This document shows positions 1 to 64,000 of a stretch of 64,000 nt of DNA, one piece after another (positions within the stretch are counted from its first letter, which is position 1; every line of letters starts with the position of its first letter). This stretch comes from Candidatus Woesearchaeota archaeon (GTDB taxonomy: Archaea; Nanobdellota; Nanobdellia; Pacearchaeales; GW2011-AR1), in assembly GCA_964575515.1 (NCBI GenBank), contig CAZNQS010000001.1, positions 5,403 to 69,402 of the forward strand, in the 5' to 3' direction. Below the pieces are notes generated by a model. It saw only the letters and a list, made by a program, of their open reading frames with translations. It was not told where the DNA came from and did no database searches. Made by a program: the position numbers and the translations under genes.

Positions 1-614
1 TTAGTGAATTTCTTTAAATTCAGCAAACTGTTTAATTTTCTTATTTCAGCTGCAATCTCATTTTTCACTGTTTTCTCCTTTTTTAAATGGAGTGTTTTCA
101 GCTGAAAATCAAGGTTTTCTATTTTCTTCTCTAAATATTCTGTATCGCCAACATCTTTTATCTTAACATCTAAGTATTTCTGCAGGGAATCCAGGCTTAT
201 CCCCAAATCCTTGGCAATGCCTATCGCGCTTATGTAATTATGGCAATTGGTGCTGGAAATCTTCAGATAGCGATGCATGACTACTTTTGCGTCATCAGGG
301 GTAAGAATGTTAAATTTTGTATCAATCCCTATTTTTGCCCCGTATTCTTTCAATAAATCTGCTGAAAAGCCATGAAAGGTTCTAATTATTGGCTCTTCGT
401 CTTCAGAACTTAATACTTTTCTCACTCTATTCAGTAAATTGTTTGCCGCTTCATTAGAGAAAGCTATACAAACAATTCTGCCTGGCCTGTATATTTTATT
501 ATTCACAAGATATTTGACCTTTTCAGCAATAGTGTAAGTTTTCCCTGTACCGGCACCTGCAAGAATAACACACGGCCCAGAAACCTTCTCTATTGCTTCT
601 TTTTGTGCATTCAT
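1..614 (-). CDS. UvrD/PcrA/Rep-family SF1 DNA helicase, N-terminal part (ORF runs off the left edge)
   Basis: Own translation from the ATG at 614: MNAQKEAIEKVSGPCVILAGAGTGKTYTI..CIAFSNEAANNL..IIRTFHGF. It has Walker A AGAGTGKT, motif Ia FSNEAA and a TFH motif. There is no stop before position 1. It is absent from the supplied ORF track. Confidence 0.7.
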   Translation of the reverse strand, partial: MNAQKEAIEKVSGPCVILAGAGTGKTYTIAEKVKYLVNNKIYRPGRIVCIAFSNEAANNLLNRVRKVLSSEDEEPIIRTFHGFSADLLKEYGAKIGIDTKFNILTPDDAKVVMHRYLKISSTNCHNYISAIGIAKDLGISLDSLQKYLDVKIKDVGDTEYLEKKIENLDFQLKTLHLKKEKTVKNEIAAEIRKLNSLLNLKKFT

Positions 615-646
615 TCAAATTATTAAAAAATAGGAGATTAAAAATA

Positions 647-1048
647 TTACTGCAATAATCTTTTTAATTGATTAAGATAAAAATCAGCAATAGCAGTAGC
701 TATTGCAGGAGCATAATTATTTCTTGTTAACTCATCATAAGTTAAACCTGCCATATTTAATGCGGAATCAGATTGATAAAAACCCCTAATAAGATCTCGC
801 AAATTATTCATATCCATCATTCTAGGCCTATCTCTTTCACGATCTGCTACACAATCAATGCGGCTCTTATAAAGAGTAAAATAATAAATTGCTTCGTTCC
901 ATATACTATTTTGTTCTCTCGCGTTCATTGAGAAATATCTCTCTATATCAGGGCCTATTTTACGAAAACTTGGGTCCTCTAAAGTAAATCCCTTTATTAT
1001 TCCAATACTTTTCTTATTTTTTTCCATATAATTATCTGACGCAGGCAT
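647..1048 (-). CDS. hypothetical protein
   Basis: 133-aa ORF with normal composition and no recognisable motif. Confidence 0.4.
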   Translation of the reverse strand: MPASDNYMEKNKKSIGIIKGFTLEDPSFRKIGPDIERYFSMNAREQNSIWNEAIYYFTLYKSRIDCVADRERDRPRMMDMNNLRDLIRGFYQSDSALNMAGLTYDELTRNNYAPAIATAIADFYLNQLKRLLQ

Positions 1049-1110
1049 TTATAAATATTTCTATTGTTACCACTAAAAAATCGGTAAATTAATTGTTTCT
1101 CAAAAAACCT

Positions 1111-2319
1111 TTAGATAATCCTTCCGTGCCCAATCAATCTCCAGTGCCCCTGGATATTTCTTGCAATTCCTGCATTGTCTCCTTTAAATGTAACAATGGG
1201 AACTTTCAGTGAAATATCCAGCTCATCACCCCCAAGATGGCTGACGGCCCCTCCTGTAGTGGAAGTATTTATGCTTAACAGCAATACTTCTGATAGCTTT
1301 ATAGGACCAACAGCTATTTTTTCGTTAATGCCAAAAACCTCGTTAAACAGCTTATACTCAAGTTTAATCTGCTGCGTTAATTCGGGCAATTTTCCTTTTA
1401 TTGAAACAACATTTCCCGCCAAAGCGTCGTTCTTCCCAAGCCCCATGTCAAGCTCTGTCTCAATAGACATGCTCCCTCCAGGAGTTAGTGCAGGAACTTT
1501 TTTGCTGCCCCTGAATAAATTAATGACTCTTGTTGTAATAGTCTCAAATCTATATTTATTTGCCTCTTTCACAACTCTTCCTGGCTTGATTTCTATTTCG
1601 TCGCCAACCTTCAGCACTCCGCGCTTTAACGCCCCCCCAAGCACAGCCCCATGCAATTCCCTTGGCTCAGTTCCCGGCCTATTAATATCGAAACTCCTCG
1701 CTATTAAAAAATAAGGGTCTCCACTTTTATCTCTCTTAGGAATAGGTATCTCGCAAAGAGATTTCCATATTAAATCAATATTCACACCTTGTTGCGCAGA
1801 TACAGGAATAATAATAGCATCGTCGTATTTCCCCTTTAAAAAATCCCTTATCTCGTCATAATTCTCCTGGGCTCTTTTCTCATCAACCAAATCTATCTTG
1901 TTTTGGACAACAATCAGATGTTTAATGTCCTTAACTTGTAATGCAACTAAATGCTCTCTTGTCTGTGGTTTAATGCCCTCATTCGCTGCAATGACAAGCA
2001 AAGCAATATCAATCAATGCAGCCCCTGAAAGCATTGTTGCCATTAACATCTCATGTCCGGGAGCGTCAATAAAAGACAACTCTCTTACTTTCTTTCCTTT
2101 TCCAGAAATATTATAGCCCTCTTTCTCGTCATAATAAATAATCGCATCTGCATACCCCAGTTTTATAGTAATTCCCCTTTTCAATTCCTCGGAATGCGTA
2201 TCTGCCCATTTCCCGCTCAGCCTCTGCAATAAAGTTGTTTTCCCGTGGTCAATATGCCCGACTAATCCAACATTCAAAATGTTATTCTCATTTTCTGCCA
2301 AATCTTTATTTTGTGCCAT
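1111..2319 (-). CDS. eif2g: translation initiation factor aIF2 gamma subunit
   Basis: GTPase motifs VGHIDHGKTTL, DAPGHE and NKID, with the length and domain II/III layout typical of aIF2-gamma. Confidence 0.93.
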   Translation of the reverse strand: MAQNKDLAENENNILNVGLVGHIDHGKTTLLQRLSGKWADTHSEELKRGITIKLGYADAIIYYDEKEGYNISGKGKKVRELSFIDAPGHEMLMATMLSGAALIDIALLVIAANEGIKPQTREHLVALQVKDIKHLIVVQNKIDLVDEKRAQENYDEIRDFLKGKYDDAIIIPVSAQQGVNIDLIWKSLCEIPIPKRDKSGDPYFLIARSFDINRPGTEPRELHGAVLGGALKRGVLKVGDEIEIKPGRVVKEANKYRFETITTRVINLFRGSKKVPALTPGGSMSIETELDMGLGKNDALAGNVVSIKGKLPELTQQIKLEYKLFNEVFGINEKIAVGPIKLSEVLLLSINTSTTGGAVSHLGGDELDISLKVPIVTFKGDNAGIARNIQGHWRLIGHGRII

Positions 2320-2359
2320 TAGCTTTCTTAGAAATATGTGTTTTAAAATCTATTGATAA

Positions 2360-2788
2360 CTAAACTGCAACCTCTACTTTTTCCTCAATTTTCTTTTCGG
2401 CTTTTTCAACAGCCCTATTCTGCTCTGGAAAAATCTCGCTTAATTTTCTTTTACCTTCTTTGATAACCTTCATATTAATCTGAACTACTTTATTGGAAAT
2501 AGTTTTTCCCCTGACAGTTTTCCTTAATCTAACTCCCTTCCTATTATCGTTCATTCCCCAGCCTCTTGCAAACAAAACTCTTTTCAAGCCAATTCCCTCA
2601 ACATCTTTATATAATGGAAATCCTGAAATGTCGCTCCCTCCTGTAATCCCAAGTTCATATCCCTCAAGCTCGTTCCCAAGCTCCTTGCCGTCAAATTTAT
2701 CTCCGACAGAAAGCCCAACTAAGAATTCGGCATCTTTCTCCATTCTCCATGCCTTTCCCTTGTCTCCTATAATTATCTTAAATGCCAT
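2360..2788 (-). CDS. rps6e: 30S ribosomal protein S6e
   Basis: MAFKIIIGDKGKAW..GFPLYKDVEG..KRVLF..RKTVRG is S6e-like. The start is moved to the internal ATG at 2788, which sits 23-30 nt downstream of the TATA-like atttaaaa (2811-2818). Confidence 0.88.
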   Translation of the reverse strand: MAFKIIIGDKGKAWRMEKDAEFLVGLSVGDKFDGKELGNELEGYELGITGGSDISGFPLYKDVEGIGLKRVLFARGWGMNDNRKGVRLRKTVRGKTISNKVVQINMKVIKEGKRKLSEIFPEQNRAVEKAEKKIEEKVEVAV

Positions 2789-2983
2789 GTTTCTCACAAA
2801 GAAAATGGGTTTTTAAATCTTCACTTGGTTTTAGCCAAGTGAATGAGTCAGAGATTTTCAATCTTTGAAACTTTTCTTACAACTGCAACAAAGAGTTATT
2901 CGATTGATGTTAACAAAAATGCTCAAATTCTACATATCCTGAAAGTAGGGCATAGAAAAGATATTTATGAAAATTAGGAATAA

Positions 2984-3379
2984 TTATTCTAAAAACATCA
3001 GCTTATAGCGAGGCCAATGCACTGCTAAAAGATAAACATGTAAAATAACAAATATAAGAGCCATCCACCATCCCATAAAATCAAGAAATACATGAAACAG
3101 CACTATATTAACAGTTACGGGGGCTAGTAAAATCGCTCCAAATGCGGACCATTTGTTGAATATGAACATCACACCAGACAAAACAAAAATTATTGATATT
3201 AAATGAAACACATATCCTGTTGCAAATAAAGCTCCTAAAAATGCTAGTCCTGCCTCGTTATATGACAGTGTAGGAAGAGTAACTATATAACCAATCACCC
3301 CAAAAAATAATAGATACAATCCAAAAAGAATCTGGACAGTCCTGACAAGTTTTCTGTTTCTAAGATTCATGAATAACAC
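2984..3379 (-). CDS. integral membrane protein (about 4 TM helices)
   Basis: 131 aa with four hydrophobic segments. Confidence 0.5.
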   Translation of the reverse strand: MLFMNLRNRKLVRTVQILFGLYLLFFGVIGYIVTLPTLSYNEAGLAFLGALFATGYVFHLISIIFVLSGVMFIFNKWSAFGAILLAPVTVNIVLFHVFLDFMGWWMALIFVILHVYLLAVHWPRYKLMFLE

Positions 3380-3400
3380 AAAATAAAAGATTATTTAAAA

Positions 3401-3498
3401 CTATAGTCAAGGACTTTAATAATTGAACAGTTCTGTCCTTGACTATCAAGGGAAAGACATACATTTTTGTTCAATTACTTATGTCTTTCACTATAACT
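3401..3498. repeat. ~98-nt double-hairpin element, copy A
   Basis: 12-bp stem 3403-3414/3435-3446 and 9-bp stem 3452-3460/3481-3489, each with a 20-nt loop. A second copy lies at 22072-22168. Confidence 0.7.
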
Positions 3499-3512
3499 AA
3501 AATTTCAAATTA

Positions 3513-3911
3513 TCAATAACATTCTACTTCTAACCCTTTAATTCTTTCAAAATGCCTTACATCTCTCGTAATCAACTTCTCGCCATTGTGTTTTGCTATT
3601 GCACCGATCATAATATCCTCAATCTGAACTTTCTCCCCTTTTTTTGTTAACTCTGCTTCAATCTCCCCGCTTTTTATGGCGCTATCTTTATCTAAATCAA
3701 GAATAATTAAAGAAGAGATAAATTCAATTACTTTTTCCTTTTCATTTTCAATTCTTGGAGTTAAAATAGAACCACTAATCAATTCGATAATAGTTGGAGC
3801 ACTAATAGTTAAGACTTCCCTATTTCTCTCAAGAAGAGCTAATTTCTCTTTTGCCTCTTTATTAATTCCTCGCAATAAATCGATAGCGAAAGTCGTTTCT
3901 AAACATACCAT
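3513..3911 (-). CDS. vapC: PIN-domain toxin, VapC-like
   Basis: 132 aa with an N-terminal LETTFAIDLL, acidic residues spaced as in PIN domains, and a 1-nt overlap with the upstream small antitoxin-like ORF. Confidence 0.78.
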   Translation of the reverse strand: MVCLETTFAIDLLRGINKEAKEKLALLERNREVLTISAPTIIELISGSILTPRIENEKEKVIEFISSLIILDLDKDSAIKSGEIEAELTKKGEKVQIEDIMIGAIAKHNGEKLITRDVRHFERIKGLEVECY

Positions 3912-4159
3912 TAACCATTCAACTCCTTTGAAATGCGTTTAATTCTTTCTGCTCTTTCTTTTCTGTGCTTTTCTCTCAATATTTTTATATTATTTTCTAA
4001 TTCTTCTCCTGCTTCTTTGCTTAATATGCCAAAAAAATCACTTAATTTTCTCTTCCCAGTTATTTCTAAGATTATCTCAGAAAAACTTTCGTTTTCCTTT
4101 CTCAAATTAGCCAATCTTTTATATGCTTCTTCAGTTATTGAAATATTCTTGGTTGCCAT
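3911..4159 (-). CDS. vapB: VapB-type antitoxin (small coiled-coil protein)
   Basis: MATKNISITEEAYKRLANLRKENESFSEIIL.. The ATG at 4159 was chosen because a TATA box and a palindrome lie directly upstream. The longer track ORF to 4258 reads through the promoter. Confidence 0.7.
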   Translation of the reverse strand: MATKNISITEEAYKRLANLRKENESFSEIILEITGKRKLSDFFGILSKEAGEELENNIKILREKHRKERAERIKRISKELNG

Positions 4160-4160
4160 A

Positions 4161-4178
4161 CCCACACATATGTGTGGG
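4161..4178. promoter_or_regulatory. perfect 18-bp palindrome between the TATA box and the vapB ATG (putative operator)
   Basis: cccacacatatgtgtggg. The TATA-like aaatatataaa (minus sense) lies at 4181-4191. Confidence 0.55.
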
Positions 4179-4265
4179 TATTTATATATTTTTCGGATTT
4201 TTCCTATAACTATATAATAGTAACAAATAGAAAGATTTAAATAGTCCTGTATTAACAAGATTATT

Positions 4266-4580
4266 ATGCACAGACAAAATCCAGAAATGATGAAAAAACA
4301 AAGAAAATCTGCACTTAGAACATTATATAGATTAAGTAAAGAATGTTCTTCTAATGAGAGTTATTTTACAGGCGAATGTATTAGCGAACATTGGTTGTAT
4401 GAAGAGCAACATGGAAATATAAAAGAAGCAAGAAGAGCAGGTATGGTTTGCAGACATGACATACAAGAATTATTTGATCAATATATTCAAGCTGGATTAA
4501 TAAAGAGAGTTCTAATCGGTAATACTACAGGTTATAGAGTAGATTTAACTAAAGAAGATAAAATAAGAGAGCTATTATAA
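4266..4580 (+). CDS. hypothetical protein
   Basis: 104-aa ORF preceded by the 37-nt promoter module (4207-4243). Confidence 0.4.
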   Translation: MHRQNPEMMKKQRKSALRTLYRLSKECSSNESYFTGECISEHWLYEEQHGNIKEARRAGMVCRHDIQELFDQYIQAGLIKRVLIGNTTGYRVDLTKEDKIRELL

Positions 4581-4587
4581 AAATCAT

Positions 4588-6291
4588 CTAAAACTTCTTA
4601 ATCCTCGCAATCTCGTCCAAAATTCTCAACTCATTATCAGACAACAAATCCTTATTTTTCTTGAAATTCTTGAAATCACTGGCGCTGATATCAGAATACA
4701 AATATTTCTTATCGCCCAAGCGCCTTTCAAAATTCACTCCTGGCAAGGAAACTGCCAATTCCTCTCCATCTTTAGCTTCAAGAATTTTCTCTTTCTCTTT
4801 CTGTAAACCCTTCACTCGAGCAACTTTCTCTCCGCTCTCGTCAATCAAAGGCAGTCCAATTTTAATCCTGCCTCCCAAAACTCTAACTCCAAAAATCGCT
4901 GGATTTAAATTTCTAAAAACAAAGTTATGCAAAATCTCTAATTTGCAAATGCTCGCAAGTTCCATTAATCTACCCTTTTCTATCTCCTCCTGTCTTTTTT
5001 TACGCCATTCTTGTAAATTCTCAATCAGCTTATAAATAACTTCATCAACTAATATTTTAACATTCCCACTTTCCACATTCTCCTCAATAGGAACATTAAA
5101 TCCAATCACAATCGCATCCAAAGGAGCTATCTCAAAATTAGCCTTAGCAGAAATAATATCGCCCTTACTTATAGGCCCTATCCCAGCTTTAACAATCCTA
5201 ATATTTTCTGCCCTTAACAAACTAATCAAAGCATCCAAACTTCCAAGCGAATCCGCCTTGACAATTATACCCTGCTTATCCAACTCCAAAGCACGGGATA
5301 ATTCCTTTCTGAATATTCTCTTTAACTCGTCAAGATTATTATTAAATTTCTGAAAAGGCATTCCTGGAAGAACGCCCTCTTTATTTGTTAAATGAATTCT
5401 GATTCCAGAAGCAGCATTAGCACTTTTAACAGATTTGTATCTGAAAGATAAAGGCTCAATCTCCTCTAATGCCCTTACTTTTGATACAATAGGCTCTGAA
5501 AAACTAGCAATGACAATCTCATCTCCAATTTTTAATGCCCCATCATATAAAATAGACTCAATATAATTAATAGCTTTCTCTTTTTTTATTTCCAATATGA
5601 TGCCCTTGGCTTCATTAGAAATTTCCAATCTTTCCTTTAAGAATTTCTGGCATAAGCCGCATAACACCAGTAACAATTCAGCAATGCCCTCTCCAGTCCT
5701 TGCAGAGCAGGGAACAATTGCAACGTTTTTCCTAAAATCATAAATATCATAATATAAACCAGAGTCAAAACCATGCCCATTCAATGCTTCCTGAAAAGCC
5801 AGCAGCGCCTCCTGAAATTCCTGGCTGACATGAATTACCTGATTATTAATAGAATCCCTTAAACTGCCAGGATGATATCTCCAGCCAGAAATTGAATCAA
5901 TCTTATTCAACGCAATCAAAAATGGAGTTTTATATGCCTTCAAAATCTGCAAAACCTCTGCAGTTTGAGGCTTGATTCCCTCCTTAATACTAACCACTAA
6001 GATAGCCAAATCTGCTAAAGAGCCTCCTCTCTTTCTCAAATTAGTAAAAGCAGCATGCCCCGGCGTGTCAATAAACAAAAATCCGGGAATGTCAAGCTTA
6101 ACGTTTCCTGCATCAATCAAGGGACAGGCCTTTCTAATCTGCTCTAAAGGATATTTAGTATAAGATATCTTCTGCGTTATTCCGCCAGCCTCTCCTTCTT
6201 GAATAGATGTTCCTCTAAATCTGTCAAGTAGCGATGTTTTTCCGTGGTCTACATGCCCCACTATAGTAACTATTGGTTGTCTGATTTTCAT
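4588..6291 (-). CDS. infB: translation initiation factor aIF5B (IF2-like GTPase)
   Basis: VTIVGHVDHGKTSLLD, DTPGH and NKID motifs, 567 aa with the aIF5B four-domain length. Confidence 0.92.
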   Translation of the reverse strand: MKIRQPIVTIVGHVDHGKTSLLDRFRGTSIQEGEAGGITQKISYTKYPLEQIRKACPLIDAGNVKLDIPGFLFIDTPGHAAFTNLRKRGGSLADLAILVVSIKEGIKPQTAEVLQILKAYKTPFLIALNKIDSISGWRYHPGSLRDSINNQVIHVSQEFQEALLAFQEALNGHGFDSGLYYDIYDFRKNVAIVPCSARTGEGIAELLLVLCGLCQKFLKERLEISNEAKGIILEIKKEKAINYIESILYDGALKIGDEIVIASFSEPIVSKVRALEEIEPLSFRYKSVKSANAASGIRIHLTNKEGVLPGMPFQKFNNNLDELKRIFRKELSRALELDKQGIIVKADSLGSLDALISLLRAENIRIVKAGIGPISKGDIISAKANFEIAPLDAIVIGFNVPIEENVESGNVKILVDEVIYKLIENLQEWRKKRQEEIEKGRLMELASICKLEILHNFVFRNLNPAIFGVRVLGGRIKIGLPLIDESGEKVARVKGLQKEKEKILEAKDGEELAVSLPGVNFERRLGDKKYLYSDISASDFKNFKKNKDLLSDNELRILDEIARIKKF

Positions 6292-6466
6292 TTTGTCCTC
6301 TCACGCAATATCTAAAAAGATAAGCTTTTTAATTCTATCTAAAAATACTAATATCTCCCTAAACTATATAGAATTTAGTAATTTAATAGTGGTAATAGAT
6401 AGAAAGGTTTATAACAAGAATTAACCATATAAATATATTAATAAAACAATACCGTCTAAACAAAAA

Positions 6467-7162
6467 ATGCAAAAACAAGAAATTATTAAGCTGGAAAGTA
6501 TAGAAAAAGATTACAGCATTGGCAACACGATAGTAAAAGCATTAGCTGGAATCAATCTCTCAATAAAAAAAGGCGAGTTCATAGCAATTATCGGTCCTTC
6601 GGGAAGCGGAAAAAGCACTATAATGAATATGATAGGTGCATTAGACATCCCGACAAAAGGCAGGATATTTTTAGACAATAAAAACATTGCACATCTCACA
6701 GAATCAGAACTTGCTCAAATAAGAGGAAGAAAAATCGGATTTGTATTCCAAAATTTTAATCTAATCCCAACACTAACTGCTAAAGAAAATGTAGCATTGC
6801 CAATGTTATTCCAAGGCAAAAATAAAAAAGAACGCCTGAAAAAATCAGAAGAGATTTTAGAAATTGTTGGCTTATCAGAGAGAGCAGAACATCTCCCAAA
6901 CGAATTATCAGGAGGCGAGAGACAAAGAGTGGCAATTGCCAGAGCCTTAGCAAACAACCCTGAATTAATATTAGCGGACGAGCCAACAGGAAATCTGGAC
7001 TCAAAAACAGGAAAAGAAATAATCAACTTATTCTTAAAATTAAACAAAAAAGGAAAAACAATAATCCTTGTAACTCATAATCAAGAAATTGCCTCTCAAG
7101 CACATAAAATATTAAAAATGAAAGATGGAAGGATTGAAAATGCAAAAACACGGAAAAAATAA
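6467..7162 (+). CDS. ABC transporter ATP-binding protein (MacB/LolD-like)
   Basis: Walker A GPSGSGKST, signature LSGGERQR and Walker B ILADEPT. Confidence 0.9.
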   Translation: MQKQEIIKLESIEKDYSIGNTIVKALAGINLSIKKGEFIAIIGPSGSGKSTIMNMIGALDIPTKGRIFLDNKNIAHLTESELAQIRGRKIGFVFQNFNLIPTLTAKENVALPMLFQGKNKKERLKKSEEILEIVGLSERAEHLPNELSGGERQRVAIARALANNPELILADEPTGNLDSKTGKEIINLFLKLNKKGKTIILVTHNQEIASQAHKILKMKDGRIENAKTRKK

Positions 7163-8006
7163 GTTTATATTAATCCCTGCAATACTAATACTCAATATCC
7201 TTTTAGCGAGCGCCATATCAATAAGTTCTATATCAAGCTCCCCAGAACAAATAGCACCGGGACAAACAGCAACTATTTCATTAGAAATTGAAAATAATCT
7301 CAATGAAGACGCAGAAAATATACAGATAGCCTTAGATTTTCTATCTAATAATATACCAATAGCCCCACATTTATCAAGCTCAGAGCAAACAATAGAGGAA
7401 ATAAAAGAAGACAAAGAAGAATTTCTTGAATTTGATATTATCGTTCTGCCAGAAGCAAAATCAGGCGTGTATAAAATTCCTGTAAAAATATCCTACGAAA
7501 TAAACAACAAGAAAGACGAAAAAACAGGATTAATAAGCATCTTAGTTAACGCAGAGCCAAAAATAACTATCTCAGCTGAAAGCGCACTCATCAAGGGCGA
7601 AGAAAGTCAGGTTATAATAAGAATAATTAATGATGGTCTAACTGACGTTAAATTCATTAGTGTGGAGGCAATCAATCCACCAAGAGCAAAAATAAATTCA
7701 AAGACCTATGAATATATAGGAAATCTAGACAGCGACGACTTTGATACAATAGAATACTCTATATTCACAGAAGAAAATGCCCCATCACAAATAACAATCC
7801 CATTAATAATAAACTACAAAGACTCTTCAAATAAAGATTTCACAAAAACAGAATCAATAAAGCTTCCAGTTTATACAAAAAAAGAAGCGCAAAGCCTCGG
7901 GCTTATAGAAAAACCTAATTATACAATCTATATCGTCATAGCGGCTATTATCCTAATATTTATCGCATACAGAATAATAAAATATCTTAGAAAAAGAAAA
8001 CAATAA
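7125..8006 (+). CDS. secreted beta-rich protein with a C-terminal TM anchor (S-layer/CARDB-like ABC accessory protein)
   Basis: Signal/TM segment ILIPAILILNILLASA and a C-terminal TM followed by a basic tail. It sits between the ABC ATPase and the permease. An alternative ATG is at 7140. Confidence 0.5.
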   Translation: MEGLKMQKHGKNKFILIPAILILNILLASAISISSISSSPEQIAPGQTATISLEIENNLNEDAENIQIALDFLSNNIPIAPHLSSSEQTIEEIKEDKEEFLEFDIIVLPEAKSGVYKIPVKISYEINNKKDEKTGLISILVNAEPKITISAESALIKGEESQVIIRIINDGLTDVKFISVEAINPPRAKINSKTYEYIGNLDSDDFDTIEYSIFTEENAPSQITIPLIINYKDSSNKDFTKTESIKLPVYTKKEAQSLGLIEKPNYTIYIVIAAIILIFIAYRIIKYLRKRKQ

Positions 8007-9217
8007 TGAAAGACTACATCTCTTTTTCGCTCAATAATTTAAGAAGAAGAAGACTAAGATCCTGGCTTACTATGATAGGGATATTTATAGGAATTGCAAC
8101 AGTGGTTGCATTAATTTCAATAGGTCAAGGCCTTGAAAATGCGATTGAAGAGCAATTCCAAGAAATTGGCTCCAACAGAATAATTATAGAAGAAAGAGGC
8201 ACGCAAGGCCCTCCAGGAAGCGGGACAAGCAAATCAACTAAGCTGACAGATAAAGACCTGAATGTAATAAAAAATGTTAGGGGAGTTGAATCGGCAGCAG
8301 GAATAATAGTAAAAACTGCAAAAGTTGAATTCGATGAAGAGATAGACTTTGTTTTCGTATTCGGCTTGCCGCTAAACAAGGAAGAAAAAGAAATTGCAAG
8401 TTTTTTTGATGTCGAACAAGGCAGGGACTTGAAAGAAGATGACGGAAATAAAGCAGTTATTGGAATAAGACATACAGAAGGCAAGGTATTCAATAAAAAA
8501 GTTTCTATAGGCGACAAGATAAACATAGAAGGAGAAGATTTCAAGGTAATCGGCATTTTAGAAAGAATAGGTAATCCATTTGACGATTCAGCAATAATTA
8601 TAGATAAAGAAAAACTAAAAGAAATATATAACATTGATAATGAAGAAGATATAATTCACGCAAAAGTCGAAGACGTTAAGCAAATTGAACAAATAAAAGA
8701 GGATATAGAAAGAGAATTAAGGCGTTCAAGAGACGAAAAAGAAGGTCAAGAAACATTTCAGGTAAGAACATCCGAACAATTATTGCAGAGCTTCTCGAAT
8801 GTATTTGGAATTGTTCAGGCGGTTTTAGTTGGCATAGCTGCAATATCACTAATAGTTGGAGGGATTGGAATAGCTAACACAATGTACACTTCTGTCTTAG
8901 AAAGAACAAGAGAAATAGGAACAATGAAAGCAATTGGAGCTAAAAATTCAGACATTTTATTGCTGTTTTTAACAGAGTCAGGTTTATTAGGTTTAATAGG
9001 AGGGATTATTGGAGTTGCAATAGGCATTGGCCTAAGCAAAATAGCAGAATATTATGCAACTGTTTCATTAGGAACAAATCTTCTCCAAGCCTCAACAAGC
9101 CCATTTATTATAGGGGGAGCATTATTATTCTCATTCGTGATAGGCGCAGTTTCCGGGGTTCTGCCAGCAATGCAAGCCTCAAGATTAAAGCCTGTTGATG
9201 CCTTGAGGTATGAATAA
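8006..9217 (+). CDS. ABC transporter permease, FtsX/MacB family
   Basis: N-terminal TM, large extracytoplasmic domain, three C-terminal TM helices and the terminal motif LKPVDALRYE. Confidence 0.85.
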   Translation: MKDYISFSLNNLRRRRLRSWLTMIGIFIGIATVVALISIGQGLENAIEEQFQEIGSNRIIIEERGTQGPPGSGTSKSTKLTDKDLNVIKNVRGVESAAGIIVKTAKVEFDEEIDFVFVFGLPLNKEEKEIASFFDVEQGRDLKEDDGNKAVIGIRHTEGKVFNKKVSIGDKINIEGEDFKVIGILERIGNPFDDSAIIIDKEKLKEIYNIDNEEDIIHAKVEDVKQIEQIKEDIERELRRSRDEKEGQETFQVRTSEQLLQSFSNVFGIVQAVLVGIAAISLIVGGIGIANTMYTSVLERTREIGTMKAIGAKNSDILLLFLTESGLLGLIGGIIGVAIGIGLSKIAEYYATVSLGTNLLQASTSPFIIGGALLFSFVIGAVSGVLPAMQASRLKPVDALRYE

Positions 9218-9505
9218 TTAGGAAAACATTTAGTTGCCCACGAATACTTGAAGGGGTTGGATTTTTAGTGCAATGCCCCAAAACTAAAATGAAAGTATAG
9301 TTAAACTTTAGTATGGCTATTATTAAACTATAGTTAAATAATAGTAAGATTTTTATGATGCTGATGGTGTAGCAACAGGGAGAGAAGTTCTTGTTTATAG
9401 AAAAGAAACATTTTAGTTTTAGACACCAATCTCTTTTTTATTATTTCTCAAATCTTCGATTTGACTATTGTTTAGCCAGAACCTCAAACTGAATAGAACA
9501 TAAAC

Positions 9506-9883
9506 TTAAATCTCCTCTTCCCCAATCTCGTCCAAATTCTCACTAAAACTCTTATTAGCCTTACTTTTCCCTTTAGAAACTTTGTCCTCCTTCACGCCCT
9601 TCTTAGAAACTTCAGAATTAACAACATTCTCTTTAGTTAGCTCGGCCAAACCTTCCATTAACTCATCTTCCTTAATAGAATTAATAGCCTCCTTAAAAGC
9701 CTTAAAATGTTCTACAGGGATTCTTGTTCCCGCCTTAGTAAATCCAGTATATCTCTCTCCCCTCACAAATTCCCTAATAGTTACCCCTCTTTTTCCCCCA
9801 AAATCATCAACCCTAATTATTATATCCGTATCAGCGTTCTTAGGAATTCTATCAATATCCTTTTCCATAATTTTCTTTAGCAA
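9506..9883 (-). CDS. PC4/Sub1-like ssDNA-binding domain protein (tentative)
   Basis: The segment IIIRVDDFGGKRGVTIREFVRGERYTGFTKAGTRIPVEHFKAFKEAI resembles the PC4 fold pattern. The C-terminal tail is acidic/basic. Confidence 0.4.
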   Translation of the reverse strand: MLKKIMEKDIDRIPKNADTDIIIRVDDFGGKRGVTIREFVRGERYTGFTKAGTRIPVEHFKAFKEAINSIKEDELMEGLAELTKENVVNSEVSKKGVKEDKVSKGKSKANKSFSENLDEIGEEEI

Positions 9884-10001
9884 GAAGGATATTTAAATAT
9901 TCTTATACTTCTTGATAATCCTTATTAGAAAGAATTAGAAAGGTCAATAACTATAATTAAATTAGGAAGGTATAGAATAAGAAAAATCACTAAATAATAA
10001 A

Positions 10002-10769
10002 ATGGCAAACTACGACATAATCGGCAATATTGCAATACTAAAATTCAATAAAAAAGTAAAATTAAAAGAAAAGAAAAAAATAGCAGAAAAATTCTTAAAA
10101 GAACATAAAAATATCTCAACAATATTGGAAAAAACAGGCAAGTTTTCAGGAAGATTAAGAAAGCAAAAAACAAGATACTTGGCAGGCGAAAAAACAAAAG
10201 AAGCATTGTACAAGGAAAATGATTGCATTTTTAGATTAGATATAGATTCGTGCTATTTTTCTCCGAGATTATCTTCAGAAAGAAAAGAAATCGCATCAAA
10301 GGTAAAAAAGGGAGAAAATATTTTAGTTCTGTTCGGAGGAGTAAGCCCGTATGCAATTGCAATAGCAAAACAAAAAAAAGCTAAAAATGTAATAAGCATA
10401 GAAATCAGTAAGGAATGCAACAAATACGCAAAAGAAAACGTAAAAAGAAACAATGTAAATGTAGGATTAATACGGGGAGATGTAAGAAAAGTCCTGCCAA
10501 AAAGAAAAGAAAAATTTGATAGAATTGTCATGCCGCGCCCAAATTTAAAAGATAGTTTTCTAGACGTTGTATTTCCCAAGGTAAAAAATGGGGGAATAAT
10601 CCATTATTACAGCTTTTACCAAGAAAAAGAAATAAATAAATTAATAGAACTAATAAATAAAGAAGCGAAAAAAGCGAGAAAGAAGATTAAAATTCTAAAG
10701 ATAAAAAAAGCAGGCGAAATCGCCCCATACAAATTCAGATACAGGGCTGATATAAAAGTATTAAATTGA
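10002..10769 (+). CDS. class I SAM-dependent tRNA methyltransferase, Trm5/Taw2 (Met-10+) family
   Basis: YDIIGNIAIL.., FRLDIDSCYFSPRLSSER, VLFGGVSPYAI and FDRIVMPRP. Confidence 0.72.
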   Translation: MANYDIIGNIAILKFNKKVKLKEKKKIAEKFLKEHKNISTILEKTGKFSGRLRKQKTRYLAGEKTKEALYKENDCIFRLDIDSCYFSPRLSSERKEIASKVKKGENILVLFGGVSPYAIAIAKQKKAKNVISIEISKECNKYAKENVKRNNVNVGLIRGDVRKVLPKRKEKFDRIVMPRPNLKDSFLDVVFPKVKNGGIIHYYSFYQEKEINKLIELINKEAKKARKKIKILKIKKAGEIAPYKFRYRADIKVLN

Positions 10770-10830
10770 TACTAACTATATAATAGTAACAATAGAAAGA
10801 TTTAAATACCTAAATATATATAATAAATTT

Positions 10831-11223
10831 ATGATAAAATCATTGATTTATGTAGGAGCGGGCGTACTTGCAATAGGATCAAGTCTAGGAATAAAAGAAA
10901 ATCTTAATCAAAGTAGCTATGAAACTCGACAAAATGCTCCACAAGTTAATAGAGTATTTGAATTAGAAGAAGAATTATTCAAACTTACTGGCGGGCTCAA
11001 AGGTAGAGAAGCCTTAGAAAGATATGTTAATGACTCTCAATTTAGGGATTCTTATACTTCTCTTACAAGCGAATATAATTCGCTTATTGAACAACCAAAT
11101 ATACATGAAGCTCGTTCAACTATAAATAGGGCTAATACTCTTGCTGAGCTTAACGGACTGCTTGCCGGGGCAGGACTTGTGCTAACTGTTCTTGGTTTAT
11201 GTGGCTATGGTAGGGAAAGATAA
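10831..11223 (+). CDS. hypothetical membrane protein
   Basis: TM segments at both termini. It is preceded by the 37-nt promoter module (10773-10808). Confidence 0.4.
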   Translation: MIKSLIYVGAGVLAIGSSLGIKENLNQSSYETRQNAPQVNRVFELEEELFKLTGGLKGREALERYVNDSQFRDSYTSLTSEYNSLIEQPNIHEARSTINRANTLAELNGLLAGAGLVLTVLGLCGYGRER

Positions 11224-11225
11224 AC

Positions 11226-11582
11226 ATGACAAAAACAATACCAAGATACCCAGAATTAGAAGAGGCAGTTGTAACTGCTTTGGCAGATTATCTTAATAAG
11301 AACGATGAATTATTCAATTTTATGACAGAAGGAGACAGAGAAACTGCAAAGGGTATAATCAGAGCCACTAACATTCTAGATGAAACTCCTGAAAGAATAA
11401 GGATTTTAGCATCATCCTCACCAGTCTATGCGAGCTATGGCTACGATATAAATGATAGTATAAGAAAAACAAAGTACAAGCTAGCTGTTATGCAGGCAAA
11501 AAGAAAAAATGGCTCAGAACATTTCGTCGCAGAAGGAATAGAAAAAAATACATGTGGCTGGTACATCACAAAAATAGAATAA
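11226..11582 (+). CDS. hypothetical protein
   Basis: 118-aa ORF starting 2 nt after the upstream gene. Confidence 0.4.
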   Translation: MTKTIPRYPELEEAVVTALADYLNKNDELFNFMTEGDRETAKGIIRATNILDETPERIRILASSSPVYASYGYDINDSIRKTKYKLAVMQAKRKNGSEHFVAEGIEKNTCGWYITKIE

Positions 11583-11587
11583 TTAAA

Positions 11588-12463
11588 TTAGTATTCAATA
11601 AAATATTTAGTCGCTGATAAAATCTTTCCATAAACAATTGGCTTTGTATTTTGACTACAAATTGCCTTAAATTTATATAAATACTCATCGCCTCTTTGTT
11701 TAGGTTTTCTTGTTGGGAAGATATCTACTTGCAATCTCCCAAGCTCCATTTGTGATAAAAAATCAAAATCCATGGATAAATTCATGCCCTCCATAGTTTG
11801 CGTTCTCTCTTCTAAAAGTGCTAAGAGTGTTGCAGGAACAAATGCTGCAGGCAATATTTTTGGTATGGTCCCATTGCTCTCCGCCCCCACGCAATTAAAA
11901 AATTCCTCTACATGCTCTTTTTCTAAAATATATCTTCTCGAAAATATGGGCCCGGCTATTTGAGGCATTTTATAATATTCTTTCCCAAGTCGTGTTGTAA
12001 CATCTATTACCCTCTCGCCCTTTACTGTCCCAACTGCCTTTAATTTTATTATATCATCACTCTTTTCATATCCTGTAATTTGCCAAAGTATTTGCTGCCC
12101 AGCATACACAGGCGCCTTAAAGCTGTTATCCTGCCCGATTATCCTTATATCTGCTCCCCAATACTTCCTCATATCTTCCACAACTCTCTCCACATATTGC
12201 TCACCATATGCGGCAAGGTGCGCGCCCATTAGAGGTATATCTTCAAATCCTAACTTCTTAGCCCTTTTTTGAATTCTATGTATTGGATTATTATCCCCTG
12301 TAACCCAACTAAACCCATCAATATCATCCCTCTTTGGCTTAATTTTCTCTCTTTCCTCTGCTAATGCCTTATTTATTTTTGTTTCTAAAGATTCATCTAT
12401 CGGCTTGGGCTCTACACCAAACAACTTTCCAATCTGTTCATTAATTCCCTCTAAAATCGTCAT
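11588..12463 (-). CDS. MaoC-like (R)-hydratase-motif protein, probable double hot-dog fold
   Basis: Complete hydratase-2 motif FSWVTGDNNPIHRIQKRA. The start is 1 nt after the stop of the ATPase gene. Confidence 0.6.
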   Translation of the reverse strand: MTILEGINEQIGKLFGVEPKPIDESLETKINKALAEEREKIKPKRDDIDGFSWVTGDNNPIHRIQKRAKKLGFEDIPLMGAHLAAYGEQYVERVVEDMRKYWGADIRIIGQDNSFKAPVYAGQQILWQITGYEKSDDIIKLKAVGTVKGERVIDVTTRLGKEYYKMPQIAGPIFSRRYILEKEHVEEFFNCVGAESNGTIPKILPAAFVPATLLALLEERTQTMEGMNLSMDFDFLSQMELGRLQVDIFPTRKPKQRGDEYLYKFKAICSQNTKPIVYGKILSATKYFIEY

Positions 12464-12464
12464 C

Positions 12465-14888
12465 TTACAATTTAATTTCTGCCCTTATCGCAGTAGGCGC
12501 CTCTCCTCCATGCCAAGTAAACCTGGGCCTTACTCTAACAGGATACAATCTCTCTGAATTATCATCTAAGATTACGGCAGAACCCTTCAAAGAAGGCAGC
12601 TCATCCATTTGCTGCTTAATATCCTCTAATAAATAAGTCTGCATAATATCATTTAACGCTTCGACATCTGGTTTTGAGGTAACTCTATGCGCTATAACTA
12701 TATCAGATTGAGTCATAACATCCTTATGAATCTGCCCTGGTTGTTGAGTCGCTAAAACTAAGGATATGCCCGGCTGCCTACCTTCTCTCAAAAGCTGCTT
12801 GAGGGCATCTGTTGCAGGTGTTACAGCATCTCTCGGTAAAAATTCTTGTGCCTCATCAATAAATATCCAAACCAATGGCTCTGCTCTCTCACTGCTATAA
12901 GACAAATAATCCTGTCCATGACGAATTGACTCCAATTCTTCCTCTTTGCGGGCGTCCATCCTAACTTTAAACAATTTTCTGGTAATAAGAGATATCACTA
13001 GCGCCCTGATATTATAAGCCCCGATAGAGCTGTAAACAGACACGTCAAGAACGCTGGTAGTTCCTGCCTTAATCAAGTCGGAGATTTCAGTCCCCTCTTT
13101 CTCTCTTGAAAATATCCCCCAATTATCTGCGGCGCTGAAAAGTGTTGAGGCTATCTCCTTTGTATTAGAATTTGCCTTTCTGTCATGCTCAATTGCCATT
13201 TGAATATCCTCTAAAGTGAAATTAACAAGTTTATCTCTCAATTCTGTAATCATTCTTTGTATCAAGACAGCAGGAAGCGAAGTCAAAGGAAGATTAAAAA
13301 GCGTAATCCAATCCTCTGCCTCTAACTCAGATATCTTTATTGCAAATGTGTCATCAACAGGGATATTTTTTTCCTTATACTCATCCACTTTCCCAAAAGG
13401 AACAAAAATCCTAACTGGCAAAGATTTAGTCCCCAACTGCCATTCTCTCAATAAGTCCTTATCCTTTTCGTTCTCATATTTCATTGTCCAGAATATTCCC
13501 ATTGTATCAAATATAAGAGAAGCGATGTTTCGCGATACTTCAAAAGGGAGATTAGCAAGTTCTTCGGCGATTACTCCTAATGTGTAACTTTTGCCGGAAT
13601 TATGTGAGATTATTCCATTTGCTATAAAAGAATGATTTTTCGGAACCATTAAATCATATACTTCTGCAATACCTTCTACTTCTGTAATATTTTTTATTCT
13701 TTTGCATACTAAATTTTCTCCAATATACCTTGTCTTTCTTCTTTTGGTATTATTGAATTTATGATTGTTTAATTTTTCTTGTTTTGACTTTATGATGAAA
13801 CCTATTTTCTTAAAATTATCTACTGATTGATTATCTGTGATAAATAATCTATAACTTTCAAATTCTTTTCCATCCAATTTTGATATTTTTTCTCTTATAC
13901 TAGACTCTATTTTGAAGTGACCTAATAATAGTTGCAAGCCTAATACAAATTCTTTAGATTTTGAGGAATATTCTATATATCTCCCTGTTTTTTCTATATA
14001 ACCATCACAACAGAACAAGGCATTTATAAAATTAGCTTTGAATTCATTTGAGCTTTTAAAAACAATTCTTGGTATTCTTATTATAGCACTTTTATTCCCT
14101 TTGGGAATATCCAAAGAAATAAATTTATTAATTATTCTTTGATCTAAAACCTGAACAACTTCACAATTACAATCATTTCTTTGATATCTCTTTGCATATG
14201 TGTCAAATTCATTTTCTAAATCTTCTTTTGCTTGCGAGAGAACTTCATTATCTGCATTAAATATTCTTATTCTAGCTTTTGTACCATTATACCAATAACC
14301 TTTACCATCCTTATACAATCCCTTCCTAATCGAAATATTACCATCAGCTAAAATATATCCTAAAAGCCTGGCTAGCCTCATACTTTCATTACCGCCCTTT
14401 ATTTCTGGCAGTTCTATTGGTAAGACTATCTTATCTCCAATCTTTAATTCTTTTGCCTTTCTCCAGAAATTATATTTTCCATATGAACTTAATAATGGAT
14501 GTTCTTTAGTCATAATTATTTCCCTGCCATCTTCAAATTCTATTTTAAAAAGTTTTTCATTTTCTATTGGATATTGTAAAAGTTTAGCATTTTCCCAATC
14601 AAATTCTTTGGTTTCTTTGTTAAATGAAAGAATTCTATCATTATTTTCATCAAATTCTTTAATTTTTTTATACCCTTTATCTGTAAATATAAGAGTTCCT
14701 CCTTCTAGACAACCCCTTTTTCCAGCAACTAAAACAACGTGGCTTCTCGCCACATCCATGTAAATCTTATTCGACAAAGAAGTATAATTCCCCATTTTCA
14801 CATATCCCTTACCAATGTAAATCAACCCTTTATCTCCAAACCTCTCTTTGTCAGAAGCATCTCTCCCTATTATTATGTCATATGTCAT
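12465..14888 (-). CDS. HerA/FtsK-superfamily (DUF87-like) ATPase interrupted by an intein
   Basis: The Walker A is split as VAGKRG|C..HN|SGKSYTLG. Walker B is WIFIDEAQEF, followed by LATQQPG and a C-terminal RPRFTWHGGE. The mature extein is 436 aa. Confidence 0.8.
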   Translation of the reverse strand: MTYDIIIGRDASDKERFGDKGLIYIGKGYVKMGNYTSLSNKIYMDVARSHVVLVAGKRGCLEGGTLIFTDKGYKKIKEFDENNDRILSFNKETKEFDWENAKLLQYPIENEKLFKIEFEDGREIIMTKEHPLLSSYGKYNFWRKAKELKIGDKIVLPIELPEIKGGNESMRLARLLGYILADGNISIRKGLYKDGKGYWYNGTKARIRIFNADNEVLSQAKEDLENEFDTYAKRYQRNDCNCEVVQVLDQRIINKFISLDIPKGNKSAIIRIPRIVFKSSNEFKANFINALFCCDGYIEKTGRYIEYSSKSKEFVLGLQLLLGHFKIESSIREKISKLDGKEFESYRLFITDNQSVDNFKKIGFIIKSKQEKLNNHKFNNTKRRKTRYIGENLVCKRIKNITEVEGIAEVYDLMVPKNHSFIANGIISHNSGKSYTLGVIAEELANLPFEVSRNIASLIFDTMGIFWTMKYENEKDKDLLREWQLGTKSLPVRIFVPFGKVDEYKEKNIPVDDTFAIKISELEAEDWITLFNLPLTSLPAVLIQRMITELRDKLVNFTLEDIQMAIEHDRKANSNTKEIASTLFSAADNWGIFSREKEGTEISDLIKAGTTSVLDVSVYSSIGAYNIRALVISLITRKLFKVRMDARKEEELESIRHGQDYLSYSSERAEPLVWIFIDEAQEFLPRDAVTPATDALKQLLREGRQPGISLVLATQQPGQIHKDVMTQSDIVIAHRVTSKPDVEALNDIMQTYLLEDIKQQMDELPSLKGSAVILDDNSERLYPVRVRPRFTWHGGEAPTAIRAEIKL
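13599..14711 (-). mobile_element. 371-aa intein with a LAGLIDADG homing-endonuclease domain, inserted in the P-loop
   Basis: Starts at Cys (CLEGGTLIF). Block B is TKEHPLL, the LAGLIDADG motifs are LLGYILADGNI and ALFCCDGYI, and it ends ..IISHN followed by a +1 Ser. Confidence 0.85.
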
Positions 14889-14992
14889 AAAATTAACTAT
14901 CTTTTTTAGTTATTAAGTTTATTGTCTCGGAGTTTATTGTTTCACTGCATTGTTTCACAAAGATTTTTAAACCAATAATATTTAAAAGTAAG

Positions 14993-16012
14993 ATGGAAAA
15001 AGAAAAAGCATCAATTAACAAAACTTCTATCAAGGATTCAAACGAAAAAGAATCAATCTCATCAAATACAGAAAAACAGGCGGAAAAAGGCAAAAGTCAC
15101 TTTACTAATTTCAGGGAAAATCCCTGGATGATCTCAACTCTTGTTTTAGCAGTTATTCTTATAGTGTTCGTCTTCTTCGCAACAACTAAAGGCATAACTG
15201 GAAACGCTGTATCAGAAACAGTTGCTGCAGAAAATTTAGTCTCGTTCATAAAAAGCCAAAGTCAGGGCCAAATAACAGACAATATAAATGTTATCTCAAC
15301 AGAAAAAGAGGGAAGCCTATATAAAGTTACATTAGACTATCAAGGGCAGAATATTCCAGTATATGTAAGTTTAGACGGAAAATATTTGGTTACAAATGTA
15401 ATTCCCCTTGATCCAAGCTTATTGCCAAATTCCCAGCAAGATCAACAAAATGACATCAAACCTCTAACAATTAATATAGCAGACAGCCCAAGCAAAGGCG
15501 AGGCAAGCGCCCCTGTAACAATTGTAGAATTCTCAGATTATCAATGCCCATTCTGCGCGAGATTCTTCACAGAAACTCTTCCCCTAATAGAAAAAAATTA
15601 CATTGATACAGGCAAAGTCAGGCTTGTTTACAAAGACTTTCCTCTAAGCAATATACATCCAGAAGCGCAAAAAGCAGCTGAAGCCGCCCGCTGTGTCAGA
15701 GAACAAAAAGGAGATGAGGCTTATTTCAAGATGCATGATTTGCTGTTTGAAAATCAGCAATCTCTAAGCATGGAAAATTATAAAAAATGGGCGAGAACAT
15801 TGGGAGTTGTCGGAACAAAATTCGATAATTGCCTAGAGGATGGCAAATACGCATCTGGTGTAAATGACGATTTAGAATATGGACAACAGCTTGGCGTCCA
15901 AGGAACGCCTGCTTTCTTTATTAATGGAAAATTAGTTTCTGGTGCGCAACCTTATTCTGTTTTTGAGCAGATTATTAATGCCGAGCTTTCTGGAACAGCA
16001 ACAAGTTTATAA
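14993..16012 (+). CDS. membrane-anchored DsbA-family thiol:disulfide oxidoreductase
   Basis: N-terminal TM and a thioredoxin-fold motif in SDYQCPFCARFF. Confidence 0.8.
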   Translation: MEKEKASINKTSIKDSNEKESISSNTEKQAEKGKSHFTNFRENPWMISTLVLAVILIVFVFFATTKGITGNAVSETVAAENLVSFIKSQSQGQITDNINVISTEKEGSLYKVTLDYQGQNIPVYVSLDGKYLVTNVIPLDPSLLPNSQQDQQNDIKPLTINIADSPSKGEASAPVTIVEFSDYQCPFCARFFTETLPLIEKNYIDTGKVRLVYKDFPLSNIHPEAQKAAEAARCVREQKGDEAYFKMHDLLFENQQSLSMENYKKWARTLGVVGTKFDNCLEDGKYASGVNDDLEYGQQLGVQGTPAFFINGKLVSGAQPYSVFEQIINAELSGTATSL

Positions 16013-16013
16013 T

Positions 16014-16205
16014 ATGAAAAATATTATTAGAGATAGAGAAAGTGGAAACAAGCTATCTTCTTATGATAATGAAACATTCTTGGAACTTGTTTTGCAGATG
16101 AGGGCTGTTGCTATTTGTGATAGGAGAATTAACGTAAGAGATAATTATTTGCCAGTGCCGAGATATGAATATATTGAAAATGAACCTTATAAACGCAATT
16201 CTTAA
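16014..16205 (+). CDS. small hypothetical protein
   Basis: 63-aa ORF from an ATG 2 nt after the dsbA-like stop. Confidence 0.3.
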   Translation: MKNIIRDRESGNKLSSYDNETFLELVLQMRAVAICDRRINVRDNYLPVPRYEYIENEPYKRNS

Positions 16206-16229
16206 ATACTAGTTTTGTTATAATGTTTT

Positions 16230-16841
16230 ATGCCACACACCCTTCCTAAATTAAACTATCCATACGACGCCTTAGAGCCTTACATAGACACAAAGACGAT
16301 GGAAATCCATCACACAAAGCATCATCAAGCCTACATAGACAAGCTAAATGCAGCTCTGGAAAAATATCCAGAACTTCAAAATAAAAAAGTAGAAGACTTA
16401 TTGAAAGATTTAAAAAAGATTCCAGAAGACATAAGAACAGCTGTAAGGAATCATGGCGGCGGGCATGCAAATCACTCTCTCTTCTGGCAGTTATTAAAGA
16501 AAAATGTTAAATTTGAAGGCAAAATTGCAGATGCAATAAACAAAGCATTTGGCTCTTTTGATTCATTCAAAGAAAAATTCTCAAATGCATCTATTGGCTT
16601 GTTTGGAAGCGGATGGGCATGGATTGTCCTGCACAATGGCAAGCTTGAAATCATGACAACACCAAATCAAGACTCTCCAATAAGCGAAGGAAAAATTCCT
16701 TTGCTAGGACTGGATTTGTGGGAGCACGCATTTTATCTTCGTTACATGAATAAGAAAGCAGATTATGTTGCGGCATTCTTCAATATCATCAACTGGGATA
16801 AAGTTGAGGAACTTTATCAAACTTCGATAAAGAAAAAATAA
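16230..16841 (+). CDS. sod: Fe/Mn superoxide dismutase
   Basis: [25 protein letters not shown], with DLWEHAFY near the C-terminus. Confidence 0.95.
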
Positions 16842-17345
16842 CTATTCTTTAGCAATATTTTCTCCTATATTAAGTAGCTTTTGATATGTTGAGGCATCAA
16901 GAAAATATCCTTTTTCAGGCAGTCTTTTTAGCAGCTCTTTATATTTGCTTAAATTTATTATTTTTTTATCCAATAAAATTATTAATATTGATGTTGTTCT
17001 TATTGGTATTAGATTAAATATAGAACAGATATTAAAACCAATCTTTTCGTCGATTAATATAGTATCTATATCAAGTTCTTTACAAAGCGAGATACATTCT
17101 TTTTCTCCCTTGTCTAATCTTTCTATTTTTGCAATAGACTTTGGCTCTTTTACAATAATGAATTTTTCTTCTATAAATTTTTCTAGAGGCAGGACTTCAT
17201 TTTTTATTTGTTTTTTCCCTTCGGAAACTACTTCTTCGTATACGCCTCTTGAAATTATTACTTCATCGAATAAATTCTTAAGATAATGCAAGCCTCCAAT
17301 TTCAGATAAATGTATTAAAGGGGTTGAATCGGAAATAGCTTTCAT
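16842..17345 (-). CDS. PIN-like nuclease domain protein (DUF3368-like toxin candidate)
   Basis: MKAISDSTPLIHLSEIGGLHYL.. The ATG at 17345 overlaps the upstream stop as ATGA. Confidence 0.62.
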   Translation of the reverse strand: MKAISDSTPLIHLSEIGGLHYLKNLFDEVIISRGVYEEVVSEGKKQIKNEVLPLEKFIEEKFIIVKEPKSIAKIERLDKGEKECISLCKELDIDTILIDEKIGFNICSIFNLIPIRTTSILIILLDKKIINLSKYKELLKRLPEKGYFLDASTYQKLLNIGENIAKE

Positions 17346-17668
17346 TTTTTTGATAATTTTTTGATTATCTCCAAGTCTCTGTCTATATCCTCTGGTGTAA
17401 GGCCAACCCAATCAATTTTCTTTTCTTTTGTTATATCAAGCATTTCCAATATGGAAATGCCTGCTTCTTCTGCTGCCTTCCCTAAAGAAATTTTATGTGC
17501 AGTTAACTGCTCAAGAGCATTCTGTGTTCTCCATTCTTTTATTGCCTTGTCTAAGAGACGTCTTATAATCTCGCTTCTGTCTATGCGCCATTTCCTTTCT
17601 ACTTCGGCAAGCTCTTTTTCAAGTTCTTTACCTAGCCTTACTGATATTATGTCCGCCATTGTATACAT
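17342..17668 (-). CDS. RHH / UPF0175-like antitoxin candidate
   Basis: N-terminal ISVRLGKELEKEL (RHH-like), then ISLGKAAEEAGISILEMLD (UPF0175-like HTH). Confidence 0.6.
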   Translation of the reverse strand: MYTMADIISVRLGKELEKELAEVERKWRIDRSEIIRRLLDKAIKEWRTQNALEQLTAHKISLGKAAEEAGISILEMLDITKEKKIDWVGLTPEDIDRDLEIIKKLSKK

Positions 17669-17750
17669 TATATATAAATTGTATACTATTTAAGTTTTTC
17701 GATTTTATTTTTTGGCGTTCTATCCTTAATTACATAGAATAGCCCTAAAT

Positions 17751-18368
17751 TTATTTCAAAACAGCTTCTATAGAATCGGCTAGGAAATCTGCAAATTCAG
17801 GTTTGTAAAGCATAAGTTTTGTTGCTGGGTGTTGTAATGACAATAATAAGATTACACTTCTATCATATTCTGGTTCCTGTGCAATAAATCTTTCTATTTC
17901 TGGTTGTAATCTTTTTAACATTTCTTCTCCAAATCTTCCCTCTTTATTCAATGATAAATTCCCATTAGCCATTCCAAAAATAAGAGAGTTTTTAAAATAA
18001 GAACCTTGTCCAATTCCTTTACTTAATTCTTCTTGTATTTGTTCAGGAGTTTTCCTGTCAGCTAATAATTCCAAAGCAAGTATATCGCTGTCATATGGTT
18101 CAGCAGGATAACTTCCGCATTTTTCTCCTCTAGCTATCGCCCAAGTTTTTCCATTAAATTGGAATAATCCTGCATTTTCATAGCCCATATACCCAACTCT
18201 TGTTCTATGCCAATCAGAATCACTTGCAATTTCAGCCAACGCTCTATTAGCCAGAACAATCTGTTGAGGATTATGTCTTGCAGTTAATGTGGAATACGTG
18301 CTTTTCAATAATTCTCTTACATTTAATCCTTCAGTTTTCTCTCCCATAACCTTTGGCATAAATCCCAA
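17751..18368 (-). CDS. hypothetical protein
   Basis: 205-aa ORF with no recognised motif. Confidence 0.45.
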   Translation of the reverse strand: MGFMPKVMGEKTEGLNVRELLKSTYSTLTARHNPQQIVLANRALAEIASDSDWHRTRVGYMGYENAGLFQFNGKTWAIARGEKCGSYPAEPYDSDILALELLADRKTPEQIQEELSKGIGQGSYFKNSLIFGMANGNLSLNKEGRFGEEMLKRLQPEIERFIAQEPEYDRSVILLLSLQHPATKLMLYKPEFADFLADSIEAVLK

Positions 18369-18465
18369 CTTTAAAAAGATTTATATGCTACGTTAGTGTT
18401 GTTCTATCCTTAATTAGTTAGACTTAATATAAATATGGGATTTCTCTAATATAAATCGCGATTAA

Positions 18466-19632
18466 TCAAACCTTTTTCAAAAACTCAATCTCCTCATCAC
18501 TCAAATCAAGATGCTTCTGCACCTTCGAGTTTTGCAAAATTGGCATTAATAAGCTGAAGTCTCTCATAGCTCTCTTCGTAGAGCAATGCACCAATCTCGC
18601 GTATTTTTTTGCAATTGTTTTCTTCTTCTCTGTTTTCCGATTATGAAGCCAGATTTTCAATACTCTCTTAGGCCTCTCATAACTCGTAAAGCCCGCGAGA
18701 GGCATTTTCTTTGCATATGATATTCCAGCACTCTGAAAAATGCTCTGATATTGCAAAAATCTCCAATATTGATTCCTGTAAATCCTGCCCCTAAACACGT
18801 CGGCATTTCCCAAGGCATAATATGCCCTTACAAGCGCATCGTTTTTATATTCCCTGGGAATATTCTCCTCTATCCAAAGAAATATCTCGTCAAGTGAAAG
18901 CGAAGAATTTTCAAAAATATCTAAAAAATCCCCTCGTTCCTTGAACAGCCTTCTCATAATATGAAAAATATTCTCCTCCATATCCCGCTTTTCAGAACTA
19001 TCAACTTTCAAATCGCTGATTGAAGAAAAAGATTGTAAGTCGTTTAAAGCCGCTCTGACATCGCCTTGTGACTTAATTGCAATTAATCTCAAAAATTTCT
19101 CGTCCTTTTTCAAGCCCTCTTTTTGCACAACATTCTTAAGTATAGAGATTATTACCTCAATTCCTAAGGGCTTTAATTCAACAATTCTTGATTTTGCCCT
19201 CACAGGAGATAATTTTGATTGCCATATATCATTGCACGTCATTATTATAGGAAATTTTGTTGCCTGAATTATTCTCACTAACTCTGGAATGCCTCCCTTA
19301 TCAGTGCCTGTTACGCCATCGAGCTCGTCCATTAAGATAATCTTTCCTTTTTTTGCAAGGCTCTGCTGAATTGTTGCAGGGGCTAATATATCTCCCAGCT
19401 TCTCTCTATTCCTCAAGTCAGATGCATTTAATTCAAATATCTCCATGTTATTTTCCCTTGCAACAGCATGAGCCAGAGATGTTTTCCCTGTGCCCGGCAG
19501 CCCATAGAAAATTAGCGCTTGTTTTTTTGGGAATTCTTTTATAAAAGACTTTATCTTTTCTATTGCTTCATTCTGTCCAACTATATCTCTATAATTTCTT
19601 GCCCGATATTTTTCAGCGTATGTAAAATGCAT
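18466..19632 (-). CDS. rfcL: replication factor C large subunit
   Basis: YRARNYRDIVGQ, Walker A GLPGTGKTS, DELD and AAA+ clamp-loader boxes. Confidence 0.88.
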   Translation of the reverse strand: MHFTYAEKYRARNYRDIVGQNEAIEKIKSFIKEFPKKQALIFYGLPGTGKTSLAHAVARENNMEIFELNASDLRNREKLGDILAPATIQQSLAKKGKIILMDELDGVTGTDKGGIPELVRIIQATKFPIIMTCNDIWQSKLSPVRAKSRIVELKPLGIEVIISILKNVVQKEGLKKDEKFLRLIAIKSQGDVRAALNDLQSFSSISDLKVDSSEKRDMEENIFHIMRRLFKERGDFLDIFENSSLSLDEIFLWIEENIPREYKNDALVRAYYALGNADVFRGRIYRNQYWRFLQYQSIFQSAGISYAKKMPLAGFTSYERPKRVLKIWLHNRKTEKKKTIAKKYARLVHCSTKRAMRDFSLLMPILQNSKVQKHLDLSDEEIEFLKKV

Positions 19633-19676
19633 TTTATAGAATAAGAAACAGGGTTTTTATGGATTGTTGTGCTATG

Positions 19677-20186
19677 TCAAGGTTTTGTTAAATCAATATA
19701 GTAATGCGGGCACAAATTTCTCTTTACATCTAACCATATAGGGGCTTTTGTTCTATCTTTGTGTTCTTCTAGAACTACTTTAGATAAATCTTCATATCTT
19801 GCATTCCATCTTCTATCATTAAATTTGTATAAAGCTTCTTCTTCATGTCCTTCTTCTCTTGCTGTTTGTTCGGCTAAAACATCGCCTTGAGTTTTTGTCC
19901 ATGTGCAATTAAATATTCTTTTACTTGTGAATTTTCTTTGCCCATTTCTATGATTTGGATTATAGTCACACAAGTCGCAGATTTGAGTTGCTGAATAATC
20001 AATGTATAACATTTTTAAAAATGATCTATAATCTTCAGAGCCCCTTGCTCTTTTACGAGCATTTTTCAGATCAATTCCATGTTGTTCCGCCTGCTTAACA
20101 AACAAATTCCATTGCTCATCATTTGCAATAATTTCCAATACTTTTTCTTCTGCCTGCGCCCACATTCTATCTGAATTTTTTCTCAT
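19677..20186 (-). CDS. hypothetical Cys-containing protein
   Basis: 169-aa ORF containing CDLCDYNPNH..C..C. Confidence 0.45.
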   Translation of the reverse strand: MRKNSDRMWAQAEEKVLEIIANDEQWNLFVKQAEQHGIDLKNARKRARGSEDYRSFLKMLYIDYSATQICDLCDYNPNHRNGQRKFTSKRIFNCTWTKTQGDVLAEQTAREEGHEEEALYKFNDRRWNARYEDLSKVVLEEHKDRTKAPIWLDVKRNLCPHYYIDLTKP

Positions 20187-20274
20187 ATTATTGAAGTATA
20201 ATCTCTCTTTATAATTATTTCTGTTATCTATAATCTATGATTACGTTGACTTGCCCTGTAAAAACTAGATTGAT

Positions 20275-20592
20275 TTAAAGAAGAGATGTAATATCACTAT
20301 TATTAGGGCTATTATTTTTCCTATTTTTATAATGCTCATATCTTCTTGCTAAGCCAGTACCAGTAAAAAGACCTGTAAACCATGCCAATCCGCCTATTAA
20401 AGAACTAATAATTAAATTAGAGGCTTGATTTTCATTTATAGCATTTTCTGGATTATACTTATTTAATAAATAATATCCTAAAACAAAACCGCCTAGAGCG
20501 GCAACATTTGCCGTTGATTTTATAAAGAGACTTTGTTTTGGTGTCCATCCCAATCTAACAAAATTATCATGATTATAATTATTATCTTCCAT
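20275..20592 (-). CDS. small membrane protein
   Basis: Two TM segments. Confidence 0.4.
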   Translation of the reverse strand: MEDNNYNHDNFVRLGWTPKQSLFIKSTANVAALGGFVLGYYLLNKYNPENAINENQASNLIISSLIGGLAWFTGLFTGTGLARRYEHYKNRKNNSPNNSDITSLL

Positions 20593-20656
20593 TATATTTT
20601 ACCTTATAGGGCATTTATAAATCTTTTTACAATATCTGATTTGTAATTAGAAATAA

Positions 20657-21625
20657 TTATGTCGACTTGCCTTGTCCAGCTAAAACAAAAGAGGCTAAAA
20701 GAGCCTGCAATTGCACAAACTCGTCAGAGCCCTCTATCATCCTAAACTCTATTTCGCCTGTCTTTTCAGTGAGCTTGATTTTTATCTCCGGCTCAATCTG
20801 CAAATTCCATATCTCTTTCTGGATAGCCTTGATAATGTCAACTCCAGAAATGCTGTCCTTAAGCATGACATCAAGCAGTTTGTCCTTTGCGCTGATAAAG
20901 TCCCCTGCAAGAGCGTAATCAATGACAACTTTTATATCCCTTGGTTTTGTTGAGGCAAGAATCATGTTAATCATGTCTTCATTTATATTGAGAGATATTG
21001 AAGCTGTCGTCTGCAATAAATTAATAGTGCGCCTACAATCTCCCTCAGAGCCGTCATAAAGCGCGTCAAAAGCCCCGTCGCTGATTGCAAGCTTTTCGTT
21101 CTCTGCAATTCTCTTTATCACCTGCACAACATCCTTTTTCTCCAAGAGCTTGAATCTAAAGACAACGCATCTTGATTGTATAGGATCAATAATCCTCGAA
21201 GAATAATTGCATGATAAAATAAATCTGCATGTGTTTGTATAATTCTCCATTGTTCTCCTCAAAGCCTGCTGTGCCTCTCTTGTCAAAGCATCTGCCTCGT
21301 CAAGAAAGACAACCTTAAACGGCATGTTTTCTATCGCCTTTGTCCTCGCAAAATCCTTGACTTTCTGCCTGATTACGTCTATACCTCTCTCGTCGCTTGC
21401 GTTTAATTCCAGATAATTTTCACGCCATCTTTCCTTGAATAGCTCCTTGACGATAATCAAAGCAACAGTTGACTTTCCAGTGCCTGCCGGCCCTGCTAAT
21501 AATAAATGTGGAATGTTTAATGCCTGCACAAGCGATTTCACTCTTTTAAGAATCTCCTGCTGCCCTACAACCTCTTCAAATTTAGATGGCCTATACTTTT
21601 CTGTCCAAATTTCAGATGAATTCAT
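20657..21625 (-). CDS. rfcS: replication factor C small subunit
   Basis: WTEKYRP, GPAGTGKST, DEADALT, SRC motif (QSRC) and CRRTINLLQ. Confidence 0.93.
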   Translation of the reverse strand: MNSSEIWTEKYRPSKFEEVVGQQEILKRVKSLVQALNIPHLLLAGPAGTGKSTVALIIVKELFKERWRENYLELNASDERGIDVIRQKVKDFARTKAIENMPFKVVFLDEADALTREAQQALRRTMENYTNTCRFILSCNYSSRIIDPIQSRCVVFRFKLLEKKDVVQVIKRIAENEKLAISDGAFDALYDGSEGDCRRTINLLQTTASISLNINEDMINMILASTKPRDIKVVIDYALAGDFISAKDKLLDVMLKDSISGVDIIKAIQKEIWNLQIEPEIKIKLTEKTGEIEFRMIEGSDEFVQLQALLASFVLAGQGKST

Positions 21626-21711
21626 AGCTTAATTCAATTTAGCATTTTTATAAAGATTGTTATATAGCAAAAGGCATAATAAATGTTAGAATTACATCAA
21701 AAACTGACTAC

Positions 21712-21828
21712 TTAAGCAGCTCTTTCTCTATGCAGGCGCCTCTTACGCTTTTCTTTCTTCAAAAGCTTGCGCTGCCATTTCCATCTCATTTGGCGTTTTT
21801 TCTTCCATCTCCTTGATGAACGTTTCAT
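21712..21828 (-). CDS. rpl41e: 50S ribosomal protein L41e (38 aa)
   Basis: Own translation gives MKRSSRRWKKKRQMRWKWQRKLLKKEKRKRRLHRERAA. The KRSSRRWKKK.RMRWKW core is typical of archaeal L41e. It is below the ORF-track length cutoff. A TATA-like aagatttataaat lies about 25 nt upstream. Confidence 0.82.
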   Translation of the reverse strand: MKRSSRRWKKKRQMRWKWQRKLLKKEKRKRRLHRERAA

Positions 21829-22071
21829 AAATTTCCTAATAAAATTTGATTTATAAATCTTAGCTCTCTAAATACTTGTAGCTTTCTGAAGCTACGACGA
21901 TATCTTTTAATTACAACTTTAAAAATTGCCTAATTTTCTCAATTGGAAAGGAATATTATTAATTGAATTATATTATTATATCGAAGATAAATTAAACATG
22001 TTTGGCTATTTTATAAACTAACTTCTTAAAATTTGAGGATTTTTACTTCATAAAGGTAAGTAGATATCTAT

Positions 22072-22168
22072 CTATAGTCAAAGACATTAATAATTCCCTA
22101 TTTTGGCTTTGACTATCAAGGGAAAGACATATAAAATTGGTTAAAAACTTATGTCTTTCACTATAACT
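22072..22168. repeat. ~98-nt double-hairpin element, copy B
   Basis: Same architecture as 3401-3498. Stem 2 is identical, and stem 1 carries one compensatory G-C to A-T change. Confidence 0.7.
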
Positions 22169-23245
22169 CTACCCCTCAATATTATTCATCCTTATCTTGC
22201 CAAGCTCTTCTTTAACAATTAAAGCCTTGTCGTCCCCTAATATTTTCTTGTAAAAATCAATATCTGAATAAAGTGACTGCCCAAGAGAGCCTGCCTCATT
22301 TATCAGCTGCGCAACCTCTGCTTCATGCAAAGAAGTCTTGCTCAAAATTCTCCAGCCCTTGACTGCTGGAATTGGCGGCATCAATTCCTCATAGCCCAGT
22401 ATTCTCAATAAATGACTATCATCAAGAATCTCGTCATAATCCAAATCTTCAAGCAAAGTTTTCGACCTCTTAAGATTGAATTGAGTATAATCTTTTATAA
22501 CTAAATCTGTTTCTTCCCCTACATCCTTTAACAACTCTTTAAGCCTTAATTTTAACAAAGCACCCTCTTTGCCTAATTCAATAGTATATTTGTCCAGATT
22601 CTCTGCGATTTTCTGTATTAAATATCCTTTTTGTATGACTTGTATTGCCTGATTTAAACTTGGATAATTTCTCATTTCAAAAAAATTGAGTTTTCCTATA
22701 TACTTATCAAAAAGCTCCCTTTGTTTTTCAAGCAATTGTATGTTTTCGTTAGCTTTTCTAAGCAATTCGCCTGTATTCACAAGAGGATATTTTACGTTCT
22801 TGTAAAACAAATTAATCTCGTGCTTTCTTTCAGAAATAGCGATCACTAAAGTTCCAGCCTGTTTTGCCACCCTTTCTGCAGTCTTGTGTCTTATTCCCGT
22901 CTCGTTAGTTGCTATCTTATTGTCAGGCGCAAGCAAAACATTCACATAATTAATCTTTCTCATATCTTTTGATAATACTATGGCTCCGTCCATCTTGGCA
23001 AGTTCAACAAGTCTTTGTTGAGTAAATCCAACATCTATCTTAAAGCCCCCTTCTAAAATCGGAGCAAGATATTCATCTTCTACAACAATAAGAGCCCCTT
23101 TCTGCGCTTTCAACACTCCGTCAAGCGCCGCTCTTAAATTTGTTCCAGGTGCAACTAATTTTAAAATAGCTGAAAATTCCTCTTCAGAAACTTCGTGATT
23201 TTCCTCTTGAATTATCTTTTCTTGTATTTCTTTTTTTGTTTCCAT
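22169..23245 (-). CDS. disA: DisA-type diadenylate cyclase (DNA integrity scanning protein)
   Basis: LKLVAPGTNLRAAL, GALIVV, KMDGAIVL and ETGIRHKTAERVAKQAGTLVIAISERK, then a helical linker and a C-terminal HhH-like region. It is collinear with bacterial DisA. Confidence 0.88.
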   Translation of the reverse strand: METKKEIQEKIIQEENHEVSEEEFSAILKLVAPGTNLRAALDGVLKAQKGALIVVEDEYLAPILEGGFKIDVGFTQQRLVELAKMDGAIVLSKDMRKINYVNVLLAPDNKIATNETGIRHKTAERVAKQAGTLVIAISERKHEINLFYKNVKYPLVNTGELLRKANENIQLLEKQRELFDKYIGKLNFFEMRNYPSLNQAIQVIQKGYLIQKIAENLDKYTIELGKEGALLKLRLKELLKDVGEETDLVIKDYTQFNLKRSKTLLEDLDYDEILDDSHLLRILGYEELMPPIPAVKGWRILSKTSLHEAEVAQLINEAGSLGQSLYSDIDFYKKILGDDKALIVKEELGKIRMNNIEG

Positions 23246-23709
23246 TAATTAATTCCCCTTTTTATTCTAATTAGATTTTTATTTAATTAATAAGAATATA
23301 TAAATCTTATTACTTATTCATATAAGAATTTCTTAATATATCTTTCTAAGACTTCAAATGGAATTGCAGTATGCATCTACAATTTTAAAAGCCTATTTCT
23401 CCTAGTTTTCTTAGAACATCCTTGATTTCATTGATAAATCTCTGTTGCTCTTTTTTATCAGACGTTCTTAAAAACTTGATTAATAAATCACTTAGTTCCT
23501 CTTTTTTCAGAATTTTTATTTTGAATCCAAACAGCAACAAAATAAAATCTATAAGAACTATGTTTTAGTTCTTTTATAACAATCCCTCCAACTTATCCAA
23601 CAGCCTTGCCTTTATAGGAATTTTCTTCAAGAGTTTTCATTAACTCAATTTACCTTTATATAAGAAGAATTAGCGATAAGATTATTAATATATGATTTTT
23701 ATGTAATAA

Positions 23710-24402
23710 ATGAATAGAGGTGTTAGGGTTACTTATTTAATTATAATAGGTATAATTATTATTTTTATTTTAAGTATTGTAGTACAAAAATATGGAAATT
23801 ATTTCAAGCAAAATATTATTGATAAGGATTCTAATTACCAATACGAAATATGTGATGGGGGTGAGTGTAGATATATTATAATAAACAATATCATAGAGCC
23901 GAGCAGCGAAACGCGCAATGTATGTAATAATCAAGGCTTATGCGAGGATGTTCCAGTGAATAGACTGTTGCTTAAACATGGGACAGATAAGGAATATTGT
24001 TCAAATGCGCCTTATCTTGGATCAAGTTATGTGGATAATTGGTGGAATGCAAATGGCTTGATTGATGAATGCGAAATGCCGCCAAAAGCGGATATGCAAT
24101 TTGCATTTAAGCAGCATAATGGGTCTTTCTTGGGTCATACTGGTACAATCCAAATTACATTAACTCCTATAAATTACGAAAATAATTATCTTGCCTTACA
24201 AATATTGATTGGAGAAGATAATAATTTTGATGAGCTTCCTGATGAATGGATTTTTTGCGGAAATGTTGACAGCATTCATGGAAAGGATAAGAAAATAATT
24301 AATTGTAGCGGAACTAATATGAAATTCGTTAAGTTAGTGAGTCCTGAATGGAATCCTTCTAGTTTGTATTTAGATTATATTTTAATATTGAGGGCAGATT
24401 GA
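23710..24402 (+). CDS. secreted/anchored Cys-rich protein
   Basis: N-terminal TM and multiple Cys residues. The beta-rich C-terminal part may be a carbohydrate-binding-like fold. Confidence 0.45.
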   Translation: MNRGVRVTYLIIIGIIIIFILSIVVQKYGNYFKQNIIDKDSNYQYEICDGGECRYIIINNIIEPSSETRNVCNNQGLCEDVPVNRLLLKHGTDKEYCSNAPYLGSSYVDNWWNANGLIDECEMPPKADMQFAFKQHNGSFLGHTGTIQITLTPINYENNYLALQILIGEDNNFDELPDEWIFCGNVDSIHGKDKKIINCSGTNMKFVKLVSPEWNPSSLYLDYILILRAD

Positions 24403-24616
24403 TTCTGCTGTGCTGGATGCTCGTGGCAGAAGGGTGTGAACTCCACAATATATCTACATCATAGAGATATAACACTCTTAATGTACCCGTATAAAAATAT
24501 TATATTTTCTTCTTTTAGCATATCGAATCGGAATGCAACACACTCAAATTTCAGATGTTTATAATGTAGACAAGATTGTAGAAAAGTTTAAATATGTAGT
24601 CACCTATTAATAGAGT

Positions 24617-25549
24617 ATGTATATTGAGAGAAGGAAAGCAAGGGGTAAGATAAGATACTATTTAGGACATTCATTCAGAGAAGGTGGAAAAGTACATAAA
24701 TTAAGGAAATTTCTTGGCTCTGATTTAGATGAGAAGACTCTTAGTGAGCGGGCAGAAAAGGCCAAAGCTTTAATCTTAGAAGAAATTCAGAAATATCAAA
24801 TTATTCGCGACCCTTTAAAGGTTGAACTTTCTGAAGAAGAGATTGTATATTTACGCAATCTTGAGAAGAAAATTCCGCTTAAAGTAGATCATCTCTCAGA
24901 AAAAGATTGGCAAAGATTTACCGAGTTATTTACCTATAGCACAAACGCGATTGAAGGAAGCGAACTTAACAGTAAAGAAGTTAAAGAAATTCTTGAAGAA
25001 GATAAATGGCCTGATAAATCTAAGGAAGACATTGCTGAAGCCTATGGAGTAAATGATGCAATTGAATTTATTAGGAAAATTAGAGAGCATATCTCTTTAG
25101 AGTTTATACTTGAATTACATAAACTCGTTTTTAAGAATTCCAAAAATTTTGCCGGACAATTTAGAAAACCTGGAGAGGAGGTCGTTGTTATGGGAGGAGG
25201 AAAGATTGTTCATCAAGGTGCACCTCAATCGAGAATTGTTAGACTTTTGAAAGAGCTTATAGAGTGGTATGAGAAAAATAAAAGTAAATATCCGGGTATT
25301 GTATTAGCGGCAGTTGTACATAATCAGTTTGAGAATATTCACCCTTTTAGAGACGGAAATGGAAGAGTGGGAAGATTATTGTTAAATAACATTCTCCTGA
25401 AACATGATTTGCCACCTGTGAATATTGATTTGAAGAATAGGCAGGAGTATTATAAGGCATTACAGTCGTATGATAAGGAATATAACCTGCGACCGATGAT
25501 TGAGCTTATTCTTAAAGAATATAAGACTCTTAAAAGAATTTTGAAGTAA
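24617..25549 (+). CDS. Fic/DOC family protein
   Basis: Canonical Fic motif HPFRDGNGRVGR. Confidence 0.85.
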   Translation: MYIERRKARGKIRYYLGHSFREGGKVHKLRKFLGSDLDEKTLSERAEKAKALILEEIQKYQIIRDPLKVELSEEEIVYLRNLEKKIPLKVDHLSEKDWQRFTELFTYSTNAIEGSELNSKEVKEILEEDKWPDKSKEDIAEAYGVNDAIEFIRKIREHISLEFILELHKLVFKNSKNFAGQFRKPGEEVVVMGGGKIVHQGAPQSRIVRLLKELIEWYEKNKSKYPGIVLAAVVHNQFENIHPFRDGNGRVGRLLLNNILLKHDLPPVNIDLKNRQEYYKALQSYDKEYNLRPMIELILKEYKTLKRILK

Positions 25550-25745
25550 GATAGTGTAGACAAAAAATGTAGACAATTTATATTTTGTAGACATGCTCCT
25601 GCCGAGCAAGAATACAAGTTGTCCAATCTAATGGGACTCTCTCTTTTTTTATTATGTTTGCTGGAGTAATTAAAAAGACGGATTTTTAATAATTCTAGTT
25701 GTTGTTTAAAATAATTTAAAAAAAGAAAAATTAATATCCAATTAT

Positions 25746-26000
25746 TTAATCATTACAACTATTAGGGATTACTTCATCTGGTACTAGTCCTGCAAGATGG
25801 GCTTGAACATCAGCACCAATACCGTCTGTGGTAGAAGCCAGTCCTGAAATAAGTCCACCAAAAGCAGATCCGCCTTGCGCATATCCTGAAACATCTTCCC
25901 CAAGACAAGCCTGATTATTGGGTTGAGCTGCAAATACTAAAGTTACTGAAGTTGCAAGAAGCGCTATAGCCATAAAAGCCATCAAAATTACTTTTTTCAT
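25746..26000 (-). CDS. small secreted protein (84 aa, signal peptide, 2 Cys)
   Basis: MKKVILMAFMAIALLATSVTLVFA. A GGAGGT Shine-Dalgarno lies at 26005-26010. The start was chosen at 26000 rather than 26063. Confidence 0.5.
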   Translation of the reverse strand: MKKVILMAFMAIALLATSVTLVFAAQPNNQACLGEDVSGYAQGGSAFGGLISGLASTTDGIGADVQAHLAGLVPDEVIPNSCND

Positions 26001-26134
26001 TTTTACCTCCGCATTATTTTGAATAAATACCTTCTTTATATACATTATTGTGTTATAAAACAATATAAAATCTGTATGCCCACTAAACTAGACAATTTGT
26101 AAGGATGCTCCTGCCGTAAGTGGAGCAGAGAAGC

Positions 26135-27133
26135 CTAGAGAAAAATATTCCAATAAGTCTCTGTCATCTCCTCGGCCATAAAATCAATAAGTTTTTGATA
26201 ATGTTCTTTATTTGCTTTTGAGAGATATGAAGGATCAGCGGTTCTTAATGCTTGTAAATATTTATCTCGTTTCTTCTTATGCACAATTACCGGAGGATAA
26301 TTGTTATTAATAAGGACAGCATCAAAGAGTATTCTTCCTGTTCTTCCATTACCATCCATGAAAGGATGTATTTTCTCGAATTTATGATGGAAAATAGTTG
26401 CTATAACTAATGGATGGAGATATTTCTTGCTTTGCTCATACCACTTAAATAAGATGTCCATATCAGTTTTTACATAGGGTGCAGGAGTTGCTTTAAAGTT
26501 TGCTCTTATAACTCTAACATCAGATGTCCTGTAACCCATTCTATCATCAATATTTTCCATGAGACTCTTGTGAATATTAATAATTAAATCATGTGAAAGC
26601 TCCTGTTTCTTCTCAAGCAAAAAAAGAAAAACTTTTTCTGTATTCTGCAAATCATAAATTTCTCTTAGGGTTCTATTTTTTGGAGTAAGCCCTTCGTCAA
26701 GAAGTTTCCTTGCTTCATCTAATTTGATAGTATTTCCCTCAATAGAAGCAGTATTATAGGCAAATTCTATAATAAAGTTTTTGTAAATTTCCTGTTTTGT
26801 GGGTGCAGGATTCTTTCGAAACTCGTTATTATAGTGGATTTTACATGCTTCTATTTCGGGAGTCTTGTCACCTAACCATTCATCTTTTTTTAGTTTGCTT
26901 TCCTTGGCTTTTTGAAGATACCGATTTGATTCCAGAAAATTATGGATTGTTTTATATGCTTTTCTTATTTTTTCAGAATGTTGAGGTAACTTTTCTAGAC
27001 TTTGTTTTATCTCCTCAAGAGAGCTTCCTAAGTATGCGATATCTTTTGCGATAACTTTTCCGTTCTTTCTTTCTGACGCTCTAAGGTAATAATATATTTT
27101 ATTTCCTACAGGCTTTTTGTAAATGTATACCAT
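26135..27133 (-). CDS. Fic/DOC family protein
   Basis: Fic motif HPFMDGNGRTGR. The N-terminal region is paralogous to the 24617 ORF. Confidence 0.85.
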   Translation of the reverse strand: MVYIYKKPVGNKIYYYLRASERKNGKVIAKDIAYLGSSLEEIKQSLEKLPQHSEKIRKAYKTIHNFLESNRYLQKAKESKLKKDEWLGDKTPEIEACKIHYNNEFRKNPAPTKQEIYKNFIIEFAYNTASIEGNTIKLDEARKLLDEGLTPKNRTLREIYDLQNTEKVFLFLLEKKQELSHDLIINIHKSLMENIDDRMGYRTSDVRVIRANFKATPAPYVKTDMDILFKWYEQSKKYLHPLVIATIFHHKFEKIHPFMDGNGRTGRILFDAVLINNNYPPVIVHKKKRDKYLQALRTADPSYLSKANKEHYQKLIDFMAEEMTETYWNIFL

Positions 27134-27204
27134 AGTTCTTTGAAGAAAAAAGAGTATTTAAATCTTTACCCTCTACTTTATGATTATCATATGTAGCGGG
27201 TATA

Positions 27205-27421
27205 TGCTCCTGCCGGGATTTGAACCCGGGTTTCCGCCGTTCTCCTCTGCCTTAAGAAAATTAAGGCATTGGTATACAAAGATTTGCATCTCTGTCTCCC
27301 CAACTCTTGCGAGCTGCAGATAATAAAATGCCTGTCCTAAGGAGGACTGAGATTATTATCTCAACGACTTAAATCTCGGCAATCGAGAGGGCGGTGTCCT
27401 TGGCCTCTAGACTACAAGAGC
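27205..27421 (-). tRNA. tRNA-Glu(CUC) with a ~143-nt intron in or next to the anticodon loop
   Basis: Hand fold: acceptor GCTCTTG/CAGGAGC, D arm GTCT-AGAGGCCAA-GGAC, anticodon stem CCGCC..GGCGG with loop CTCTCGA, and T arm CCGGG-TTCAAAT-CCCGG. The exact splice sites were not resolved. Confidence 0.72.
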
Positions 27422-27612
27422 TCATTAAAGAAACTAAAATTGAGGTATTTAAAAGACTATTGATTTTTCAGTTTAAAAGGTAAATAATAAATACAATAAT
27501 CAAAAGATCTAAAATTACATAGAAAGCAAATATATCATAGAACATATCTTCCATAGACATCTTAAGTTTACATAAAATTAACGCTCCGTTGACATAAGAA
27601 CTTATATGAAAA

Positions 27613-27852
27613 TCACTTCTTAAAAACCTTATATCCCTTTCTTACTTTTTGAGAAACTATAATTCCTATTTCATCCCCTTTTTTCGCGCTAGTAACATTC
27701 TTACGATTTATCTGCATACTCTTTACAATTTCCTCAAAATCCACATTCCCTCCTTTAATCTCTATCTTTTCACCTATTTTAAGTGGTTTAGAAAGTTTTA
27801 TTGCTGCTGCTTTTACATGGTCAAAATAGTTCGTAACTTCACCTATTTCCAT
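27613..27852 (-). CDS. small beta-barrel protein resembling translation-factor domain II (tentative)
   Basis: 79 aa with KIGEKIEIKG..AKKGDEIGI. Confidence 0.35.
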   Translation of the reverse strand: MEIGEVTNYFDHVKAAAIKLSKPLKIGEKIEIKGGNVDFEEIVKSMQINRKNVTSAKKGDEIGIIVSQKVRKGYKVFKK

Positions 27853-27890
27853 ATCATAATAGAAGATTAAAGGGTATATAAGTTTTATTG

Positions 27891-28457
27891 TTAGAGTAAA
27901 AGAAATATCAAAATTCCCAATGAATGCAAAACTAAACTGAAAATTACTATTAGTATTGATTTTATCTCGGGCAATCCTGCCAATATTGTAATGGCTATTT
28001 CATCAGGAATCGGAGAAGCCATTATAAAACCTACAAAAATATACATAATATAAGTTTTCACTCTATGACTTAAACTTCTCGAAAAAACTTCTCTTATCTC
28101 CTTAAATCTTTTTGTATTTTCTAATTTTATTAATTCGTCTGCAAATGAGATCTTTATTAATTTGTATAATAATAAATTGCCTGTTGCAGAGCCAAGACCG
28201 CCCAAAATTGTAGCAACTAATAGGCTGTCTACATTTGCCGAAACCAAAAATCCTATTGCAAATGGAGTGGTAAAGCCAAATGAAAAAAAGAATCCTGCGA
28301 TAAACACGCCAAGATAGCTCAACTCATCAAGACTTAGAATTATATTATTAATAAATGGATTTTTAAAAAGGAGATATGCAATTATTATAGACACTGCCAA
28401 GAATATTAATTTAGGATATTTTATTTTGAACAGTCTTTTCATCTCTTTCTCCCGCAT
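27891..28457 (-). CDS. integral membrane protein
   Basis: 188 aa with about 5 TM segments. Confidence 0.5.
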   Translation of the reverse strand: MREKEMKRLFKIKYPKLIFLAVSIIIAYLLFKNPFINNIILSLDELSYLGVFIAGFFFSFGFTTPFAIGFLVSANVDSLLVATILGGLGSATGNLLLYKLIKISFADELIKLENTKRFKEIREVFSRSLSHRVKTYIMYIFVGFIMASPIPDEIAITILAGLPEIKSILIVIFSLVLHSLGILIFLLL

Positions 28458-28459
28458 TA

Positions 28460-28532
28460 TAGCCCCACCAGGATTCGAACCTGGGTCTACGGGACCAGAA
28501 CCCGCAATGCTTGACCACTACACCATAGGGCT
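28460..28532 (-). tRNA. tRNA-Gln(CUG)
   Basis: Hand fold: acceptor AGCCCTA/TGGGGCT, D arm GTGT-AGTGGTCAA-GCAT, anticodon arm GCGGG-TTCTGGT-CCCGT, and T arm CCAGG-TTCGAAT-CCTGG. Confidence 0.85.
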
Positions 28533-29423
28533 GTCTATAATCTTTAATCTTTCTATGTGCTTTAAATTAGAAAAATTTATCTCTTTTAAATACTTGCTTA
28601 TATCACTTTTTCTGGAGATAAAAAATTGCTTATTCACGATTATTTTAGAAGGGAAGAATCCAAGTTTTATGAAAGCATTTCTAGTATCTATTAATAGCTT
28701 CATATTATAATTAGTAAAACTAAGCCTTATTAATTTCGGATCTTTATTAGACATACGAAAAACTGATCCATCAGTGTCTATTAATCCCCTTACGCAGGCT
28801 TTTAAGAAAGATTCATTTTCCCATACCCAATAAGGTATTGTAATTTGATTTTTTATTTTGTCTCCGGCATTTAATCCCATATCTATAAAAAATTCCACTA
28901 ATTCTTTACTATAAATATCGAGAAATCTTTCATTTGGTCTCAATATTTCTTTAGCTTTCAGATTAAAGATATTTTCACATAAATTCTTTAAATAATTTAT
29001 ATGGTAATCTTTATCTTTTTCCAAATCGCCCGCTATTCTTATGTGATAAACTCCTATCTTCTTCCCCTTTTTATAATAATTTATATTTCCATCCCCTAAA
29101 ATCGCCCCTATAAATTCAGCTAGTTTTTCATTTAGGGCAGGTTTAATTAATTTTATTTTAGATCCATTGGAAATTTTTCCCCCTTTAGATTTTCCCCAAT
29201 TATCTTCTAATATTTCTTCTATATAATTATCGAAATTAACTTTTGCAATTAAACATAATTCTCTGTATTTAATTTCTGGCAAGAGCCTCATTTCATTTCT
29301 TAATTCGAAATATAGATATTTTTCATTTAATTTTAATTTTTTAGCTAATTCTTTCCAAGTTAAATTAAATTTAGCCAATAGAATCAATTCTTTTTGCTTA
29401 CCCGCTTTTAATTTTATTCTCAT
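28518..29423 (-). CDS. double-motif LAGLIDADG homing endonuclease-like protein
   Basis: FIGAILGDGNI and VRGLIDTDGSV. The last 15 nt overlap the 5' end of tRNA-Gln. Confidence 0.85.
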   Translation of the reverse strand: MRIKLKAGKQKELILLAKFNLTWKELAKKLKLNEKYLYFELRNEMRLLPEIKYRELCLIAKVNFDNYIEEILEDNWGKSKGGKISNGSKIKLIKPALNEKLAEFIGAILGDGNINYYKKGKKIGVYHIRIAGDLEKDKDYHINYLKNLCENIFNLKAKEILRPNERFLDIYSKELVEFFIDMGLNAGDKIKNQITIPYWVWENESFLKACVRGLIDTDGSVFRMSNKDPKLIRLSFTNYNMKLLIDTRNAFIKLGFFPSKIIVNKQFFISRKSDISKYLKEINFSNLKHIERLKIIDSPMV

Positions 29424-29462
29424 TCAATTTGATAATCAATTTAAATATATATAATTTACTAT

Positions 29463-29484
29463 TTGACCACTAGACTATGGGGCT
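29463..29484 (-). pseudogene. orphan tRNA 5' fragment (acceptor strand plus D-arm start)
   Basis: AGCCCCATAGTCTAGTGGTCAA is 19/22 identical to nt 1-22 of tRNA-Gln at 28532. It is perfectly complementary to that tRNA's 3' acceptor strand TGGGGCT. Confidence 0.6.
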
Positions 29485-29564
29485 ATAAAATCTCCTAATC
29501 TTTAAATCTTTTAAACCTTCCCAAAATAAGATATATTTAAATTCACATCTTGCCTATTTAAAAA

Positions 29565-30020
29565 ATGATAAGAAGAACTCATCTCGCCATAGGCACGGCA
29601 CTCGCCCTATATTTCTTGCCCTTCATAAAACACAAGCTATTTTTTATCCCAATTGTAATCATTTCCAGTCTTTTGCCAGACATAGATACAATGCATTCCA
29701 GTATAGGAAGGAAAAAAATCTTCCGCCCTGTTCAAGTATTTCTGACTCATAGAGGGCCGATGCACAGTTACACAATATGCGCTATAATCTCGCTAATATT
29801 GGCATTCTTCTTCCCAACCTATGCCCTGCCATTCTTCTTGGGATATTCCTTTCATTTATTCGCAGATAGTTTTACAATTAATGGCATAAGGCCATTCTGG
29901 CCATTAAAATTTAATACTAAGGGAGTTGTAAAAACAGGCAGCATGCTTGATAAAACAATATTCTTCGTATTCCTCATTATAGATATATTTTTATTCCTCG
30001 CAATATTCCTAACTAAATGA
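29565..30020 (+). CDS. membrane-bound metal-dependent hydrolase, YdjM/DUF457-like
   Basis: RRTHLAIG.., LLPDIDT.. and HRGPMHS within a polytopic membrane protein. Confidence 0.62.
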   Translation: MIRRTHLAIGTALALYFLPFIKHKLFFIPIVIISSLLPDIDTMHSSIGRKKIFRPVQVFLTHRGPMHSYTICAIISLILAFFFPTYALPFFLGYSFHLFADSFTINGIRPFWPLKFNTKGVVKTGSMLDKTIFFVFLIIDIFLFLAIFLTK

Positions 30021-30069
30021 TAAGAAAGATTTTTATAGAAGCATTATAATATATAAATGAGGTAAAAAG

Positions 30070-30408
30070 ATGGTATTTGGTTGGTTAATCATCGGAATAT
30101 TAATGGTGTTCTTATTTATTGCTATATTCAAAACTCAGGACTTGATGTTTATCTTCTCGCTAATGAAAAAATATGGCTTTATCTTCGTAGCTATAGCCCT
30201 GATATTATTTGTTTCATTTTCATTTTATAATATCTATAAGAGATACGATTTAGATTTAACAAACTATAAGGGCATAACGCACGCAGGAAAAGTGTATTAT
30301 ACGTGGTTCATCAGCATTTTCAAAAATGTGGGAAAAATAACAGGCTATGCAGTCAATCAAGATTGGGTATTAAATTCAACACTAACTAACACATCAAAAT
30401 CAAAATGA
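30070..30408 (+). CDS. small membrane protein
   Basis: Two TM segments. The stop overlaps the next start as ATGA. Confidence 0.4.
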   Translation: MVFGWLIIGILMVFLFIAIFKTQDLMFIFSLMKKYGFIFVAIALILFVSFSFYNIYKRYDLDLTNYKGITHAGKVYYTWFISIFKNVGKITGYAVNQDWVLNSTLTNTSKSK

Positions 30409-30623
30409 AGATTAGCCTAATTATTCTAAAATTATTATTCCTCGGCGCCTTATTTATAGTCAGCAACCACGAATTATATCTAAAAGAAGCCGGTGACAGA
30501 AATACATTTATCAATATGTATTCTTCATGGCTGGACACGCTTTTTACGCAAGGCCTTGAAGTCACAACTTACGTAGTCAAGTTTGAATGGCTTCCTATTA
30601 ATGAAACCTATACCGACAAATAG
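30405..30623 (+). CDS. small membrane/secreted protein
   Basis: N-terminal hydrophobic segment, translationally coupled to the upstream ORF. Confidence 0.35.
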   Translation: MKISLIILKLLFLGALFIVSNHELYLKEAGDRNTFINMYSSWLDTLFTQGLEVTTYVVKFEWLPINETYTDK

Positions 30624-30659
30624 TTATATTTTTATACGATTTTATGTCTCTCATTATAA

Positions 30660-30759
30660 GCCTCTATAGCTCAGCCGGTTAGAGCGCAGCATTGGTAAGT
30701 TGCAAAAAACTGAATATCCAAATATGCTGAGGTCCCGAGTTCGATTCTCGGTAGAGGCT
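30660..30759 (+). tRNA. tRNA-Thr(GGU) with a 26-nt canonical (37/38) intron at 30698-30723
   Basis: Acceptor GCCTCTA/TAGAGGC, D arm GCTC-AGCCGGTTA-GAGC, anticodon stem CAGCA/TGCTG with loop TTGGTA|intron|A, and T arm CCGAG-TTCGATT-CTCGG. The TTGG/CCAA pairing fits a BHB central helix. Confidence 0.85.
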
Positions 30760-30817
30760 TTTTCAATCAACTAAACCAATCAGTTAACTATAAAAAGACA
30801 TTTTTTATTAGTCTAAT

Positions 30818-31285
30818 ATGGAGCTCAAGAATCTAAAGAAAGAATACGCTGAATTGGAAAAAAAATACAAATTGCCAAAATTTGAGAATTTGAATGCTGA
30901 CTTTGAAATAGACAAATTAGACAAAGAAAGCGACAGCATATTAAGAGCAATCAGAAAAATTATGATGGAGAAAATAGTCAATTCAATGAGCTTCTTGGAA
31001 ATGCTGATTAATCCTGTCAATGCCCCAAGAATGTATCTACCATATATCAGAACAATGAGCGCTGAAGACAGAAAAATAATTGATGACATATACTCCTCGC
31101 TCGCTGATTTAAGTTTGCTCTCTCTGGAATTAGAAATCGACACGGCAGAAAGCAACGAAGCAAGCTTGATTAAAGATGTTTTTAAAAAATGGCAGGAGCT
31201 AAGACAGGGATTCAGGCAGATAATCGCCAGCATAAAAGCCCCAAAGAATTTTGTCAATAGAAGAGAGAAAACTTATTTCGGATAA
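30818..31285 (+). CDS. hypothetical protein
   Basis: 155 aa with normal charged composition. The overlapping minus-strand ORF is a low-complexity shadow. Confidence 0.5.
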   Translation: MELKNLKKEYAELEKKYKLPKFENLNADFEIDKLDKESDSILRAIRKIMMEKIVNSMSFLEMLINPVNAPRMYLPYIRTMSAEDRKIIDDIYSSLADLSLLSLELEIDTAESNEASLIKDVFKKWQELRQGFRQIIASIKAPKNFVNRREKTYFG

Positions 31286-31288
31286 GTT

Positions 31289-32935
31289 TTAGCTCGCCCT
31301 TCTAATAATATTAAAAATCTCTTCAAGTGAAATTTCCAATATAGATGCTGGCATCCTGATATTCCATGCATTAAGCGTCTTTGGATGCAAGTCTCCCATG
31401 TATCCTATAATTTTATTATCTATCAAAATAGATGCTGTTCTGCCTTCTATAAAATCCTTATTGCCTGTTTCCTCTATTTTATACTCCAACCCAAGAATTT
31501 TCGTGAAATAATCAAGAATTTGTTTCATCTCAGTAAAATTTCCAGGAGTTAATGCTATGATAAGATTTTCCTCTTCAGTAATTCCTGTTTCTGCCTGCAT
31601 TTTTGCATCTTTGGAAAAAACTTTCCCAATCTCAAATAACTTTTGCGGATAATCAGCGTCTTTATTCTCTGATAATATTCTAAGCATTGGAACAAGCAGG
31701 TTATAACGAAGAAACTTATAGTCTGTTTTGGAATTTTCCAGCTCTATAAGATTGTCCTGTTTTTCTCTTTCTATTTCCTCTTTTTTAATCAGATTATATG
31801 AAGAAATTTCTATCAAGCCCAAGCCTGCTAAAATATCAGAGAGCTTGGATTTTATCTTGCCTTCTTGGGATTCTTCAGCTACGAAAGAAATGCCTCCCAT
31901 CTCCGGTATAAGCCTGTCATAACCATAGGCAATAGCAATGTCCTCAATTACATCCACTTCATGCAGGATGTCAAATCTCCAAGGAGAAATCTCCACAACG
32001 CCATTTTTATAGCTATAGCTCATCCTTTCCAAAAGCCTTGCTAATTCCTGCTGTTTCAAATTCAGCCCAAGCAGTTTATTTGCGTGCTCTAATGAAAGCT
32101 TGATTTTTTCAGGAGTTAAATTAGGAGCAATATGTTTATCTTTCCCGTAATTAAGCTCCATCGCATAAATCTCGCCGCCCATATCGGAAAGCGCTGTCAC
32201 AAAAATGTTTAAGGTTTTCATCAGCAATGAAAAATCCATTCCAGAACACTCTATAAAAACATCTCTTGTCAGATTAGTGATTCTTCCTGTTTCATCGCTG
32301 TTGATTACTGGAGGCATGGACAGGATATTATTTTTGCTGTCAATAAAGACCGGATATTTAGGGAATCCTTCAAGCAAGTGCGCATATTCTTTCCCTGTTT
32401 GATGTTTTTGAATAATTTGAAAGCCATTCATCTCCCTATTTGCTCCTAATGGAATGAAATTTATTTTTTCAGGAGCAAGAGCAGTATATGTTATCGGCAG
32501 TTTTATCTTTTCAAGCGGATATATCCCTATTGCCAATTTTTTTCTGTTTCTCCCGATAGTTACATGCAATTTCTCCTGCAAGTCTATTACCTCTTTAATT
32601 CTCTCATCATCAAATGAAATATTTTTCACTATGGCGCAGGCTGTAAATGGGCGCACTGTTTTCACAGCCGCGTCTATCTTAACATAATAATCTCTTCCAG
32701 GCTTGTTTATTTTGTATTTTTTAATGCCTTTTTCCTTTCCTAAAAAATTTCTGAAAGCGCGGATAAATCCCCGCATAGAAAGCAAATCTGGCCTATTAGG
32801 AAGAATTTCAACTTCTATTTCCCTATCATTTATTCTCTCTATAGGCACTCCAAATAAATTTATCTTGTTCATTATTTCATCTGTCAATTTAAAGTGCTTT
32901 TCAAATTCCACTCTGGAGAATTTTACATTTGCCAT
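31289..32935 (-). CDS. pheT: phenylalanyl-tRNA synthetase beta subunit (archaeal type)
   Basis: 548 aa with the B3/4 and B5 domain pattern (ILPNRPDLLS). It is adjacent to pheS. Confidence 0.9.
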   Translation of the reverse strand: MANVKFSRVEFEKHFKLTDEIMNKINLFGVPIERINDREIEVEILPNRPDLLSMRGFIRAFRNFLGKEKGIKKYKINKPGRDYYVKIDAAVKTVRPFTACAIVKNISFDDERIKEVIDLQEKLHVTIGRNRKKLAIGIYPLEKIKLPITYTALAPEKINFIPLGANREMNGFQIIQKHQTGKEYAHLLEGFPKYPVFIDSKNNILSMPPVINSDETGRITNLTRDVFIECSGMDFSLLMKTLNIFVTALSDMGGEIYAMELNYGKDKHIAPNLTPEKIKLSLEHANKLLGLNLKQQELARLLERMSYSYKNGVVEISPWRFDILHEVDVIEDIAIAYGYDRLIPEMGGISFVAEESQEGKIKSKLSDILAGLGLIEISSYNLIKKEEIEREKQDNLIELENSKTDYKFLRYNLLVPMLRILSENKDADYPQKLFEIGKVFSKDAKMQAETGITEEENLIIALTPGNFTEMKQILDYFTKILGLEYKIEETGNKDFIEGRTASILIDNKIIGYMGDLHPKTLNAWNIRMPASILEISLEEIFNIIRRAS

Positions 32936-32936
32936 C

Positions 32937-33233
32937 TTATTTTTTCTTTTTGATTAGATTCTCAAGATTATCAAATCTTTGATTTATATATTTAATATGA
33001 TGTTTAATATCATCTCTTATTAAATTTATATCTCCTCTCACTTTCACAAAACCAACTGCAACTTTTCCTTCAATGGAATATAACTCTCTCCAGAGAGCTA
33101 ATTCTGACATAACCAGCAAAGATGCTACAGAAACTGATGTAGCCATATCTGTCGGCGACCCAAATAATTTCCACATTATTATTCCAATTATTGCAATAAT
33201 TGCAATCCAAAATATTATATCTTCTATTTTCAT
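32937..33233 (-). CDS. small membrane protein
   Basis: 98 aa with one or two TM segments, packed between pheT and alaX. Confidence 0.4.
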   Translation of the reverse strand: MKIEDIIFWIAIIAIIGIIMWKLFGSPTDMATSVSVASLLVMSELALWRELYSIEGKVAVGFVKVRGDINLIRDDIKHHIKYINQRFDNLENLIKKKK

Positions 33234-33934
33234 TTTATCCTAACATAAATTCTTTTATTATCTTTCCCTCTCGTCTCTGTATTAATTAACTCTAATTCTC
33301 CTATTTCAGAGGTATTTTTAACATGTGTTCCAGCATCAGGCTGTTCGTCTACATCTCCTATTTTTACTATTCGCAAGATTTTTATTGCGGGAGGCAATCC
33401 CATAGCTAACTTTACTAATCCCGAGTTCTTTTCTACGTCCTCTCTTTTCATTTCGTAATGAGAAACATCTAAATTTCTTTTTATCTCTTGATTCGTTTTT
33501 TTTATGTATTCTTTTATTTTATCTTTATCTAATTTTTCTAAATCAAAATCTATTCTTATTTTGTCCAAACTTATTTGATTTCCTGTCACTAATGCTCCTG
33601 TCTCTTTCTGAAATATTGCACTTAAAATATGGGCGGCAGTATGGCTCCTCATTAATTTATACCTTCTTTCCCAATTAATGATACAGTTTACTTTATCTCC
33701 CTTCTTTAAGCCATTTTTATTTAATTGATGCGTTATTTTTCCCTGCTCTTTTTTTACTTTTATAACTATAAATTCATCATTCCCTTTTATTATTTTTCCG
33801 TCATCACTTGGTTGTCCGCCGCCTTCTGGATAAAATATAGTATCTTCCAATATTACTCTATCTTCATTAACTTCTTTAACAATAGTTTCAAATTCTTTTT
33901 TATAGCTATCTCTCAAATACATCATTTTATCCAC
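33230..33934 (-). CDS. alaX: AlaX-type alanyl-tRNA editing protein
   Basis: HTAAHIL and the metal-binding layout of the Thr/Ala-tRNA synthetase second additional domain. Confidence 0.8.
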   Translation of the reverse strand: MDKMMYLRDSYKKEFETIVKEVNEDRVILEDTIFYPEGGGQPSDDGKIIKGNDEFIVIKVKKEQGKITHQLNKNGLKKGDKVNCIINWERRYKLMRSHTAAHILSAIFQKETGALVTGNQISLDKIRIDFDLEKLDKDKIKEYIKKTNQEIKRNLDVSHYEMKREDVEKNSGLVKLAMGLPPAIKILRIVKIGDVDEQPDAGTHVKNTSEIGELELINTETRGKDNKRIYVRIK

Positions 33935-35433
33935 ATCCTCATGCTCCTCAATTGCTTTAAATCATTTGAATACATTTCCCTCAAATCTTTTATCTTGTAA
34001 TAATCGCTTATTATCCTGTCAAACCCCTGCCCCCACGCAAGAACAGGAATATTTTTCCCAAAAAGCGGAATCACTACCTCTGGCCTGAAAATGCCTCCTC
34101 CTCCAAGCTCAAGCCATTCTTTTCTTTCTTCATGAAACACCTGAATTTCAACGCTGGGCTCTGTGAACGGATAAAAAGTCGGAGCGAACTTTATTTTTTT
34201 AAAGCCCATTTTCCTATAAAACTCCTGAAGATAGCCTAACAAATGCCTAAATGTTGCGTTTCTGTCTATTACAATCCCCTCTGTCTGATAAAATTCAAAT
34301 GCATGCTTCCAATCAAGCGTCTCATTGCGAAAAACCTTTCCAATTGTAAAATATTTAGCAGGTATTTCTGTTTCCTTCAATTTCGCAAGTGTCTGCGCAG
34401 ATAATGCAGTTGTGTGAGTTCTAAGAACAACTTTTCTTGCCTCTTTTTCATGCCATTCATGCCCCCAGCCCTTGCTATTATCAACGCCTGATTCATGAGC
34501 CTGCTTGACTTTTGCAACAATTGCCTTTTCAGGAAGTCTGCCTTCTGCGCCTTTTATAAAAAAAGTGTCCTGCATTTCCCTTGCGGGATGATCCTGCGGC
34601 GTAAATAAAGAATCAAAATTCCAGAAAGCAGTCTGCGCTATAGGGCCTGTCATTTCTTTGAAACCAAAATCAAGCCATATCCTCTTAGCATAATCAATAG
34701 ACTGGTTGACAAAATGCTTCTTTCCTCCATATATCATTGGGGCATGGGATTTTATGTCATAAACGCGGAATTTTTTATTCTTGCCCCAGTTTCTTATAAT
34801 CTCTGGAGTTATTTCCTCAATTAAATCTGTCTTCATGTCTTTTTTGATTAATTGTTTTCCAATCTCTGTAAGCTCAAATTTTATAATGCCGATTTCTTTA
34901 ACTCTTATAATGTCCTTTCTTTTCTTCAGATTGGAAAAAACCACTGCCAAATCAGGATTCAGTTTTTCCTCGTCAATTGGAAGAAGCTCAAGAAATTGTT
35001 CTTCAGGAGTTTTTTTGATAATCTCCTCCCTATGGGCAATCATCTTGATTTTAGCATCTTTTATCTCTACAAACCCCCTGTTCTTTAGTAAACCGAGTGA
35101 AACGTCAAATTCATTGTCAGATAATTTTGACAGCTTTTTTGCATTATCTATTGTTACATTAGTATTGCTCTCTAAAAAGCCGAGAAGCTTTCTTTCAGGA
35201 AGAGAAGTCTTCTTGTAATATATCCCGTTCGTACCAAGCTCTATCGTCTTCTGCGTTTTCTTCGTTATTTTAACAATATTCTTGCTCTCTAAAAATCTCA
35301 ATGCCCTTAAAACAGAAGTATTGTCCAAGCCTGACTTGTTCTCTATTTCCTCTATATCTAAATTTAAAAAAGGTATTATTTTCCTCTCTAAAGGTGATAG
35401 TTTCTCAATAATTTTCTCTAGTTCAGATGTCAT
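33922..35433 (-). CDS. pheS: phenylalanyl-tRNA synthetase alpha subunit (archaeal type)
   Basis: N-terminal winged-helix repeats and class II motifs (HPAREMQDTFF, LRTHTT, GGGIFRPEV). Confidence 0.92.
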   Translation of the reverse strand: MTSELEKIIEKLSPLERKIIPFLNLDIEEIENKSGLDNTSVLRALRFLESKNIVKITKKTQKTIELGTNGIYYKKTSLPERKLLGFLESNTNVTIDNAKKLSKLSDNEFDVSLGLLKNRGFVEIKDAKIKMIAHREEIIKKTPEEQFLELLPIDEEKLNPDLAVVFSNLKKRKDIIRVKEIGIIKFELTEIGKQLIKKDMKTDLIEEITPEIIRNWGKNKKFRVYDIKSHAPMIYGGKKHFVNQSIDYAKRIWLDFGFKEMTGPIAQTAFWNFDSLFTPQDHPAREMQDTFFIKGAEGRLPEKAIVAKVKQAHESGVDNSKGWGHEWHEKEARKVVLRTHTTALSAQTLAKLKETEIPAKYFTIGKVFRNETLDWKHAFEFYQTEGIVIDRNATFRHLLGYLQEFYRKMGFKKIKFAPTFYPFTEPSVEIQVFHEERKEWLELGGGGIFRPEVVIPLFGKNIPVLAWGQGFDRIISDYYKIKDLREMYSNDLKQLRSMRMWIK

Positions 35434-35478
35434 GGTTCGAGGAGGAAGAAAGAGGTTAAAAAAGTTTGGTTTTAAAGA

Positions 35479-35880
35479 TTACTTTGTTGGTGACATTCCC
35501 TTTATAAAATATCGCGCTCTTTCATTGTCTATTACCTCTTCTAAATCTTTATTCATCTTTTCAATTTCTTTTTTGTTTAGTATCATTATCTTTTTTTCTT
35601 TCTGCATTCGTTCTATTTCATTATTTACTTCTTCTCTTCCATAATTTCTTCCTATATAATAACCGCAAAGAACAAGTGATGAGCTAATTGCAAATCCTAC
35701 TAAAGAAACTACGAGCCCTCCAAAGATTAGTCTTATATTTTTATTTTGATAATTTATTCTTATTAATCTATCAGAGGCTTTTTTATGTTTATCTGAATTA
35801 TAGCCACCATTTTCTCCTGTGTAAAGCCTAAATTCATTGACTTCTTTTTCATGAAGCCTTCTATATTCTGATTTGTCCAT
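35479..35880 (-). CDS. hypothetical membrane protein
   Basis: 133 aa with a central TM. Confidence 0.4.
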   Translation of the reverse strand: MDKSEYRRLHEKEVNEFRLYTGENGGYNSDKHKKASDRLIRINYQNKNIRLIFGGLVVSLVGFAISSSLVLCGYYIGRNYGREEVNNEIERMQKEKKIMILNKKEIEKMNKDLEEVIDNERARYFIKGMSPTK

Positions 35881-35917
35881 TAAAATTGAATTTATTTATT
35901 GTATTTAAATTTTTCCT

Positions 35918-36310
35918 TTATATTGCCTCTTTAGCCTGCCTAGTAGAAATGCCAAGAGATATAAGAAATGAAGACGCGTCTCTTTTATCCTTATAATTTA
36001 AGGTGACAAATTTCGCCTTGGCCTTCCTGCATATCTTTATGTTTTGGACTATTTTTCCAAGTGTTGTCGCCTTCGCCTTTTTTTCCAGTTTTCTTAACTC
36101 ATTTAAATCAATTCCAATCGCTACTTTATTTCTTGCAGCAATTCTGGCCAGAACATGATTCAAGCCAGAGTCCAAGAGCAAAATGTCAAAATTTCCATAT
36201 TCCAGTATTTTTCTGTTGAATTCGCCGCCCTGCGCTTTTACTATTATTGGCATTTCCATGCAATTTCTGATTTCTTTCTTTGCTTTTTCTATGTTTGAGG
36301 TGTGTATCAT
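35918..36310 (-). CDS. short RNase P subunit Rpp30-like protein (tentative)
   Basis: NHVLARIAARNKVAIGIDLNEL.. and AKFVTLNYKDKRDASSFLISLG resemble the C-terminal half of Rpp30, but it is only 130 aa. Confidence 0.4.
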   Translation of the reverse strand: MIHTSNIEKAKKEIRNCMEMPIIVKAQGGEFNRKILEYGNFDILLLDSGLNHVLARIAARNKVAIGIDLNELRKLEKKAKATTLGKIVQNIKICRKAKAKFVTLNYKDKRDASSFLISLGISTRQAKEAI

Positions 36311-36371
36311 TTTACAAAAATCGCTAATTAATTATATAAATCTTTATTAAACTAGATTATACGATAAAATT

Positions 36372-36656
36372 ATGCCTAAAAATAGTTGGGAATTATGGGG
36401 AATTATAATAGCCATAATAGAATTTAATATAAATTATTTTGTTTATAGTAGGACAGGATCAATTTCTAATGTTTTAATGATAATCATAGTTTCTTTAATA
36501 TTTGCTTTAGCTTTTATTTTATCTGACATTTATTCCAAAATTAAAAGCATTGAAGATAATAAAGACGAAATTAACAAAAAGATTATAAGGGATAAAGAAT
36601 TAGAAGATATAAGATTAGATTTAAGAGAAATGAGGAGGCAGATATTCAAAAAATGA
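36372..36656 (+). CDS. small membrane protein
   Basis: Two TM segments plus a charged tail. A 37-aa TM ORF (36653-36766) overlaps its stop as ATGA. Confidence 0.4.
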   Translation: MPKNSWELWGIIIAIIEFNINYFVYSRTGSISNVLMIIIVSLIFALAFILSDIYSKIKSIEDNKDEINKKIIRDKELEDIRLDLREMRRQIFKK

Positions 36657-36767
36657 GGAAAGATAAATACCCTGTTGAAGCGCTTATACAGATTATTAAA
36701 ATTGCGGCTATAGCGATAATAGGCTTTATAATTATTAAGGCTCTTTTAGGTGCTGCTGTAAGCTAAC

Positions 36768-37454
36768 TCATCCTTTAATTATTGTTCCTTCAAATTTCCG
36801 ATTTCTTAAAACTTTCTCCAAATTTGCCAAGCTATTTCCGATTATAAAAGTTGGAATTTTATGCTTCTTTATCAGCACAGCAGCATTCTGATCCAAAACA
36901 AAATGCTGCCCTGGAGTATGCCTTATCTTAAGCGCTTTGTTTTCAAACTCCTTCCATGAAATCTTCCTGATTAATCTTGCGTCTTTATGCTCTCGCGGGT
37001 CTTTTGTGTAAAGCCCGTTTACATTTGTTACATTAACGAAATCTGTATTAAAAAAATGCGCCAGCTTGGCAGCAGTCGTATCAGAAGTTGAATTTTCTGC
37101 AAATCTCAATGCCCCGCAGATAACAATATAGTTCTTTCTTAAATTATCTTTTACATCTTCCATATCCAATGGCAATTTGTCATTTGCTTCTTTCCCAAAA
37201 AACTGCATCATAAATTGGGCATTCATTCTCGTCGCCCTAATGCCTGCCATTGATAATTGCTTTTGCGGCTTGTGGTCCAATTTCAAAACAGAAATGTATT
37301 TCCTCGCTATAGTGCCTCCCCCACAGACAATAACAAACCTATGCGTATCATAATATCGCCTGAGCAAATGCTTGAATCCCTCTAAGAATTCTGCATCCAT
37401 CTTTTCCGGCACTATTAAAGAGCCCCCTAAAGAAATTACAACTGCTTTTTTCAT
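36768..37454 (-). CDS. pyrH: uridylate kinase (archaeal PyrH)
   Basis: VISLGGSLI, VCGGG.IARKY and the amino-acid-kinase fold pattern. Confidence 0.85.
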   Translation of the reverse strand: MKKAVVISLGGSLIVPEKMDAEFLEGFKHLLRRYYDTHRFVIVCGGGTIARKYISVLKLDHKPQKQLSMAGIRATRMNAQFMMQFFGKEANDKLPLDMEDVKDNLRKNYIVICGALRFAENSTSDTTAAKLAHFFNTDFVNVTNVNGLYTKDPREHKDARLIRKISWKEFENKALKIRHTPGQHFVLDQNAAVLIKKHKIPTFIIGNSLANLEKVLRNRKFEGTIIKG

Positions 37455-37624
37455 AAATTAATAAAGATGGGAGTTTTTATAAAACTTGTTAAGTATTATA
37501 TTTGATGCAGGAAGATGATATTTGGCAGAATAATAAATATAATACTTATGATGTTATCATTTGGATTTGTATATTAATTTTAATCAGCTATGTTATTGCC
37601 AAGTTATTTGATTTAATTTAATTT

Positions 37625-38224
37625 TCACTTGAAAATCTCCCCATTTTCCTGACTCCACCACAATAAATCAAGCTCATCCGCGGGAATAGAAACACTCTTG
37701 GCGAAATTAAGAAAAATATTCTCTATCTCAAGATAATTTTTTCTATTTTTGACCTTGCTGTCGCTTATTAAATTCAAAGCAAATAAATTTCTCAAAATGT
37801 GCCTGTCAAGGATTGCAATCTTATTGTCAGATTTTCCTATATTTCGCAGAAAATGAGAAGCCTCTTTCAGCCCGTATCCATTAACATTCTCTGCTATAAA
37901 ATTCCTCAATTCCTTCCCATTCATGTCATTCAAAAATAATTTAATATTGCTCCATTCGCTCTTCGCATTTAAAATCCTCTTTGTCTTTATTACATGAAAT
38001 CTGGTTTTAGTTTTTAAAATATCAAAAACTTTTTCCTTGTCAACTCTCTTTAATTTTGAAATTTCTTCTACTGCCCCCCAGCATCTTTGGGCGTTGCTTT
38101 GCGGCGTTAACAAGCAAAACATAAATTCCTTGAACTGCTCGTCATCAGACAATTTCTTAAAACTAATCAAACGAGATTTTATCTTATCTTTATAAATTTT
38201 ATATTGCTCCAAAAGATTATGCAT
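37625..38224 (-). CDS. ogg: 8-oxoguanine DNA glycosylase/AP lyase, archaeal Ogg2 type
   Basis: CLLTPQSNA.. and NGYGLKEASHFLRNIG..AILDRHI (HhH-GPD with the catalytic Lys/Asp context). Confidence 0.8.
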   Translation of the reverse strand: MHNLLEQYKIYKDKIKSRLISFKKLSDDEQFKEFMFCLLTPQSNAQRCWGAVEEISKLKRVDKEKVFDILKTKTRFHVIKTKRILNAKSEWSNIKLFLNDMNGKELRNFIAENVNGYGLKEASHFLRNIGKSDNKIAILDRHILRNLFALNLISDSKVKNRKNYLEIENIFLNFAKSVSIPADELDLLWWSQENGEIFK

Positions 38225-38383
38225 AATATTAACTATTTGCTTAACTAAAAAATCTTTCTATAGATAATTCCCTTGATTGTAACACATGTTTGGGAATTAT
38301 CTATCACGGGGATTCTGGACAAATATGTGCTACAATTACCAGAATTCACGATATTATAAATCCCTAAGTATAGTTCTTTAATT

Positions 38384-39076
38384 TTATCTTCTGTATCTAA
38401 AGCCATATTGGGCTTGTTGCGCCCGCATTTTCTCAATATAAAAGCGAGTTCCGACAAATTCAGAGACAACAGCAGTAACTATAATATTATCCAAGGCTGC
38501 TTTAAAGACGCCCTGAATAATAGGAATTCTCGTCCTTTCAGAAACATTTTTCATTATCTCATTTATCTCGTCTTCTGCCAATACAACAGGCGTTGTCTGT
38601 ATCGCCCCAAATTTATGCACTAAAACATTCTTTCCTGCTCCAGGGCATTCTATCCCTAAAACCGCAGGATCGTTGAGAAATGGGATTAGTCTCCCTAATA
38701 GCACTCTCTCTCCTATAATAGATAATCTCGGCTGAATTTTCATTAAAGGCGTTGCTCTTCTTATATATGGAAATGCATCGCCTCTTTGCTGAAAATGTGA
38801 AGGAATTAACTCGCCTGAAATCTCCCTTACTTCTGGACTAATCTTCTGCTGCTTAACAGGCCCTATAATTTCGCCGGCGCCTAAATGAGATATGTCTGTT
38901 CCAATACTTGGCATATATCCAACTTTTTCTTCGGCAAGCGCCCCCGCAACAACTGGCTCGCCCACTTCATGAGATAATTCATGCCCAAGTTTAGGCGCAA
39001 TGTTCATAATAAGCGTTTCTACAAAACTTCTCAAAAATATCTCCCTCTCTCTTAATTCTTTTTTCTCGTTAGACAT
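38384..39076 (-). CDS. stand-alone GspE/FlaI-type N-terminal domain protein (no ATPase domain)
   Basis: LNDPAVLGIECPGAGKNVLVHKFG....RFYIEK resembles the T2SSE N-domain. No Walker A follows before the next gene. Confidence 0.45.
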   Translation of the reverse strand: MSNEKKELREREIFLRSFVETLIMNIAPKLGHELSHEVGEPVVAGALAEEKVGYMPSIGTDISHLGAGEIIGPVKQQKISPEVREISGELIPSHFQQRGDAFPYIRRATPLMKIQPRLSIIGERVLLGRLIPFLNDPAVLGIECPGAGKNVLVHKFGAIQTTPVVLAEDEINEIMKNVSERTRIPIIQGVFKAALDNIIVTAVVSEFVGTRFYIEKMRAQQAQYGFRYRR

Positions 39077-39077
39077 C

Positions 39078-39464
39078 TTAGAAGCGGGGCAATGGCCTGC
39101 TCATCCTCATCTGATTATCCTCTCCATGCTCATCCTGCTCTATCCCTGTATTTGGAGTATACACCTTTCTTCTCATGTGCTCTTCAAGCAATGTAAGTCC
39201 CTTCGCAATAGTCTTATTCTGCTCAAGCAATTTGTCTATCTTGTCAAAGAATTCCCTGTCGCTCTCCATCCTGCCAGGCTGCTGTTTGGAGAAACTCTTC
39301 GCAGCAAGCTCAAATAACGCCAGCAAACTGGATATTTCTTTTGCCAATTTGTCAAATTTTTCAGCCATATCTGTGTGTATCTTCTCAAGCTTTATAATAT
39401 TCTCAAGCAGCTTGTCATCCAAGCGAGAATCATTCTCCCTAGCGACGCTCCTCTTTTTCGGCAT
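39078..39464 (-). CDS. coiled-coil hypothetical protein
   Basis: Start at 39464 (MPKKRS..), with a TATA-like catttataaac about 25 nt upstream. Confidence 0.45.
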   Translation of the reverse strand: MPKKRSVARENDSRLDDKLLENIIKLEKIHTDMAEKFDKLAKEISSLLALFELAAKSFSKQQPGRMESDREFFDKIDKLLEQNKTIAKGLTLLEEHMRRKVYTPNTGIEQDEHGEDNQMRMSRPLPRF

Positions 39465-39591
39465 ATTCAAATTAAGGGTATTTTGTTTATAAATGTTTTT
39501 AATAGAAACAAATAATATATAGCTATCTCTTGTAAGTAATAACATAACAGAAATCTTTATAAAGATTCCAAATCAAAACTTTTTAAGGAAA

Positions 39592-40875
39592 ATGTCAGAA
39601 TTAGAAAGCAGAATAAATAAGCGTGAAAAGATGAACAGGGCATATTTGAGAGAACAAAGAATTGATGCAATTAACAAAGCAATAGAAAATGGCTTAACCT
39701 CAGTCAGAGCCATAATGAGAGAAACAGGTCTTGCAAGAAGTACTATTTATTCGTTAGCCAGTCAAGAAGGAATTGCATTGCATAAAGGAAAAATAGGACG
39801 ATATAAAATAAACCAAATAAACCAAGAATCTCTTGCTCAAGCATTGGCAAACAATGTCAATTCACTCGAGGAACTTTGCAAAATAGGAGGATTTAGAACA
39901 CATGGAGGATTATGGAAATATTGTAATGAGCATAACATTAAATTGCCAAATTATATTCTACCTTGGAAGACAAGGCCTGAAATAGATGTTTTGATTGAGC
40001 AAGGATTAACACAAAGAGAGATTGCAAAGAATGTTGGGCTTTCATTCGAAAGAATAAGACAATATATTAATGAAAGCGGGCAGTATAACGAATACATGAG
40101 AATAAGGAAAGAGCAAAAAGAACTGCCTAAAAGAGAAGAAGAGCAGAGAAAACACTTGCTAAAAAATATAATTTATATGTTGAGAGAAAGAACACGAGAG
40201 CTAGCTAAGAAAGAAGGATGGGCTTGTGAAAAAGCAGTAGAATATCTGTATTCTACTAAAGATGGAGGCGGAAATTATCGCGTCAGCACTACTCCATTTT
40301 CTGATTTACAGAAAATATTCAAAAAATATGAAGATGCTGTTAATAAGGGCAAGAGAATTGCATTGCAAGAGTTAGCAGACGAAATTGATACTTATCCTTC
40401 TCAGAGTAGAAAAATTCTTCAAAGAGTAGGTTTAGAACCAATGTATGGAAAAAAAGAAATGAAAATACATTATCGCGGTGAAAAGATAGAAGCTACAAAT
40501 CGTGGACTTAAAACAGATTTTTCACGCCATGATATCGCTTATTTTTTAAATCTGCCAGAATACATTCCAGGGCTAAGATATAACGCGATGCGGATTCATA
40601 GAGGGAAAAGAAGCCGGGCTGCTCAACTTGGTTCAAAATTTTTAACCTATCGTTTGGCAAGTCAGATTTATGAGGCGCAGGATTGCGGCTTCCTAGATGA
40701 GATAGCTGAATTAGCAGATGCAAGCGATGATATAGTAGATTTCGCCCTATTTCTTAGAAAAGAAGTTGAGCCTAAGATAATAAAAGGATTAAGAGTTTTG
40801 TATAATGATAAAACTATTGCCAAACCATATGTAACAAAAAAGATGCGAGAGAAATTAGAAAAAGAAGATAGGTAG
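39592..40875 (+). CDS. multi-HTH DNA-binding protein
   Basis: At least three HTH-like units, e.g. GLTSVRAIMRETGLARSTIYSL and GLTQREIAKNVGLSFERIRQYI. Confidence 0.5.
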   Translation: MSELESRINKREKMNRAYLREQRIDAINKAIENGLTSVRAIMRETGLARSTIYSLASQEGIALHKGKIGRYKINQINQESLAQALANNVNSLEELCKIGGFRTHGGLWKYCNEHNIKLPNYILPWKTRPEIDVLIEQGLTQREIAKNVGLSFERIRQYINESGQYNEYMRIRKEQKELPKREEEQRKHLLKNIIYMLRERTRELAKKEGWACEKAVEYLYSTKDGGGNYRVSTTPFSDLQKIFKKYEDAVNKGKRIALQELADEIDTYPSQSRKILQRVGLEPMYGKKEMKIHYRGEKIEATNRGLKTDFSRHDIAYFLNLPEYIPGLRYNAMRIHRGKRSRAAQLGSKFLTYRLASQIYEAQDCGFLDEIAELADASDDIVDFALFLRKEVEPKIIKGLRVLYNDKTIAKPYVTKKMREKLEKEDR

Positions 40876-40907
40876 ATTTTTAATACTCTAAAATTCACAT
40901 AAAATAA

Positions 40908-40978
40908 GGGTGCGTATTTTAATGGTAGAATATCTGCCTCCAGAGCAGAAGACGGGGGTTCGATTCCCTCCGCGCCCA
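40908..40978 (+). tRNA. tRNA-Trp(CCA)
   Basis: Acceptor GGGTGCG/CGCGCCC, anticodon arm TCTGC-CTCCAGA-GCAGA, and T arm GGGGG-TTCGATT-CCCTC. Confidence 0.85.
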
Positions 40979-41033
40979 TTACTACTTTTTTAAATAACAA
41001 ATTTGCCATAAAGCTTAAAAAGATAGTTTATAT

Positions 41034-41402
41034 TTGAAAAATATGAATTTAAAACAGACTTTAAGTATTGGATTATTGGGATTATTGGGATGCGAAGATT
41101 CAAATGCACCAATGCAGGCGGAAGCTGCTCCTGCTGGAAATCAGTATTCTGTTAATAGGGTTCTAAGCAAAAATGAAGAAGTAGAAATAATTTCTGAAGC
41201 GAGAGTAGGTGAGAGATATGGATTTACTGTAAAAGATAAAGATAATAAATTTTGGACATTTGGAACTTATTTACAAGATGCAGCTGCTATTGATTCAAGA
41301 ATAGATAAAGGAGATATTATTAAAATTCGTAGAGACTTGGAGGATGGCGAAAAAATAAGTTATATAGAGTGGATTGAAGTTATAAAAAAAGCTTCTCAAT
41401 AG
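41034..41402 (+). CDS. putative lipoprotein
   Basis: Lipobox-like LLGLLGC after the signal sequence. Confidence 0.45.
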   Translation: MKNMNLKQTLSIGLLGLLGCEDSNAPMQAEAAPAGNQYSVNRVLSKNEEVEIISEARVGERYGFTVKDKDNKFWTFGTYLQDAAAIDSRIDKGDIIKIRRDLEDGEKISYIEWIEVIKKASQ

Positions 41403-41424
41403 TTTTTTATACTTAAATTTTTAA

Positions 41425-42093
41425 TTATAATCTTTTCAAAATCTCAATCTCCTCAAATGAAACAGCAGAGCCCTTGAATTTTGTTGCATAAAGCGCCCCT
41501 TCTAACGCATTTGAACCATTAACGCCAAGCAGTCCCTTCTTATAAGCAACATAAACAAGCTCTGTGGAGCGGATAAATCTGAAATTCTTAAACTCTTCTA
41601 AATCGCAGGAAACATTCACATCCATGTGCATCTTGCCAGACATCAGCTTCTCAAGATTTTCAGGCTTTTCCCCAAGCAGGCGCGTAGTTCTCTCGTCAAT
41701 TGCTATAATATTATCAATTTTCTTTTTGTTCAATTCCTCGCTTAAGGCAAGGCAGGAAGCCTCTGCCTCACTGATAATATCCACTGCTTTATCCTTGACT
41801 TTCACGCACATATTCACTCCCTTCATTAGCCTAATGCTTTCCTTTTTAATCAGCTTATTATCTACAATAGAATTAGGAAGCTCTATAACCTTCTCGTCTA
41901 AAAGATTCTGAATTTTTAAGGCGCTAAGCTCAAATCTCGGCATCTTCATCGGCCTGTCAATTATCTCGTATTTAACAGCATCTGTAATAAGAAATTTCCC
42001 AGAAAAATTCTTTTTCAAATTTTCCAATACATAAAGCAGCCCGTTTAAAGATAAATTGATTATAGGTCCAGAGTCAAATATCAGGATTTTCAT
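41425..42093 (-). CDS. PIN-like domain protein (tentative)
   Basis: N-terminal MKILIFDSGPIINL with acidic residues downstream. Confidence 0.4.
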   Translation of the reverse strand: MKILIFDSGPIINLSLNGLLYVLENLKKNFSGKFLITDAVKYEIIDRPMKMPRFELSALKIQNLLDEKVIELPNSIVDNKLIKKESIRLMKGVNMCVKVKDKAVDIISEAEASCLALSEELNKKKIDNIIAIDERTTRLLGEKPENLEKLMSGKMHMDVNVSCDLEEFKNFRFIRSTELVYVAYKKGLLGVNGSNALEGALYATKFKGSAVSFEEIEILKRL

Positions 42094-42145
42094 TTTTGAT
42101 ATCTCATTACATAATTTCTTTTTTCATATTTTGCTAATTTTATAG

Positions 42146-42718
42146 TCATGCAAAAAACTCCAGCGCCATTTTGGCTCTTTTTTTAATTTCCAATGCGTCA
42201 CTCATTTTCATGTCAGCAATCTTGCTCTGCCCTGTATATTCCAGTAATTCCCATTCGCTTATTCCCAGTAATCTGGCAGCCTGCCCAAGTGAAATGCCAT
42301 GCTCATAAATTCTGGCTCCTTTATTTATAGAAGCCTTCCTTATAACTTCTTGAACATACTGCCTGAAATCTTTCGATACAGATTCCAAAATCTTGCGAGC
42401 TTCCCACATATTTGAAGCATACGATTCATTGTCATTCTTTTTCAGCGCAGAAATAGTCCTATCAATCACAAAATTAAACTTCCTAACAAAGTCATCCCAA
42501 TTTCCAATTCTCTCATAATCCCTGCGCTCAATTAACTTGCTAAGCGCATATATCAAAACAGCAGTTGTAATGCTCCCTGCGTCCTGATACGAGCATGAAG
42601 AATGAATCGTCCTGTCAGAAAGCTCTCTTAATTTAGCAGCATCCTTGTTAATTAGTGCCTTTTTCGCTTCATCCAAAACATCCATGGCATTACGACATTC
42701 CTCTTTTTCCAGCAACAT
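42146..42718 (-). CDS. hypothetical protein with a C-terminal HTH
   Basis: ISLGQAARLLGISEWELLEY. Confidence 0.4.
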   Translation of the reverse strand: MLLEKEECRNAMDVLDEAKKALINKDAAKLRELSDRTIHSSCSYQDAGSITTAVLIYALSKLIERRDYERIGNWDDFVRKFNFVIDRTISALKKNDNESYASNMWEARKILESVSKDFRQYVQEVIRKASINKGARIYEHGISLGQAARLLGISEWELLEYTGQSKIADMKMSDALEIKKRAKMALEFFA

Positions 42719-42768
42719 TATTTTAAAAATAAGGAAGAATATATATAGTTATTTATGATAATAAAAAA

Positions 42769-43140
42769 ATGGAAGTTCTATTAGATGCAAATTTCATAAT
42801 CTCCTGCATATTAAAAAAAATTGATTTTCAATCGCAACTTGAAGAAAAAGGGTTCAAAATAGTCGTTCCGCGAGAAGTTATACAGGAATTAAAGGACTTA
42901 AAATTTAGAAAAGGAATGTCGCATGAGGAAAGAACTGCAATTAACGTGGCCCTTGAAATTTTTTCTTCAAAAAAGATAAAGAAAATTGGCTTTGGCGAGA
43001 ATAAAGTTGACGATATGCTGATAAAAAAGGGAAAAGAAGGCGTTTATATCGCAACGTTAGACAGGGAGATAAAACGCCAGATTCCAAATAAAGTCATTAT
43101 TATAGATGCAAAAAAAGAAATAGGCTTTGAAAGAAGCTGA
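42769..43140 (+). CDS. Fcf1/Utp24-like PIN-domain endonuclease
   Basis: LLDANFII.. and YIATLDREIKRQI resemble archaeal Fcf1 homologues. Confidence 0.55.
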   Translation: MEVLLDANFIISCILKKIDFQSQLEEKGFKIVVPREVIQELKDLKFRKGMSHEERTAINVALEIFSSKKIKKIGFGENKVDDMLIKKGKEGVYIATLDREIKRQIPNKVIIIDAKKEIGFERS

Positions 43141-43177
43141 TGAAAAAATTTAAATATAAATCTTATTAATATCAAAC

Positions 43178-43438
43178 ATGGCAATAAAAACTAAAAGATT
43201 AAATCAAGCAACTCAAGTTCATGCAAGGCGAAGAAGAAGCCCATTGGCAGGCATATGGGGCTTTATTATATGGCTTGTAGGAATTCTGGTCTCTCTTGCA
43301 GTCAGCTTTGGCATGACGGACGGCACTTTAAGAATCCCATTCATCGCAGATATAATTACAATAATCGCCGGCTGGCTTGTTATCATTCTAACGCTTCTAG
43401 GTGTTCTATTGAAAATTATTGACAAACTAAGCAATTGA
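43178..43438 (+). CDS. small membrane protein
   Basis: Two TM segments. Confidence 0.4.
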   Translation: MAIKTKRLNQATQVHARRRRSPLAGIWGFIIWLVGILVSLAVSFGMTDGTLRIPFIADIITIIAGWLVIILTLLGVLLKIIDKLSN

Positions 43439-43505
43439 TTCTTTAGGAAATAATTAGGCATTCAAAAATTGTAACATTTATATAATATTTTTCTCAATAA
43501 ATATA

Positions 43506-44537
43506 ATGAAAAAGCTCTTAGTCATAGGTGGTGGTTTTGCCGGGACTCTTATCGCGAAAAAATTAGAGAAAAAATTTAATACAACGCTTATAGACGCAAA
43601 AGAGTATTTTGAATATACGCCAGGAATTTTAAGAACAATAGTAGAACCAAAACATCTAAAAAAAATACAAGTCTTGCATAAAAATTATCTAAAAAAAGCA
43701 AAAATTCTGATAGCTGGCGTTAAAGAGATTAATAAAAAATACGTAATAGCAAACAATAAAAAATTACGATATGATTATATTGTTATCTGTTCCGGCTCTG
43801 ATTACAATCCTCCGATAAAAGAGCAAAATGCCAGTATTACAATGCGGGCAAAACACCTGCAAGACTCTCATAATAAGCTATTAAAGGCAAAAGATATATT
43901 GCTTATAGGTGGAGGTCTGGTGGGCATAGAATTAGCGGCTGAAATATGTACCAATTATAAAAATAAAAATATAATGCTAGTTCATTCAGGCAAGCATCTT
44001 GTCCAAAGAAATAATCCGAAAACAATAAAATACGCAGAGAATTTTTTAGAGAAAAAAGGGGTTAAGCTATTATTAAATGAAAGAGTTAATAAAGAAAAAA
44101 GTGAAATATACGTAACGCAAACAGGAAAGAAAATTAAAGCAGACATGGCATTTCTCTCAACAGGAATCAAGCCTAATTCTGAATTTATGAAAACGAGTTT
44201 CCCAAAAGCTCTAAATGAAAATAATCAAATCAAAGTAAATGATTATTTACAAGTTGCAAATTATAAGAATATTTTCGCGGCAGGAGACATAACATCAATT
44301 AATGAAGAAAAAACAGCTCAAAATGCCAAAAGACAAGCTAAAGTTGTTATAAAGAATCTCTTAGCCTTAGAACAAGGCGAGCAATTAAAAAAATACAAAT
44401 CAAAAAAAACACTATTAGTAATCAGCCTAGGCAAATACAATGGAATATTAGAATATAAAAATATAGTTATATACGGGAAAATCCCCGCCCTATTGAAATG
44501 GTTGATTGAAAAATTGACGATGTGGAGATATAAATAA
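43506..44537 (+). CDS. FAD-dependent pyridine nucleotide-disulfide oxidoreductase (NDH-2/AIF-like)
   Basis: Dinucleotide folds VIGGGFAG and LIGGGLVGIE, plus FAAGDI. Confidence 0.75.
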   Translation: MKKLLVIGGGFAGTLIAKKLEKKFNTTLIDAKEYFEYTPGILRTIVEPKHLKKIQVLHKNYLKKAKILIAGVKEINKKYVIANNKKLRYDYIVICSGSDYNPPIKEQNASITMRAKHLQDSHNKLLKAKDILLIGGGLVGIELAAEICTNYKNKNIMLVHSGKHLVQRNNPKTIKYAENFLEKKGVKLLLNERVNKEKSEIYVTQTGKKIKADMAFLSTGIKPNSEFMKTSFPKALNENNQIKVNDYLQVANYKNIFAAGDITSINEEKTAQNAKRQAKVVIKNLLALEQGEQLKKYKSKKTLLVISLGKYNGILEYKNIVIYGKIPALLKWLIEKLTMWRYK

Positions 44538-44542
44538 TCGCC

Positions 44543-45808
44543 TTATTGCTTTTTCATAGACTTTTTTCCATTCATGTATTTTTGTAAAACATCTGGGATT
44601 TTTATTGAGCCGTCTTTTTGCTGGTAGTTTTCCGCAATACATACCATCATCCTTTGCGTTGCAATAGCAGTATTGTTTAAAGTATGAACAAATTTCAATT
44701 CATTTTTATCCTGATATTTTATATTGCTTCTTCTCGCCTGATAATCCAAGCAGTTTGAGCAAGAGCCAAGCTCCCTATAGCCTTTCTGCAGGGGAAACCA
44801 CCCCTCAAAATCAATTGTTTTTGTTGGCACTCTTCCTGTTTCCTGCGACGAAAGCACGACAAGCCTAAAAGGAATTTTCAAAAGCTTCAGCATTTCTTCT
44901 GAATTCTTTAGAATAAGCTCAAATTCTTTCCATGAATCCTCAGGCTTGCAAAAAACAAATTGCTCAACCTTTTCAAATTGGTGTATCCTAAATATTCCTT
45001 TTGTGTCTTTTCCATGAGAGCCAGCTTCTTTTCTAAAGCAAGTTGATATGCCAGCAAGCCTCATTGGAAGCTTATCTGCTTGCATAATCTCGTTCATGTA
45101 ATAGGCATTCAATGCGTGCTCTGCAGTTCCAATTAAGTATAAATCCTCGCCCTCTATCTTGTAAATCATTTCTTCAAAAGCAGCCAACGGAATAGCTCCT
45201 GACAAGGCACTCTTTCTTAGCATAAAAGGCGGCTGTATTAAATTAAATCCCTTCTTGCTCAAAAAATCCAATGCAAAATTAATTATGGCATAATTCAGCT
45301 TTACTAAATCATTCTTCAAATAATAAAATCTAGCTCCTGCAACCTCTGAAGCCTTTTTAGTGTCAAGCATATCCAAGCCTTCAAGCAGCTCAGCATGATC
45401 TTTCAAAAATTTCAACTTTTTAATTGTCCCATATTTTTTAATAATTCTATTATGCGAAGCATCCCCAACAGGAACGCTCTTGTCAATAATATTCGGAATG
45501 TCCATTAATATAGAATCCCTAAGCTCCTTGTTTTTCCCCATCAATACCTCTTTTTCCTCCAATAACCTCGGAATTTTTTTAGCCTCTTTCAATAAATCAT
45601 CTATCTTCCCATTCTCTTTTTTAGCCCTGTTAATCTCTTCAGAAATTTTATTCCTCTTGCTTCTTAAATTATCGACTTCTGCCTTCAGCTCTCTCCATTT
45701 TTTATCCAGCTCAACTATCTTATCAACATCGTCTGAAGGCAAGCCTCTTTTCTTCTGGCTCTCCCTAACAATTTCTGGATTCTCCCTAATGAGTTTAATG
45801 TCTATCAT
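44543..45808 (-). CDS. serS: seryl-tRNA synthetase
   Basis: N-terminal coiled-coil arm (MIDIKLIRENPE..) and class II motifs (FRKEAGSHGKDTKGIFRIHQF, NNTAIA). Confidence 0.93.
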   Translation of the reverse strand: MIDIKLIRENPEIVRESQKKRGLPSDDVDKIVELDKKWRELKAEVDNLRSKRNKISEEINRAKKENGKIDDLLKEAKKIPRLLEEKEVLMGKNKELRDSILMDIPNIIDKSVPVGDASHNRIIKKYGTIKKLKFLKDHAELLEGLDMLDTKKASEVAGARFYYLKNDLVKLNYAIINFALDFLSKKGFNLIQPPFMLRKSALSGAIPLAAFEEMIYKIEGEDLYLIGTAEHALNAYYMNEIMQADKLPMRLAGISTCFRKEAGSHGKDTKGIFRIHQFEKVEQFVFCKPEDSWKEFELILKNSEEMLKLLKIPFRLVVLSSQETGRVPTKTIDFEGWFPLQKGYRELGSCSNCLDYQARRSNIKYQDKNELKFVHTLNNTAIATQRMMVCIAENYQQKDGSIKIPDVLQKYMNGKKSMKKQ

Positions 45809-45889
45809 ATAATCACAATAGCTTTAACATTATATAAATTTAACACCAAATTTATAAACTCCCAAGCTATCAATATTCAAGGTGATAAA

Positions 45890-46543
45890 ATGGGGGTGGT
45901 AGACGTTCTTGTTGATACAATAAATAAAGCATATACAGATTTATCCATAAGCCTTTCTCCAAACGCGTTCCTGGCGATTAAGTTCTTTATTTTTGCTATA
46001 TCAATAGTTATTATCACCCTCATTATTCTAAAATTTTATACTGCTCTCTCAAAGAAAAATTTCATTAAGTTAAACCTAAGAAAATATAATTACTCCCAGC
46101 ATCCTGGAGCAAAAAAATTCTTTGCTGTTCTTTTTTATTTCATTGAATATATTTTAATAATGCCTGCTTTAATTTTGCTCTGGTTCTTGGTGCTTTCAAT
46201 CATATTGTTATTATTAGCCTCTGACAGGACAATGATTCAGCTTTTAACGCTATCAGGAGCATTGATTATAGCAGTAAGAATTCTCGCATATCACGATGAA
46301 GAAAGCTCAAAAGAACTCGCAAAACTTATTCCGCTTGTAGCGCTGTCAATATTCCTATTAGACCCTGAAGTATTTGAGCCCTCTACTTTTTTAATAAAAT
46401 TAAAAGAATTGCCTTCCCTTCTTAACAATATTGCTTTCTTCCTGTTTATAATATTTGCATTGGAAATTGTCTTCAGATTTATTTATACATTAACTGAATT
46501 AGCAAGAGGTAAAGAAGAAGTGGGCGACGAGGATGAAAGGTAA
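45890..46543 (+). CDS. integral membrane protein
   Basis: About 5 TM segments. Confidence 0.45.
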   Translation: MGVVDVLVDTINKAYTDLSISLSPNAFLAIKFFIFAISIVIITLIILKFYTALSKKNFIKLNLRKYNYSQHPGAKKFFAVLFYFIEYILIMPALILLWFLVLSIILLLLASDRTMIQLLTLSGALIIAVRILAYHDEESSKELAKLIPLVALSIFLLDPEVFEPSTFLIKLKELPSLLNNIAFFLFIIFALEIVFRFIYTLTELARGKEEVGDEDER

Positions 46544-46937
46544 TTGGAATAAAAAACTAAAAGTTAGTTCTCCATATATAGTATCTTTATTAGCAACGTA
46601 TGTATTTTTTGTTATTGATACAGGACATTTCAATCCTGCAAAACTGAAAGAGATTTATAGAGAGCGTAACGAGCAAAGACAAAAAAGACAAAAAGAACAA
46701 AGTGAAATGAAACAAAGAGAACAAGAGTACAGGGAAAGGTATGAGGGGTTATACAATCAGCTATTAAACCTATCAGATAGAGATAAAAATGGTTATGTTG
46801 ATTTTGCTGAACAGGTTTCTGCTTGGAGAAGGATGGGTTACTTTGAAAGACCTTTTATAGAATCAAAGGGGATAAAGTTCCCTGAACCGACATTAGAAAA
46901 TCTAGAAAAAGCTGTAAAGAGTTATCAAAAAGAGTAA
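46533..46937 (+). CDS. membrane-anchored protein with an EF-hand-like loop
   Basis: The DRDKNGYVDFAE loop matches the D-x-D-x-N-G-x-x-D-x-x-E Ca-binding pattern. Confidence 0.4.
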   Translation: MKGNWNKKLKVSSPYIVSLLATYVFFVIDTGHFNPAKLKEIYRERNEQRQKRQKEQSEMKQREQEYRERYEGLYNQLLNLSDRDKNGYVDFAEQVSAWRRMGYFERPFIESKGIKFPEPTLENLEKAVKSYQKE

Positions 46938-46993
46938 TATTAAAAGATCTTACATTTTTAGTGAGCCTAGAAATATAGTCAAATTAAATATAT

Positions 46994-48682
46994 TCAAACG
47001 CCATCATTCCTTATCCTATTAAGATGCTTAATATGCTCTGCCTGCTCTTTCATGAATTTCTTAGTATCAAATTTACAAGATTCTATCTTATCAGCTATGT
47101 ATTTTCCTCCGATAAATTTAGGCGTTATTACATATGTCGCTCCTCTCTTATAAAGCTCTAAAGCTTCTTCTGCATCATTCGCCACAATCAAGACGATTGC
47201 ATTCGGATTGCAGATTTTCGCTCTTCTTAAAAATAGCAAGTTAACTTCTTTGTCAGGAACTGTCGAAATTATCATCTTTGAATTACACAAATTAATGTCA
47301 TCAAACAAATCTACGTCTGCTATATCTCCATAAACGCAGTTAAATCCTCTCTTGCTCAATTTTCCTATAATATCTGGATTGTAATCAACAACTAGCAAAG
47401 ACTGCTTTCTATGCTTGAACTCCTCCAAGATATCATGTCCTATTCTATGCGCTCCAAACAAGACTATGTCATATCTCTTTTCTTTTTCCTCTTCCTCTCC
47501 CCTCGTTTTCTTCCTCTCAAAAATTGCAAGATATCTCGACAAATAAGGATAAATCTTATCCCCATAAATCACAAGATAAGTTGATCCTCCAATTGTAACA
47601 AGTCCTATAACTGTGACTAAAGATAAAATATCAGAACTCAAATGGCCTACCTTTATCCCGAGTGCTATTAAAATATGGGAAAATTCGCTTATTTGCGCCA
47701 CAACTAATCCTGTCATAAAACTCGTCTGTTTCTTGTATCCAAGCACGCCCATTAAAATCATCATAATAATAGGGCTGCCTATTAATATGAGCAAGGAAAA
47801 AACTATAATCGCAGTTTTATATTGGCTTATTCCATTATACAGCAACTGCGAGCCAAGCCAGACAAAAAATAAGAATATGAAAAAATCTCTTATTGGCTTG
47901 AGCTTAGAGCCTATTTCAAGCCTGTAAGGCGAAAGAGAGAGCGTTACTCCAGCCAATAAAGCTCCAATCTCTATTGATAAATTAAACACTTCAAATAAAG
48001 TAGCAATTAATAAGCACCATCCAATTGAGAATAGCAGAAGAAATTCCTGTGATTTTGCTATTGATTTTGTTATCATAGGCAGGGCATAATAGCTGAATAT
48101 GAAAAGCCCTACAAGCAGCGCAGAACCTGTTGCAAAGGTGCTCAATGCAAAGCCCACAATAGTTCCTTTGTCAGAAACAGAGGAAACAGCCATTAGCGCG
48201 ATGACCGCAATTAAATCCTGCACAAATAAAAAGCCTATTGAGATTCTTCCATAAAGCTTGTGTATATCGCCCTTGTCAGAAAGAAGCTTTGTAATCAAGA
48301 TTGTACTGCTGAAAGTAAGCGCAACAGAAATGTAAAGCGCTGTCAAGGGAGAAAAGCCCAAAAAAACAGCAATCCCATAGGCAATTAACGCTGTAAAAAT
48401 AGCCTGCCCTACGCCTGTAATTATAGAAACCTTCCCAACTTCCTTAATGACCTTGGGATTTAAATTCAGTCCAACCATGAACAGCAAAAGCGCAATTCCT
48501 ATGTCTGCCAATGTAGTAATAAGCTCTGTTGATTTTATGACATTAAATACAGCAGGGCTAACTAAAATGCCTGTAATAATGTAACTGATAATTAACGGCT
48601 GTTTGAGAATGCGCATTAGCCACACAATAACTATTGCAATAACAATAATAATTCCCAATTCAATGAATATCGTCTCTGCCAT
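46994..48682 (-). CDS. CPA2-family cation/H+ antiporter with a TrkA-N (RCK) domain
   Basis: About 12 TM segments, then the Rossmann-like segment IVLFGAHRIGHDI. Confidence 0.85.
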   Translation of the reverse strand: MAETIFIELGIIIVIAIVIVWLMRILKQPLIISYIITGILVSPAVFNVIKSTELITTLADIGIALLLFMVGLNLNPKVIKEVGKVSIITGVGQAIFTALIAYGIAVFLGFSPLTALYISVALTFSSTILITKLLSDKGDIHKLYGRISIGFLFVQDLIAVIALMAVSSVSDKGTIVGFALSTFATGSALLVGLFIFSYYALPMITKSIAKSQEFLLLFSIGWCLLIATLFEVFNLSIEIGALLAGVTLSLSPYRLEIGSKLKPIRDFFIFLFFVWLGSQLLYNGISQYKTAIIVFSLLILIGSPIIMMILMGVLGYKKQTSFMTGLVVAQISEFSHILIALGIKVGHLSSDILSLVTVIGLVTIGGSTYLVIYGDKIYPYLSRYLAIFERKKTRGEEEEKEKRYDIVLFGAHRIGHDILEEFKHRKQSLLVVDYNPDIIGKLSKRGFNCVYGDIADVDLFDDINLCNSKMIISTVPDKEVNLLFLRRAKICNPNAIVLIVANDAEEALELYKRGATYVITPKFIGGKYIADKIESCKFDTKKFMKEQAEHIKHLNRIRNDGV

Positions 48683-48809
48683 TTCCTCTTTAAAATTCTT
48701 TTACATTAAAGTAGGGAAATATCTTTTTATATATGTTTTGCCATGCATGCATTGTTGCGTTGTCTGGTGTATTGAAAAGGATTAAAAAGTAAGATTTATT
48801 CCTTACTGT

Positions 48810-49322
48810 ATGAAAAAAATAAGACGGAGTATTAAAAAAGGCCTATTTAAGTGGAATATAAAAGAAATTGCCAAAGCATTAAAAATTAAAGAAAGTGATG
48901 TCAAGTTGTATTTTACAGACGGTCGTAGAGTTTCTTTTATTCTTGAAAGAAGATTAGCTTATGAAATATTTAACGGGAAACTTGCACCTAATGAAGGAGC
49001 AGGATACGACCTTATTGACCCAAATGGAGATAAATGGGAGGTAAGAAGTATAAGTATAAACGGAATATATTTTTGCCCAAGTTATATGGTTGGTTCAGGT
49101 CGTTCATTTAAATTAAATGGTTTTTTAGAAAAGTTAAAAGAAATAAAAGGATATATCATTTCTGATATTGAAACTTTCCCAGAAGTTAATTTTTGGATAA
49201 TCCCGGTAGAACAAATTATTAAGTGGTGGGAAGCAGGTGAACTTGGAACAACAACAAAAATTACTCGTGAAAAAGCATTACAACTAATCAATAAAATATC
49301 AAATAAAAATAACTACATATAA
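48810..49322 (+). CDS. candidate type II restriction endonuclease
   Basis: Convergent with, and overlapping by 10 nt, the methyltransferase gene. GYDLIDPNGDKWEVRS is a possible PD-(D/E)xK core. There is no other homology clue. Confidence 0.45.
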   Translation: MKKIRRSIKKGLFKWNIKEIAKALKIKESDVKLYFTDGRRVSFILERRLAYEIFNGKLAPNEGAGYDLIDPNGDKWEVRSISINGIYFCPSYMVGSGRSFKLNGFLEKLKEIKGYIISDIETFPEVNFWIIPVEQIIKWWEAGELGTTTKITREKALQLINKISNKNNYI

Positions 49323-50122
49323 GCTAATATTTTTTGTGATAATTTCTCAAGACATATTTCATAATACTTTTCGTCGTTTTCAAATCCTATAAAGTTACAT
49401 CCTAATTCTTTAGCAACTAAACATGTTGTTCCAGAACCAAGAAAAGGGTCTAAAACTACTGTGCTTTTATTAAATCCATGAAGTTTTATACACATCTCTG
49501 GAAGCTTTTTAGGGAAGGATGCGGGATGATCCTTTTCTGATTGAACCGTGTCGTAAGGAATATACCATACATTACCCCTATCTCTTTTATCCCCATTATT
49601 TTTTCCATGTTTCCATCTATAGATATTAGATTTGTCTGCATAAGGAACACCGATTGATAATCTGTCTATTTCAATAGATTTGTCTTTCGTAAAATGAAAT
49701 ATAAATTCGTGGAGATTATTTAAAAAACGCGTGCTATTAATCGGTTTATAATGGCCTATGTTTATCTCATATTCTGGAATAGCTATTGATTTAATCCAAT
49801 GAATAGTATTCTGTAACTTAAGTGATTTTGCTATTCTTTGTGCGACTTCAAAAGATCTAAACTCGTCACTCGCTTTATCACCTATATTGAAAAATAAAGA
49901 ACCATTATTTTTTAAAATTTTTGCACATCTCTTGCCAAATTCTTCCATCCAATCAAGATACTCATTAAAAGGCATATTGTCATAATGGGAGTTATACTTC
50001 ACTCCAATATTGTAAGGAGGAGAAGTTACAATTATATCAACGATTTTTTCTGGCATATCCGCCATTAGTTTGATACAATCACCACAAATAATTCTATCTC
50101 TAAAATTTTCTATGTTTTGCAT
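49313..50122 (-). CDS. beta-class DNA methyltransferase (N4-C or N6-A)
   Basis: Motif IV TSPPY lies near the N-terminus and motif I DPFLGSGTT near the C-terminus. Confidence 0.88.
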   Translation of the reverse strand: MQNIENFRDRIICGDCIKLMADMPEKIVDIIVTSPPYNIGVKYNSHYDNMPFNEYLDWMEEFGKRCAKILKNNGSLFFNIGDKASDEFRSFEVAQRIAKSLKLQNTIHWIKSIAIPEYEINIGHYKPINSTRFLNNLHEFIFHFTKDKSIEIDRLSIGVPYADKSNIYRWKHGKNNGDKRDRGNVWYIPYDTVQSEKDHPASFPKKLPEMCIKLHGFNKSTVVLDPFLGSGTTCLVAKELGCNFIGFENDEKYYEICLEKLSQKILAYM

Positions 50123-50302
50123 TTATTCAATTTTTTACCTCTTTTATTATTAATTCATTCATTTTTAAATACTTTTTGATAGTGCATGAAACATGCCATG
50201 CGTTAATCTTAAATACGCTCCAAAAGTTTAATTATATCATATTCATCTCACATGACTGAGATGAAAGGGCTTGGCGCTCGCGGCGCGCCAGGCTCACATC
50301 AT

Positions 50303-50734
50303 TCAATGAATTATTTTCTCTGCAAGAAAAAAAACAATCAACGGGGTAATTACTATCTGCAAAACCGGTGTTAGGCCAACGTTAACTAAGGGAATGACAG
50401 GCATTGATGGATTATAGGTAAATCTATTGGTGTATTGCGCATAGAATTCGAATACAACTGCAATGAAGATGCCGAAGATAATTGACAATAAAACATTTTT
50501 TATATTATTGATTCTCCAATTGAATGACTTATTTATTCCTGATACCCCTAGAAAGATAATCAGGACCATGATAATATCCCCTATAGATGCCTGCAAGATT
50601 CTTGGAACATATTCACGTACTACCATATCTGTTATTGTCTCGTATAGCAAGGAATGTGAAACTTCCCAAAATAAGTTAATTAGAAAAGCAAAGATAGATA
50701 TGTAGACTAGTTTTTCAACCCATATCTTTCCCAT
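50303..50734 (-). CDS. integral membrane protein
   Basis: 4 TM segments. Confidence 0.45.
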   Translation of the reverse strand: MGKIWVEKLVYISIFAFLINLFWEVSHSLLYETITDMVVREYVPRILQASIGDIIMVLIIFLGVSGINKSFNWRINNIKNVLLSIIFGIFIAVVFEFYAQYTNRFTYNPSMPVIPLVNVGLTPVLQIVITPLIVFFLAEKIIH

Positions 50735-50804
50735 TATTCCACATTGCTCATTATATTTATAAATCTAAGCGAAGATTTAAAAACCGATTTTCTTTCAGTT
50801 TCTC

Positions 50805-51110
50805 ATGGGAAGAGTCAGAATAAAATTAGGAAGCATTGACATAAGCTCGTTAAATTCAGCAATAGCCATGATTAAAGAAATAACTCAAAGAGCAGGAGTT
50901 GTAATGCGCGGCCCAATTCCGTTGCCAACAAAAATACTAAAAGTCACAACAAGAAAAGGACCTGACGGAAGGGGAACTGCTACTTTTGACAGATTTGAGA
51001 TGCGCGTCCATAGAAGAATAATAGACATCCCGGCAGAAGATAGAATCTTACATCCCATAATGAAATTGCAGATTCCAAGAAGCGTGCAAATTAAAGTAGA
51101 AATTAAATAA
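50805..51110 (+). CDS. rps10: 30S ribosomal protein S10 (uS10)
   Basis: RIKLGS.. and GPIPLPTK..TTRKGPDGRGTATFDRFEMRVHRRIIDI. Confidence 0.92.
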   Translation: MGRVRIKLGSIDISSLNSAIAMIKEITQRAGVVMRGPIPLPTKILKVTTRKGPDGRGTATFDRFEMRVHRRIIDIPAEDRILHPIMKLQIPRSVQIKVEIK

Positions 51111-51984
51111 GATTTTTAGTTTGTTTGCTGATTTTATAAATCGCTTTGAGACTCGGCATTAGTATTCTGCTCCATGTTTCAAATTTCTTGTCCAGTGATT
51201 TATCCTCTAATATATTATTAATTTTCACCATTTTTCCTGAAATTAGTGCAGCTTCATTTGGTCTTACATTTCCATTAGTATGAATAGCGTAAACTAGTCC
51301 AAAGTGAACCCTATCAACTGGTTGTTCATATGCCATAAGCGTTCCTACTAATTGTGGTTTTGTATAACGGCCTTCAATTTTTACTTCTTCTCTTAAAACT
51401 TCTCTTTCAATACAACCTTTCAAGAAATCTGGACCATCTGTTTTTACGATATGTCCGCCTGCCCCTATTGAGTGTTTACCGAATAGCCTCTCATCCCCAT
51501 AATCTCTAATTTCTTTAGCTCTTACATAAGTGAATATTGTTTCATCTTCTCCGAAAAGAATTGCGTATGGTATTGGTTGTAGCACGAGTTCATCAGTTTC
51601 GCAATCATATCTAGAATGGAAAAACCCTGATTCAATATCTTTTTCAAGTCTTTTGATATCATCTTCTTGAATAAATTCAAATCCTTCTTTTGTTCTTCTA
51701 TGTTTTAGCAAAATATCAGATTCTTGAGTTAGGACTAATCTGTCTAGTTTTTTGTAGTTTCTTGTAGCGTATTTATAATCAAATTCTGTGAAATTGTTTG
51801 AGGGGTAAGGCCCAACTTGATTTTGATAACTTGATCCAATTTCTTTACTATAAATCTTATCAGGGTTTTCTGCCGTTCTGAATATTCTTAATTTACTAAT
51901 TGGCATTCCGTGTGATAGAATTATTCTTGCTGCTTCTTCAGATCTTACTTCGAAAACTAGATCTCCTATGAACCCATTATCCAC
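51103..51984 (-). CDS. C-terminal end of the DCD-type deaminase domain fused to a Nudix (COG4112-like) domain; same frame as the upstream ORF
   Basis: The track start is a GTG. N-terminal DNGFIGDLVFEVRS..HGMPISKL..IGSSYQNQ matches the C-terminal region of long dCTP-deaminase-like proteins. It is followed by the Nudix-like GGHI..CIEREVLREEV. Confidence 0.55.
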   Translation of the reverse strand: MDNGFIGDLVFEVRSEEAARIILSHGMPISKLRIFRTAENPDKIYSKEIGSSYQNQVGPYPSNNFTEFDYKYATRNYKKLDRLVLTQESDILLKHRRTKEGFEFIQEDDIKRLEKDIESGFFHSRYDCETDELVLQPIPYAILFGEDETIFTYVRAKEIRDYGDERLFGKHSIGAGGHIVKTDGPDFLKGCIEREVLREEVKIEGRYTKPQLVGTLMAYEQPVDRVHFGLVYAIHTNGNVRPNEAALISGKMVKINNILEDKSLDKKFETWSRILMPSLKAIYKISKQTKNLI

Positions 51985-52014
51985 AAATCCGGCATCATGT
52001 AGCGACCCTGTGAT

Positions 52015-52983
52015 TCAAATATGCGAATGTTTTTCTAATTCGGAGCTTAGATGGTTTGGCATTTTCAACACCTCTTGTGATGAGAAGAGACAGCATTCTC
52101 CTGTACTAAGTATGGTTTTATTGTCCTTCGCTTTAATTGGCTCGAAATAAGCTTCTGACTCATAAGTATATTTTTCTTGTAAGTCTATTGGATTTGGATT
52201 ATCTCGCGCTCTTAGGCCAACGATTCCCTCGGTGTGTTCTCCAAGTACATCCAGATGTACTTGCAAGCCATCTCTAATAATATGTTTTTGTGGTATCAAT
52301 TCTCCAGATGGTGATTTATGATAGAAAATTGGTTTCCTACTGGTCTCATCCATAATTTCTGAGTCTGTTAATTGAGAATTTTTTCCCTTAAAAAATCTTA
52401 GTTGATTTAATGTAGTATGCGGATACAAAACTAGATTAAATTTCCTTGGTTGTACTAAAAGCCAAAGATTCAGATTTTCGTTTGGTTTGTAATAGCCATC
52501 AGCCTCATTAAAACATGGATTGTAGTCAACAAGTAGACGAGTTATAACAAATATTCTTCCCCTACTGCTTTTTGGAGAGGAGATTAGTTGTTCATCGTTT
52601 TCTAAGCTTATTCTGTCTTCTAGGGGAATTAAGTAACTAAAACCTCTCTTTAGCTCATATCCTCCCTCTATGCTTGCTTTTTGTCTTTGTCTTTTGGGGA
52701 GAAGAAGCAAGGTTTTTTTTACTGATTCTTCTAATTCTGGGCGCAAAACTCCTCCCATGTCAGCATCTAACACAAAAAGATGATCTCCAATAGTTGGTTC
52801 GTATGAAGAGGGCTGTATCCTACTCTCTAGGCTTTCGTCCAAAAACCAATTTTTTTTCACATTTTCGGTATCTTCAGTTGAAAGTAAAAAATTAGTAGTA
52901 TTGGGGATTATTTTTCCCTGGGTTATTTTTTCTCTAATTTGCTGAGAAGCTAAACAATACCCTAAGTTTCCTAAATCAGTCAT
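52015..52983 (-). CDS. dCTP deaminase-like protein (long DCD family), truncated by an in-frame TGA at 52015-52017
   Basis: IQPSSYEPTIGD, SSPKSSRGRIFVITRLLVD, LNQLRFFKG and GLRARDNPNPIDL are collinear with long-form DCD proteins. This rests on recollection of the family, not a search. Confidence 0.55.
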   Translation of the reverse strand: MTDLGNLGYCLASQQIREKITQGKIIPNTTNFLLSTEDTENVKKNWFLDESLESRIQPSSYEPTIGDHLFVLDADMGGVLRPELEESVKKTLLLLPKRQRQKASIEGGYELKRGFSYLIPLEDRISLENDEQLISSPKSSRGRIFVITRLLVDYNPCFNEADGYYKPNENLNLWLLVQPRKFNLVLYPHTTLNQLRFFKGKNSQLTDSEIMDETSRKPIFYHKSPSGELIPQKHIIRDGLQVHLDVLGEHTEGIVGLRARDNPNPIDLQEKYTYESEAYFEPIKAKDNKTILSTGECCLFSSQEVLKMPNHLSSELEKHSHI

Positions 52984-53075
52984 ATCCTTGATGCTGTTGT
53001 TTTGTTTATATAGATTATTGTAATTAAAAAATACTTTTCACATATTTTTAAAAAGTCTTATTTTTTATATTTAAA

Positions 53076-53714
53076 ATGTCAAAAGAAGCGCTCGTAGTCA
53101 ACAGAAAAACATTATTCGAAGAAAAAGAATTTCAAGGGTTCTTACCCTTAGAAAAAAGAGATTTTATTTCAATAATTTTAAAAAAACATTTTTATCATTT
53201 AAGAGGAGACGAATTAGAAAACAATCATTCCCTACAACAAATTATTCCTTATGTCTGGATTATAAATCCAAAAACAAAAAATGTCTTTTTATACAAAAGA
53301 GCGCTTACAAAAAATAAAGGCTCGGAACACAAAGAAAAAAGATATTTAAACAAATATTCAGGAGGAGTTGGAGGCCATATTGACAAAGATACAGAAGAAG
53401 GTGAAAAAGACCCTATCATGAAAGCGATGATGCGTGAATTAAAAGAAGAAGTTATCATAAATAACTACCCGATCCCAAAATTGTTAGGTTATATAAATGA
53501 CGACTCTGATAGTTTAGGGAAAGTTCATTTTGGAATCGTCGCAATTGTAGAAACAACAAATGAAGTAAAAGCAAACTCTTCAGAGGGCCTGGCTTCAGCA
53601 AAGTTCTATTCAATTAACGAAATAGAAAACATCCTCTCAAATAAAGAGGATGAAGTGGAAAATTGGACGAGAATCTCCTGGCCGTTTGTGAAAAGTTATC
53701 TAGAAAAATTATAG
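53076..53714 (+). CDS. Nudix-family phosphoesterase (COG4112-like)
   Basis: GGVGGHIDKD..AMMRELKEEV Nudix-like box. It is a paralogue of the C-terminal 200 aa of the 51103 ORF. Confidence 0.55.
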   Translation: MSKEALVVNRKTLFEEKEFQGFLPLEKRDFISIILKKHFYHLRGDELENNHSLQQIIPYVWIINPKTKNVFLYKRALTKNKGSEHKEKRYLNKYSGGVGGHIDKDTEEGEKDPIMKAMMRELKEEVIINNYPIPKLLGYINDDSDSLGKVHFGIVAIVETTNEVKANSSEGLASAKFYSINEIENILSNKEDEVENWTRISWPFVKSYLEKL

Positions 53715-54605
53715 ATTTATATTCAACTTTCTCCACTTTTCTAAAAATTCCTCTCTCTCCCTTTTATTTGTGAATATTTCTTCTACAACAGTGTTTATTT
53801 CTTTTCTTTCATTAACTATCCCATCTATTGCTCTTCTATCTAATCCAGAAATAAACATTCCATTTAATCTATAATCAACAAAGGCTTCATATGCAATTGG
53901 CACAACCCTGTTTGTTATTTCCCCAATAGCATTCGCATAAGTCCTAATTTCCAGTTGCGCATGAGAATCCATCCTTAATGACAAAAAATGAAATAAATTA
54001 TGCAAATCAATCTTCCAATAAGCTTCAGTATATGTTGATAGAGGCAAATCCTTTCTAGCTTGTTCTCTCGCTACACCTAACCTTAGTCTTTCTTCATATA
54101 TTGCTCTTACATTCTTTTGCAGTGCTTCTTCCATATCAGAAAGATGGACGCCATCTTCTTCATTAATAAAACCAGAACTACCCTGCCTATTCGCCCCAGA
54201 TTGCAATCTCCATTCTGTTGGTTTAGTTCTTTGTGCAGAATCAATAGCTTCAGAATAACGAGTAGAATATTCATTAACATTTGCCGTCCTATGCCTTATC
54301 CACTGCCTCCAGCAATCCATTGGAACCCTGACATGAAATTTTAATTCTACCATCTCAAAAGGAGTAGTATGTCTATGCCTCATCAAATATCTTATTAAGC
54401 CTCTATCCTCATGAACTTTTTTTGTACCTTTTCCATAGCTGACTCTTGCAGCTTGCACTATTGCTTCATCCCCCCCAAAATAGTCAACTAATCTTACATA
54501 ACCGTCATCTAAACATTTAAATGGCTTTCCCAAAATTTCTTCAGCAGCAGGAACAACTAGTCTCCTTGTCTGATACAATTCCTCTTTTTTTTCTTCCATA
54601 TTCAA
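53709..54605 (-). CDS. thyX: FAD-dependent thymidylate synthase ThyX
   Basis: RHRHTTPFE and the ThyX motif IRHRTANVNEYSTRY. Confidence 0.92.
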   Translation of the reverse strand: MNMEEKKEELYQTRRLVVPAAEEILGKPFKCLDDGYVRLVDYFGGDEAIVQAARVSYGKGTKKVHEDRGLIRYLMRHRHTTPFEMVELKFHVRVPMDCWRQWIRHRTANVNEYSTRYSEAIDSAQRTKPTEWRLQSGANRQGSSGFINEEDGVHLSDMEEALQKNVRAIYEERLRLGVAREQARKDLPLSTYTEAYWKIDLHNLFHFLSLRMDSHAQLEIRTYANAIGEITNRVVPIAYEAFVDYRLNGMFISGLDRRAIDGIVNERKEINTVVEEIFTNKREREEFLEKWRKLNINL

Positions 54606-54696
54606 CTTTCAAAAATTTATTATAAAACTATAATTATCGCTGAAAACATATATTAGATTATATAATTGTTTAAATATTGTTTTATTAATACAAATC

Positions 54697-55353
54697 ATGC
54701 AAAATAAAAGAGGAATGTTCATAGTCTTTGAAGGAATAGACGGCAGCGGTAAAAATACTCAGTTAATAAAACTTATAGAACATATAGAAAAATTAGACAA
54801 ATATCAGGATATTATAAAGACGCATGAGCCATGGAAGAATAAAGAAATAAAGAAAAAAATCCAAGAGGACAAGGAAGCTTATTCTGATGGAATCCAAATG
54901 GCAAAATTATATGTAAAAGACAGAATCGCCCACTCCGAAGAAATAAAAAATCAATTAGATAAAATCTATTTTGTCTTATGCGACAGATACAAAATGTCAA
55001 CTTGCGCTTATCAATGGACACAAGGCGTCGATTTATACAGATTGTTAAAAATGCATGAAAATGAAAAAATCATCCAGCCTGATTTAACGCTTTTCATTGA
55101 TATTTCCGCTGACATTGCATTGAAAAGAGTCTCAAAAAGAAATGATTCAAAAGAGAAATTTGAAGATTGGAAATTTCAGAAAGATCTTGTCAGCCATTAT
55201 CATAGTTTAATAGAGAGGCAAGATTGTAAAAATCTGTTTGGAAAAGTAATTAGTGTAAACGGGAGGGGTTCTATAGATGAAGTAGCGGAAAAAGTTAGGA
55301 ATGTGTTCTATCCTTTCTATAAAACCTGGAAAGATAAAAATCAAAACTCTTAA
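54697..55353 (+). CDS. tmk: thymidylate kinase
   Basis: P-loop FIVFEGIDGSGKNTQ, a DRY-like CDRY, and the lid region. Confidence 0.88.
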   Translation: MQNKRGMFIVFEGIDGSGKNTQLIKLIEHIEKLDKYQDIIKTHEPWKNKEIKKKIQEDKEAYSDGIQMAKLYVKDRIAHSEEIKNQLDKIYFVLCDRYKMSTCAYQWTQGVDLYRLLKMHENEKIIQPDLTLFIDISADIALKRVSKRNDSKEKFEDWKFQKDLVSHYHSLIERQDCKNLFGKVISVNGRGSIDEVAEKVRNVFYPFYKTWKDKNQNS

Positions 55354-55378
55354 AAGCCTAAATTTCTAATCTCTTTAA

Positions 55379-55405
55379 GCCCGGATGGGACAATGGTACT
55401 CCGCG
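55379..55405 (+). other. tRNA 5' piece (acceptor strand, 3-bp D arm, nt 26)
   Basis: GCCCGGA-TG-GGA-CAATGGTAC-TCC-G. It is 7/7 complementary to TCCGGGC at 56274-56280. A TATA-like ttaaaag lies at -29 to -23. Confidence 0.6.
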
Positions 55406-55444
55406 TTATAGAAAAATATAAATACAATTCCTATATAACTTTAT

Positions 55445-56125
55445 ATGGATCTATCTAAAAGAAATAGAAAGGTCGCCATATCTCGTTGGAAAAAACATCT
55501 AATATATAATCAGAGTAGAATATATTCAGGTAAAGACGTGGAAGTTATGAAGGCCGCGCTATGTGGTTTTCTTGCAGGAGACGGAAGCGTACAAGTAAGA
55601 AAAGGAAAGTCTTTTTCACATTATCAACTAGATTTTTTCCCGGATGATATCCGTATGCTAAAAAAGTATCTAAGTTTAATGAAGAGAGTGTATAAAACAA
55701 TACCTTCTATTACTAGAAGAGACAATGTCTTTGCAGCCAGGTTATTTCAGAAATTTATAGTATTGGATTTGCTTAAAATATCTAAGTTTGGTGTATATAA
55801 TTGGAATATCCCCAATTGGATTATGAAAAATGATCTAAACAAAAAAGCCTGGCTTCGAGCATTTTTTTCTGCAGAAGGTTATGTAAATCAAAAATATATT
55901 AAAACGCAAAGCGTTAATCTTATAGGGATAAGTAAAGTGTCTCATTTATTAGATAGTATGGATATATCTCATCGTGTTTATTACTATAAACCAAAAAACA
56001 CAAATCACTCAAAAGTAGCTTTATTATTTATAAGCCCATTTAAGTCTAGAATAAAATTCTATAAAGAAATTGGTTTTTGGCATTTAAAAAAAGAAAGAAA
56101 ACTAAGAGAAACGTTAGGTTTATAA
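55445..56125 (+). CDS. double-motif LAGLIDADG homing endonuclease-like protein
   Basis: LCGFLAGDGSV and LRAFFSAEGYV. It has its own TATA-like aaaatataaata about 25 nt upstream. Confidence 0.8.
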   Translation: MDLSKRNRKVAISRWKKHLIYNQSRIYSGKDVEVMKAALCGFLAGDGSVQVRKGKSFSHYQLDFFPDDIRMLKKYLSLMKRVYKTIPSITRRDNVFAARLFQKFIVLDLLKISKFGVYNWNIPNWIMKNDLNKKAWLRAFFSAEGYVNQKYIKTQSVNLIGISKVSHLLDSMDISHRVYYYKPKNTNHSKVALLFISPFKSRIKFYKEIGFWHLKKERKLRETLGL

Positions 56126-56149
56126 TCATTTTATTTGATAAATTAATAA

Positions 56150-56231
56150 GCTGATGTTGAGCAGTGGTAGCTCGCTTGCTTGGAGAGCAAGTTTCCTTAC
56201 AGATATGCAGGTTCGATTCCTGCCATCAGCG
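56150..56231 (+). tRNA. class II tRNA, probably tRNA-Ser(GGA)
   Basis: Acceptor GCTGATG/CATCAGC with G73, 3-bp D stem GAG/CTC, anticodon arm CTTGC-TTGGAGA-GCAAG, a 15-nt variable region (poorly paired), and T arm GCAGG-TTCGATT-CCTGC. Confidence 0.62.
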
Positions 56232-56235
56232 TATA

Positions 56236-56281
56236 ACTCGCTTTCCGCAAGGATTTCCAGGTTCGATTCCTGGTCCGGGCG
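56236..56281 (+). other. tRNA 3' piece (D-stem 3' strand, variable hairpin, T arm, acceptor strand) lacking an anticodon arm
   Basis: ACTC-G-C-TTTCC-GCAA-GGATTT-CCAGG-TTCGATT-CCTGG-TCCGGGC-G. It aligns to the preceding tRNA with exactly the anticodon arm missing. Confidence 0.6.
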
Positions 56282-56302
56282 TTAATCTTAAGGCTCAATT
56301 AA

Positions 56303-56635
56303 TTAGTTTTTCAGAAAAGAACAAACCTCATTTACAATTTCATCAAATTTTTCTTGCTTTAATGATCCAACTTTATATTTTATCAACGATTTATCAATAG
56401 AAGCAATTTTATCTATTCTAATGTAACTCTCCATTTTAAGACTTCCTTGTCTAAAATCTTCTTTCTTTATCTGAATCTCAACTAGTTTTTCATATGAGGC
56501 GCCGGTTATTTGTAAAACGATAACATCTTCACCTTTAGGAACTTTCAAGATCAAAACAGGCCTTCTTTTTGACTTTTTTAAATTAGAATAAGGAAACTCA
56601 ATTACTACAATATCTCTCCTTACAAATCCTTCCAC
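56303..56635 (-). CDS. mazF: MazF/PemK-family endoribonuclease toxin
   Basis: RRDIVVIEFPYSN..KRRPVLIL.. Confidence 0.85.
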   Translation of the reverse strand: MEGFVRRDIVVIEFPYSNLKKSKRRPVLILKVPKGEDVIVLQITGASYEKLVEIQIKKEDFRQGSLKMESYIRIDKIASIDKSLIKYKVGSLKQEKFDEIVNEVCSFLKN

Positions 56636-56838
56636 GCTTCATCCTCTTCTTTATTAAGCCAGTTTTTAGCAAGAGATTTTTCAGATAAAATTGTCCATTC
56701 GGGAATAGATTTTTTAATAATTATTTCATCATCTTTTTTAATCACAATTAGTTTGTCTCCTTCTTTTATGTCTTTTCTCATGTCAAGAGGAATAACAATC
56801 TGGCCCCTCGAACTCATTTTAGTTGTATCAATTTGCAT
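56620..56838 (-). CDS. mazE: AbrB/MazE/SpoVT-family antitoxin
   Basis: SSRGQIVIPLDMRKDIKEGDKLIV. It overlaps mazF by 16 nt. Confidence 0.8.
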   Translation of the reverse strand: MQIDTTKMSSRGQIVIPLDMRKDIKEGDKLIVIKKDDEIIIKKSIPEWTILSEKSLAKNWLNKEEDEAWKDL

Positions 56839-56839
56839 A

Positions 56840-56857
56840 AATAAGATTAATCTTATT
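56840..56857. promoter_or_regulatory. perfect 18-bp palindrome between the TATA box and the mazE ATG (putative operator)
   Basis: aataagattaatcttatt. The TATA-like atttaaat lies at 56861-56868. Confidence 0.55.
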
Positions 56858-56931
56858 TATATTTAAATCCTTTGGTTTTCGAGTCCGGGCGTCCCAAGAA
56901 TCTTTAAATAATCTATGCCCTATTATTTATA

Positions 56932-57492
56932 ATGAATATCAAAAAGTCTTTGAATTTTAGTTTGTTTGGACTTTTGGATGCTCAAGATGCCGCAATGCAT
57001 CTTGACAAGAAAAGAGTAATGTGGTTAATCATAGCATTAGCAATAATAATTCTCCCAATTGCGTGGTATTTAATCTCGCCAATTTTCAAAACAACAGAAC
57101 TAAACGAGGAATCTCCAATAACAAAATCAGAAACGACTAACGAAGAAATAGTAGAATCATCTGATTTAATGCCACAAAGCGCGCAAATCCTCGCGCAGGG
57201 CGTTTTCAAGCCAAATGCTCATGAAGTAAAAGGCACTGCGTTATTAATAAACGACAATAATAAAAAAGTACTAAGATTTGAGGATTTTGAGACAATTAAC
57301 GGCCCTGATTTACATATATATTTATCGTCAGATTTAAAGAGTGAAGACTTCATAGATTTAGGAAGTATAAAAGCAACAAAAGGTAATGTCAATTATGAAA
57401 TCCCAGAAGGAATAGACACAGAAAAATACAATAAAGTTCTTGTATGGTGCGTGCCATTTAAAGTCTTGTTCAGTAATGCTGAATTAAACTAA
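56932..57492 (+). CDS. DM13-domain protein with an N-terminal TM
   Basis: QGVFKPNAHEVKGTALLI..LRFEDFETINGPDLHIYLS..YNKVLVWCVPFKVLFSNAEL. Confidence 0.7.
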   Translation: MNIKKSLNFSLFGLLDAQDAAMHLDKKRVMWLIIALAIIILPIAWYLISPIFKTTELNEESPITKSETTNEEIVESSDLMPQSAQILAQGVFKPNAHEVKGTALLINDNNKKVLRFEDFETINGPDLHIYLSSDLKSEDFIDLGSIKATKGNVNYEIPEGIDTEKYNKVLVWCVPFKVLFSNAELN

Positions 57493-57536
57493 TAAAATTT
57501 ATATAGCCCCTCGTCTGTTTCATAAAGAGGTGAAAG

Positions 57537-58841
57537 ATGATTTTAGAAAACTGGCTCTATGCAGACCTTCTTAATACAAGAACTGATTTTTGCGAGCCAT
57601 TGAAAAAAAATATTAAATGCGACACTCTTGTCGTAGGCGGCGGAATCGCTGGCTTGCACGCTGCTCTCCGTCTCGCAGACAGCGGAAAAGACGTAGTCCT
57701 TTTGGAAAAAAGCATATGTGGAGGAAGCTCGTCAGGAAAAAGCGCAGGATTTTTAACTCCCTCAACTGAAAGCGATTTAAGCAATCTCATTGATTACTAC
57801 GGCACAGATCAAGCAAAATTTCTCTACAATATACCAAAAATAGGCATAAATCTAATCATCTCAACAGCCAAGAAATATAAATTCAATTGTGATTTGCAAA
57901 AACAGGATTCCTTGTATTTGGCAGTCAGTAAAAGTCACACTGAATTTTTAAAAGAAGAAGCGCAGGCTTACAGAAAGCTCGGTTTTGCATACACTTTCTA
58001 CGATGCAAAAAAAATCCGCTCAATTCATCCTGGAAAAGGATATTTCGGAGGCTTAAGTTACAGCGGAACATATTGCATTAACTCTCTAGTCTACACGCAA
58101 CAATTAAAAAATCTCCTTGTTAAAAAAGGCGTTCGTGTCTATGAAGGCAGTGAGGTACATAATATAACAGGCAACACTGCAAAAACGCATTTAGGCTCTG
58201 TAAGAGCAAAAAACATAATAGTCTGCATTGACAAAATGACATATGAATTTGACAAGGATTTTTCAAAAAAATATTATCACATGCAATCCTATCTTGCCAT
58301 TAGTGAGCCTTTAAGCAAAACAGAAATAAAAGACATTTTCCCAAAGAAAAAATTCATGTGCTGGGACACAAGGCATGTTTACACTCACTATCGCATGATG
58401 GGCAACGATAGATTGCTGATTGGCGGCGGCTCATTTTTTACATACTACTATCCAAAATATTGGAATTCTCCATTTGTCATCGAAATGGTAATAAATGAGT
58501 TTAAAAAACGTTTTGATACGCTAAAAGATGTAAAATTCTCGCAATACTGGAATGGGTTGATAGACGTCACAAAAGACCTAACTCCGATTGTTGATTTTGA
58601 CCCAAAAAATAAATATGTGCAGTACGTTCTCGGCTGTGCAGGTTTACCCTTCGCCTCTTTCTGCGGCGATTACGCAGCGAAAAGAATTTTAAACACTCAT
58701 CAAAAAGAATACGCAAAGCATCTAAGATACGACAGAGAATTCTTCATTTCCGACACATTGCAGATGATTTTAGGCAAGCCAATATCCTTCTTAATCAGCC
58801 ACATTCATGCACTTACTCATCCGAGCCTCAAAAAATCATAA
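57537..58841 (+). CDS. FAD-dependent oxidoreductase (DAO family)
   Basis: LVVGGGIAGLHAALRLADSGKDVVLLEK. Confidence 0.8.
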   Translation: MILENWLYADLLNTRTDFCEPLKKNIKCDTLVVGGGIAGLHAALRLADSGKDVVLLEKSICGGSSSGKSAGFLTPSTESDLSNLIDYYGTDQAKFLYNIPKIGINLIISTAKKYKFNCDLQKQDSLYLAVSKSHTEFLKEEAQAYRKLGFAYTFYDAKKIRSIHPGKGYFGGLSYSGTYCINSLVYTQQLKNLLVKKGVRVYEGSEVHNITGNTAKTHLGSVRAKNIIVCIDKMTYEFDKDFSKKYYHMQSYLAISEPLSKTEIKDIFPKKKFMCWDTRHVYTHYRMMGNDRLLIGGGSFFTYYYPKYWNSPFVIEMVINEFKKRFDTLKDVKFSQYWNGLIDVTKDLTPIVDFDPKNKYVQYVLGCAGLPFASFCGDYAAKRILNTHQKEYAKHLRYDREFFISDTLQMILGKPISFLISHIHALTHPSLKKS

Positions 58842-58914
58842 ATTTTTATCCAACTGAAAAATAAAAATCTTTATAAATACCAAATTTGTTATAATATAGT
58901 AAAAATACAACAAG

Positions 58915-59916
58915 ATGGTGAAAAAATTTGCTTTAAGTTTGGTGTTCTTGGCACTAATTATCAGTTCTGTCAGTGCTATTGACACAGAAATAAAAGTGAA
59001 GACAATTCCAGATCATAAAGCAAGTATTTTTGTCTATCCCGCAGATTCAGTAACCTCAATAAACAGCTTCCATATCATAGCTGATTCAACTGGCGAGCTT
59101 TCAGTAACCCATTCGTCAGAACACTCAAGCATAGATGTTTTAGTAAAAATAACAAAAGACGGAAATAAAATATTCATAGAAAAATTTGCAGGCTATCCCG
59201 CTGGAAAGCCAATCTATATCAGGATGGATTACACAGAAGTCAACGGAGACTATGATCCTTCAAAAGTAGCTGCTGCCACACCAAGCGCCAGTCCTACTCC
59301 TACTGATAGTCCTACAGCTGAAGCCCAAGAAGATGTCGCTATTGACGAGCAAGAAGAGCCTTCAAGTCAAATAACAGGGGAGGTTATAGCAGACACTAAC
59401 TCGTCATCAAAAGCATTCTACTTTGTTATAGTCGTGGGAATTCTAGGAGCGATAGTGATAGTATTATTAATAATAAAAAGATTCGTCACTCCTTCATTAA
59501 ATACAAATGCAGATAATGCGTCAAACCAAGCCATGCTTAGAAGTCTGGAAAGAGAAGAAAGAAGAATAAAAGAAATGGAAAGAAAGATAATAAATTCTGA
59601 AAAAGAATTAGGCTCTATAAAAAATCAAGATAAAATAAAGGCTACAGAGAAGAAATTAGAAGAAGACAGAAGAGAATTAGAAAGATTAAAAAGAGGCACA
59701 GACACATCAGGTAATGTTTTTACCAAATTATTCAGAGGAGGAGCAAATACGCCACAGCCCCCTGTAAAGAATACTCAACCATCACAAAAAGCAGGCGCAT
59801 TTCAAAGAAAAACTCCATCATTCCAAAAGACAAACACAACTCCGTTAGACAATCTATTCCAAAAGAATAATGTAGATGAGCAGGATTCTGTAAAGCCAAA
59901 AGACGAAGACATTTAA
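58915..59916 (+). CDS. surface protein with a signal peptide, Pro/Thr/Ser linker, TM and coiled-coil tail
   Basis: Signal LVFLALIISSVSA, PSASPTPTDSPT, a TM, then a charged KE-rich tail. Confidence 0.45.
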   Translation: MVKKFALSLVFLALIISSVSAIDTEIKVKTIPDHKASIFVYPADSVTSINSFHIIADSTGELSVTHSSEHSSIDVLVKITKDGNKIFIEKFAGYPAGKPIYIRMDYTEVNGDYDPSKVAAATPSASPTPTDSPTAEAQEDVAIDEQEEPSSQITGEVIADTNSSSKAFYFVIVVGILGAIVIVLLIIKRFVTPSLNTNADNASNQAMLRSLEREERRIKEMERKIINSEKELGSIKNQDKIKATEKKLEEDRRELERLKRGTDTSGNVFTKLFRGGANTPQPPVKNTQPSQKAGAFQRKTPSFQKTNTTPLDNLFQKNNVDEQDSVKPKDEDI

Positions 59917-60083
59917 TTCATCACAAAGCCTTTGTGTTTTATCTTGGCTTAAAAGCCGAGGTTTGTTTAGGCTTTGTGAGACCCGGGAAAAATCTCCTAT
60001 AGAGATTTTTCACGAGGGTTAAGACAACAACAAATCATCAATCTTAGAAAAATTTAAAGAGCCATCCAATTTAACTCTTCCAT

Positions 60084-60166
60084 GCCGATGTGCCAGAATG
60101 GTTAATGGGCCAGTCTCGAGAACTGGTGTCTGAAAAGACTTCTAGGTTCGAATCCTAGCATCGGCG
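60084..60166 (+). tRNA. tRNA-Ser(CGA)
   Basis: Acceptor GCCGATG/CATCGGC with G73, 3-bp D stem CCA/TGG, anticodon arm CCAGT-CTCGAGA-ACTGG, variable hairpin GTCT-GAAA-AGAC, and T arm CTAGG-TTCGAAT-CCTAG. A TATA box tttaaaga lies at -31 to -24. Confidence 0.88.
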
Positions 60167-60268
60167 TCTTAAATCTATAAAGATATCATCCAAAAACTTT
60201 TCCAATTACCCCAATCTTCCAAGAATAAAAAATATATTAAAAAAGAAAAAGAAAAAAATTGTTTCTAA

Positions 60269-60631
60269 TTAATGCCTCTCTAAGATAAAGACATGCTTTA
60301 CGGCAACTATTATCGTCGCTGGTATAAATACTGATAGAAGAGCATCTAATATGTTCCTCAAGACAGGAATTACATTCAATGTGTCCTTCCCAAGCGAGCT
60401 AACAATGATTAGTATTGCGCTGGAAAACAGGAATGATTTCACTTCCGAGGAGGCGACATTTAGCAATCCTACTATAATTCCTATAACTACAAGCACAATT
60501 AGCCATGCTGATGATGTCAAGAAACCTGCCCCAAAAACTACGGCAAGGATTACGCCTATTAAAAATGTCCATCCACCTAAGACATGCATATTTTGACTCG
60601 AAGCAACATTGCTTATCTGTCCTTTAGCCAT
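60269..60631 (-). CDS. small membrane protein
   Basis: 3-4 TM segments. Confidence 0.45.
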   Translation of the reverse strand: MAKGQISNVASSQNMHVLGGWTFLIGVILAVVFGAGFLTSSAWLIVLVVIGIIVGLLNVASSEVKSFLFSSAILIIVSSLGKDTLNVIPVLRNILDALLSVFIPATIIVAVKHVFILERH

Positions 60632-60736
60632 TTTTCACCTCCTTTCATTTTTAGTTAATATATCGTCACTCTTTTTTAATAAATATAATAGTTATCTAGT
60701 ATTTATAATACTTTCGGATTTTTATGTCAAGCTTTT

Positions 60737-62655
<1,919 letters not shown>

Positions 62656-62656
62656 T

Positions 62657-62929
62657 TTATCCTTCCAATTTAGCAATAATATCCTTAAATTCAACAATCA
62701 AGAACTTCTCGTTGTTTATCTCTATCTCCTCAGATGAATAGCCGGCATATAAAACCTTATCCCCCTGATGCAATGGAATCCTCGAGCCGTCTTTAAATGT
62801 CCCAACTTCATGCACAATGCCTTGTTTTTTCTCATCACTCCCTTTCGGCAAGTATATTCCAGACTTAGTTCTGTCTTCCGTCTTTATCGGTTTTAAAACA
62901 ACGCGCTCTCCAATTGGTGTGATTTTCAT
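62657..62929 (-). CDS. groS: co-chaperonin GroES
   Basis: MKITPIGERVVLKP..KSGIYLP..G.V..VG.. Confidence 0.9.
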   Translation of the reverse strand: MKITPIGERVVLKPIKTEDRTKSGIYLPKGSDEKKQGIVHEVGTFKDGSRIPLHQGDKVLYAGYSSEEIEINNEKFLIVEFKDIIAKLEG

Positions 62930-63077
62930 CTTAGGAATAATAATCTTGTTTATGATAACTATTTAAATTTTCTTATGTTAAAATTCACTATTAATCAGAA
63001 AATAAATTTTGTCTATATTTTATTACAATTAATATTAAATAAGATAATTTTTATTTGTATTAATAGAACTTTCAGAT

Positions 63078-63311
63078 TTGATAAAAGATCTAATAAAAAA
63101 TAAGAAAAATTGGTTAAATGAAATAGCGAAATCAGACGAAAGAAATCCAATACTTTATCTCAATAATTATAAAGAGGAAGAAGAATATAAAACTCTACAT
63201 CTCCTAGCTCAAAATAAAATATTAGAAGAAAGAGAAAATAGAGCTTACTCCACATTTACAATAACGCAAAAAGGCTTGGAGATTTTAGCAAAAGTTAATA
63301 TCAGGCCATAA
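63078..63311 (+). CDS. hypothetical protein
   Basis: 77-aa ORF using a TTG/alternative start in the track. Confidence 0.3.
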   Translation: MIKDLIKNKKNWLNEIAKSDERNPILYLNNYKEEEEYKTLHLLAQNKILEERENRAYSTFTITQKGLEILAKVNIRP

Positions 63312-63314
63312 TTA

Positions 63315-64000
63315 TCAAATTTTCTCTATTCTATGCCCATTAGGCCTATCCTCTATCAGATATCCTTTTTCCTTAATTCTCTGCCTTAAGATATCTGCCT
63401 TCTCCCACATTTTATTTTTCCTATATTTTTCTCTCTCTTGTATAAGAGCCTCTACTTCCTTGGGAACGACTACGGCTCTCTCCTGCATGCTTCTAACATC
63501 TAATCCAAAAACACTATCGCAATTCTCTAAAAATTCAATCTTCTTTTTTGGCTCAAAATCAAAATCATCAAGCGCCTTCAGAAATATCTGAACACCTGAT
63601 GGGATATTTAAATCGTCATTAATAGCTTTCTTAAATTCAGCCTCATACTTTTTAGTAAAATCCTGCCCTTTATGCTCTTCTTTTCTAAGCTCAATAATTT
63701 TCCTATTAATTCTCTCGTAACTGCTCTTTGCTGCATCAAGGTTGTCAAGCGTAAAATTTAAAGGCTTTCTATAATGCGTCAAAAGATTCAGATAGCGGAA
63801 ATGTAACGGTTTATACCCCCTATCTGTTAAGTCTTTCAAAGTATAAAAATTCCCCAAAGATTTTGACATCTTCTTTCCGTCAACAATAAGCCATTCATTA
63901 TGAATCCAATAATTAACAAACTTCTTTCCACTAAACTGCTCTGATTGCGCTATTTCATTCTGATGATGCGGAAATATCAAATCAACCCCTCCTGTATGGA
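63315..64000 (-). CDS. cysS: cysteinyl-tRNA synthetase, C-terminal part (runs off the right edge)
   Basis: ..HTGGVDLIFPHHQNEIAQSE and KMSKSLGNF. The reading frame stays open to position 64000. Confidence 0.88.
   Translation of the reverse strand, partial: HTGGVDLIFPHHQNEIAQSEQFSGKKFVNYWIHNEWLIVDGKKMSKSLGNFYTLKDLTDRGYKPLHFRYLNLLTHYRKPLNFTLDNLDAAKSSYERINRKIIELRKEEHKGQDFTKKYEAEFKKAINDDLNIPSGVQIFLKALDDFDFEPKKKIEFLENCDSVFGLDVRSMQERAVVVPKEVEALIQEREKYRKNKMWEKADILRQRIKEKGYLIEDRPNGHRIEKI

Follow-up and report, generated by a model that had tools for sequence, protein, structure and literature searches.

How did three gene-sized units, each bounded by a short copy of the 3' end of a tRNA-Glu gene, come to lie in tandem beside that gene in a DPANN archaeon? 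DPANN archaea have tiny genomes, and the ways in which they gain and swap accessory genes are poorly known. The window analyzed is a 64-kb stretch of DNA, in which the tRNA gene and the repeated cores of the array were located as follows:

27205..27421 (-): tRNA-Glu(CUC), with exon 1 at 27384-27421, an intron of 144 nt at 27240-27383 and exon 2 at 27205-27239, predicted by ARAGORN with introns allowed
27204..27215 (-): core copy 1 (attL-like), which reads CGGCAGGAGCAT on the tRNA strand and consists of the last 11 nt of the tRNA and 1 flanking nt
26105..26116 (-): core copy 2, an exact match to the repeat
25593..25604 (-): core copy 3, an exact match to the repeat

The 12-mer had been described as ATGCTCCTGCCG, and it is indeed present exactly at 25593-25604, 26105-26116 and 27204-27215 on the plus strand, with no other copy in the window. 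No exact copy was found in 100 dinucleotide shuffles, against the three observed, which rules out a chance origin of the core repeats. The overlap with the tRNA was likewise borne out, positions 27205-27215 being the final 11 nt of tRNA-Glu(CUC) and the remaining nucleotide of the 12-mer lying in the flank. This gene, which was missed by default ARAGORN and by Rfam, does not encode CCA and has an intact 3' end; it acts as the attB-bearing gene of the array. The insert lies between direct repeats of the tRNA 3' end, and the tRNA gene has stayed whole, as in an attL/attR-type arrangement. The 10-mer TAGACAATTT reported beside two of the cores was found at 25570 and 26089, 13 and 6 nt to their left. 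The GC content of the array (0.31-0.36) is the same as that of its flanks, and a foreign base composition was ruled out on these grounds.

The cores delimit the following units:

26117..27203 (-): Fic2 cassette, 1087 bp, CDS 26135-27133, Pfam Fic match
Parts of the Fic2 cassette: two arms of a palindrome (27193-27201 and 27168-27176), the TATA box (27154-27161) and a tail of 18 nt that forms a weak hairpin
25605..26104 (-): predicted secreted-peptide cassette, 500 bp, CDS 25746-26000 (84 aa), GGAGG ribosome-binding site, TATA-like box near 26040, TAGACAATTT at 26089-26098
24429..25592 (+): Fic1 unit, CDS 24617-25549 running against the direction of the cores, Pfam Fic match

Unit sizes of 1087, 500 and about 1164 bp had been read from the sequence and were reproduced (26117-27203, 25605-26104 and 24429-25592). 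Both genes named as Fic, at 26135-27133 (-) and 24617-25549 (+), match the Pfam Fic family. They carry the class II combination of an HxFx(D/E)GNGRxxR active-site motif and an N-terminal inhibitory (S/T)xxxE(G/N) motif on the same chain (HPFMDGNGRTGR and HPFRDGNGRVGR), residues T128, E132 and G133 are invariant, and the nearest sequence and fold matches are FICD-like. The 84-aa product of 25746-26000 (-) has a hydrophobic N-terminus and gave no match in a Pfam search. The N-terminal domain of Fic2 was modeled as three strands and a helix (pLDDT above 90). Because a fold search with this domain returned no significant match, integrase arm-binding domains appearing only at E about 2, we can only infer a DNA-binding role in which it would bind the conserved palindrome TACCCNCTAC...GTAGAGGGTA of its own cassette. 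The promoters assigned to the units are TATA-like boxes read by eye; the TTTAAATA box of Fic2 is conserved at all homologous loci examined. Within the Fic1 unit the repeat TGTAGACA is located at 24565, 25555, 25568 and 25586, and the window holds five occurrences of it versus 0.78 expected.

The far side of the array is marked by two features:

24399..24442 (-): degenerate distal array end, with a T-loop-like AGTTCACACC at 24433-24442 and a decayed core, aligned with loci L003, L147 and L186
23710..24402 (+): membrane-anchored protein of 230 aa, just past the distal end

A decayed fourth copy of the repeat had been proposed here. The region is real and homologous to the distal ends of the arrays in L003, L147 and L186, which read AGTTCRCACC...CAGCA-CGGCAGGAGCAT, but the register of the copy is ambiguous: positions 24417-24428 match the core at 9/12, and the alignment-based register, 24399-24410, matches at 8/12. 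The 230-aa protein may be further cargo of the island, its membership being uncertain; no Pfam match and no homolog in any of the syntenic loci fetched was obtained for it.

A survey of metagenomic tRNA-Glu loci was used to place this core in a wider context. Extra cores, within one mismatch, were present at 14 of the 68 loci whose tRNA-Glu does not encode CCA, the other 54 having none. Downstream of the tRNA 17 exact copies were counted; upstream there was no exact copy and a single mismatched one, and the reverse strand had none. The core is 12-13 nt long. The sequence-only reading had called for a search for more core copies next to toxin genes, and in the metagenomic loci the same core was found to bound MazE/ParE; other core-bounded cargo comprised NYN, Fic, small ORFs and ORF-less units of 65-115 nt. 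Some distant "extra cores" at CCA-encoding tRNA-Glu loci were rejected as one-mismatch chance matches, equally frequent upstream. Neither the tRNA-Glu 3' end nor the Fic2 operator/promoter occurs on any IMG/VR contig, which leaves a viral origin of the cassette without support.

The absence of an integrase from the window was confirmed using Pfam on most ORFs and a family HMM on all six-frame ORFs of the 64 kb; no integrase fragment was detected there either, and neither the units nor the rest of the window contain a recombinase. Elsewhere, the same core adjoins one integrase family. In L003 an 89-aa ORF located 61 nt after a core corresponds to the N-terminus of a tyrosine recombinase (PF00589 with a zinc ribbon), and in L097 a member of this zinc-ribbon family begins about 60 nt after tRNA-Glu and is cut by the contig end. 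The family, recovered by exhaustive representative search, has proteins of about 400 aa which are 36% identical to the integrases of archaeal pleomorphic proviruses; as judged by sequence, it is related to pleolipovirus integrases. Word-indexed protein searches with the 89-aa fragment and the L097 N-terminus as queries gave no match, crude RHRY motif scans over all ORFs gave nothing, and no complete integrase-bearing element with this core was recovered, L097 being truncated and L003 a fragment. We infer that a member of this family made the junctions in the window.

Comparison with related loci showed which parts of the array come and go. In length and at both ends the Fic2 unit agrees among the window, L003, L147, L186 and L105 (1088 bp in L003 and L147), with differing neighbors; homology begins at TACCC directly after the core and stops at the next core, and the core-bounded unit is about 80% identical at the nucleotide level between the window and L147. 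In L147 and L186 this core also delimits Fic1-type genes. The 500-bp peptide cassette is absent from the syntenic relative L147 and from the closest relative, L186, in both of which a single core takes its place; it seems to have been inserted later, at the core that separated Fic2 from Fic1. The sole hint of excision as a circle is a 983-nt contig from another sample, which ends 11 nt from the core at 26105. Fic2 and a Fic1-type gene are adjacent in four genomes (the window, L003, L147 and L186) and the single-gene units are therefore not clearly independent, so that three independent arrivals are probably not the correct picture. An empty target site exists in the syntenic relative L102/L109, where the order RFC-DisA-p79-tRNA-Glu is followed by 129 nt and then YdjM, with no array. 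An apparent core at +170 in L102 proved to be YdjM coding sequence and no repeat.

Serial integration at the 3' end of tRNA-Glu, as the sequence-only reading had proposed, is supported by the presence and absence of cassettes among relatives, the empty syntenic site, the enrichment of downstream co-oriented cores, and the integrase family beside the same core. In our judgment the array was fairly probably formed by tandem accretion of integrase-less mini-elements at tRNA-Glu via a tyrosine integrase. According to this model, the 3' end of tRNA-Glu would carry an attachment core of 12-13 bp, (C)CGGCAGGAGCAT, that serves a family of DPANN integrative elements; at every integration event the tyrosine integrase would rebuild the tRNA end and add one core copy downstream, and arrivals would therefore stack. 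Any core copy, internal ones included, could accept the next element. The three units of the window would be CIME-like mini-elements without an integrase, with a core at both ends and a promoter of their own, behaving as discrete and exchangeable modules, and the Fic2-Fic1 pair would be older than the peptide cassette inserted between them. Movement, if ongoing, would need an integrase in trans, or in cis from a newly arrived neighbor, for which the zinc-ribbon family of about 400 aa is the candidate. The units may still be mobilizable. Observations that speak against the model include the L003 array, which is not headed by a tRNA-Glu, and the fact that neither a circular junction nor a variant within a population was seen.

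Tandem integration and loss of the integrase are known in archaea (PMC8371274). The CIMEs and tandem accretions of ICESt1/ICESt3 in Streptococcus (PMC5704250) also have att sites at both ends, a lost integrase, a tandem stack at a tRNA 3' end and arrivals entering an existing att; likewise the units here have att at both ends, lack integration and transfer genes, and share att in tandem. They differ in their DPANN host, in their size (at most a single gene in 65 nt to 1.2 kb), in having no conjugation context and in the putative nature of their mobilization. In the tycheposon islands of Prochlorococcus (10.1101/2020.12.28.424599), repeated integration at a tRNA pushes older elements inward, partial tRNA copies separate the elements, and fragmented integrases and cargo remain in streamlined genomes, but att is about 40 nt long and the elements span several kb with integration and replication modules, in contrast to the 12-13-nt core and single-gene units found here. 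The SNJ2 pleolipovirus system (PMC5861418) resembles the array in its short core at the 3'-distal end of a tRNA (14 bp, compared with 12-13 nt) and possibly in its type of integrase: the closest matches of the core-adjoining family are integrases from other pleomorphic proviruses of archaea (36% identity). Here, however, there is no accessory Orf2/Orf3, there are no virus genes, and the window is without an integrase.

Possible, although not probable, is that the units are relics no longer able to move: the elements that entered the same tRNA-Glu would have been larger, with an integrase, and would have been reduced by deletion, the shared structure reflecting vertical inheritance and deletions between cores. 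Decay is visible. The L003 array contains both a truncated integrase and a truncated Fic1, the distal core of the window has decayed, the cores of L147 and L186 are degenerate, the Fic2-Fic1 adjacency is kept in its four genomes, and loss of the integrase after integration is documented in archaea (PMC8371274). On the other hand, the boundaries of the Fic2 unit are identical in at least five contexts, whether it is first, second or third in the array or far from tRNA-Glu; the Fic2 proteins of the window and L147 share 85% identity, compared with 49-69% for the flanking host proteins; and the 500-bp unit fits exactly between two cores. Clean single-gene units, produced repeatedly, are not what random deletion is expected to leave. 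Of the two options offered earlier, accretion driven in trans and eroded elements, both processes are visible at this locus.

An extension of the tandem-accretion model is offered tentatively and is, as a whole, unlikely: a DPANN cassette exchange doing an integron-like job, with the tRNA 3' end as primary site and tRNA-minihelix-like ends as recombination sites, in which single genes (Fic, toxin-antitoxin, NYN, small secreted proteins) and ORF-less units would pass from genome to genome through a zinc-ribbon tyrosine integrase acting in trans. A true integron mechanism, in which the cassette ends would be folded attC-like hairpins (inverse core TGCTCC... pairing with GGAGCA), the tRNA end would play the role of attI, and the recombinase would act on structured single-stranded DNA, is improbable. 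Integrons and CALINs, including archaeal ones (PMC9668308), do share single-gene cassette arrays at one site, recombinase-less arrays usable in trans, and cargo of toxin-antitoxin pairs and small ORFs. The ORF-less units fold strongly (z-scores -4.4 to -6.4), a 12-bp imperfect helix pairing inverse core with core; this helix covaries (GGC/GCC versus GGT/ACC), and the Fic2 3'-end ATGCTCC...GGAGCAT becomes ATGCCC...GGGCAT in L187. The inverse core is also enriched upstream of cores, with a mean of 5.64 matches versus 4.53 in shuffles (shuffle maximum 5.08). However, it is present at only a subset of junctions, and a universal attC-like hairpin is unsupported because many junctions lack it. The hairpins of the window are weak (z about -2), the repeat is the tRNA 3' end CGGCAGGAGCAT and not a GTTRRRY attC core, no IntI or attI was found in the window, and each cassette brings a promoter of its own instead of sharing one, with both orientations occurring. 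In the archaeal integrons known to date the attC sites are canonical and unconnected with a tRNA (PMC9668308).

It is very improbable that the repeats act at the RNA level, as acceptor-stem mimics giving RNase P/Z processing or termination signals to read-through transcripts of tRNA-Glu: every core is co-oriented with the tRNA, small units resemble tRNA minihelices and T-rich runs are frequent after the core, but Fic1 runs antisense to the cores in both the window and L147 and sense in L186, the Fic2 transcript, taken from promoter to stop, does not include the upstream core, and presence/absence together with the integrase association indicates a role of the DNA. Equally little is to be said for homologous or microhomology-mediated insertion of circular DNA with short target identity and no dedicated recombinase, since the identity in the window is just 12 nt and ends abruptly, the same core recurs in multiple genomes and an integrase family is associated with it; in its favor, Fic2 homologs in L004, L020, L022 and L024 are flanked by imperfect repeats of 38-110 nt, that of L024 duplicating the 3' end of a neighboring protein gene. 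These longer repeats are locus-specific, and other Fic2 homologs lie at another tRNA, so one integrase specificity leaves such cases unexplained.

Tandem accretion at tRNA-Glu, the reading favored above, is a known principle, which this array presents in an unusually miniature form. No report of such accretion in DPANN archaea was found in the literature, and a 2021 review of archaeal tyrosine recombinases makes no mention of DPANN (PMC8371274). The results point to tRNA-Glu as a recurrent hot spot at which tiny modules, many with a toxin-like or defense-like character, are stacked and exchanged, and they single out one integrase family as a candidate. Even as a set of relics, the array clearly documents repeated integration and decay. 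Should single cassettes still be mobilized in trans, it would represent a simple route of gene flow in episymbiotic archaea and a natural minimal att system with a core of 12-13 bp.

The 12-mer ATGCTCCTGCCG (the core) was found in exact copies at 25593, 26105 and 27204, on one strand only, with no further exact copy elsewhere in the window and no match in 100 shuffled sequences, which bears out the recurrence described in the sequence-only reading. The 27204 copy comprises the last 11 nt of tRNA-Glu(CUC) and one flanking nucleotide. This tRNA gene (c[27205..27421]) contains a 144-nt intron, does not encode CCA, and was detected by ARAGORN with introns allowed, being invisible to default ARAGORN and to Rfam at the gathering threshold. 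A second intron-bearing tRNA, tRNA-Thr(GGU), lies at 30659-30760. The core copies delimit three units stacked behind tRNA-Glu, with the palindrome lying in the Fic2 unit.

Units of the tRNA-Glu array
27168-27201, palindrome upstream of Fic2
26135-27133, minus strand, Fic2, in a unit of 1087 bp
25746-26000, minus strand, 84-aa peptide with a hydrophobic N-terminus, in a unit of 500 bp
24617-25549, plus strand, Fic1, in a unit of 1164 bp

The window has a GC content of 33.9%. Its archaeal informational genes (RFC, aIF2-gamma, PheRS) and its Fic protein, whose closest homologues come from MAGs of Woesearchaeota, Pacearchaeota and Nanoarchaeota, place the host among the DPANN archaea. A GroEL-type chaperonin is encoded within 60737-62929, downstream of a gene which we take to be a putative GroES; the syntenic locus L007 carries a Cpn60_TCP1 family member. 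A 983-nt contig from another sample (L185, SRR8863434) is 100% identical to window positions 25111-26093 and stops 11 nt short of the 26105 core, a break that may stem from heterogeneity there or from low coverage alone.

Both Fic proteins possess the canonical AMP-transferase motif and the inhibitory TxxxEG motif, and their closest solved relatives are FICD-like. The Fic2 family numbers about 6000 proteins, uniform at 332 aa; the Fic2 N-terminus is confidently predicted to form a domain of three strands plus a helix, for which a fold search gave no significant match. Upstream of Fic2, at every homologous locus examined, lies a palindrome, TACCCNCTAC-N12-16-GTAGAGGGTA, fused to a TTTAAATA (TATA) box; a second copy occurs downstream of the Fic2 homologue in loci L022 and L023. 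TGTAGACA repeats are present at both ends of Fic1.

An array-free site was identified in the related loci L102 and L109, with the gene order RFC-DisA-p79-tRNA-Glu-YdjM-112aa-72aa-PheRS and only 129 nt between the tRNA and YdjM. Compared with this arrangement, window segment 23246-29564 is inverted; it holds tRNA-Glu, p79 and the array, plus tRNA-Gln and a LAGLIDADG gene which are absent from L102/L109. Two free-standing LAGLIDADG genes of the window (28518-29423 and 55445-56125) each adjoin a tRNA gene, and a DUF87/HerA-like ATPase at 12465-14888 carries an intein and a LAGLIDADG domain.

Scanning metagenomes for the tRNA-Glu 3' end gave 120 loci, 68 of them without encoded CCA. At least one further downstream GGCAGGAGCAT (within one mismatch) was present in 14 of these 68, which together held 17 exact downstream core copies; upstream there were no exact cores and one single-mismatch copy, and on the reverse strand none. 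Of the metagenomic units between cores, some hold an NYN-domain gene or small ORFs and others lack any ORF. The latter, 65-115 nt in length, are strongly structured (z-scores -4.4 to -6.4), directly follow tRNA-Glu and each terminate in (A/G)CCGGCAGGAGCAT. Type A (L055, L088, L107, L135, L105, L117, L186) folds into a hairpin and a 12-bp imperfect helix pairing the inverse core with the core, resembling a tRNA minihelix. Type B (L067, L096, L085, L137) has GGGATTTGAAC, an inverted T arm, at its start and in L085 also occurs behind a tRNA-Thr gene.

In the Fic2 clade of at least 83% identity, the core seen in the window also delimits the gene. Locus L003, another genome from the window's sample, has GGCAGGAGCAT at 4872, 5554 and 6653 and GGCGGGAGCAT at 7280, enclosing in order a MazE/ParE pair, Fic2, and a unit that combines a truncated Fic1 with an integrase fragment; the vicinity of this array has no tRNA-Glu. 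L147 shares synteny with the window; its array starts from a tRNA-Glu-like gene and runs through a unit with a 71-aa ORF and Fic2 to a Fic1-type gene, with a core bounding each. L186 presents tRNA-Glu, a 114-nt ORF-less unit, Fic2 (90% identical) and a Fic1-type gene, and L105 tRNA-Glu, two ORF-less units and Fic2. The Fic2 unit measures 1087-1088 bp in the window, L003 and L147; between window and L147 nucleotide homology (~80%) extends from just past one core up to the next, and Fic2 is 85% identical while flanking host proteins are 49-69% identical. The units behave as discrete modules. At the position of the 500-bp peptide cassette only one core is present in L147 and L186, so this cassette looks as if it had been added later, at an internal core.

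No recombinase was detected in the window by Pfam scans of most ORFs or by an integrase family HMM against all six-frame ORFs, as had been noted from sequence alone. A candidate was identified in L003, where an 89-aa ORF starts 61 nt past a core and has 292 relatives. Full-length members are ~400 aa long and combine a Phage_integrase domain, in which R, HxxR and Y are conserved, with a zinc ribbon at the C-terminus. In L097 an ORF from ~60 nt past the tRNA-Glu 3' end matches the N-terminal part of this family (hhalign probability 98.8%) and runs off the contig end. The nearest annotated relatives are archaeal pleomorphic provirus integrases (36% identity over 92-96% of length), one being the first gene in a Pleolipoviridae record. 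Short proteins of 60-170 aa make up most of the 292 (see P0122-P0271), and in one relative, P0146 (305 aa), the integrase N-terminus is joined to an ABC-transporter membrane domain; truncation or splitting of the integrase gene thus seems to be frequent.

Erosion, which the sequence-only reading had left open beside cassette accretion in trans, is clearly also at work in the arrays, because L003 contains truncated integrase and Fic1 genes and the distal end of the window array is decayed. L003, L147 and L186 share a conserved distal end, AGTTCRCACC...CAGCA-CGGCAGGAGCAT, of which window 24399-24442 is a decayed version; the fourth, decayed copy proposed at 24417 is thereby recognizable as an array end, although its exact register is ambiguous.

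The distal arm AGTTCRCACC...core keeps the same orientation in all four loci, whichever way Fic1 points: relative to the cores the gene is forward in L186 (1961-2860) and L003 (7058-7297) and reversed in the window (24617-25549) and L147 (9142-10062). This is among the observations that serial integration leaves unexplained, together with an enrichment of the inverse core upstream of cores, where it is however not universal. Likewise unexplained, the Fic2 homologues of L004, L014, L020, L022 and L024 have no integrase nearby and sit between imperfect direct repeats, 38-110 nt long and specific to each locus; in L024 each of the two repeat copies, as read from the translated flank, codes for the C-terminal end of a neighbouring zinc-finger protein together with its stop codon. 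In L149 a Fic2 homologue (80% identical) opens an integrase-less 3.26-kb island (1-3302; Fic2, a 92-aa ORF, WYL and NYN proteins, an antitoxin-ParE pair), delimited by 14-nt direct repeats, exact copies of the 3' end of another tRNA (..CCCGTCGGGGCCAT); the palindrome again begins 2 nt past the core. An attC-like or Fic-linked mechanism is therefore a possible alternative for the arrays.

A second mini-island (56150-56891) was observed in the window.

Features of the second mini-island
56150-56231, tRNA-Ser(GGA)
56258-56282, orphan tRNA 3' fragment (T arm plus GTCCGGGCGT)
56303-56838, minus strand, MazF/PemK-MazE pair
56874-56892, second GGTTTTCGA-GTCCGGGCGT, beyond the pair

With the tRNA fragment before it and GGTTTTCGA-GTCCGGGCGT after it, this is thus a ~600-bp toxin-antitoxin cassette between 10-nt exact tRNA-end-like repeats.

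Serial integration at the tRNA-Glu 3' end, as first proposed, is supported. tRNA 3' ends are generally preferred targets of archaeal integrases, and both tandem integration and integrase loss are documented in archaea (PMC8371274); pleolipovirus SNJ2 integrates via a 14-bp core at a tRNA gene 3' end (PMC5861418). The units that survive have no integrase and are CIME-like modules (PMC5704250), and in overall outcome the nearest analogue of the array is a tycheposon-built island (10.1101/2020.12.28.424599). No description of comparable arrays in DPANN archaea turned up in the literature. The array is unusual in scale, with units of one gene or bare sites, and in lineage, the host being a DPANN archaeon. 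The observation is confirmed, and its interpretation as a DPANN variant of a known principle, serial integration, is supported.

Follow-up and report, generated by a model that had tools for sequence, protein, structure and literature searches.

How does a LAGLIDADG endonuclease gene come to lie between a stray piece of a tRNA 5' end and a complete tRNA gene, and to read into the latter? The question is raised by a tRNA-Gln locus in the genome of a Candidatus Woesearchaeota archaeon. The window analysed here is a stretch of 64,000 nucleotides of this genome, and all positions given below refer to it.

Structure of the tRNA-Gln locus

The features of the locus are listed in the order in which they are met on the minus strand.

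29508..29515, minus strand: TATA-like box tttaaaag (P1), at -31 to -24 from the fragment, by direct reading
29484-29463, minus strand: whole 22-nt fragment AGCCCCATAGTCTAGTGGTCAA, a direct repeat of 28532-28511
29478..29484, minus strand: acceptor half of the fragment, AGCCCCA, left over from the host tRNA-Gln, whose 5' end was displaced
29463..29477, minus strand: D-arm half of the fragment, TAGTCTAGTGGTCAA, a conserved box that adjoins the ORF promoter on its upstream side
29447..29460, minus strand: P2, 3' of the fragment, with BRE-like AGTAAA (29460-29455) and TATA TTATATAT (29454-29447)
28518..29423, minus strand: 301-aa double-motif LAGLIDADG ORF (Pfam LAGLIDADG_3)
28460..28532, minus strand: complete resident tRNA-Gln(CUG) (ARAGORN and Rfam, 58.7 bits)

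A TATA-like box is followed by the 22-nt fragment, a second promoter, the ORF and the complete tRNA-Gln(CUG). The initial annotation had described this arrangement, and all of its coordinates and features hold on direct reading and with ARAGORN, Rfam and Pfam. Its account of the repeat is likewise borne out: the fragment is identical to nt 1-22 of the resident tRNA (28532-28511, the second copy of the repeat) at 19 of 22 positions, the mismatches being at positions 6, 9 and 12, and the two copies lie 952 nt apart. As also claimed, AGCCCCA of the fragment forms 7 of 7 Watson-Crick pairs with the 3' acceptor strand TGGGGCT of the tRNA, whereas AGCCCTA of the resident gene includes one G-U pair, and nt 1-15 of the tRNA (28532-28518) double as the last 15 nt of the ORF. 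The stop codon of the ORF is T13-A14-G15 of the tRNA. When up to 2 mismatches are allowed, the window contains the D-arm motif TAGTNTAGTGGTCAA four times against 0.19 expected, a count that 0 of 100 shuffles reached; two of the four matches are the fragment and the tRNA.

We infer that P1 is the promoter box of the original tRNA-Gln gene and that P2, whose TATA centre lies about 27 nt upstream of the ATG, is the promoter of the endonuclease ORF; the mRNA of this ORF is probably leaderless. When a conserved internal promoter for the tRNA was sought, TATA-like runs were seen in the 3' end of the ORF, at positions that vary among the window and the related loci L001 and L002. No intron family was matched by Rfam anywhere in the window at the gathering threshold, or in positions 25000-31000 at E-values up to 1. 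A group I intron was considered and rejected, as no catalytic core was matched by Rfam in the window; archaeal group I introns have been reported in rRNA genes only (PMC6125680).

The endonuclease

The 301-aa protein matches Pfam LAGLIDADG_3 with 25.8 bits (cut-off 22.5) and carries the two motifs ...ILGDGNI... (LGDGN) and ...GLIDTDGS... (IDTDGS). Across 25 homologs, G110-D111-G112 and D216-T217-D218-G219 are invariant, and D111 and D218 are the catalytic aspartates. In the AlphaFold model (mean pLDDT 88.6), an N-terminal helical domain of about residues 1-75 is followed by a monomeric double-motif LAGLIDADG core. The model and Foldseek together show the alpha-beta-beta-alpha-beta-beta-alpha double-domain fold, with a Foldseek probability of 1.00 to I-Tsp061I, I-DmoI, PI-PfuI and the TliVMA intein endonuclease; a WhiA complex is also among the structural matches, at rank 43. 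Searches of Pfam and NCBIfam gave no credible family for the N-terminal domain. The ORF is under purifying selection, with dN/dS of 0.11-0.27 at dS above 1, where synonymous sites are saturated. Decayed copies of the endonuclease also occur in relatives: one has an in-frame stop (L024) and another is truncated (L030).

Empty sites and the origin of the fragment

The initial annotation had suggested a comparison of the tRNA-Gln locus in related genomes for empty sites. This comparison yielded two only, L087 and L090, both with an intact tRNA-Gln(CUG) and with neither ORF nor fragment; no tblastn hit of the endonuclease there was better than E = 1. Presence and absence are thus both found at the same site, which is occupied in the window, L001/L088 and L002/L089 and empty in L087 and L090. 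The neighbours shared by the window and the empty sites are YdjM (L087 and L090) and the 79-aa gene and tRNA-Glu (L090). Among the occupied (window, L001, L002) and empty (L087, L090) lineages, identity is 59-66% for YdjM and 72-83% for the 79-aa protein, and host proteins have diverged about equally among occupied lineages and empty ones. The endonucleases are 72-75% identical, which is in the range of the host proteins.

The empty sites also bear on the origin of the fragment, and in two respects they support that it marks the 5' end of the tRNA gene that was present before the ORF arrived. TTTAAAA stands at about -31 to -25 both upstream of the fragment in the window and upstream of nt 1 of tRNA-Gln in L087 and L090. 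The acceptor strand of both empty alleles is AGCCCCA, as in the fragment, and differs from that of the resident tRNA. The resident tRNA itself has nt 1-22 of L002 and nt 23-73 of the empty-site allele, a mosaic that is compatible with crossovers within the tRNA. The window clade differs from the empty alleles by T6 and by one D-loop T fewer. Comparison across the family gave no sequence difference that consistently sets occupied alleles apart from empty ones and could confer "immunity", and other occupied loci have the longer D loop. The fragment could, as the initial annotation suggested, be the relic of a cleavage-sensitive allele, with the resident tRNA as a resistant one.

Distribution in DPANN archaea and fate of the fragment

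Homologs of the 301-aa protein form 467 protein clusters and occur in at least 264 species-level DPANN genomes. About 80 DPANN loci at tRNA-Gln or tRNA-Glu genes were compared, and nearly all share the plan of the window. At nearly all examined loci the ORF reads into the 5' end of tRNA-Gln or tRNA-Glu, ending at the TAG of tRNA positions 13-15 or 8-10 in 57 of 73 cases, and a complete tRNA lies downstream of the ORF at every locus compared. The linked tRNA is tRNA-Gln at 58 loci and tRNA-Glu at 15, an identity that the clades of the ORF track. That endonuclease genes ride on tRNA genes had been suggested for this genome; among the DPANN loci compared, it holds for the whole family. A viral origin was considered and rejected, as viral contigs contain just four matches to the endonuclease, all of them distant (25-43% identity). 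In the literature searched, no description was found of an endonuclease gene set in a tRNA gene with a stranded 5' fragment. Annotation pipelines label these ORFs as hypothetical or generic LAGLIDADG proteins, and the fragments go unannotated.

Judged by sequence, relic-like decay is confined to the acceptor half of the fragment, and the D-arm half is conserved beside the ORF promoter. In relatives, the acceptor half has either stayed intact or decayed to a random level; in about half of them it keeps 2-5 of 7 possible pairs, and in L016 it is incompatible. Together with the old promoter, it is intact in the window and lost in L001 and L002. The D-arm half is retained at loci where the acceptor half has decayed. 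A match of at least 11 of 13 to the D-arm motif is present at 34 of 60 long-ORF loci but in only 3 of 1200 shuffles and in none of 53 distal windows, and in relatives this box stands at a fixed 32-40 nt upstream of the ATG. Conservation in relatives extends to the block 3' of the fragment, where an invariant A at +3 is followed by GTAA and an AT-rich run. We propose that in the D-arm half the left half of a candidate endonuclease target has been kept, and that it now acts as an operator or as a homology arm. Of the linked tRNA-Gln genes, 32 of 53 have a D-loop intron within about 2 nt of the fragment boundary; such an intron is absent from the tRNA of the window and its closest relatives.

A second cassette at a tRNA-Ser gene

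The initial annotation saw the same theme at 55.4 kb of the window, and this second endonuclease/tRNA locus is real. Its features, on the plus strand, are as follows.

55379..55405, plus strand: displaced 5' remnant of tRNA-Ser (nt 1-28), GCCCGGATGGGACAATGGTACTCCGCG, from pairing and comparison with L095
about 55414-55424, plus strand: TATA after the 5' remnant
55445..56125, plus strand: 226-aa double-motif LAGLIDADG ORF (Pfam)
56150..56231, plus strand: complete resident tRNA-Ser(GGA), of the type seen in L097 (ARAGORN, Rfam, locus comparison)
56236..56281, plus strand: displaced 3' remnant of tRNA-Ser, matching the resident tRNA-Ser of L095

Here remnants of the displaced tRNA-Ser lie on both sides of the cassette, one from its 5' part and one from its 3' part. 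The acceptor strand of the 5' remnant agrees with the resident tRNA-Ser at the syntenic locus L095, and it forms 7 of 7 pairs with the 3' remnant. The 3' remnant contains the 3' strand of the anticodon stem, the variable arm TTTCCGCAAGGATTT, the T arm, the acceptor strand TCCGGGC and G73. Visual inspection, followed by comparison with L095, resolved the displaced tRNA as a class II tRNA-Ser without nt 29-38; ARAGORN, run on the joined halves, accepted nearly any join. Homologs of the 226-aa ORF number 137 and are mostly 226 aa long, the layout of the tRNA-Ser cassette is repeated in L095 and L097-L102, and an equivalent displaced 3' remnant is found in L101 and L102. On this sequence evidence, the 55.4-kb locus is the tRNA-Ser counterpart of the tRNA-Gln locus, with a sister endonuclease family.

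A probable homing-endonuclease cassette

The best explanation is that the 1-kb block at tRNA-Gln is a homing-endonuclease cassette inserted into the tRNA gene, to which we assign a probability of roughly 0.6. What the window shows is equivalent to insertion, 3' of D-loop position 21/22, of a unit made up of BRE/TATA promoter, LAGLIDADG ORF and a new version of tRNA nt 1-22; therefore, the original 5' end has been left behind on the upstream side, and the tRNA is complete again on the downstream side. Because 22 nt are duplicated, the insertion point could by sequence be anywhere from nt 1 to nt 22.

The endonuclease would cut unoccupied tRNA-Gln genes in the D-arm region, and double-strand-break repair would copy the cassette with the flanking tRNA sequences as homology. 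Such homing would be like that of an intron but without splicing, the tRNA being restored by the duplicated 5' part. The tRNA would be co-transcribed with the ORF and its 5' end freed by RNase P, so that the upstream sequence would be harmless, and invariant nucleotides of the tRNA would supply the stop codon of the ORF. Once the cassette is in place, the acceptor half of the fragment would have no further use and would decay. The D-arm half, which would be the left half of the target, would be kept beside the ORF promoter; most likely the endonuclease binds it and thereby regulates this promoter, and it may double as the left homology arm. Where a D-loop intron interrupts a linked tRNA at this position, it would split the presumed target and protect it. 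The rebuilt tRNA of the window, which resembles an intact target and has no D-loop intron, counts against the homing cassette, as it would be open to self-cleavage. The host-like conservation of the ORF, and clades that follow tRNA identity, would also fit long vertical inheritance of a useful gene.

It is possible, if on the doubtful side, that the cassettes are active gene-drive-like elements whose endonucleases cut the D arm of tRNA genes, and that the atypical, non-canonical D-loop introns, the orphan tRNA pieces and the mosaic tRNAs of DPANN archaea are products of this conflict. If so, the 21/22 introns would have arisen or spread because they split the target of the endonuclease, an archaeal intron would take part in collaborative homing with a free-standing endonuclease, and the retained target half would have turned into an operator of the endonuclease's own promoter. 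It has long been proposed that archaeal tRNA genes are disrupted as a defence against mobile elements, and the gene-drive-like reading, if true, would give it direct and testable support.

Alternative explanations

The protein may instead be an immobile, domesticated regulator, that is, a WhiA-like LAGLIDADG transcription factor that binds the D-arm box and controls itself and the co-transcribed tRNA-Gln or tRNA-Glu, the fragment being an operator left by an ancient tRNA duplication. We consider this unlikely. The additional N-terminal helical domain and the WhiA complex at rank 43 of the structural matches fit such a factor, but WhiA-type proteins have lost the catalytic aspartates, and here both are invariant. 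The low dN/dS (0.11-0.27, with dS above 1), conservation of the ORF equal to that of neighbouring host proteins, clades that track tRNA identity and the scarcity of relatives on viral contigs (four distant matches) are also on its side; occupancy nevertheless varies among equally related lineages with the same synteny, and interrupted endonuclease copies occur. The fixed spacing of the D-arm box to BRE/TATA would suit an operator, yet the window keeps the acceptor half and the old promoter that are gone in L001/L002, and remnants of displaced tRNAs surround the Ser cassettes. The regulatory and homing readings are compatible, since an active endonuclease could also repress its own promoter.

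Far less probable is a giant archaeal intron, in which the fragment would be exon 1, a bulge-helix-bulge intron of about 950 nt would encode the endonuclease, and splicing would join the fragment to nt 23-73. The fragment does end at the D-loop intron position of relatives, and LAGLIDADG genes are known in archaeal rRNA introns (I-DmoI). The acceptor strand of the fragment, which pairs perfectly with the 3' strand of the tRNA, is used in the minimum-energy structure of the co-fold; but co-folding in the window gave no bulge-helix-bulge from the fragment side and the downstream junction, and C12 of the fragment would oppose C23 in the D stem. In ten relatives with a D-loop intron, the resident 5' side forms a full helix-bulge-helix (-10.7 to -17.2 kcal/mol), whereas the fragment has no intron-side helix and reaches only -5.4 to -10.0 kcal/mol. 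Decay of the acceptor half in about half of the relatives (2-5 pairs left; incompatible in L016) and the complete tRNA downstream at every locus also speak against an exon. Giant-intron and trans-splicing arrangements were rejected after co-folds with the tRNA region, and with the 3' halves of the small introns of relatives, gave no splicing motif.

The initial annotation had also raised an att duplication, which would stem from integration of a virus or plasmid into the tRNA gene; this can be dismissed, for although a direct repeat of part of a tRNA flanks foreign DNA, the inserted block is only promoter, LAGLIDADG ORF and tRNA 5' part, with neither an integrase nor other element genes between the repeats, the same 1-kb module recurs in hundreds of genomes, and viral contigs hold no relatives beyond the four distant matches.

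Implications

To our knowledge, homing endonuclease genes have been thought to persist in essential genes only via self-splicing introns or inteins. The cassette apparently reaches the same end by other means: the element would bring a spare tRNA 5' end, and ordinary tRNA 5' processing would clean up. It is widely distributed, as at least 264 species-level DPANN genomes have a relative and three tRNA identities (Gln, Glu and Ser) are used. A nuclease family is tied to one exact position of tRNA genes that is also a hotspot of non-canonical introns, and therefore the cause of interruption and splitting of archaeal tRNA genes becomes open to experiment. The enzymes may be new compact meganucleases specific to tRNA genes.

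Comparison with known systems

A DPANN archaeon is also the host of the split tRNA genes of Nanoarchaeum equitans, in which a tRNA 5' piece lies free behind a TATA of its own. Unlike these, the window has neither a complementary leader nor a bulge-helix-bulge junction, a complete tRNA lies downstream, and the 5' piece decays in relatives. A split tRNA gene of the Nanoarchaeum type was rejected on the grounds that co-folding found no complementary flank and that the downstream tRNA is complete.

SegB of phage T4 is a free-standing GIY-YIG endonuclease in a tRNA gene cluster (PMC13096335; PMC2988022). As in the window, tRNA genes are both the home and the target of a free-standing homing endonuclease, the target being presumed in our case. 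SegB differs in enzyme family and in its phage host, and there is neither fusion to a tRNA nor a duplicated tRNA fragment.

I-DmoI, I-Tsp061I and I-PorI, which reside in bulge-helix-bulge introns of rRNA genes, share the monomeric double-motif LAGLIDADG fold and are the best structural and sequence matches. They also share an archaeal host, a home in a stable-RNA gene and insertion at an intron-site position. In contrast, the window ORF lies outside any spliceable intron, its host gene is a tRNA gene whose function is restored by the 5' duplication, and its protein has an extra N-terminal domain and only about 20% sequence identity.

In the cyanophage case of Zeng, Bonocora and Shub (2009), the F-CphI gene reportedly lies beside psbA, an ORF-less intron occupies the target of the endonuclease, and the two engage in collaborative homing. 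The endonuclease gene of the window is likewise beside, not within, its presumed target gene, and in 32 of 53 relatives the neighbouring gene has an ORF-less intron where the target is presumed to lie. The relatives' intron is an archaeal bulge-helix-bulge intron and not group I, the tRNA of the window has none, the target is presumed here, and the F-CphI system has no counterpart of the stranded 5' fragment.

I-TevI is said by Edgell and colleagues (2004) to repress itself via an operator that resembles its homing site. The promoter in the window is archaeal (BRE/TATA), unlike that of I-TevI, and binding and repression are only proposed here. In both cases a target-like sequence overlaps or abuts the endonuclease promoter, and we propose that the conserved D-arm box works on the I-TevI model.

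Paquin, Laforest and Lang (1994) reportedly described organellar endonuclease genes that carry a replacement gene end, for example at Allomyces mitochondrial atp6. There, as here, the endonuclease gene carries a substitute for part of its target, and the displaced original remains adjacent as an orphan. The Allomyces case concerns 3' ends of protein genes fused in frame, whereas the substitute in the window is a tRNA 5' end, and RNase P could release the tRNA from any upstream sequence.

The tRNA-Gln locus

The features that the initial annotation had reported at 28460-29484 are all present, and its coordinates hold for each of them:

28460-28532, minus strand: tRNA-Gln(CUG), found by ARAGORN and Rfam
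29423-28518, minus strand: LAGLIDADG ORF of 301 aa with two motifs, above the Pfam LAGLIDADG_3 cut-off
29484-29463, minus strand: direct repeat of tRNA nt 1-22 (the fragment), 22 nt, 19/22 identical, 952 nt upstream

The ORF is the sole long one on the minus strand there, and its 3' end, AGC CCT ATG GTG TAG, coincides with nt 1-15 of the tRNA. A tttaaaag lies at -31 to -24 before the fragment; on the 3' side of the fragment, AGTAAA is followed by TTATATAT, a putative archaeal BRE/TATA-like pair centered about 27 nt before the ATG. The acceptor strand of the fragment (AGCCCCA) pairs perfectly with the 3' strand of the tRNA, and that of the resident tRNA (AGCCCTA) forms one G-U pair. There are four occurrences of the D-arm motif in the window, where 0.19 would be expected. 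The host is a DPANN archaeon, because the window's G+C content is 34%, its tRNAs contain introns, and homologs of the window's proteins bear the labels Pacearchaeota, Nanoarchaeota or Woesearchaeota.

A gene for a 188-aa membrane protein (27891-28457, minus strand) begins 2 nt past tRNA-Gln, on its 3' side. The syntenic contigs (L087, L090, L001 and L002) gave no match to this gene, so that the DNA immediately 3' of tRNA-Gln also varies among relatives. At 26076-26090 (minus strand) a third box resembling the D arm, TAGTTTAGTGGGCAT, lies ahead of a TATA-like ATTTTATATTG; a small ORF with the look of a secreted protein starts downstream at about 25999, and no endonuclease gene lies near the box. 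Loss of a cassette could have left it as a relic, or the match, which has two mismatches, could be due to chance.

The endonuclease and its conserved linkage to tRNA genes

The structure of the 301-aa protein is predicted with confidence (mean pLDDT 88.6). It has a monomeric double LAGLIDADG domain at residues ~95 to 300, whose nearest counterparts are I-Tsp061I and I-DmoI, from archaeal introns, and the intein endonucleases. Residues 1-75 are modeled as a separate helical domain, for which no family match was found. From the comparison of coding sequences, the ORF is shown to be under selection: dN/dS is 0.11-0.27, with dS above 1. The aspartates of both motifs are invariant among aligned homologs. 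Decayed copies also exist, with an in-frame stop at codon 8 in L024 and a truncation in L030. No close relatives were found in viral contigs.

Homologs of the ORF form 467 protein clusters, mostly of ~300 aa and 55-75% identical, and relatives turned up in 264 genomes when one genome per species was scanned. The 79 best of these genome loci were examined, together with loci from exact-protein look-ups. Junctions were assigned by simple patterns, and so were anticodons, since ARAGORN is often wrong on these intron-rich tRNA genes. By these assignments, 36 loci are linked to Gln(CUG), 21 to Gln(UUG), 8 to Glu(CUC) and 6 to Glu(UUC). The stop codon of the ORF is the tRNA's own TAG in 57 of 73 loci with a recognizable junction (nt 13-15 in 37 loci, nt 8-10 in 20), and in the others the ORF mostly overlaps the tRNA or lies at most 23 nt away. 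Likewise, nearly all of 25 aligned homologs end in S-P-x-V or A-P, that is, within the tRNA 5' end. In a neighbor-joining tree the ORFs cluster according to tRNA identity. The genes flanking distant loci are not the same, so that it is the module, not the neighborhood, that is conserved across DPANN. The tRNA-linked ORF is thus a conserved module rather than a local accident.

Several loci have features of their own. The genome JAHJSH01 carries two cassettes, L025 and L067, one at tRNA-Gln and the other at tRNA-Glu, and in L049 an unoccupied tRNA-Gln lies immediately upstream of an occupied tRNA-Glu. Scrambled tRNA debris adjoins two cassettes. In L027, upstream of the ORF, the 3' end of a tRNA (T-arm half and acceptor strand) lies in reverse complement next to the D-arm box, and in L002 an inverted T-arm piece, ATTCGAACCTGG, lies just past the tRNA. 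Many resident tRNA-Gln genes of L008-L085 have a 5' acceptor-strand T opposite G, giving G-U at 6:67 or 4:69 (e.g., AGCCCTG with CGGGGCT). These pairs could reflect AT mutation pressure, or could be left from a mosaic origin in which a donor gave the 5' part and the host the 3' part.

Empty sites and the origin of the fragment

Empty tRNA-Gln sites in related genomes, the comparison to which the initial annotation had pointed, were looked for by scanning metagenomes, the query being the 3' two-thirds of tRNA-Gln. Of four contigs obtained, two are occupied loci resembling L001 and L002, and the others, L087 and L090, carry tRNA-Gln(CUG) with neither ORF nor fragment; these are the only two empty sites found. 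They show no trace of the endonuclease (best tblastn match E = 1). Both retain YdjM, the window's upstream neighbor, and a copy of a 79-aa gene, and the alignment of L090 to the window extends over this downstream gene and the tRNA-Glu exons. Divergence of the host proteins is much the same among the five lineages, with identities of 59-66% for YdjM and 72-83% for the 79-aa protein, and identities of the endonuclease among the three occupied lineages are 72-75%. On these alignments, the cassette is a presence/absence polymorphism among lineages of comparable relatedness, and the occupied gene is shown to carry the equivalent of an insertion of putative promoter, ORF and tRNA nt 1-22 at the D loop.

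In the empty genes, TTTAAAA sits at about -31 to -25 relative to nt 1 of the tRNA. Because this geometry equals that before the fragment, the fragment marks the former place of the tRNA 5' end. The empty alleles also begin with AGCCCCA, as the fragment does. The resident tRNA is identical to the empty allele at nt 23-73 and to L002 at nt 1-22, a mosaic that rests on few informative sites; crossovers inside the tRNA would give such a pattern. At comparable ORF divergence, the acceptor half of the fragment (nt 1-7) is intact in the window but lost in L001 and L002, which suggests that the window's insertion may be younger than theirs, or renewed.

Among the loci, the acceptor half is bimodal. 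It is intact, with 7/7 pairing to the resident 3' strand, in the window, L008, L011, L013, L019, L042 and L045 and in the Glu-type L046, L054 and L062, and decayed to 2-5 chance pairs in L001, L002, L010, L012, L014, L015, L020, L025, L027 and more. The D-arm half scores 10-13/13 throughout, whether the acceptor half is intact or decayed. Upstream of the ORF, long-ORF members almost always have a piece ...TAGTnTAGyGGTCAA, whose end is 32-40 nt from the ATG; after it come a conserved A-G-T-A-A and an AT-rich run. Since the search for the box took the best match to a consensus, which brings selection bias, its score was set against controls: at least 11/13 is reached in 34/60 loci, vs. 3/1200 shuffles and 0/53 distal windows of the same loci. 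The ORFs of the window and L013 are only 60% identical, with saturated synonymous sites, yet the fragment and the next 8 nt agree at 30/30 positions. This identity, and the persistence of the D-arm half where the acceptor half decays, show that the D-arm half itself is under selection; the acceptor half is not. A domesticated regulator is a less likely alternative reading of the locus, though not exclusive of a homing-endonuclease cassette.

Gln-linked short members (~200-250 aa) are without the N-terminal domain. Several have a host remnant of 10-14 nt (e.g., AGCCCCGTAGTGTA) 70-240 nt upstream, and many share a CACTGGACA-like motif, conserved ~10 nt ahead of the TATA. A promoter-side target-like box is thus a general feature, and it can be separated from the acceptor remnant.

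Relation to tRNA introns

Among 53 linked tRNA-Gln genes, the alignment places a D-loop insertion after GGTCAA or GGCCAA in 32 and a canonical anticodon-loop intron in 13, with positions accurate to ~2 nt. When the intron sides of ten tRNAs with a D-loop intron were co-folded, they gave the expected relaxed bulge-helix-bulge, and the predicted 5' cut falls immediately after GGTCAA, the end point of the fragment (L028 was worked by hand). The whole cassette might be regarded as a giant intron, with the fragment spliced as exon 1. This reading is disfavored, since acceptor halves are decayed at about half of the loci, fragment and resident 3' strand are incompatible in L016, and C12 of the window's fragment would oppose C23. 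Moreover, the fragment side folds into the central helix and D stem only, without the intron-side helix, and its energies (-5.4 to -10.0 kcal/mol) are weaker than those of the resident side (-10.7 to -17.2 kcal/mol). The small D-loop intron is absent from the window's tRNA-Gln and its nearest relatives. The positional coincidence is striking, and is probably best explained if position 21/22 is both the insertion and the target point of the endonuclease and small introns interrupt this target. An integrase att site is excluded by gene content.

The window's tRNA-Glu(CUC) (27205-27421, minus strand) has a 144-nt intron at the canonical site, and most relatives have one of ~80-130 nt at the same place (L004, L008, L037-L039, L046, L049 and others). 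Similar blocks occur among these introns, e.g., ..GTCGTTGAGA..CTCAGTCC..GGACAGGCA..GGAGAACGGCG, and suggest that the intron may contain a structured or functional RNA.

A parallel case at tRNA-Ser

The 55.4-kb locus of the window is a case parallel to tRNA-Gln and adds to the evidence:

55379-55405, plus strand: 5' piece of a displaced tRNA-Ser
55445-56125, plus strand: LAGLIDADG ORF of 226 aa
56236-56281, plus strand: 3' piece (anticodon-stem 3' strand, variable arm, T arm, acceptor strand)

This ORF is a member of another family, a second one, with 137 clusters, mostly of 226 aa. L095 and L097-L102 share the layout of the window: a tRNA-Ser D-arm-like piece (...GGTACTGCG), TATA, ORF, a ~25-nt spacer and tRNA-Ser(GGA). 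The window's two pieces pair 7/7 with each other and together make a class II tRNA lacking nt 29-38, the anticodon included. Both agree with the resident tRNA-Ser in L095, where the window's thymidylate-kinase neighbor is also present; the complete tRNA-Ser(GGA) between them (cassette 55379-56281) is of the L097 type. L101 and L102 also keep a 3' remnant after the resident tRNA-Ser. Thus, a cassette of ORF plus tRNA has displaced an older tRNA-Ser gene at least twice. An intron within ~2 nt of the fragment boundary is present in the resident tRNA-Ser of L098 and L099.

Proposed mechanism and known systems

The enzyme would cut the D arm of unoccupied tRNA genes, and repair would copy the cassette with tRNA sequence as homology. 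Judging from promoter-like motifs, the tRNA may be co-transcribed from the BRE/TATA-like pair before the ORF, and possibly also from the old TATA-like box before the fragment. RNase P would then presumably free the tRNA, a cleavage by which processed transcripts would also lose the ORF stop codon. The D-arm box may be a retained left half-site serving as operator and/or homology arm, and D-loop introns may shield the target.

Literature searches found no description of this endonuclease-tRNA arrangement. The closest known systems are the LAGLIDADG enzymes of archaeal rRNA introns, free-standing endonucleases that home collaboratively, SegB of T4 in its tRNA clusters, organellar endonuclease genes that bring along a replacement gene end, and the autorepression of I-TevI. 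None of the five unites the features of the present loci: a tRNA as host, duplication of its 5' part, fusion of the ORF to it, and a target-like box that is conserved.

Follow-up and report, generated by a model that had tools for sequence, protein, structure and literature searches.

A single in-frame UGA interrupting a DCD–Nudix fusion gene in a DPANN archaeon is probably a recent nonsense allele

An enzyme gene that is open over its whole length except for one in-frame TGA raises the question of whether this stop is decoded, is an error of the assembly, separates two cooperating protein fragments or simply inactivates the gene. We asked this of a predicted fusion of a long-form dCTP deaminase (DCD) with a Nudix-like domain, found within a 64-kb stretch of DNA (here called the window) from a DPANN archaeon of Ohio groundwater. 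Translation of the minus strand over 51103..52983 gave 626 codons followed by a terminal TAA (51105..51103), with the TGA at 52017..52015, codon 323, as the sole internal stop, and thereby reproduced the layout of two same-frame ORFs in the original prediction. The 5′ ORF (52015..52983, minus strand; 322 residues plus the TGA), which public assemblies annotate as a gene of its own, ends with ELEKHSHI before the TGA, whereupon the same frame goes on with ITGSLHDAGF and then reaches a GTG at 51984..51982, 10 codons past the TGA. The 3′ ORF (51103..51984, minus strand) would, if translated, give 293 residues from this GTG to the closing TAA, and a second gene caller starts it at an ATG, codon 360, giving 267 residues.

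The TGA had been proposed to lie within the conserved deaminase domain, and alignment to family profiles had been suggested as a check. The residues past the TGA did align to deaminase profiles from Pfam, NCBIfam and PDB, and on the read-through translation Pfam DCD (residues 245–369; 92.6 bits against a cut-off of 27), DCD_C (PF22569, residues 232–389, 51817..52290, minus strand; 92.0 bits against 22) and NCBIfam PRK07559 (residues 52–389) all crossed residue 323, so that the TGA splits DCD_C in two. The DCD_N domain (PF06559, residues 52–200, 52384..52830, minus strand; 61.4 bits against 21.4) was, like DCD_C, above its gathering threshold. The 5′ ORF thus holds a complete DCD_N and the first half of DCD_C without the catalytic glutamate, and the 3′ ORF holds the second half of DCD_C together with the Nudix-like domain. 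The cut-off of the NCBIfam equivalog NF005734 (PRK07559) was not reached (148.2 bits against 283), and the window protein belongs to a divergent subfamily rather than being an equivalog of the alphaproteobacterial long-form enzyme.

It was also clear from the motifs how the two halves are divided. The N-domain carries a canonical SPKSSxGR motif (S136–R143) with S136, P137, K138, S139, G142 and R143 invariant, and the invariant residues of the C-domain, A331, G332, D335, F338 and E345, are all encoded 3′ of the TGA. Codon 323 itself aligned with the glycine of the KSSLGRLG motif in the DCD-DUT of Mycobacterium tuberculosis (2qxx). Glu345, the predicted catalytic glutamate within FEVR, is encoded at 51949..51951 (minus strand), 22 codons 3′ of the TGA, and aligned with the glutamate of ITLELSN in the same structure; the spacing of 14 from A331 to E345 equals that from A115 to E129 in the M. 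tuberculosis enzyme. Placed on an AlphaFold2 (AF2) model (pLDDT 88.7) of P0001, the closest intact homologue, and not on one of the window protein, the break would fall in a surface-type loop of lower confidence (P0001 residues 307–328, block pLDDT 59).

The remainder of the frame, approximately residues 405–620 (51124..51771, minus strand), corresponds to a Nudix-like domain of the TM1382/COG4112 type. The profile of TM1382 (3e57) matched with an E-value of 7.1e-23 over profile positions 399–603 and the P0001 model matched the TM1382 fold with a TM-score of 0.85–0.87, with MutT2, RppH and further Nudix structures next in rank; these profile and fold matches uphold the predicted architecture of a long-form DCD joined to a Nudix domain. 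Pfam NUDIX (PF00293) gave no match to the fusion protein at E ≤ 0.01. The variant Nudix box, GGHI...IEREVLREEV (residues 509–534, 51382..51459, minus strand), has G509, G510, H511, R527, E528, E532 and E533 invariant in the homologue alignment. As read from the letters, its RE-x3-EE spacing (REVLREEV) exceeds that of the canonical REUxEE by one residue, and the upstream G-x5-E spacing also departs from the canonical box, GX5EX7REUXEEXGU. The adjoining standalone Nudix gene, divergently transcribed at 53076..53714 (plus strand; PF00293, 31 bits against 21.1), is a paralogue of this domain, with 33% identity and an E-value of 3e-19, and a divergent standalone Nudix gene stands beside the fusion also at two related loci (L005 and L028).

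Compared with solved structures, the window gene shares the two-domain dUTPase-like architecture of the long-form DCD from Agrobacterium tumefaciens (2r9q; PRK07559), with a profile E-value of 4.5e-45 over residues 38–388, a TM-score of 0.88–0.91 for the P0001 homologue model and the conserved C-terminal IGSxYQxQ tail. However, identity to 2r9q is only about 23–29%, the DPANN protein adds a C-terminal Nudix-like domain of about 220 residues, and the window copy is broken by the TGA. The DCD-DUT enzymes of Methanocaldococcus jannaschii (1ogh) and M. tuberculosis (2qxx) align with the DCD_C half, including the KSSxG loop, AGFxDPGF and the catalytic glutamate, and the same net reaction, dCTP to dUMP, is proposed for the DPANN fusion. 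They differ in being single-domain homotrimers of about 190–200 residues in which one active site carries out the two steps, whereas in the fusion the pyrophosphatase step would come from the Nudix domain; moreover, the Ser/Arg loop motif of the fusion is canonical in the N-domain only, the C-domain having HSHIGITG. The TM1382/COG4112 Nudix proteins, in turn, are standalone proteins of about 200 residues, whereas the DPANN domain is fused to DCD, has the extra residue in its Nudix box (REVxxEEV) and scores below Pfam NUDIX detection. Bacillus subtilis YmaB, a COG4112 member, may be homologous to the fusion domain. The gene for YmaB belongs to the nrd operon, and dNTP pyrophosphohydrolase activity of the protein is reported from preliminary work (PMC5960316), which therefore links this type of Nudix protein to dNTP metabolism. 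Literature searches on the fusion, COG4112 and TM1382 gave no account of the fusion, the comment on YmaB being the single relevant match, nor were biochemical reports found on 2r9q, the long-form DCD or the DPANN fusion.

The fusion as such is no special feature of this locus. Intact homologues of about 600 residues number at least 120 in Woese-, Pace- and Nanoarchaeota; such proteins aligned end to end with E-values down to 1e-268, those of 585–632 residues over 96–100% of the length of the window gene, so that the homology across the TGA is no chance match, and some database entries for the fused homologues already name both functions. The DCD–Nudix fusion is, as judged from these alignments, the standard uninterrupted form of the protein across DPANN archaea. 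The best protein match was 64% identical, with no closer intact allele in the protein collection, and a contig scan for close relatives with a single protein query gave none among genome contigs and only a 48%-identity relative among metagenome contigs.

We could trace the probable origin of the TGA from the closest relative (L004), in which CAT ATT GGA ATT stands in place of the CAT ATT TGA ATC of the window, and therefore one G>T change is enough to give the TGA. GGA is also the commonest glycine codon in the source DNA (295/667). Examining orthologues for a sense codon at this position had been suggested, and all 120 homologues have one, encoding glycine in 111, serine in six, and alanine, arginine and cysteine in one each. 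Recurrent interruption at the same site was rejected, a stop at codon 323 being found in none of the 120 proteins and in none of about 80 genomic loci (about 200 relatives together). The gene is lesioned elsewhere in some relatives, with a TAG at residue 554 in one locus (L005) and frameshifts in three others (L034, L061 and L065); apparent stops at four further loci in tblastn (L006, L012, L058 and L076) were rejected as lesions and are natural gene ends. Since the stops and frameshifts of relatives lie at other sites and none at codon 323, disruption of this gene appears sporadic, not programmed.

Could UGA instead be a sense codon in this organism? Global recoding had been judged unlikely, on the grounds that UGA serves as a true stop elsewhere in the window, and the ORFs ending at 17342 and 36654 are indeed real ORFs that terminate with TGA. 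TGA ends 11 of the 43 confident genes in the window, ten besides the fusion gene, and stop-to-stop scans gave one internal TGA in 13,731 codons, at codon 323 only, thereby excluding reassignment. A reading of UGA as a sense codon, either for Sec or as a code-4/25-like Trp or Gly reassignment, draws on the alignment of the TGA with glycine, the residue that genetic code 25 inserts, but is extremely improbable in view of these counts; we know of no archaeon with code 25. No SECIS element or other relevant Rfam match was found in 50700–53300 at E ≤ 1, and a search of the 64-kb window for tRNA genes gave only those for Gln-CTG, Trp-CCA, Ser-GGA and Ser-CGA, with no tRNA-Sec, UCA-anticodon or suppressor tRNA among them. 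Sec normally replaces Cys, not Gly. Selenocysteine at codon 323 was rejected, with neither a SECIS element nor a tRNA-Sec in the window and with Gly, not Cys, as the aligned residue. A read-through-stimulating RNA structure was rejected as well, as no stable fold was found downstream of the TGA (minimum free energy −17.3 kcal/mol, where shuffled sequences averaged −18.8; z = +0.5).

The explanation that we favour, and hold to be probable, is a real and recent nonsense allele arising by G>T, an ordinary knockout that would be either a nascent pseudogene or a strain-level variant rather than a recoding signal. A fresh nonsense mutation was among the options first proposed, and it is favoured by the GGA of the closest relative and by the identical truncated product in three public assemblies, on contigs of 103 kb at NCBI, 81 kb at ENA and 5 kb in Logan. 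The same assemblies bear on the option of a sequencing or consensus artefact, or of a minor-allele call, with the population gene having an intact GGA. Such an error would need only a single-base difference from the expected codon, G>T is what oxidative (8-oxoG) damage to a library typically leaves, and the reads behind the three assemblies probably come from one sampling project. However, at least two assemblers gave the same base in all three, the Logan contig shared 5,117 bases with the window at 100% identity and ran unbroken through the TGA site, errors from damage occur at low allele fraction and rarely win the consensus, and on priors real pseudogenes are far commoner than consensus substitution errors that create a stop. 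We therefore regard an artefact as distinctly unlikely. What counts against the nonsense allele is that constraint is not relaxed, the fusion gene deviating at 5 of 153 conserved columns, which is the homologue median; a gene with no other decay would fit a very recent lesion, and would equally fit a gene still in use. That no other source of dUMP was found also counts against it, though only 64 kb were covered.

A gene still in use could be served by leaky or context-dependent read-through of the UGA by a near-cognate tRNA (Trp-CCA, Cys or Arg), so that it would still function, though at lower dosage, or would yield two isoforms. Of the stop codons, UGA leaks most in bacteria and eukaryotes, the gene is free of decay both before and after the stop, the break lies in the lower-confidence loop described above, and a tRNA-Trp(CCA) gene is present in the window. 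As a few homologues have S, A, R or C at position 323, a read-through product made with a near-cognate tRNA could be active. Against this stand the ten other window genes that terminate at TGA, the lack of a stop at codon 323 in any relative and the lack of a stimulatory RNA structure or Rfam element, and Sec and Pyl are the only cases in which archaeal read-through has been demonstrated (PMC8211752); we consider such leakage rather unlikely. Programmed read-through yielding two isoforms, as originally put forward, found no support in these same data, and we give very little credence to UGA 323 as a maintained, site-specific read-through site inserting Gly, Trp, Cys or Arg, be it to throttle the dose of a bifunctional dCTP-to-dUMP enzyme or to make a functional truncated DCD_N isoform. 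If true, it would be the first stop-codon recoding other than Sec and Pyl shown in Archaea. The window locus resembles fucA1 of Saccharolobus solfataricus (−1 frameshift) and the Sec and Pyl read-through genes in being an archaeal enzyme gene cut within a conserved domain, with halves that match intact homologues. Those genes differ, however, in having a slippery heptamer, SECIS/PYLIS context or dedicated tRNAs, none of which was found at the window TGA, and the window interruption is absent from all relatives examined. Only if a translated, maintained UGA were shown would the locus become a notable case of recoding.

A genuinely split enzyme, in which the 322-residue N-fragment would join a C-fragment, restarted at GTG 51984 or at the ATG of codon 360, in an active DCD–Nudix complex, is a further possibility; the note had raised it with a restart at the GTG. 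Gene callers do give two ORFs, the break does lie in a surface-type loop, and termination–reinitiation coupling occurs in archaea (PMC6728339). The first in-frame canonical start is nevertheless 30 nt past the stop, and a gap of about 20 nt almost abolishes reinitiation in Haloferax volcanii and Escherichia coli (PMC10666635). The GTG moreover lacks an SD-like motif, whereas ATG is the start codon of each of the 43 reference genes, no relative is split at codon 323, and residues 323–333, including the invariant A331 and G332 and the near-invariant G323, G326 and F333, would be lost from both fragments. The proposed restart at the GTG is thereby left unsupported, and we find a split enzyme very improbable.

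With a nonsense allele as the preferred explanation, the sequence of events may be outlined as follows. The stop and its place in the domain, its origin in one step, the standard code and the lack of recoding signals are shown; enzyme activity, loss of function and recency are inferred. The intact enzyme, with two tandem dUTPase-like domains in its long-form DCD part and a C-terminal Nudix pyrophosphohydrolase domain, would convert dCTP to dUTP and then hydrolyse it to dUMP for thymidylate synthesis; it is reasonable to infer that the fusion channels this conversion. A G>T transversion turned GGA, the codon of the conserved Gly323, into TGA, an ordinary stop in this host, and translation would stop after residue 322. 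The product would lack the AGFxDxGF motif, Glu345 and the whole Nudix domain, and would presumably be a deaminase knockout. Basal UGA leakage would be expected to give only trace amounts of full-length protein, and weak internal initiation may yield a little of a Nudix-containing fragment. Since nothing else in the gene has decayed, the lesion would be evolutionarily very recent, and the allele probably represents a nascent pseudogene or a strain-level loss of function that dominates the groundwater population.

The fusion gene adjoins the genes for ThyX, a flavin-dependent thymidylate synthase that consumes dUMP (53709..54605, minus strand; TIGR02170, 189.8 bits against a cut-off of 87.9), and thymidylate kinase (Tmk; 54697..55353, plus strand; PF02223, 107.7 bits), and the surrounding genes are of housekeeping type (uS10, ThyX, Tmk). 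A family-wide neighbourhood of this kind was rejected, as near fused loci ThyX was found at 0/54, Tmk at 1/54 and uS10 at 2/54; the dTMP-synthesis cluster is specific to the lineage of the window. A role as an anti-phage defence dCTP deaminase was also rejected, with no PADLOC family at E ≤ 0.01 and housekeeping neighbours. A search of the 64-kb window for other routes to dUMP (dut, dCMP deaminase or RNR) gave none. Loss of DCD can be tolerated because the route through RNR and dUTPase also gives dUMP, as illustrated by E. coli dcd mutants, which are viable.

For annotation, the two called ORFs are best treated as halves of one gene and marked as a pseudogene or as disrupted, and as it stands the locus is a further case of a gene broken by a nonsense codon in a metagenome-assembled archaeal genome, of little importance in itself. 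The several independent lesions among relatives suggest that some DPANN lineages can do without the gene, in keeping with the reliance of DPANN archaea on host-derived nucleotides, and a characterized intact orthologue would reveal how such reduced-genome symbionts supply dUMP to ThyX.

Translation of the minus strand confirmed that the DCD-Nudix gene (52983..51103) consists of two same-frame ORFs split by a single TGA. The 5′ ORF (52983..52015, 322 aa, ending in ELEKHSHI) stops with TGA at 52017..52015, whereupon the unshifted frame continues through ITGSLHDAGF to a GTG at 51984..51982, 10 codons past the TGA, and on to a terminal TAA at 51105..51103, giving 626 codons in total with one internal stop. 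The original prediction had placed this TGA inside the conserved deaminase domain, and in the read-through translation residue 323 was indeed spanned by the Pfam profiles DCD (dCTP deaminase, 245–369) and DCD_C (232–389) and by NCBIfam PRK07559 (52–389), with the alignment of the family profile to the solved long-form DCD 2r9q also crossing this residue. Intact homologues matched the read-through protein with E-values down to 1e-268, and as judged from these alignments homology is continuous over the stop, far beyond chance.

The position of the TGA is normally a sense codon: of the 120 aligned homologues, 111 have Gly there and 6 have Ser, with Ala, Arg and Cys occurring once each. In the closest relative this stretch is CAT ATT GGA ATT, against CAT ATT TGA ATC in the window, so that a single G>T transversion is enough to explain the stop; GGA is also the commonest Gly codon of this genome. 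Such transversions are the mutation class prevented by 8-oxoguanine DNA glycosylase, and the window encodes one (Ogg-HhH, 151 bits; 37625–38224, minus strand), which is probably a coincidence. Upon alignment to the bifunctional DCD-DUT of M. tuberculosis (2qxx), codon 323 fell on the Gly in the loop motif KSSLGRLG, with the AGFxDxGF motif and the predicted catalytic Glu (E345) both downstream of the TGA. A331 is equivalent to the mycobacterial A115, as identified through the A115V entry 4a6a, and E345 lies 14 residues past this Ala, the spacing seen in characterised enzymes. AlphaFold modelling of P0001, the closest intact homologue (pLDDT 88.7, pTM 0.80), placed the equivalent Gly in a long loop of lower confidence (residues 307–328). 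DCD_N and its canonical SPKSSxGR motif are still present in the 322-aa product, as is half of DCD_C; by the position of the TGA in the domain map, this product lacks the catalytic deaminase half and the whole Nudix domain.

Searching a collection of 5.8 billion proteins returned 281 homologues, the best 120 of which were 552–765 aa long with 47–64% identity and 87–100% query coverage, all having DCD_N, DCD_C and DCD domains. Pfam NUDIX did not match the C-terminal domain of the fusion protein; however, the predicted assignment to a COG4112-like Nudix domain was borne out by profile and fold, as the C-terminal third matched TM1382 (PDB 3e57, ‘putative Nudix hydrolase’) with an E-value of 7e-23 and the P0001 model gave TM-scores of 0.88–0.91 to 2r9q and 0.85–0.87 to 3e57, followed by structures of canonical DCD/DCD-DUT and Nudix enzymes, MutT2 among the latter. 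The RE...EE catalytic residues of the Nudix box, which has one extra residue (REVLREEV), were invariant among the homologues. The name ‘predicted NUDIX family phosphoesterase/deoxycytidine triphosphate deaminase’ is already given to some JGI entries, and the architecture is, by these sequence comparisons, a lineage-wide trait annotated before and not peculiar to this locus. Two DPANN homologues (P0004 and P0005, 764–765 aa) also carried a nucleoside-diphosphate kinase domain (PF00334), which suggests a putative three-enzyme fusion of dNTP metabolism. In two woesearchaeotal loci (L030:1637–2617 and L036:1790–2761), a second, unfused long-DCD paralogue with 27–28% identity lies directly upstream of the fusion gene.

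The homologues originate in MAGs of Woesearchaeota, Pacearchaeota and Nanoarchaeota, and the archaeal housekeeping genes found in the window (33.9% G+C) include a uS10 of the archaeal/eukaryotic type (TIGR01046), aIF2-gamma, aIF5B, S6e, RFC subunits, thermosome, PheRS, SerRS and ThyX; gene set and taxonomy together identify the host as a DPANN archaeon. Identical matches were found in ENA contig ERZ27284378:k139_468270 and a Logan contig of run SRR8863434, which is part of PRJNA512237, a project on groundwater in Ohio (PMC11549363).

We next considered how the stop could be read. Reassignment of UGA, or its use for Sec, is scarcely credible, since the genetic code of this host is standard: the 43 confident genes of the window end with TAA (24), TGA (11) or TAG (8), both stops cited in the original prediction (17342 and 36654) are real TGA stops, and the 13,731 codons of these genes hold no other internal TGA. 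A sequencing artefact or polymorphism is improbable. The truncated protein is present in NCBI (103,307 bp contig), ENA (81,298 bp) and Logan (5,117 bp, base-identical to the window), and although this agreement on the TGA allele argues against an artefact, the assemblies probably share one project's reads as their source.

Leaky UGA read-through of codon 323 we consider unlikely, and for programmed recoding no signal was seen: an Rfam search found neither a SECIS nor another relevant match at the locus, the RNA fold of the 100 nt past the TGA was no more stable than that of shuffled sequences (z = +0.5), the window contained neither a Sec tRNA nor a suppressor, and none of the 120 homologous proteins or about 80 genomic loci had a stop at this codon. 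Read-through in Archaea has been demonstrated only for Sec and Pyl (PMC8211752). A split enzyme of two polypeptides, reinitiating at the GTG, is very unlikely. This first canonical in-frame start lies 30 nt past the TGA, whereas in Haloferax volcanii and E. coli a distance of about 20 nt already leaves almost no reinitiation (PMC10666635), and residues 323–333, including the invariant A331 and G332, would be missing from both fragments. No SD-like motif precedes the GTG either, and ATG is the start codon of all 43 reference genes; window-wide, upstream regions are AT-rich with an SD-like 4–5-mer at −16 to −5 in only 8 of the 43, suggesting mostly leaderless or SD-independent initiation.

Among 153 columns at least 90% conserved in the homologues, the window gene deviated at 5, the stop included, compared with a homologue median of 5 (IQR 3–8), and the N-terminal, C-terminal DCD and Nudix parts were each unremarkable. 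With no sign of decay across these columns, either the mutation arose very recently or selection still acts on the gene; protein, genome-contig and metagenome-contig searches gave no relative closer than 64% identity. The second-closest relative (L005, Logan SRR22387893 contig) has an in-frame TAG in the Nudix domain (L005:7657–7659, residue 554, MAYE*PVDRVHFG), two loci (L034 and L065) have frameshifts and one (L061) is heavily disrupted. These lesions, on comparison of the loci, are independent of one another, and since all differ, they fit occasional loss or assembly error and not a programmed event.

Divergent from the fusion gene, as also in L005 and L028, lies a standalone Nudix gene (53076–53714, plus strand), a paralogue of its C-terminal domain (33% identity, E 3e-19), its own 3′ end sharing 6 nt with that of the convergent ThyX gene. 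Elsewhere, the window encodes a HerA/DUF87-type ATPase interrupted by an intein (Intein_splicing, 81 bits) that carries a LAGLIDADG endonuclease domain (LAGLIDADG_3, 66 bits; 12465–14888, minus strand), and two free-standing LAGLIDADG_3 ORFs, one adjoining tRNA-Ser (55445–56125, plus; tRNA 56150–56231) and one overlapping the 3′ end of tRNA-Gln (28518–29423, minus; tRNA 28460–28532). A DisA-like diadenylate cyclase with DAC and DisA-linker domains (22169–23245, minus) is found in this DPANN host together with two Fic/DOC-domain genes less than 2 kb apart (24617–25549, plus; 26135–27133, minus). Toxin–antitoxin-like modules comprise a UPF0175 antitoxin (17342–17668) overlapping a downstream ORF (16842–17411; both minus), a UPF0175-like gene (42146–42718) with a PIN_9 gene (42769–43140) and a MazE/PemK pair (about 56303–56838, minus) called in L001, besides a toxin–antitoxin-like solitary PIN gene (3513–3911, minus). 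An RNase P p30 homologue of 130 aa (35918–36310, minus), covering only Pfam positions 92–211 of 214 at 30.7 bits (gathering score 35), is either a reduced DPANN form or truncated.

The intact enzyme would deaminate dCTP to dUTP, with predicted catalysis by Glu345 and the Ser/Arg loop of the N-domain, whereupon the fused Nudix domain may hydrolyse dUTP to dUMP and PPi, feeding the adjacent ThyX (53709–54605) and Tmk (54697–55353). This proposal builds upon homology to bifunctional DCD-DUT enzymes, the triple fusions with nucleoside-diphosphate kinase and the dNTP pyrophosphohydrolase activity that preliminary work reports for YmaB, an nrd-operon Nudix protein (PMC5960316); the ThyX/Tmk neighbourhood is not conserved over the family loci and thus gives local support only. 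The TGA would most likely abolish the deaminase, with basal UGA leakage giving traces of full-length protein at most. On balance we favour GGA>TGA at Gly323 as a real single-base nonsense allele in a DPANN-typical DCD-Nudix gene, probably a recent loss-of-function. The allele would then be ordinary, and the uncharacterised fusion family the more worthwhile experimental target.

Follow-up and report, generated by a model that had tools for sequence, protein, structure and literature searches.

Two tRNA-Ser gene pieces around an endonuclease gene

In the window, by which we mean the whole 64,000-nt stretch of archaeal DNA analysed, positions 55379-56281 hold two pieces of a tRNA-Ser gene arranged around a 226-aa LAGLIDADG open reading frame (ORF) and a complete tRNA-Ser(GGA) gene. 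All the features that a preliminary description listed here are present in the sequence at the coordinates it gave, and the layout is as follows.

55350..55356, + strand: TTAAAAG, the resident tRNA-Ser gene's TATA-like box; it overlaps the tmk stop codon and lies 22 nt upstream of the 5' relic
55379..55405, + strand: 5' relic of the resident tRNA-Ser(GGA) gene, GCCCGGATGGGACAATGGTACTCCGCG, with the acceptor 5' strand, the D arm, G26, C27 and G28
55406..55415, + strand: left end of the insert, TTATAGAAAA, occupying tRNA positions 29-38 (AGTTTGGAGA in L045, the locus of a relative)
55416..55424, + strand: ATATAAATA, putative TATA box for the endonuclease gene, whose ATG follows 20 nt downstream
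55445..56125, + strand: gene for a putative single-chain double-motif LAGLIDADG homing endonuclease, 226 aa; Pfam LAGLIDADG_3 (PF14528), E 8.6e-12
56119..56125, + strand: putative TATA box TTTATAA of the cassette tRNA, in the last endonuclease codons (L-G-L-stop), 24 nt upstream of the tRNA
56150..56231, + strand: complete cassette-borne tRNA-Ser(GGA) gene (ARAGORN; Rfam tRNA, 60 bits)
56232..56235, + strand: TATA, a 4-nt spacer closing the insert on the right (in L044 the comparable spacer measures 2 nt, in L041 5 nt)
56236..56281, + strand: 3' relic of the resident tRNA-Ser(GGA) gene, with ACTCG, an extra C (56241), the variable arm, the T arm, the acceptor strand TCCGGGC and G73

The acceptor strands of the two outer pieces pair at 7 of 7 positions. 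The outer gene had been described as having no anticodon arm, with exactly 16-17 nt missing, but just 10 nt (positions 29-38) are replaced: the gene keeps C27 and G28 as well as the whole 3' strand of the anticodon stem (A39-G43, ACTCG, 56236-56240), followed by the extra C at 56241. The inverted repeat reported at the junctions is perfect over 6 bp, but ~8% of randomly chosen position pairs with this spacing do equally well; as it is not significant, we dropped it as a structural or recombination signal. The letters of a reported ‘duplicated ACTC(C)GC’ are present, but they belong to the end of the D stem in one copy and to the 3' strand of the anticodon stem in the other.

Partial tRNA copies around an insert call to mind archaeal integrative elements, for which tRNA genes are classic integration sites and which leave such copies at their borders. 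However, the insert contains no integrase, the LAGLIDADG ORF being the only one of gene-like length; its flanks are complementary halves of one gene, with no direct att repeats; and a search of IMG/VR (2.9 million viral contigs) found no relative. An assembly artefact is also unlikely, because the two tRNAs have only ~14 nt in common and because the same architecture occurs in independent assemblies, namely L041 and L042 (two samples) and L044. Taken together, it is hardly credible that the locus originated from an integrase-type element or a provirus at a tRNA gene, or from tRNA repeats misjoined in the assembly.

The uninterrupted gene and the ends of the insert

The uninterrupted allele, for which the preliminary description had proposed a search among related genomes, was found at the syntenic site: L045 and L046 carry an intact stand-alone tRNA-Ser(GGA) gene linked to tmk, with a Tmk 70% identical to that of the window and the same thyX-tmk synteny. 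In L047 and L048 (Tmk 67% and 65%) the tRNA-Ser(GGA) gene is likewise intact and there is no endonuclease gene, so that the uninterrupted gene at the tmk-linked site is found in relatives with Tmk 65-70% identical; the window's own lineage is represented by one genome. The L045 tRNA consists of the window's two pieces plus AGTTTGGAGA, agreeing with the 5' piece at 24 of 27 positions and with the 3' piece at 45 of 45 (the extra C left out), a match that we judge to lie far beyond chance. The D-stem differences between the 5' relic and L045 are compensatory (G11/C24 versus C11/G24). Comparison with L045 thus shows an 830-nt insert (55406-56235) standing for 10 nt, tRNA positions 29-38, and when AGTTTGGAGA is put back into the outer gene, ARAGORN reports a normal tRNA-Ser(GGA) that is 96% identical to the L045 tRNA. 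The restored gene and the L045-type gene begin GCCCGGATGGGACAATGGTACTCCGCGAGTTTGGAGAACTCGTTTCC, and AAAACTCTTAAAAGC precedes the 5' relic and the intact tRNA of the empty site alike; the TATA-like box at 55350..55356 may be the resident promoter. Judged by sequence comparison, the outer gene is the invaded resident tRNA-Ser(GGA) downstream of tmk and not a mysterious split tRNA.

On the left the insert joins the tRNA at positions 25-28, on the right at 38/39. Our first idea, that the relic runs through the entire anticodon loop with insertion at 37/38, was ruled out by comparison with L045 and L048, which places the end of the resident sequence at positions 25-28 and assigns the loop-like ATAGAAA to the cassette. 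The relics of L001, L006 and L008 are identical to the intact L048 tRNA over the first 22-27 nt and continue with cassette sequence. The left end of the insert resembles both a degenerate anticodon loop and a BRE promoter element, and a motif (T)AATAGAAA lies 5 nt past G26 in at least 20 homologous loci, where it may serve as a BRE. A TATA-like box is conserved 29-32 nt upstream (loop end to ATG) in 13 regex-parsed loci and would act for the endonuclease gene; its distance of 20 nt from the ATG in the window implies a leaderless mRNA.

About 150 nt of the insert are non-coding, and 82 of these form the nested tRNA, which is intron-free. To judge from its identities, the nested tRNA is foreign in origin, since it shares 89% identity with the tRNA that is endonuclease-linked in another lineage (L004; 84% with that of L008) and only 67-71% with the resident type. 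It is presumably the functional copy. The sequence TT(A/G)(G/A)(G/A)TTTATAA closes the endonuclease ORF in ~20 loci, 24-28 nt ahead of the tRNA 5' end, and the TATA box within these last codons probably acts as the tRNA promoter. There is no clean division between ‘cassette’ and ‘resident’ tRNA types, as the endonuclease-linked tRNAs of L001 and L043 have the ‘resident’ GCCCGGA acceptor.

Could the outer pieces still be joined by splicing? The preliminary description had suggested a giant archaeal intron with non-canonical excision. The outer pieces would then be exons of a functional tRNA, and the 830-nt insert would be cut out by EndA, perhaps of the broad-specificity epsilon2 type. The insertion does lie within the anticodon arm, beside the site of canonical introns; in the outer gene, the acceptor stem, the T arm and the variable arm have stayed perfect, a resident-type promoter sequence remains upstream, and DPANN archaea possess broad-specificity EndA enzymes (PMC3239211, PMC12397907). 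Yet a scan for bulge-helix-bulge (BHB) motifs between the outer 5' and outer 3' pieces (5540x-5541x to 5623x) found none, with chance-level matches at relaxed settings, although the same scan recovered the window's own tRNA-Thr intron (H4, h5, h'2) as a positive control. Precise excision would leave an anticodon stem of 2-3 bp with an AGA or odd loop, the anticodon being AGA or absent, the resident's 10 nt including GGA are gone compared with L045, and at nearly all homologous loci the 3' exon is missing, the 5' piece being often truncated. ARAGORN does return a ‘tRNA-Ser(AGA)’, either with an 813-nt intron or after removal of 55416-56235. The 813-nt-intron call arises only in the low-threshold overlay mode and borrows the 3' end of the nested tRNA as anticodon stem; we rejected tRNA-Ser(AGA) because of the lack of a BHB, the A34 anticodon (to our knowledge, A34 tRNAs are not used in archaea) and the contradiction by the intact allele. 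A giant intron is therefore very improbable. Rfam, run on 55200-56500 at E<=10, finds nothing except the nested tRNA, and hence no group I or group II intron and no other known RNA.

A second splicing scheme, composite or tri-split-like maturation, would join the outer 5' piece, the anticodon segment of the nested tRNA and the outer 3' piece into a second tRNA-Ser. Its attraction comes from deeper-branching relatives, where introns interrupt the endonuclease-linked tRNA-Ser(GGA) at ~position 29 and at 37/38; positions 29-37 are consequently a separate mini-exon there, and this mini-exon coincides with the segment absent from the window's outer gene. However, BHB scans from the outer 5' piece to the nested tRNA (28/29), and from the nested tRNA (37/38) to the outer 3' piece, gave chance-level matches only. 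Nested positions 29-31 (TGC) pair with outer positions 39-41 (ACT) at 1 of 3 positions, for 3 of 5 stem pairs in total, the window's nested tRNA has no introns, and the arrangement is not kept in relatives. We give this scheme next to no credence.

Recurrence in DPANN archaea and the endonuclease family

The order tRNA 5' relic, endonuclease gene and complete tRNA-Ser recurs in ~30 DPANN loci. Enough downstream sequence was available for 31 distinct homologous loci, and in every one of them a tRNA-Ser lies 0-30 nt past the ORF. The Rfam tRNA model, applied to 19 loci, missed multi-intron tRNA-Ser genes, and for this reason we used BHB-guided in-silico splicing with ARAGORN instead; in this way or by ARAGORN directly, the linked tRNA was confirmed in 24 of the 31 loci (23 GGA, 1 CGA), while L012, L016, L029 and L033 gave ambiguous splicing solutions and were judged by eye. 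A tRNA 5' relic precedes the endonuclease gene in ~20 loci and ends at one common point, and in many homologous loci the 5' piece is truncated. Only 2 of 35 endonuclease loci possess a clear 3' half; the endonuclease-less L044 has one as well, and L004 retains a decayed trace. L041/L042 represent a second independent case, with a complete tRNA followed by a 3' relic, and L044, which has no endonuclease gene, retains GGTTTATAA together with a tRNA of the cassette type and a 3' relic of the resident type. From the loci compared, the gene split has arisen independently at least three times (window, L041 and L044). The genomic contexts of the endonuclease loci differ (tmk-linked, SRP54/FtsY and DHFR-linked). 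The window's host is a tiny (DPANN) archaeon, and the same cassette is found at tRNA-Ser in dozens of related archaea.

The preliminary description took non-conserved, decaying remnants in related genomes as grounds to drop its view. These grounds are largely given, the 3' remnant being usually absent there, but not on the 5' side: unexpectedly, a ~22-nt block of the 5' relic (positions 16/17-38) is kept across clades, even where the remaining relic is lost. It reads TGGTACTCCG-CGTTA-TAGAAAA and adjoins the endonuclease promoter. In the D loop, 8 of 9 endonuclease-linked tRNAs of the window's clade have G15, versus 0 of 11 empty-site tRNAs and relics.

The protein carries the catalytic motifs LCGFLAGDGSV (D46) and WLRAFFSAEGYV (E144), with both acidic residues invariant in 23 homologues. 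Its AlphaFold2 model (pLDDT 93.6, pTM 0.87) has a pseudo-dimeric alpha-beta-beta-alpha-beta-beta-alpha fold, for which the best Foldseek matches are PI-PfuI (E 1e-12) and I-DmoI (E 2e-10; TM up to ~0.8 on target), with WhiA also among the matches. A single-sequence search of the PDB gave no match and a profile was needed, which matched 1dq3 (E 2e-13). At the homologous site the gene is present in the window and absent from the empty sites of L045/L046, L047 and L048 and from the derivative L044. The motifs, the predicted fold and this presence/absence pattern assign the protein to the single-chain two-motif LAGLIDADG homing endonucleases, with putative cleavage activity. The family comprises 92 clusters at 50% identity (E<=1e-30), with ~140 loci known, and the ORF is intact in nearly all homologous loci (223-234 aa).

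An alternative explanation is that the LAGLIDADG protein has ceased to be, or never was, a selfish homing enzyme and is instead a domesticated, vertically inherited host factor of tRNA-Ser(GGA), for example a regulator acting at the 22-nt block that abuts its promoter, and that the split in the window is a one-off. The intact ORF of near-constant length (226 aa) in >100 homologues would agree with this, as would its conservation (50-67%, versus 28-41% for the neighbouring Tmk; degenerate endonuclease ORFs were almost never met) and the earlier domestication of LAGLIDADG folds as DNA-binding regulators, WhiA being among the Foldseek matches. But the invariance of both catalytic residues, the repeated splits and the different genomic contexts all speak against a host factor, and so does the patchy distribution: the endonuclease is absent from 4 of the 5 nearest Tmk relatives, and the fifth is a deletion derivative. 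Endonuclease and host similarities are discordant, given that the closest endonuclease homologue (67%, L006) sits in a genome with a Tmk just 41% identical, whereas the closest Tmk relatives (65-71%) have no endonuclease. We therefore regard a host-factor role as unlikely.

A probable homing cassette that would replace the gene it breaks

The empty syntenic site, the foreign nested tRNA, the kept catalytic motifs and the nearest Tmk relatives without an endonuclease all favour the remaining suggestion of the preliminary description, a homing element that supplied a replacement for the tRNA-Ser gene it destroyed. Most probably, 55406-56235 is a splicing-independent homing cassette that breaks the tRNA-Ser(GGA) gene downstream of tmk and supplies the replacement tRNA. 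Its four working parts would be a BRE/TATA promoter, the endonuclease gene, a TATA box within the gene's final codons and a foreign, complete tRNA-Ser(GGA). In this model, the endonuclease would cut uninterrupted tRNA-Ser(GGA) genes somewhere within the region from the D arm to the anticodon arm, and an allele bearing the cassette would serve to repair the break, the tRNA halves on either side providing homology. Of the resident gene, positions 1-28 would remain as a 5' relic and 39-76 as a 3' relic; its role would pass to the cassette tRNA, which presumably escapes the enzyme. This would make the insertion harmless without splicing and spare the cell any loss from the broken gene. The host would thereafter depend on a tRNA whose promoter sits in the endonuclease gene. 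Later the relics would decay, the 3' relic usually being lost, and the endonuclease gene could be lost as well, a state that L044 may represent.

Counterpoints to the model are that the 5' relic, with its conserved ~22-nt block, is not freely decaying, that conservation of the endonuclease above that of Tmk could also mean a host function, that the ‘cassette’ and ‘resident’ tRNA types overlap, and that the window's own lineage contributed a single genome. In the endonuclease-linked tRNA of L040 and in the endonuclease-less L044, the anticodon arm is identical to that of the presumed target (CGAGT TTGGAGA ACTCG), which leaves self-immunity unexplained unless the D loop belongs to the recognition site.

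Homing endonucleases normally sit inside self-splicing introns or inteins and thereby do no harm to an essential gene. Those closest to the window enzyme by structure and sequence, I-DmoI (from a 23S rRNA BHB intron) and PI-PfuI, are likewise single-chain two-motif proteins of archaeal hosts whose target is a conserved stable-RNA or essential gene; their identity to the window enzyme is only ~20-24%, and in their case RNA or protein splicing makes the insertion harmless, whereas the insert described here has no recognisable BHB intron and a second gene copy would compensate. Split and tri-split tRNA genes are known from Nanoarchaeum equitans and Caldivirga maquilingensis, and multi-intron tRNAs from Thermoproteales (review PMC4090602). 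As in the window, the halves are encoded apart and broken within or close to the anticodon arm, and the archaeal lineages concerned have broad-specificity EndA. Unlike the window's pieces, which have no BHB, lack 10 nt including the anticodon and are absent or decayed in relatives, split tRNA halves are conserved and essential and form a BHB through complementary leaders.

Mobile endonuclease ORFs accompanied by a replacement for part of a gene have been described as ‘gene hybrids’ in Allomyces macrogynus atp6 and in Glomus atp6, atp9, cox2 and nad3 (PMC3630166). In these mitochondrial genes a LAGLIDADG ORF moves with a foreign copy of part of its target, needing no intron or intein, and the native part is displaced as a neighbouring relic that is unexpressed and groups with close relatives (PMC3630166). 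The window appears to follow the same pattern, with a foreign copy beside the ORF and a displaced native relic that groups with relatives. It differs in having as target a tRNA gene on the chromosome of a cellular archaeon, in carrying an entire gene, with a promoter situated within the endonuclease ORF, rather than a C-terminal segment fused in frame, in showing relics on both sides, and in the conservation of the family across many DPANN lineages. The ‘intronless homing’ of free-standing phage endonucleases, above all of SegB in the T4 tRNA gene cluster (PMC2330249), is similar in that the endonuclease gene lies outside an intron, recognises a site in a tRNA gene and spreads with neighbouring tRNA genes. 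SegB, however, is a GIY-YIG enzyme of a phage, recognises the T-loop region and replaces the homologous region with no split tRNA halves left behind, whereas the window enzyme is a LAGLIDADG protein of a cellular archaeon, with junctions in the D arm and anticodon arm and a physically split target gene. Bacterial tRNA group I introns (PMC3984707) share with the window a homing endonuclease gene in the anticodon region of a tRNA gene, but the window insert has no group I ribozyme. In the literature that we searched, which included few subscription journals, we found no description of this cassette arrangement, which seems to be a new variation on known homing elements.

A broader reading, which we consider possible but doubtful, is that the endonuclease family shapes tRNA-Ser(GGA) gene structure across DPANN archaea. 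The recognition site would then span approximately tRNA positions 16-39, and host and cassette tRNA genes would escape cutting by the D-loop substitution (G15) or, in deeper clades, by a BHB intron exactly at the junction (~29) in addition to the canonical 37/38 intron. The 22-nt relic block would be a retained half-site, a homology arm and/or an operator of the enzyme's own promoter. If true, this would be a live case of selfish endonucleases making tRNA fragments, selecting tRNA introns and replacing tRNA genes horizontally, a process that has been postulated in debates over the origin of split and intron-containing tRNA genes.

For the cassette itself, a widespread archaeal family appears to solve the problem of harm in a different way from intron- and intein-borne homing endonucleases, by breaking a tRNA gene and delivering a whole replacement. 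If confirmed, this would provide a natural route for horizontal tRNA gene replacement and for orphan tRNA halves in archaea, with a bearing on arguments over where split and intron-bearing tRNA genes originate. It would also establish a new clade of monomeric meganucleases that are compact (226 aa) and whose candidate target is defined and highly conserved, and it would mean that tRNA 5' or 3' fragments beside LAGLIDADG genes in DPANN metagenome-assembled genomes should be annotated as relics and not as split tRNAs. Finally, it would offer a testable ‘addiction’, in which the host relies on a tRNA driven from within a selfish gene.

The interrupted tRNA-Ser(GGA) gene

The window is AT-rich and comes from a DPANN-type archaeon, and its proteins have their closest homologues in Woese-, Pace- and Nanoarchaeota MAGs. 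At 55379–56281, the preliminary description proved accurate at the sequence level, since both tRNA pieces, the ORF, the nested tRNA and the 7/7 acceptor pairing were all found.

Features of the locus, and the intron-bearing tRNA used as a control
tmk, ending at 55353
55379–55405, tRNA 5' piece (relic)
55406–56235, insert (cassette), 830 nt
55445–56125, LAGLIDADG ORF, 226 aa
56150–56231, nested complete tRNA-Ser(GGA)
56236–56281, tRNA 3' piece (relic), acceptor strand pairing 7/7 with the 5' piece
56303–56838, minus strand, MazF/PemK-like toxin (110 aa) and MazE/AbrB-like antitoxin (72 aa), 16-nt overlap
30660–30759, tRNA-Thr(GGT), canonical 26-nt bulge-helix-bulge (BHB) intron after position 37

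We sought homologues of the window Tmk and fetched their contigs, which yielded the uninterrupted allele that the preliminary description had proposed to look for in related genomes. The syntenic loci L045/L046 (Tmk 70% identical) have the same thyX-tmk order and the same AAAACTCTTAAAAGC promoter-like sequence, and directly after tmk they carry an intact stand-alone tRNA-Ser(GGA), GCCCGGATGGCACAATGGTAATGCG-CGAGT-TTGGAGA-ACTCG-TTTCCGCAAGGATTTCCAGGTTCGATTCCTGGTCCGGGCG, with no endonuclease gene at this tmk-linked site. Intact tRNA-Ser(GGA) without endonuclease is also present in L047 (Tmk 67%) and L048 (Tmk 65%). The 5' piece matches the L045/L046 tRNA at 24 of 27 positions, the D-stem differences being compensatory, and the 3' piece at 45 of 45, save one extra C at 56241. 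Only AGTTTGGAGA (positions 29–38) is absent from the window pieces; with these 10 nt put back, ARAGORN reports a normal tRNA-Ser(GGA), and the gene so restored shares 96% identity with the L045 tRNA. The intact syntenic alleles and the 10-nt restoration thus show that what had been called a "second tRNA-like gene" is this locus's resident tRNA-Ser(GGA), split by the 830-nt insertion. The supposed loss of the whole anticodon arm (16–17 nt) was mistaken, because only positions 29–38 are gone; the window retains C27, G28 and the anticodon stem's entire 3' strand. The junction inverted repeat listed in the preliminary description is at chance level (8%).

The outer pieces had also been read as exons of a functional tRNA with a giant intron, or as partners in composite splicing. 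A scan found no BHB between the outer pieces, nor between the nested anticodon region and either of them, despite recovering the tRNA-Thr intron (H4, h5, h'2) as a positive control; Rfam found no ribozyme. After precise excision the anticodon stem would have 2–3 bp and its loop would be AGA or aberrant, and relatives do not retain the two outer pieces together. For these reasons we consider both readings very improbable, and the element is not a new splicing mechanism. The "tRNA-Ser(AGA) with 813-nt intron" given by ARAGORN in low-threshold mode is an artefact of so permissive a setting; the control tRNA-Thr itself matches Rfam at 58.9 bits and is missed by default ARAGORN.

Directly downstream of the 3' relic lies the toxin/antitoxin pair, at a place occupied by other genes in L045/L046; this pair is a second small selfish module adjoining the homing cassette.

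The endonuclease cassette and its recurrence

The remaining earlier reading, a homing element that breaks a tRNA-Ser gene and brings its own replacement tRNA, is supported and extended by the empty alleles, the foreign nested tRNA and recurrence. The endonuclease has both LAGLIDADG motifs, with catalytic D46 and E144 invariant, and a confidently predicted two-domain fold (pLDDT 93.6), closest to PI-PfuI and I-DmoI. Clustered at 90%, its homologues number at least 137, and at 50% identity the family (E<=1e-30) forms 92 clusters; nearly all members have 223–234 aa. In one 454-aa representative (P0203), two stretches match the endonuclease profile, and this protein may have arisen by tandem duplication or by fusion of two members of the family.

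Among 35 distinct endonuclease loci, a tRNA-Ser lies 0–30 nt after, or overlaps, the ORF stop codon in all 31 with enough downstream sequence. ARAGORN confirmed 24 of these tRNAs (23 GGA, one CGA), some directly and others once BHB introns had been spliced out in silico. Upstream of the ORF, about 20 loci carry a tRNA 5' relic with a constant end point, after which come (T)AATAGAAA and a TATA box. In L001, L006 and L008 the relic is full-length (GCCCACATGGCACAATGGTACTGCG) and equals the L048 empty-site tRNA for 22–27 nt before cassette sequence begins. 3' relics are rare, occurring besides the window in L041/L042 (two independent assemblies) and as a decayed trace in L004. In L044 (Tmk 71%) the endonuclease has been lost, while GGTTTATAA, a tRNA of the cassette type and a 3' relic of the resident type, which ends in TCCGGGCG, remain. 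Together, the loci resemble stages in the life cycle of a homing element at a single site: an unoccupied gene, recent invasion (as in the window), disappearance of the 3' relic and disappearance of the endonuclease.

Because the nearest endonuclease homologue (67%, L006) adjoins a Tmk of only 41% identity, and the nearest Tmk relatives of the window are without endonuclease, the endonuclease distribution is discordant with the host. With the endonuclease-linked tRNAs of L004 and L008 the nested tRNA shares 89% and 84% identity, but with the resident type only 67–71%; by these identities it is foreign to the locus. Its variable arm (56192–56207, TTCC-TTAC-AGAT) has one C·A mismatch, so the functional copy may be slightly impaired; the corresponding arm reads TTCC-TTCG-GGAT in L008 and TCC-GCAA-GGA in L004, and the 3' relic retains a perfect TCC-GCAA-GGA hairpin.

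AGAAAA-ATATAAATA precedes the ORF, 20 nt before the ATG, and the last codons, L-G-L-stop (TTAGGTTTATAA, 56114–56125), make up a TATA box that lies 24 nt before the nested tRNA. A C-terminal L-G/D/N-L-stop doubling as TATA box recurs at about 20 homologous loci, 24–28 nt before the tRNA 5' end (L001, L004, L006, L008, L009, L012, L016, L017, L019, L020, L022–24, L026, L030, L040, L041, L043, plus the window). In L029, L033 and L035, the ORF instead reads on into the tRNA and terminates at the D-loop TAA.

L015 has a second intron-containing tRNA (Rfam match 4040–4153), ~426 nt past the ORF stop and ~320 nt past the linked tRNA-Ser, with an apparently Ser-like T arm and acceptor end (TATCCTGGTTCGAATCCGGGCGGTGGCG). 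A further, distinct motif, CCACTGGACA(T) or CCACA(G/A)GACA, which resembles the anticodon-loop region gACTGGAAAt, is conserved ahead of the promoter in L021, L025, L030, L031 and L032 (~40–70 nt upstream of the ATG), and also in L011, L017 and L020.

A conserved relic block and possible immunity

A ~22-nt block of the 5' relic (positions 16/17–38: TGGTACTGCG-5 nt-ATAGAAA) is conserved across clades, and is found between TATA box and ATG in L017 and L020. Because it is kept even where the other relic parts are gone, it does not fit a neutral remnant; possible roles are those of a half-site retained for homology, an operator and a BRE promoter element.

The endonuclease-linked tRNAs fall into two groups, one with altered D loops and the other keeping GGTACTGCGCA with a BHB intron right after it and a 37/38 intron. 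This suggests possible immunity to a recognition site that would span positions 16–39. In the window's clade, the linked D loops read CAG(T/C)GG (G15), often GGTTA, as against CAATGGTA in all empty-site tRNAs and relics. G15 occurs in 8/9 linked tRNAs (L001, L004, L008, L040, L041, L043, L044, window 56150–56231) versus 0/11 empty-site tRNAs and relics (L038, L045, L047, L048 and 5' relics; p=7e-5, uncorrected for phylogeny), and perhaps confers immunity. The exact anticodon arm of the presumed target is nevertheless present in L040 beside an endonuclease, and in L044 where one formerly lay.

In deeper-branching clades (L014, L015, L017, L020, L023, L024, L026–L028, L030, L034, L035), the linked tRNA-Ser is interrupted by a single BHB intron or by two, located near position 29 and at 37/38, the former nearly coinciding with the end of resident sequence in the 5' relics. 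D-arm introns occur in the linked tRNAs of L016 and L022, that of L016 having a further intron in the T loop. On the related metagenomic contigs L037 (714–808) and L039 (8000–8083), tRNA-Ser(UGA) genes are identical to the tRNA-Ser(GGA) type in D arm and variable/T arm, differing almost only in acceptor and anticodon stems; given this near-identity, both isoacceptors could be targets, or could recombine with each other.

Proposed mechanism and comparable systems

Sequence comparison thus supports a homing endonuclease element of known kind, here in a new form. The endonuclease would cut intact tRNA-Ser(GGA) genes, and the cassette would be copied during repair with the tRNA halves as homology; its own tRNA would then replace the broken gene in function, and the relics would decay afterwards. 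The mode of working resembles that of mitochondrial "mobile ORF plus foreign C-terminus" gene hybrids (PMC3630166) and of T4 SegB intronless homing in a tRNA cluster (PMC2330249), but here the host is a cellular archaeon, the enzyme is of the LAGLIDADG type and a whole replacement tRNA gene is carried. No description of such an arrangement was found in the literature searched, coverage of which was incomplete. The element is of real interest both to the study of how archaeal tRNA genes evolve and as a new clade of meganucleases.
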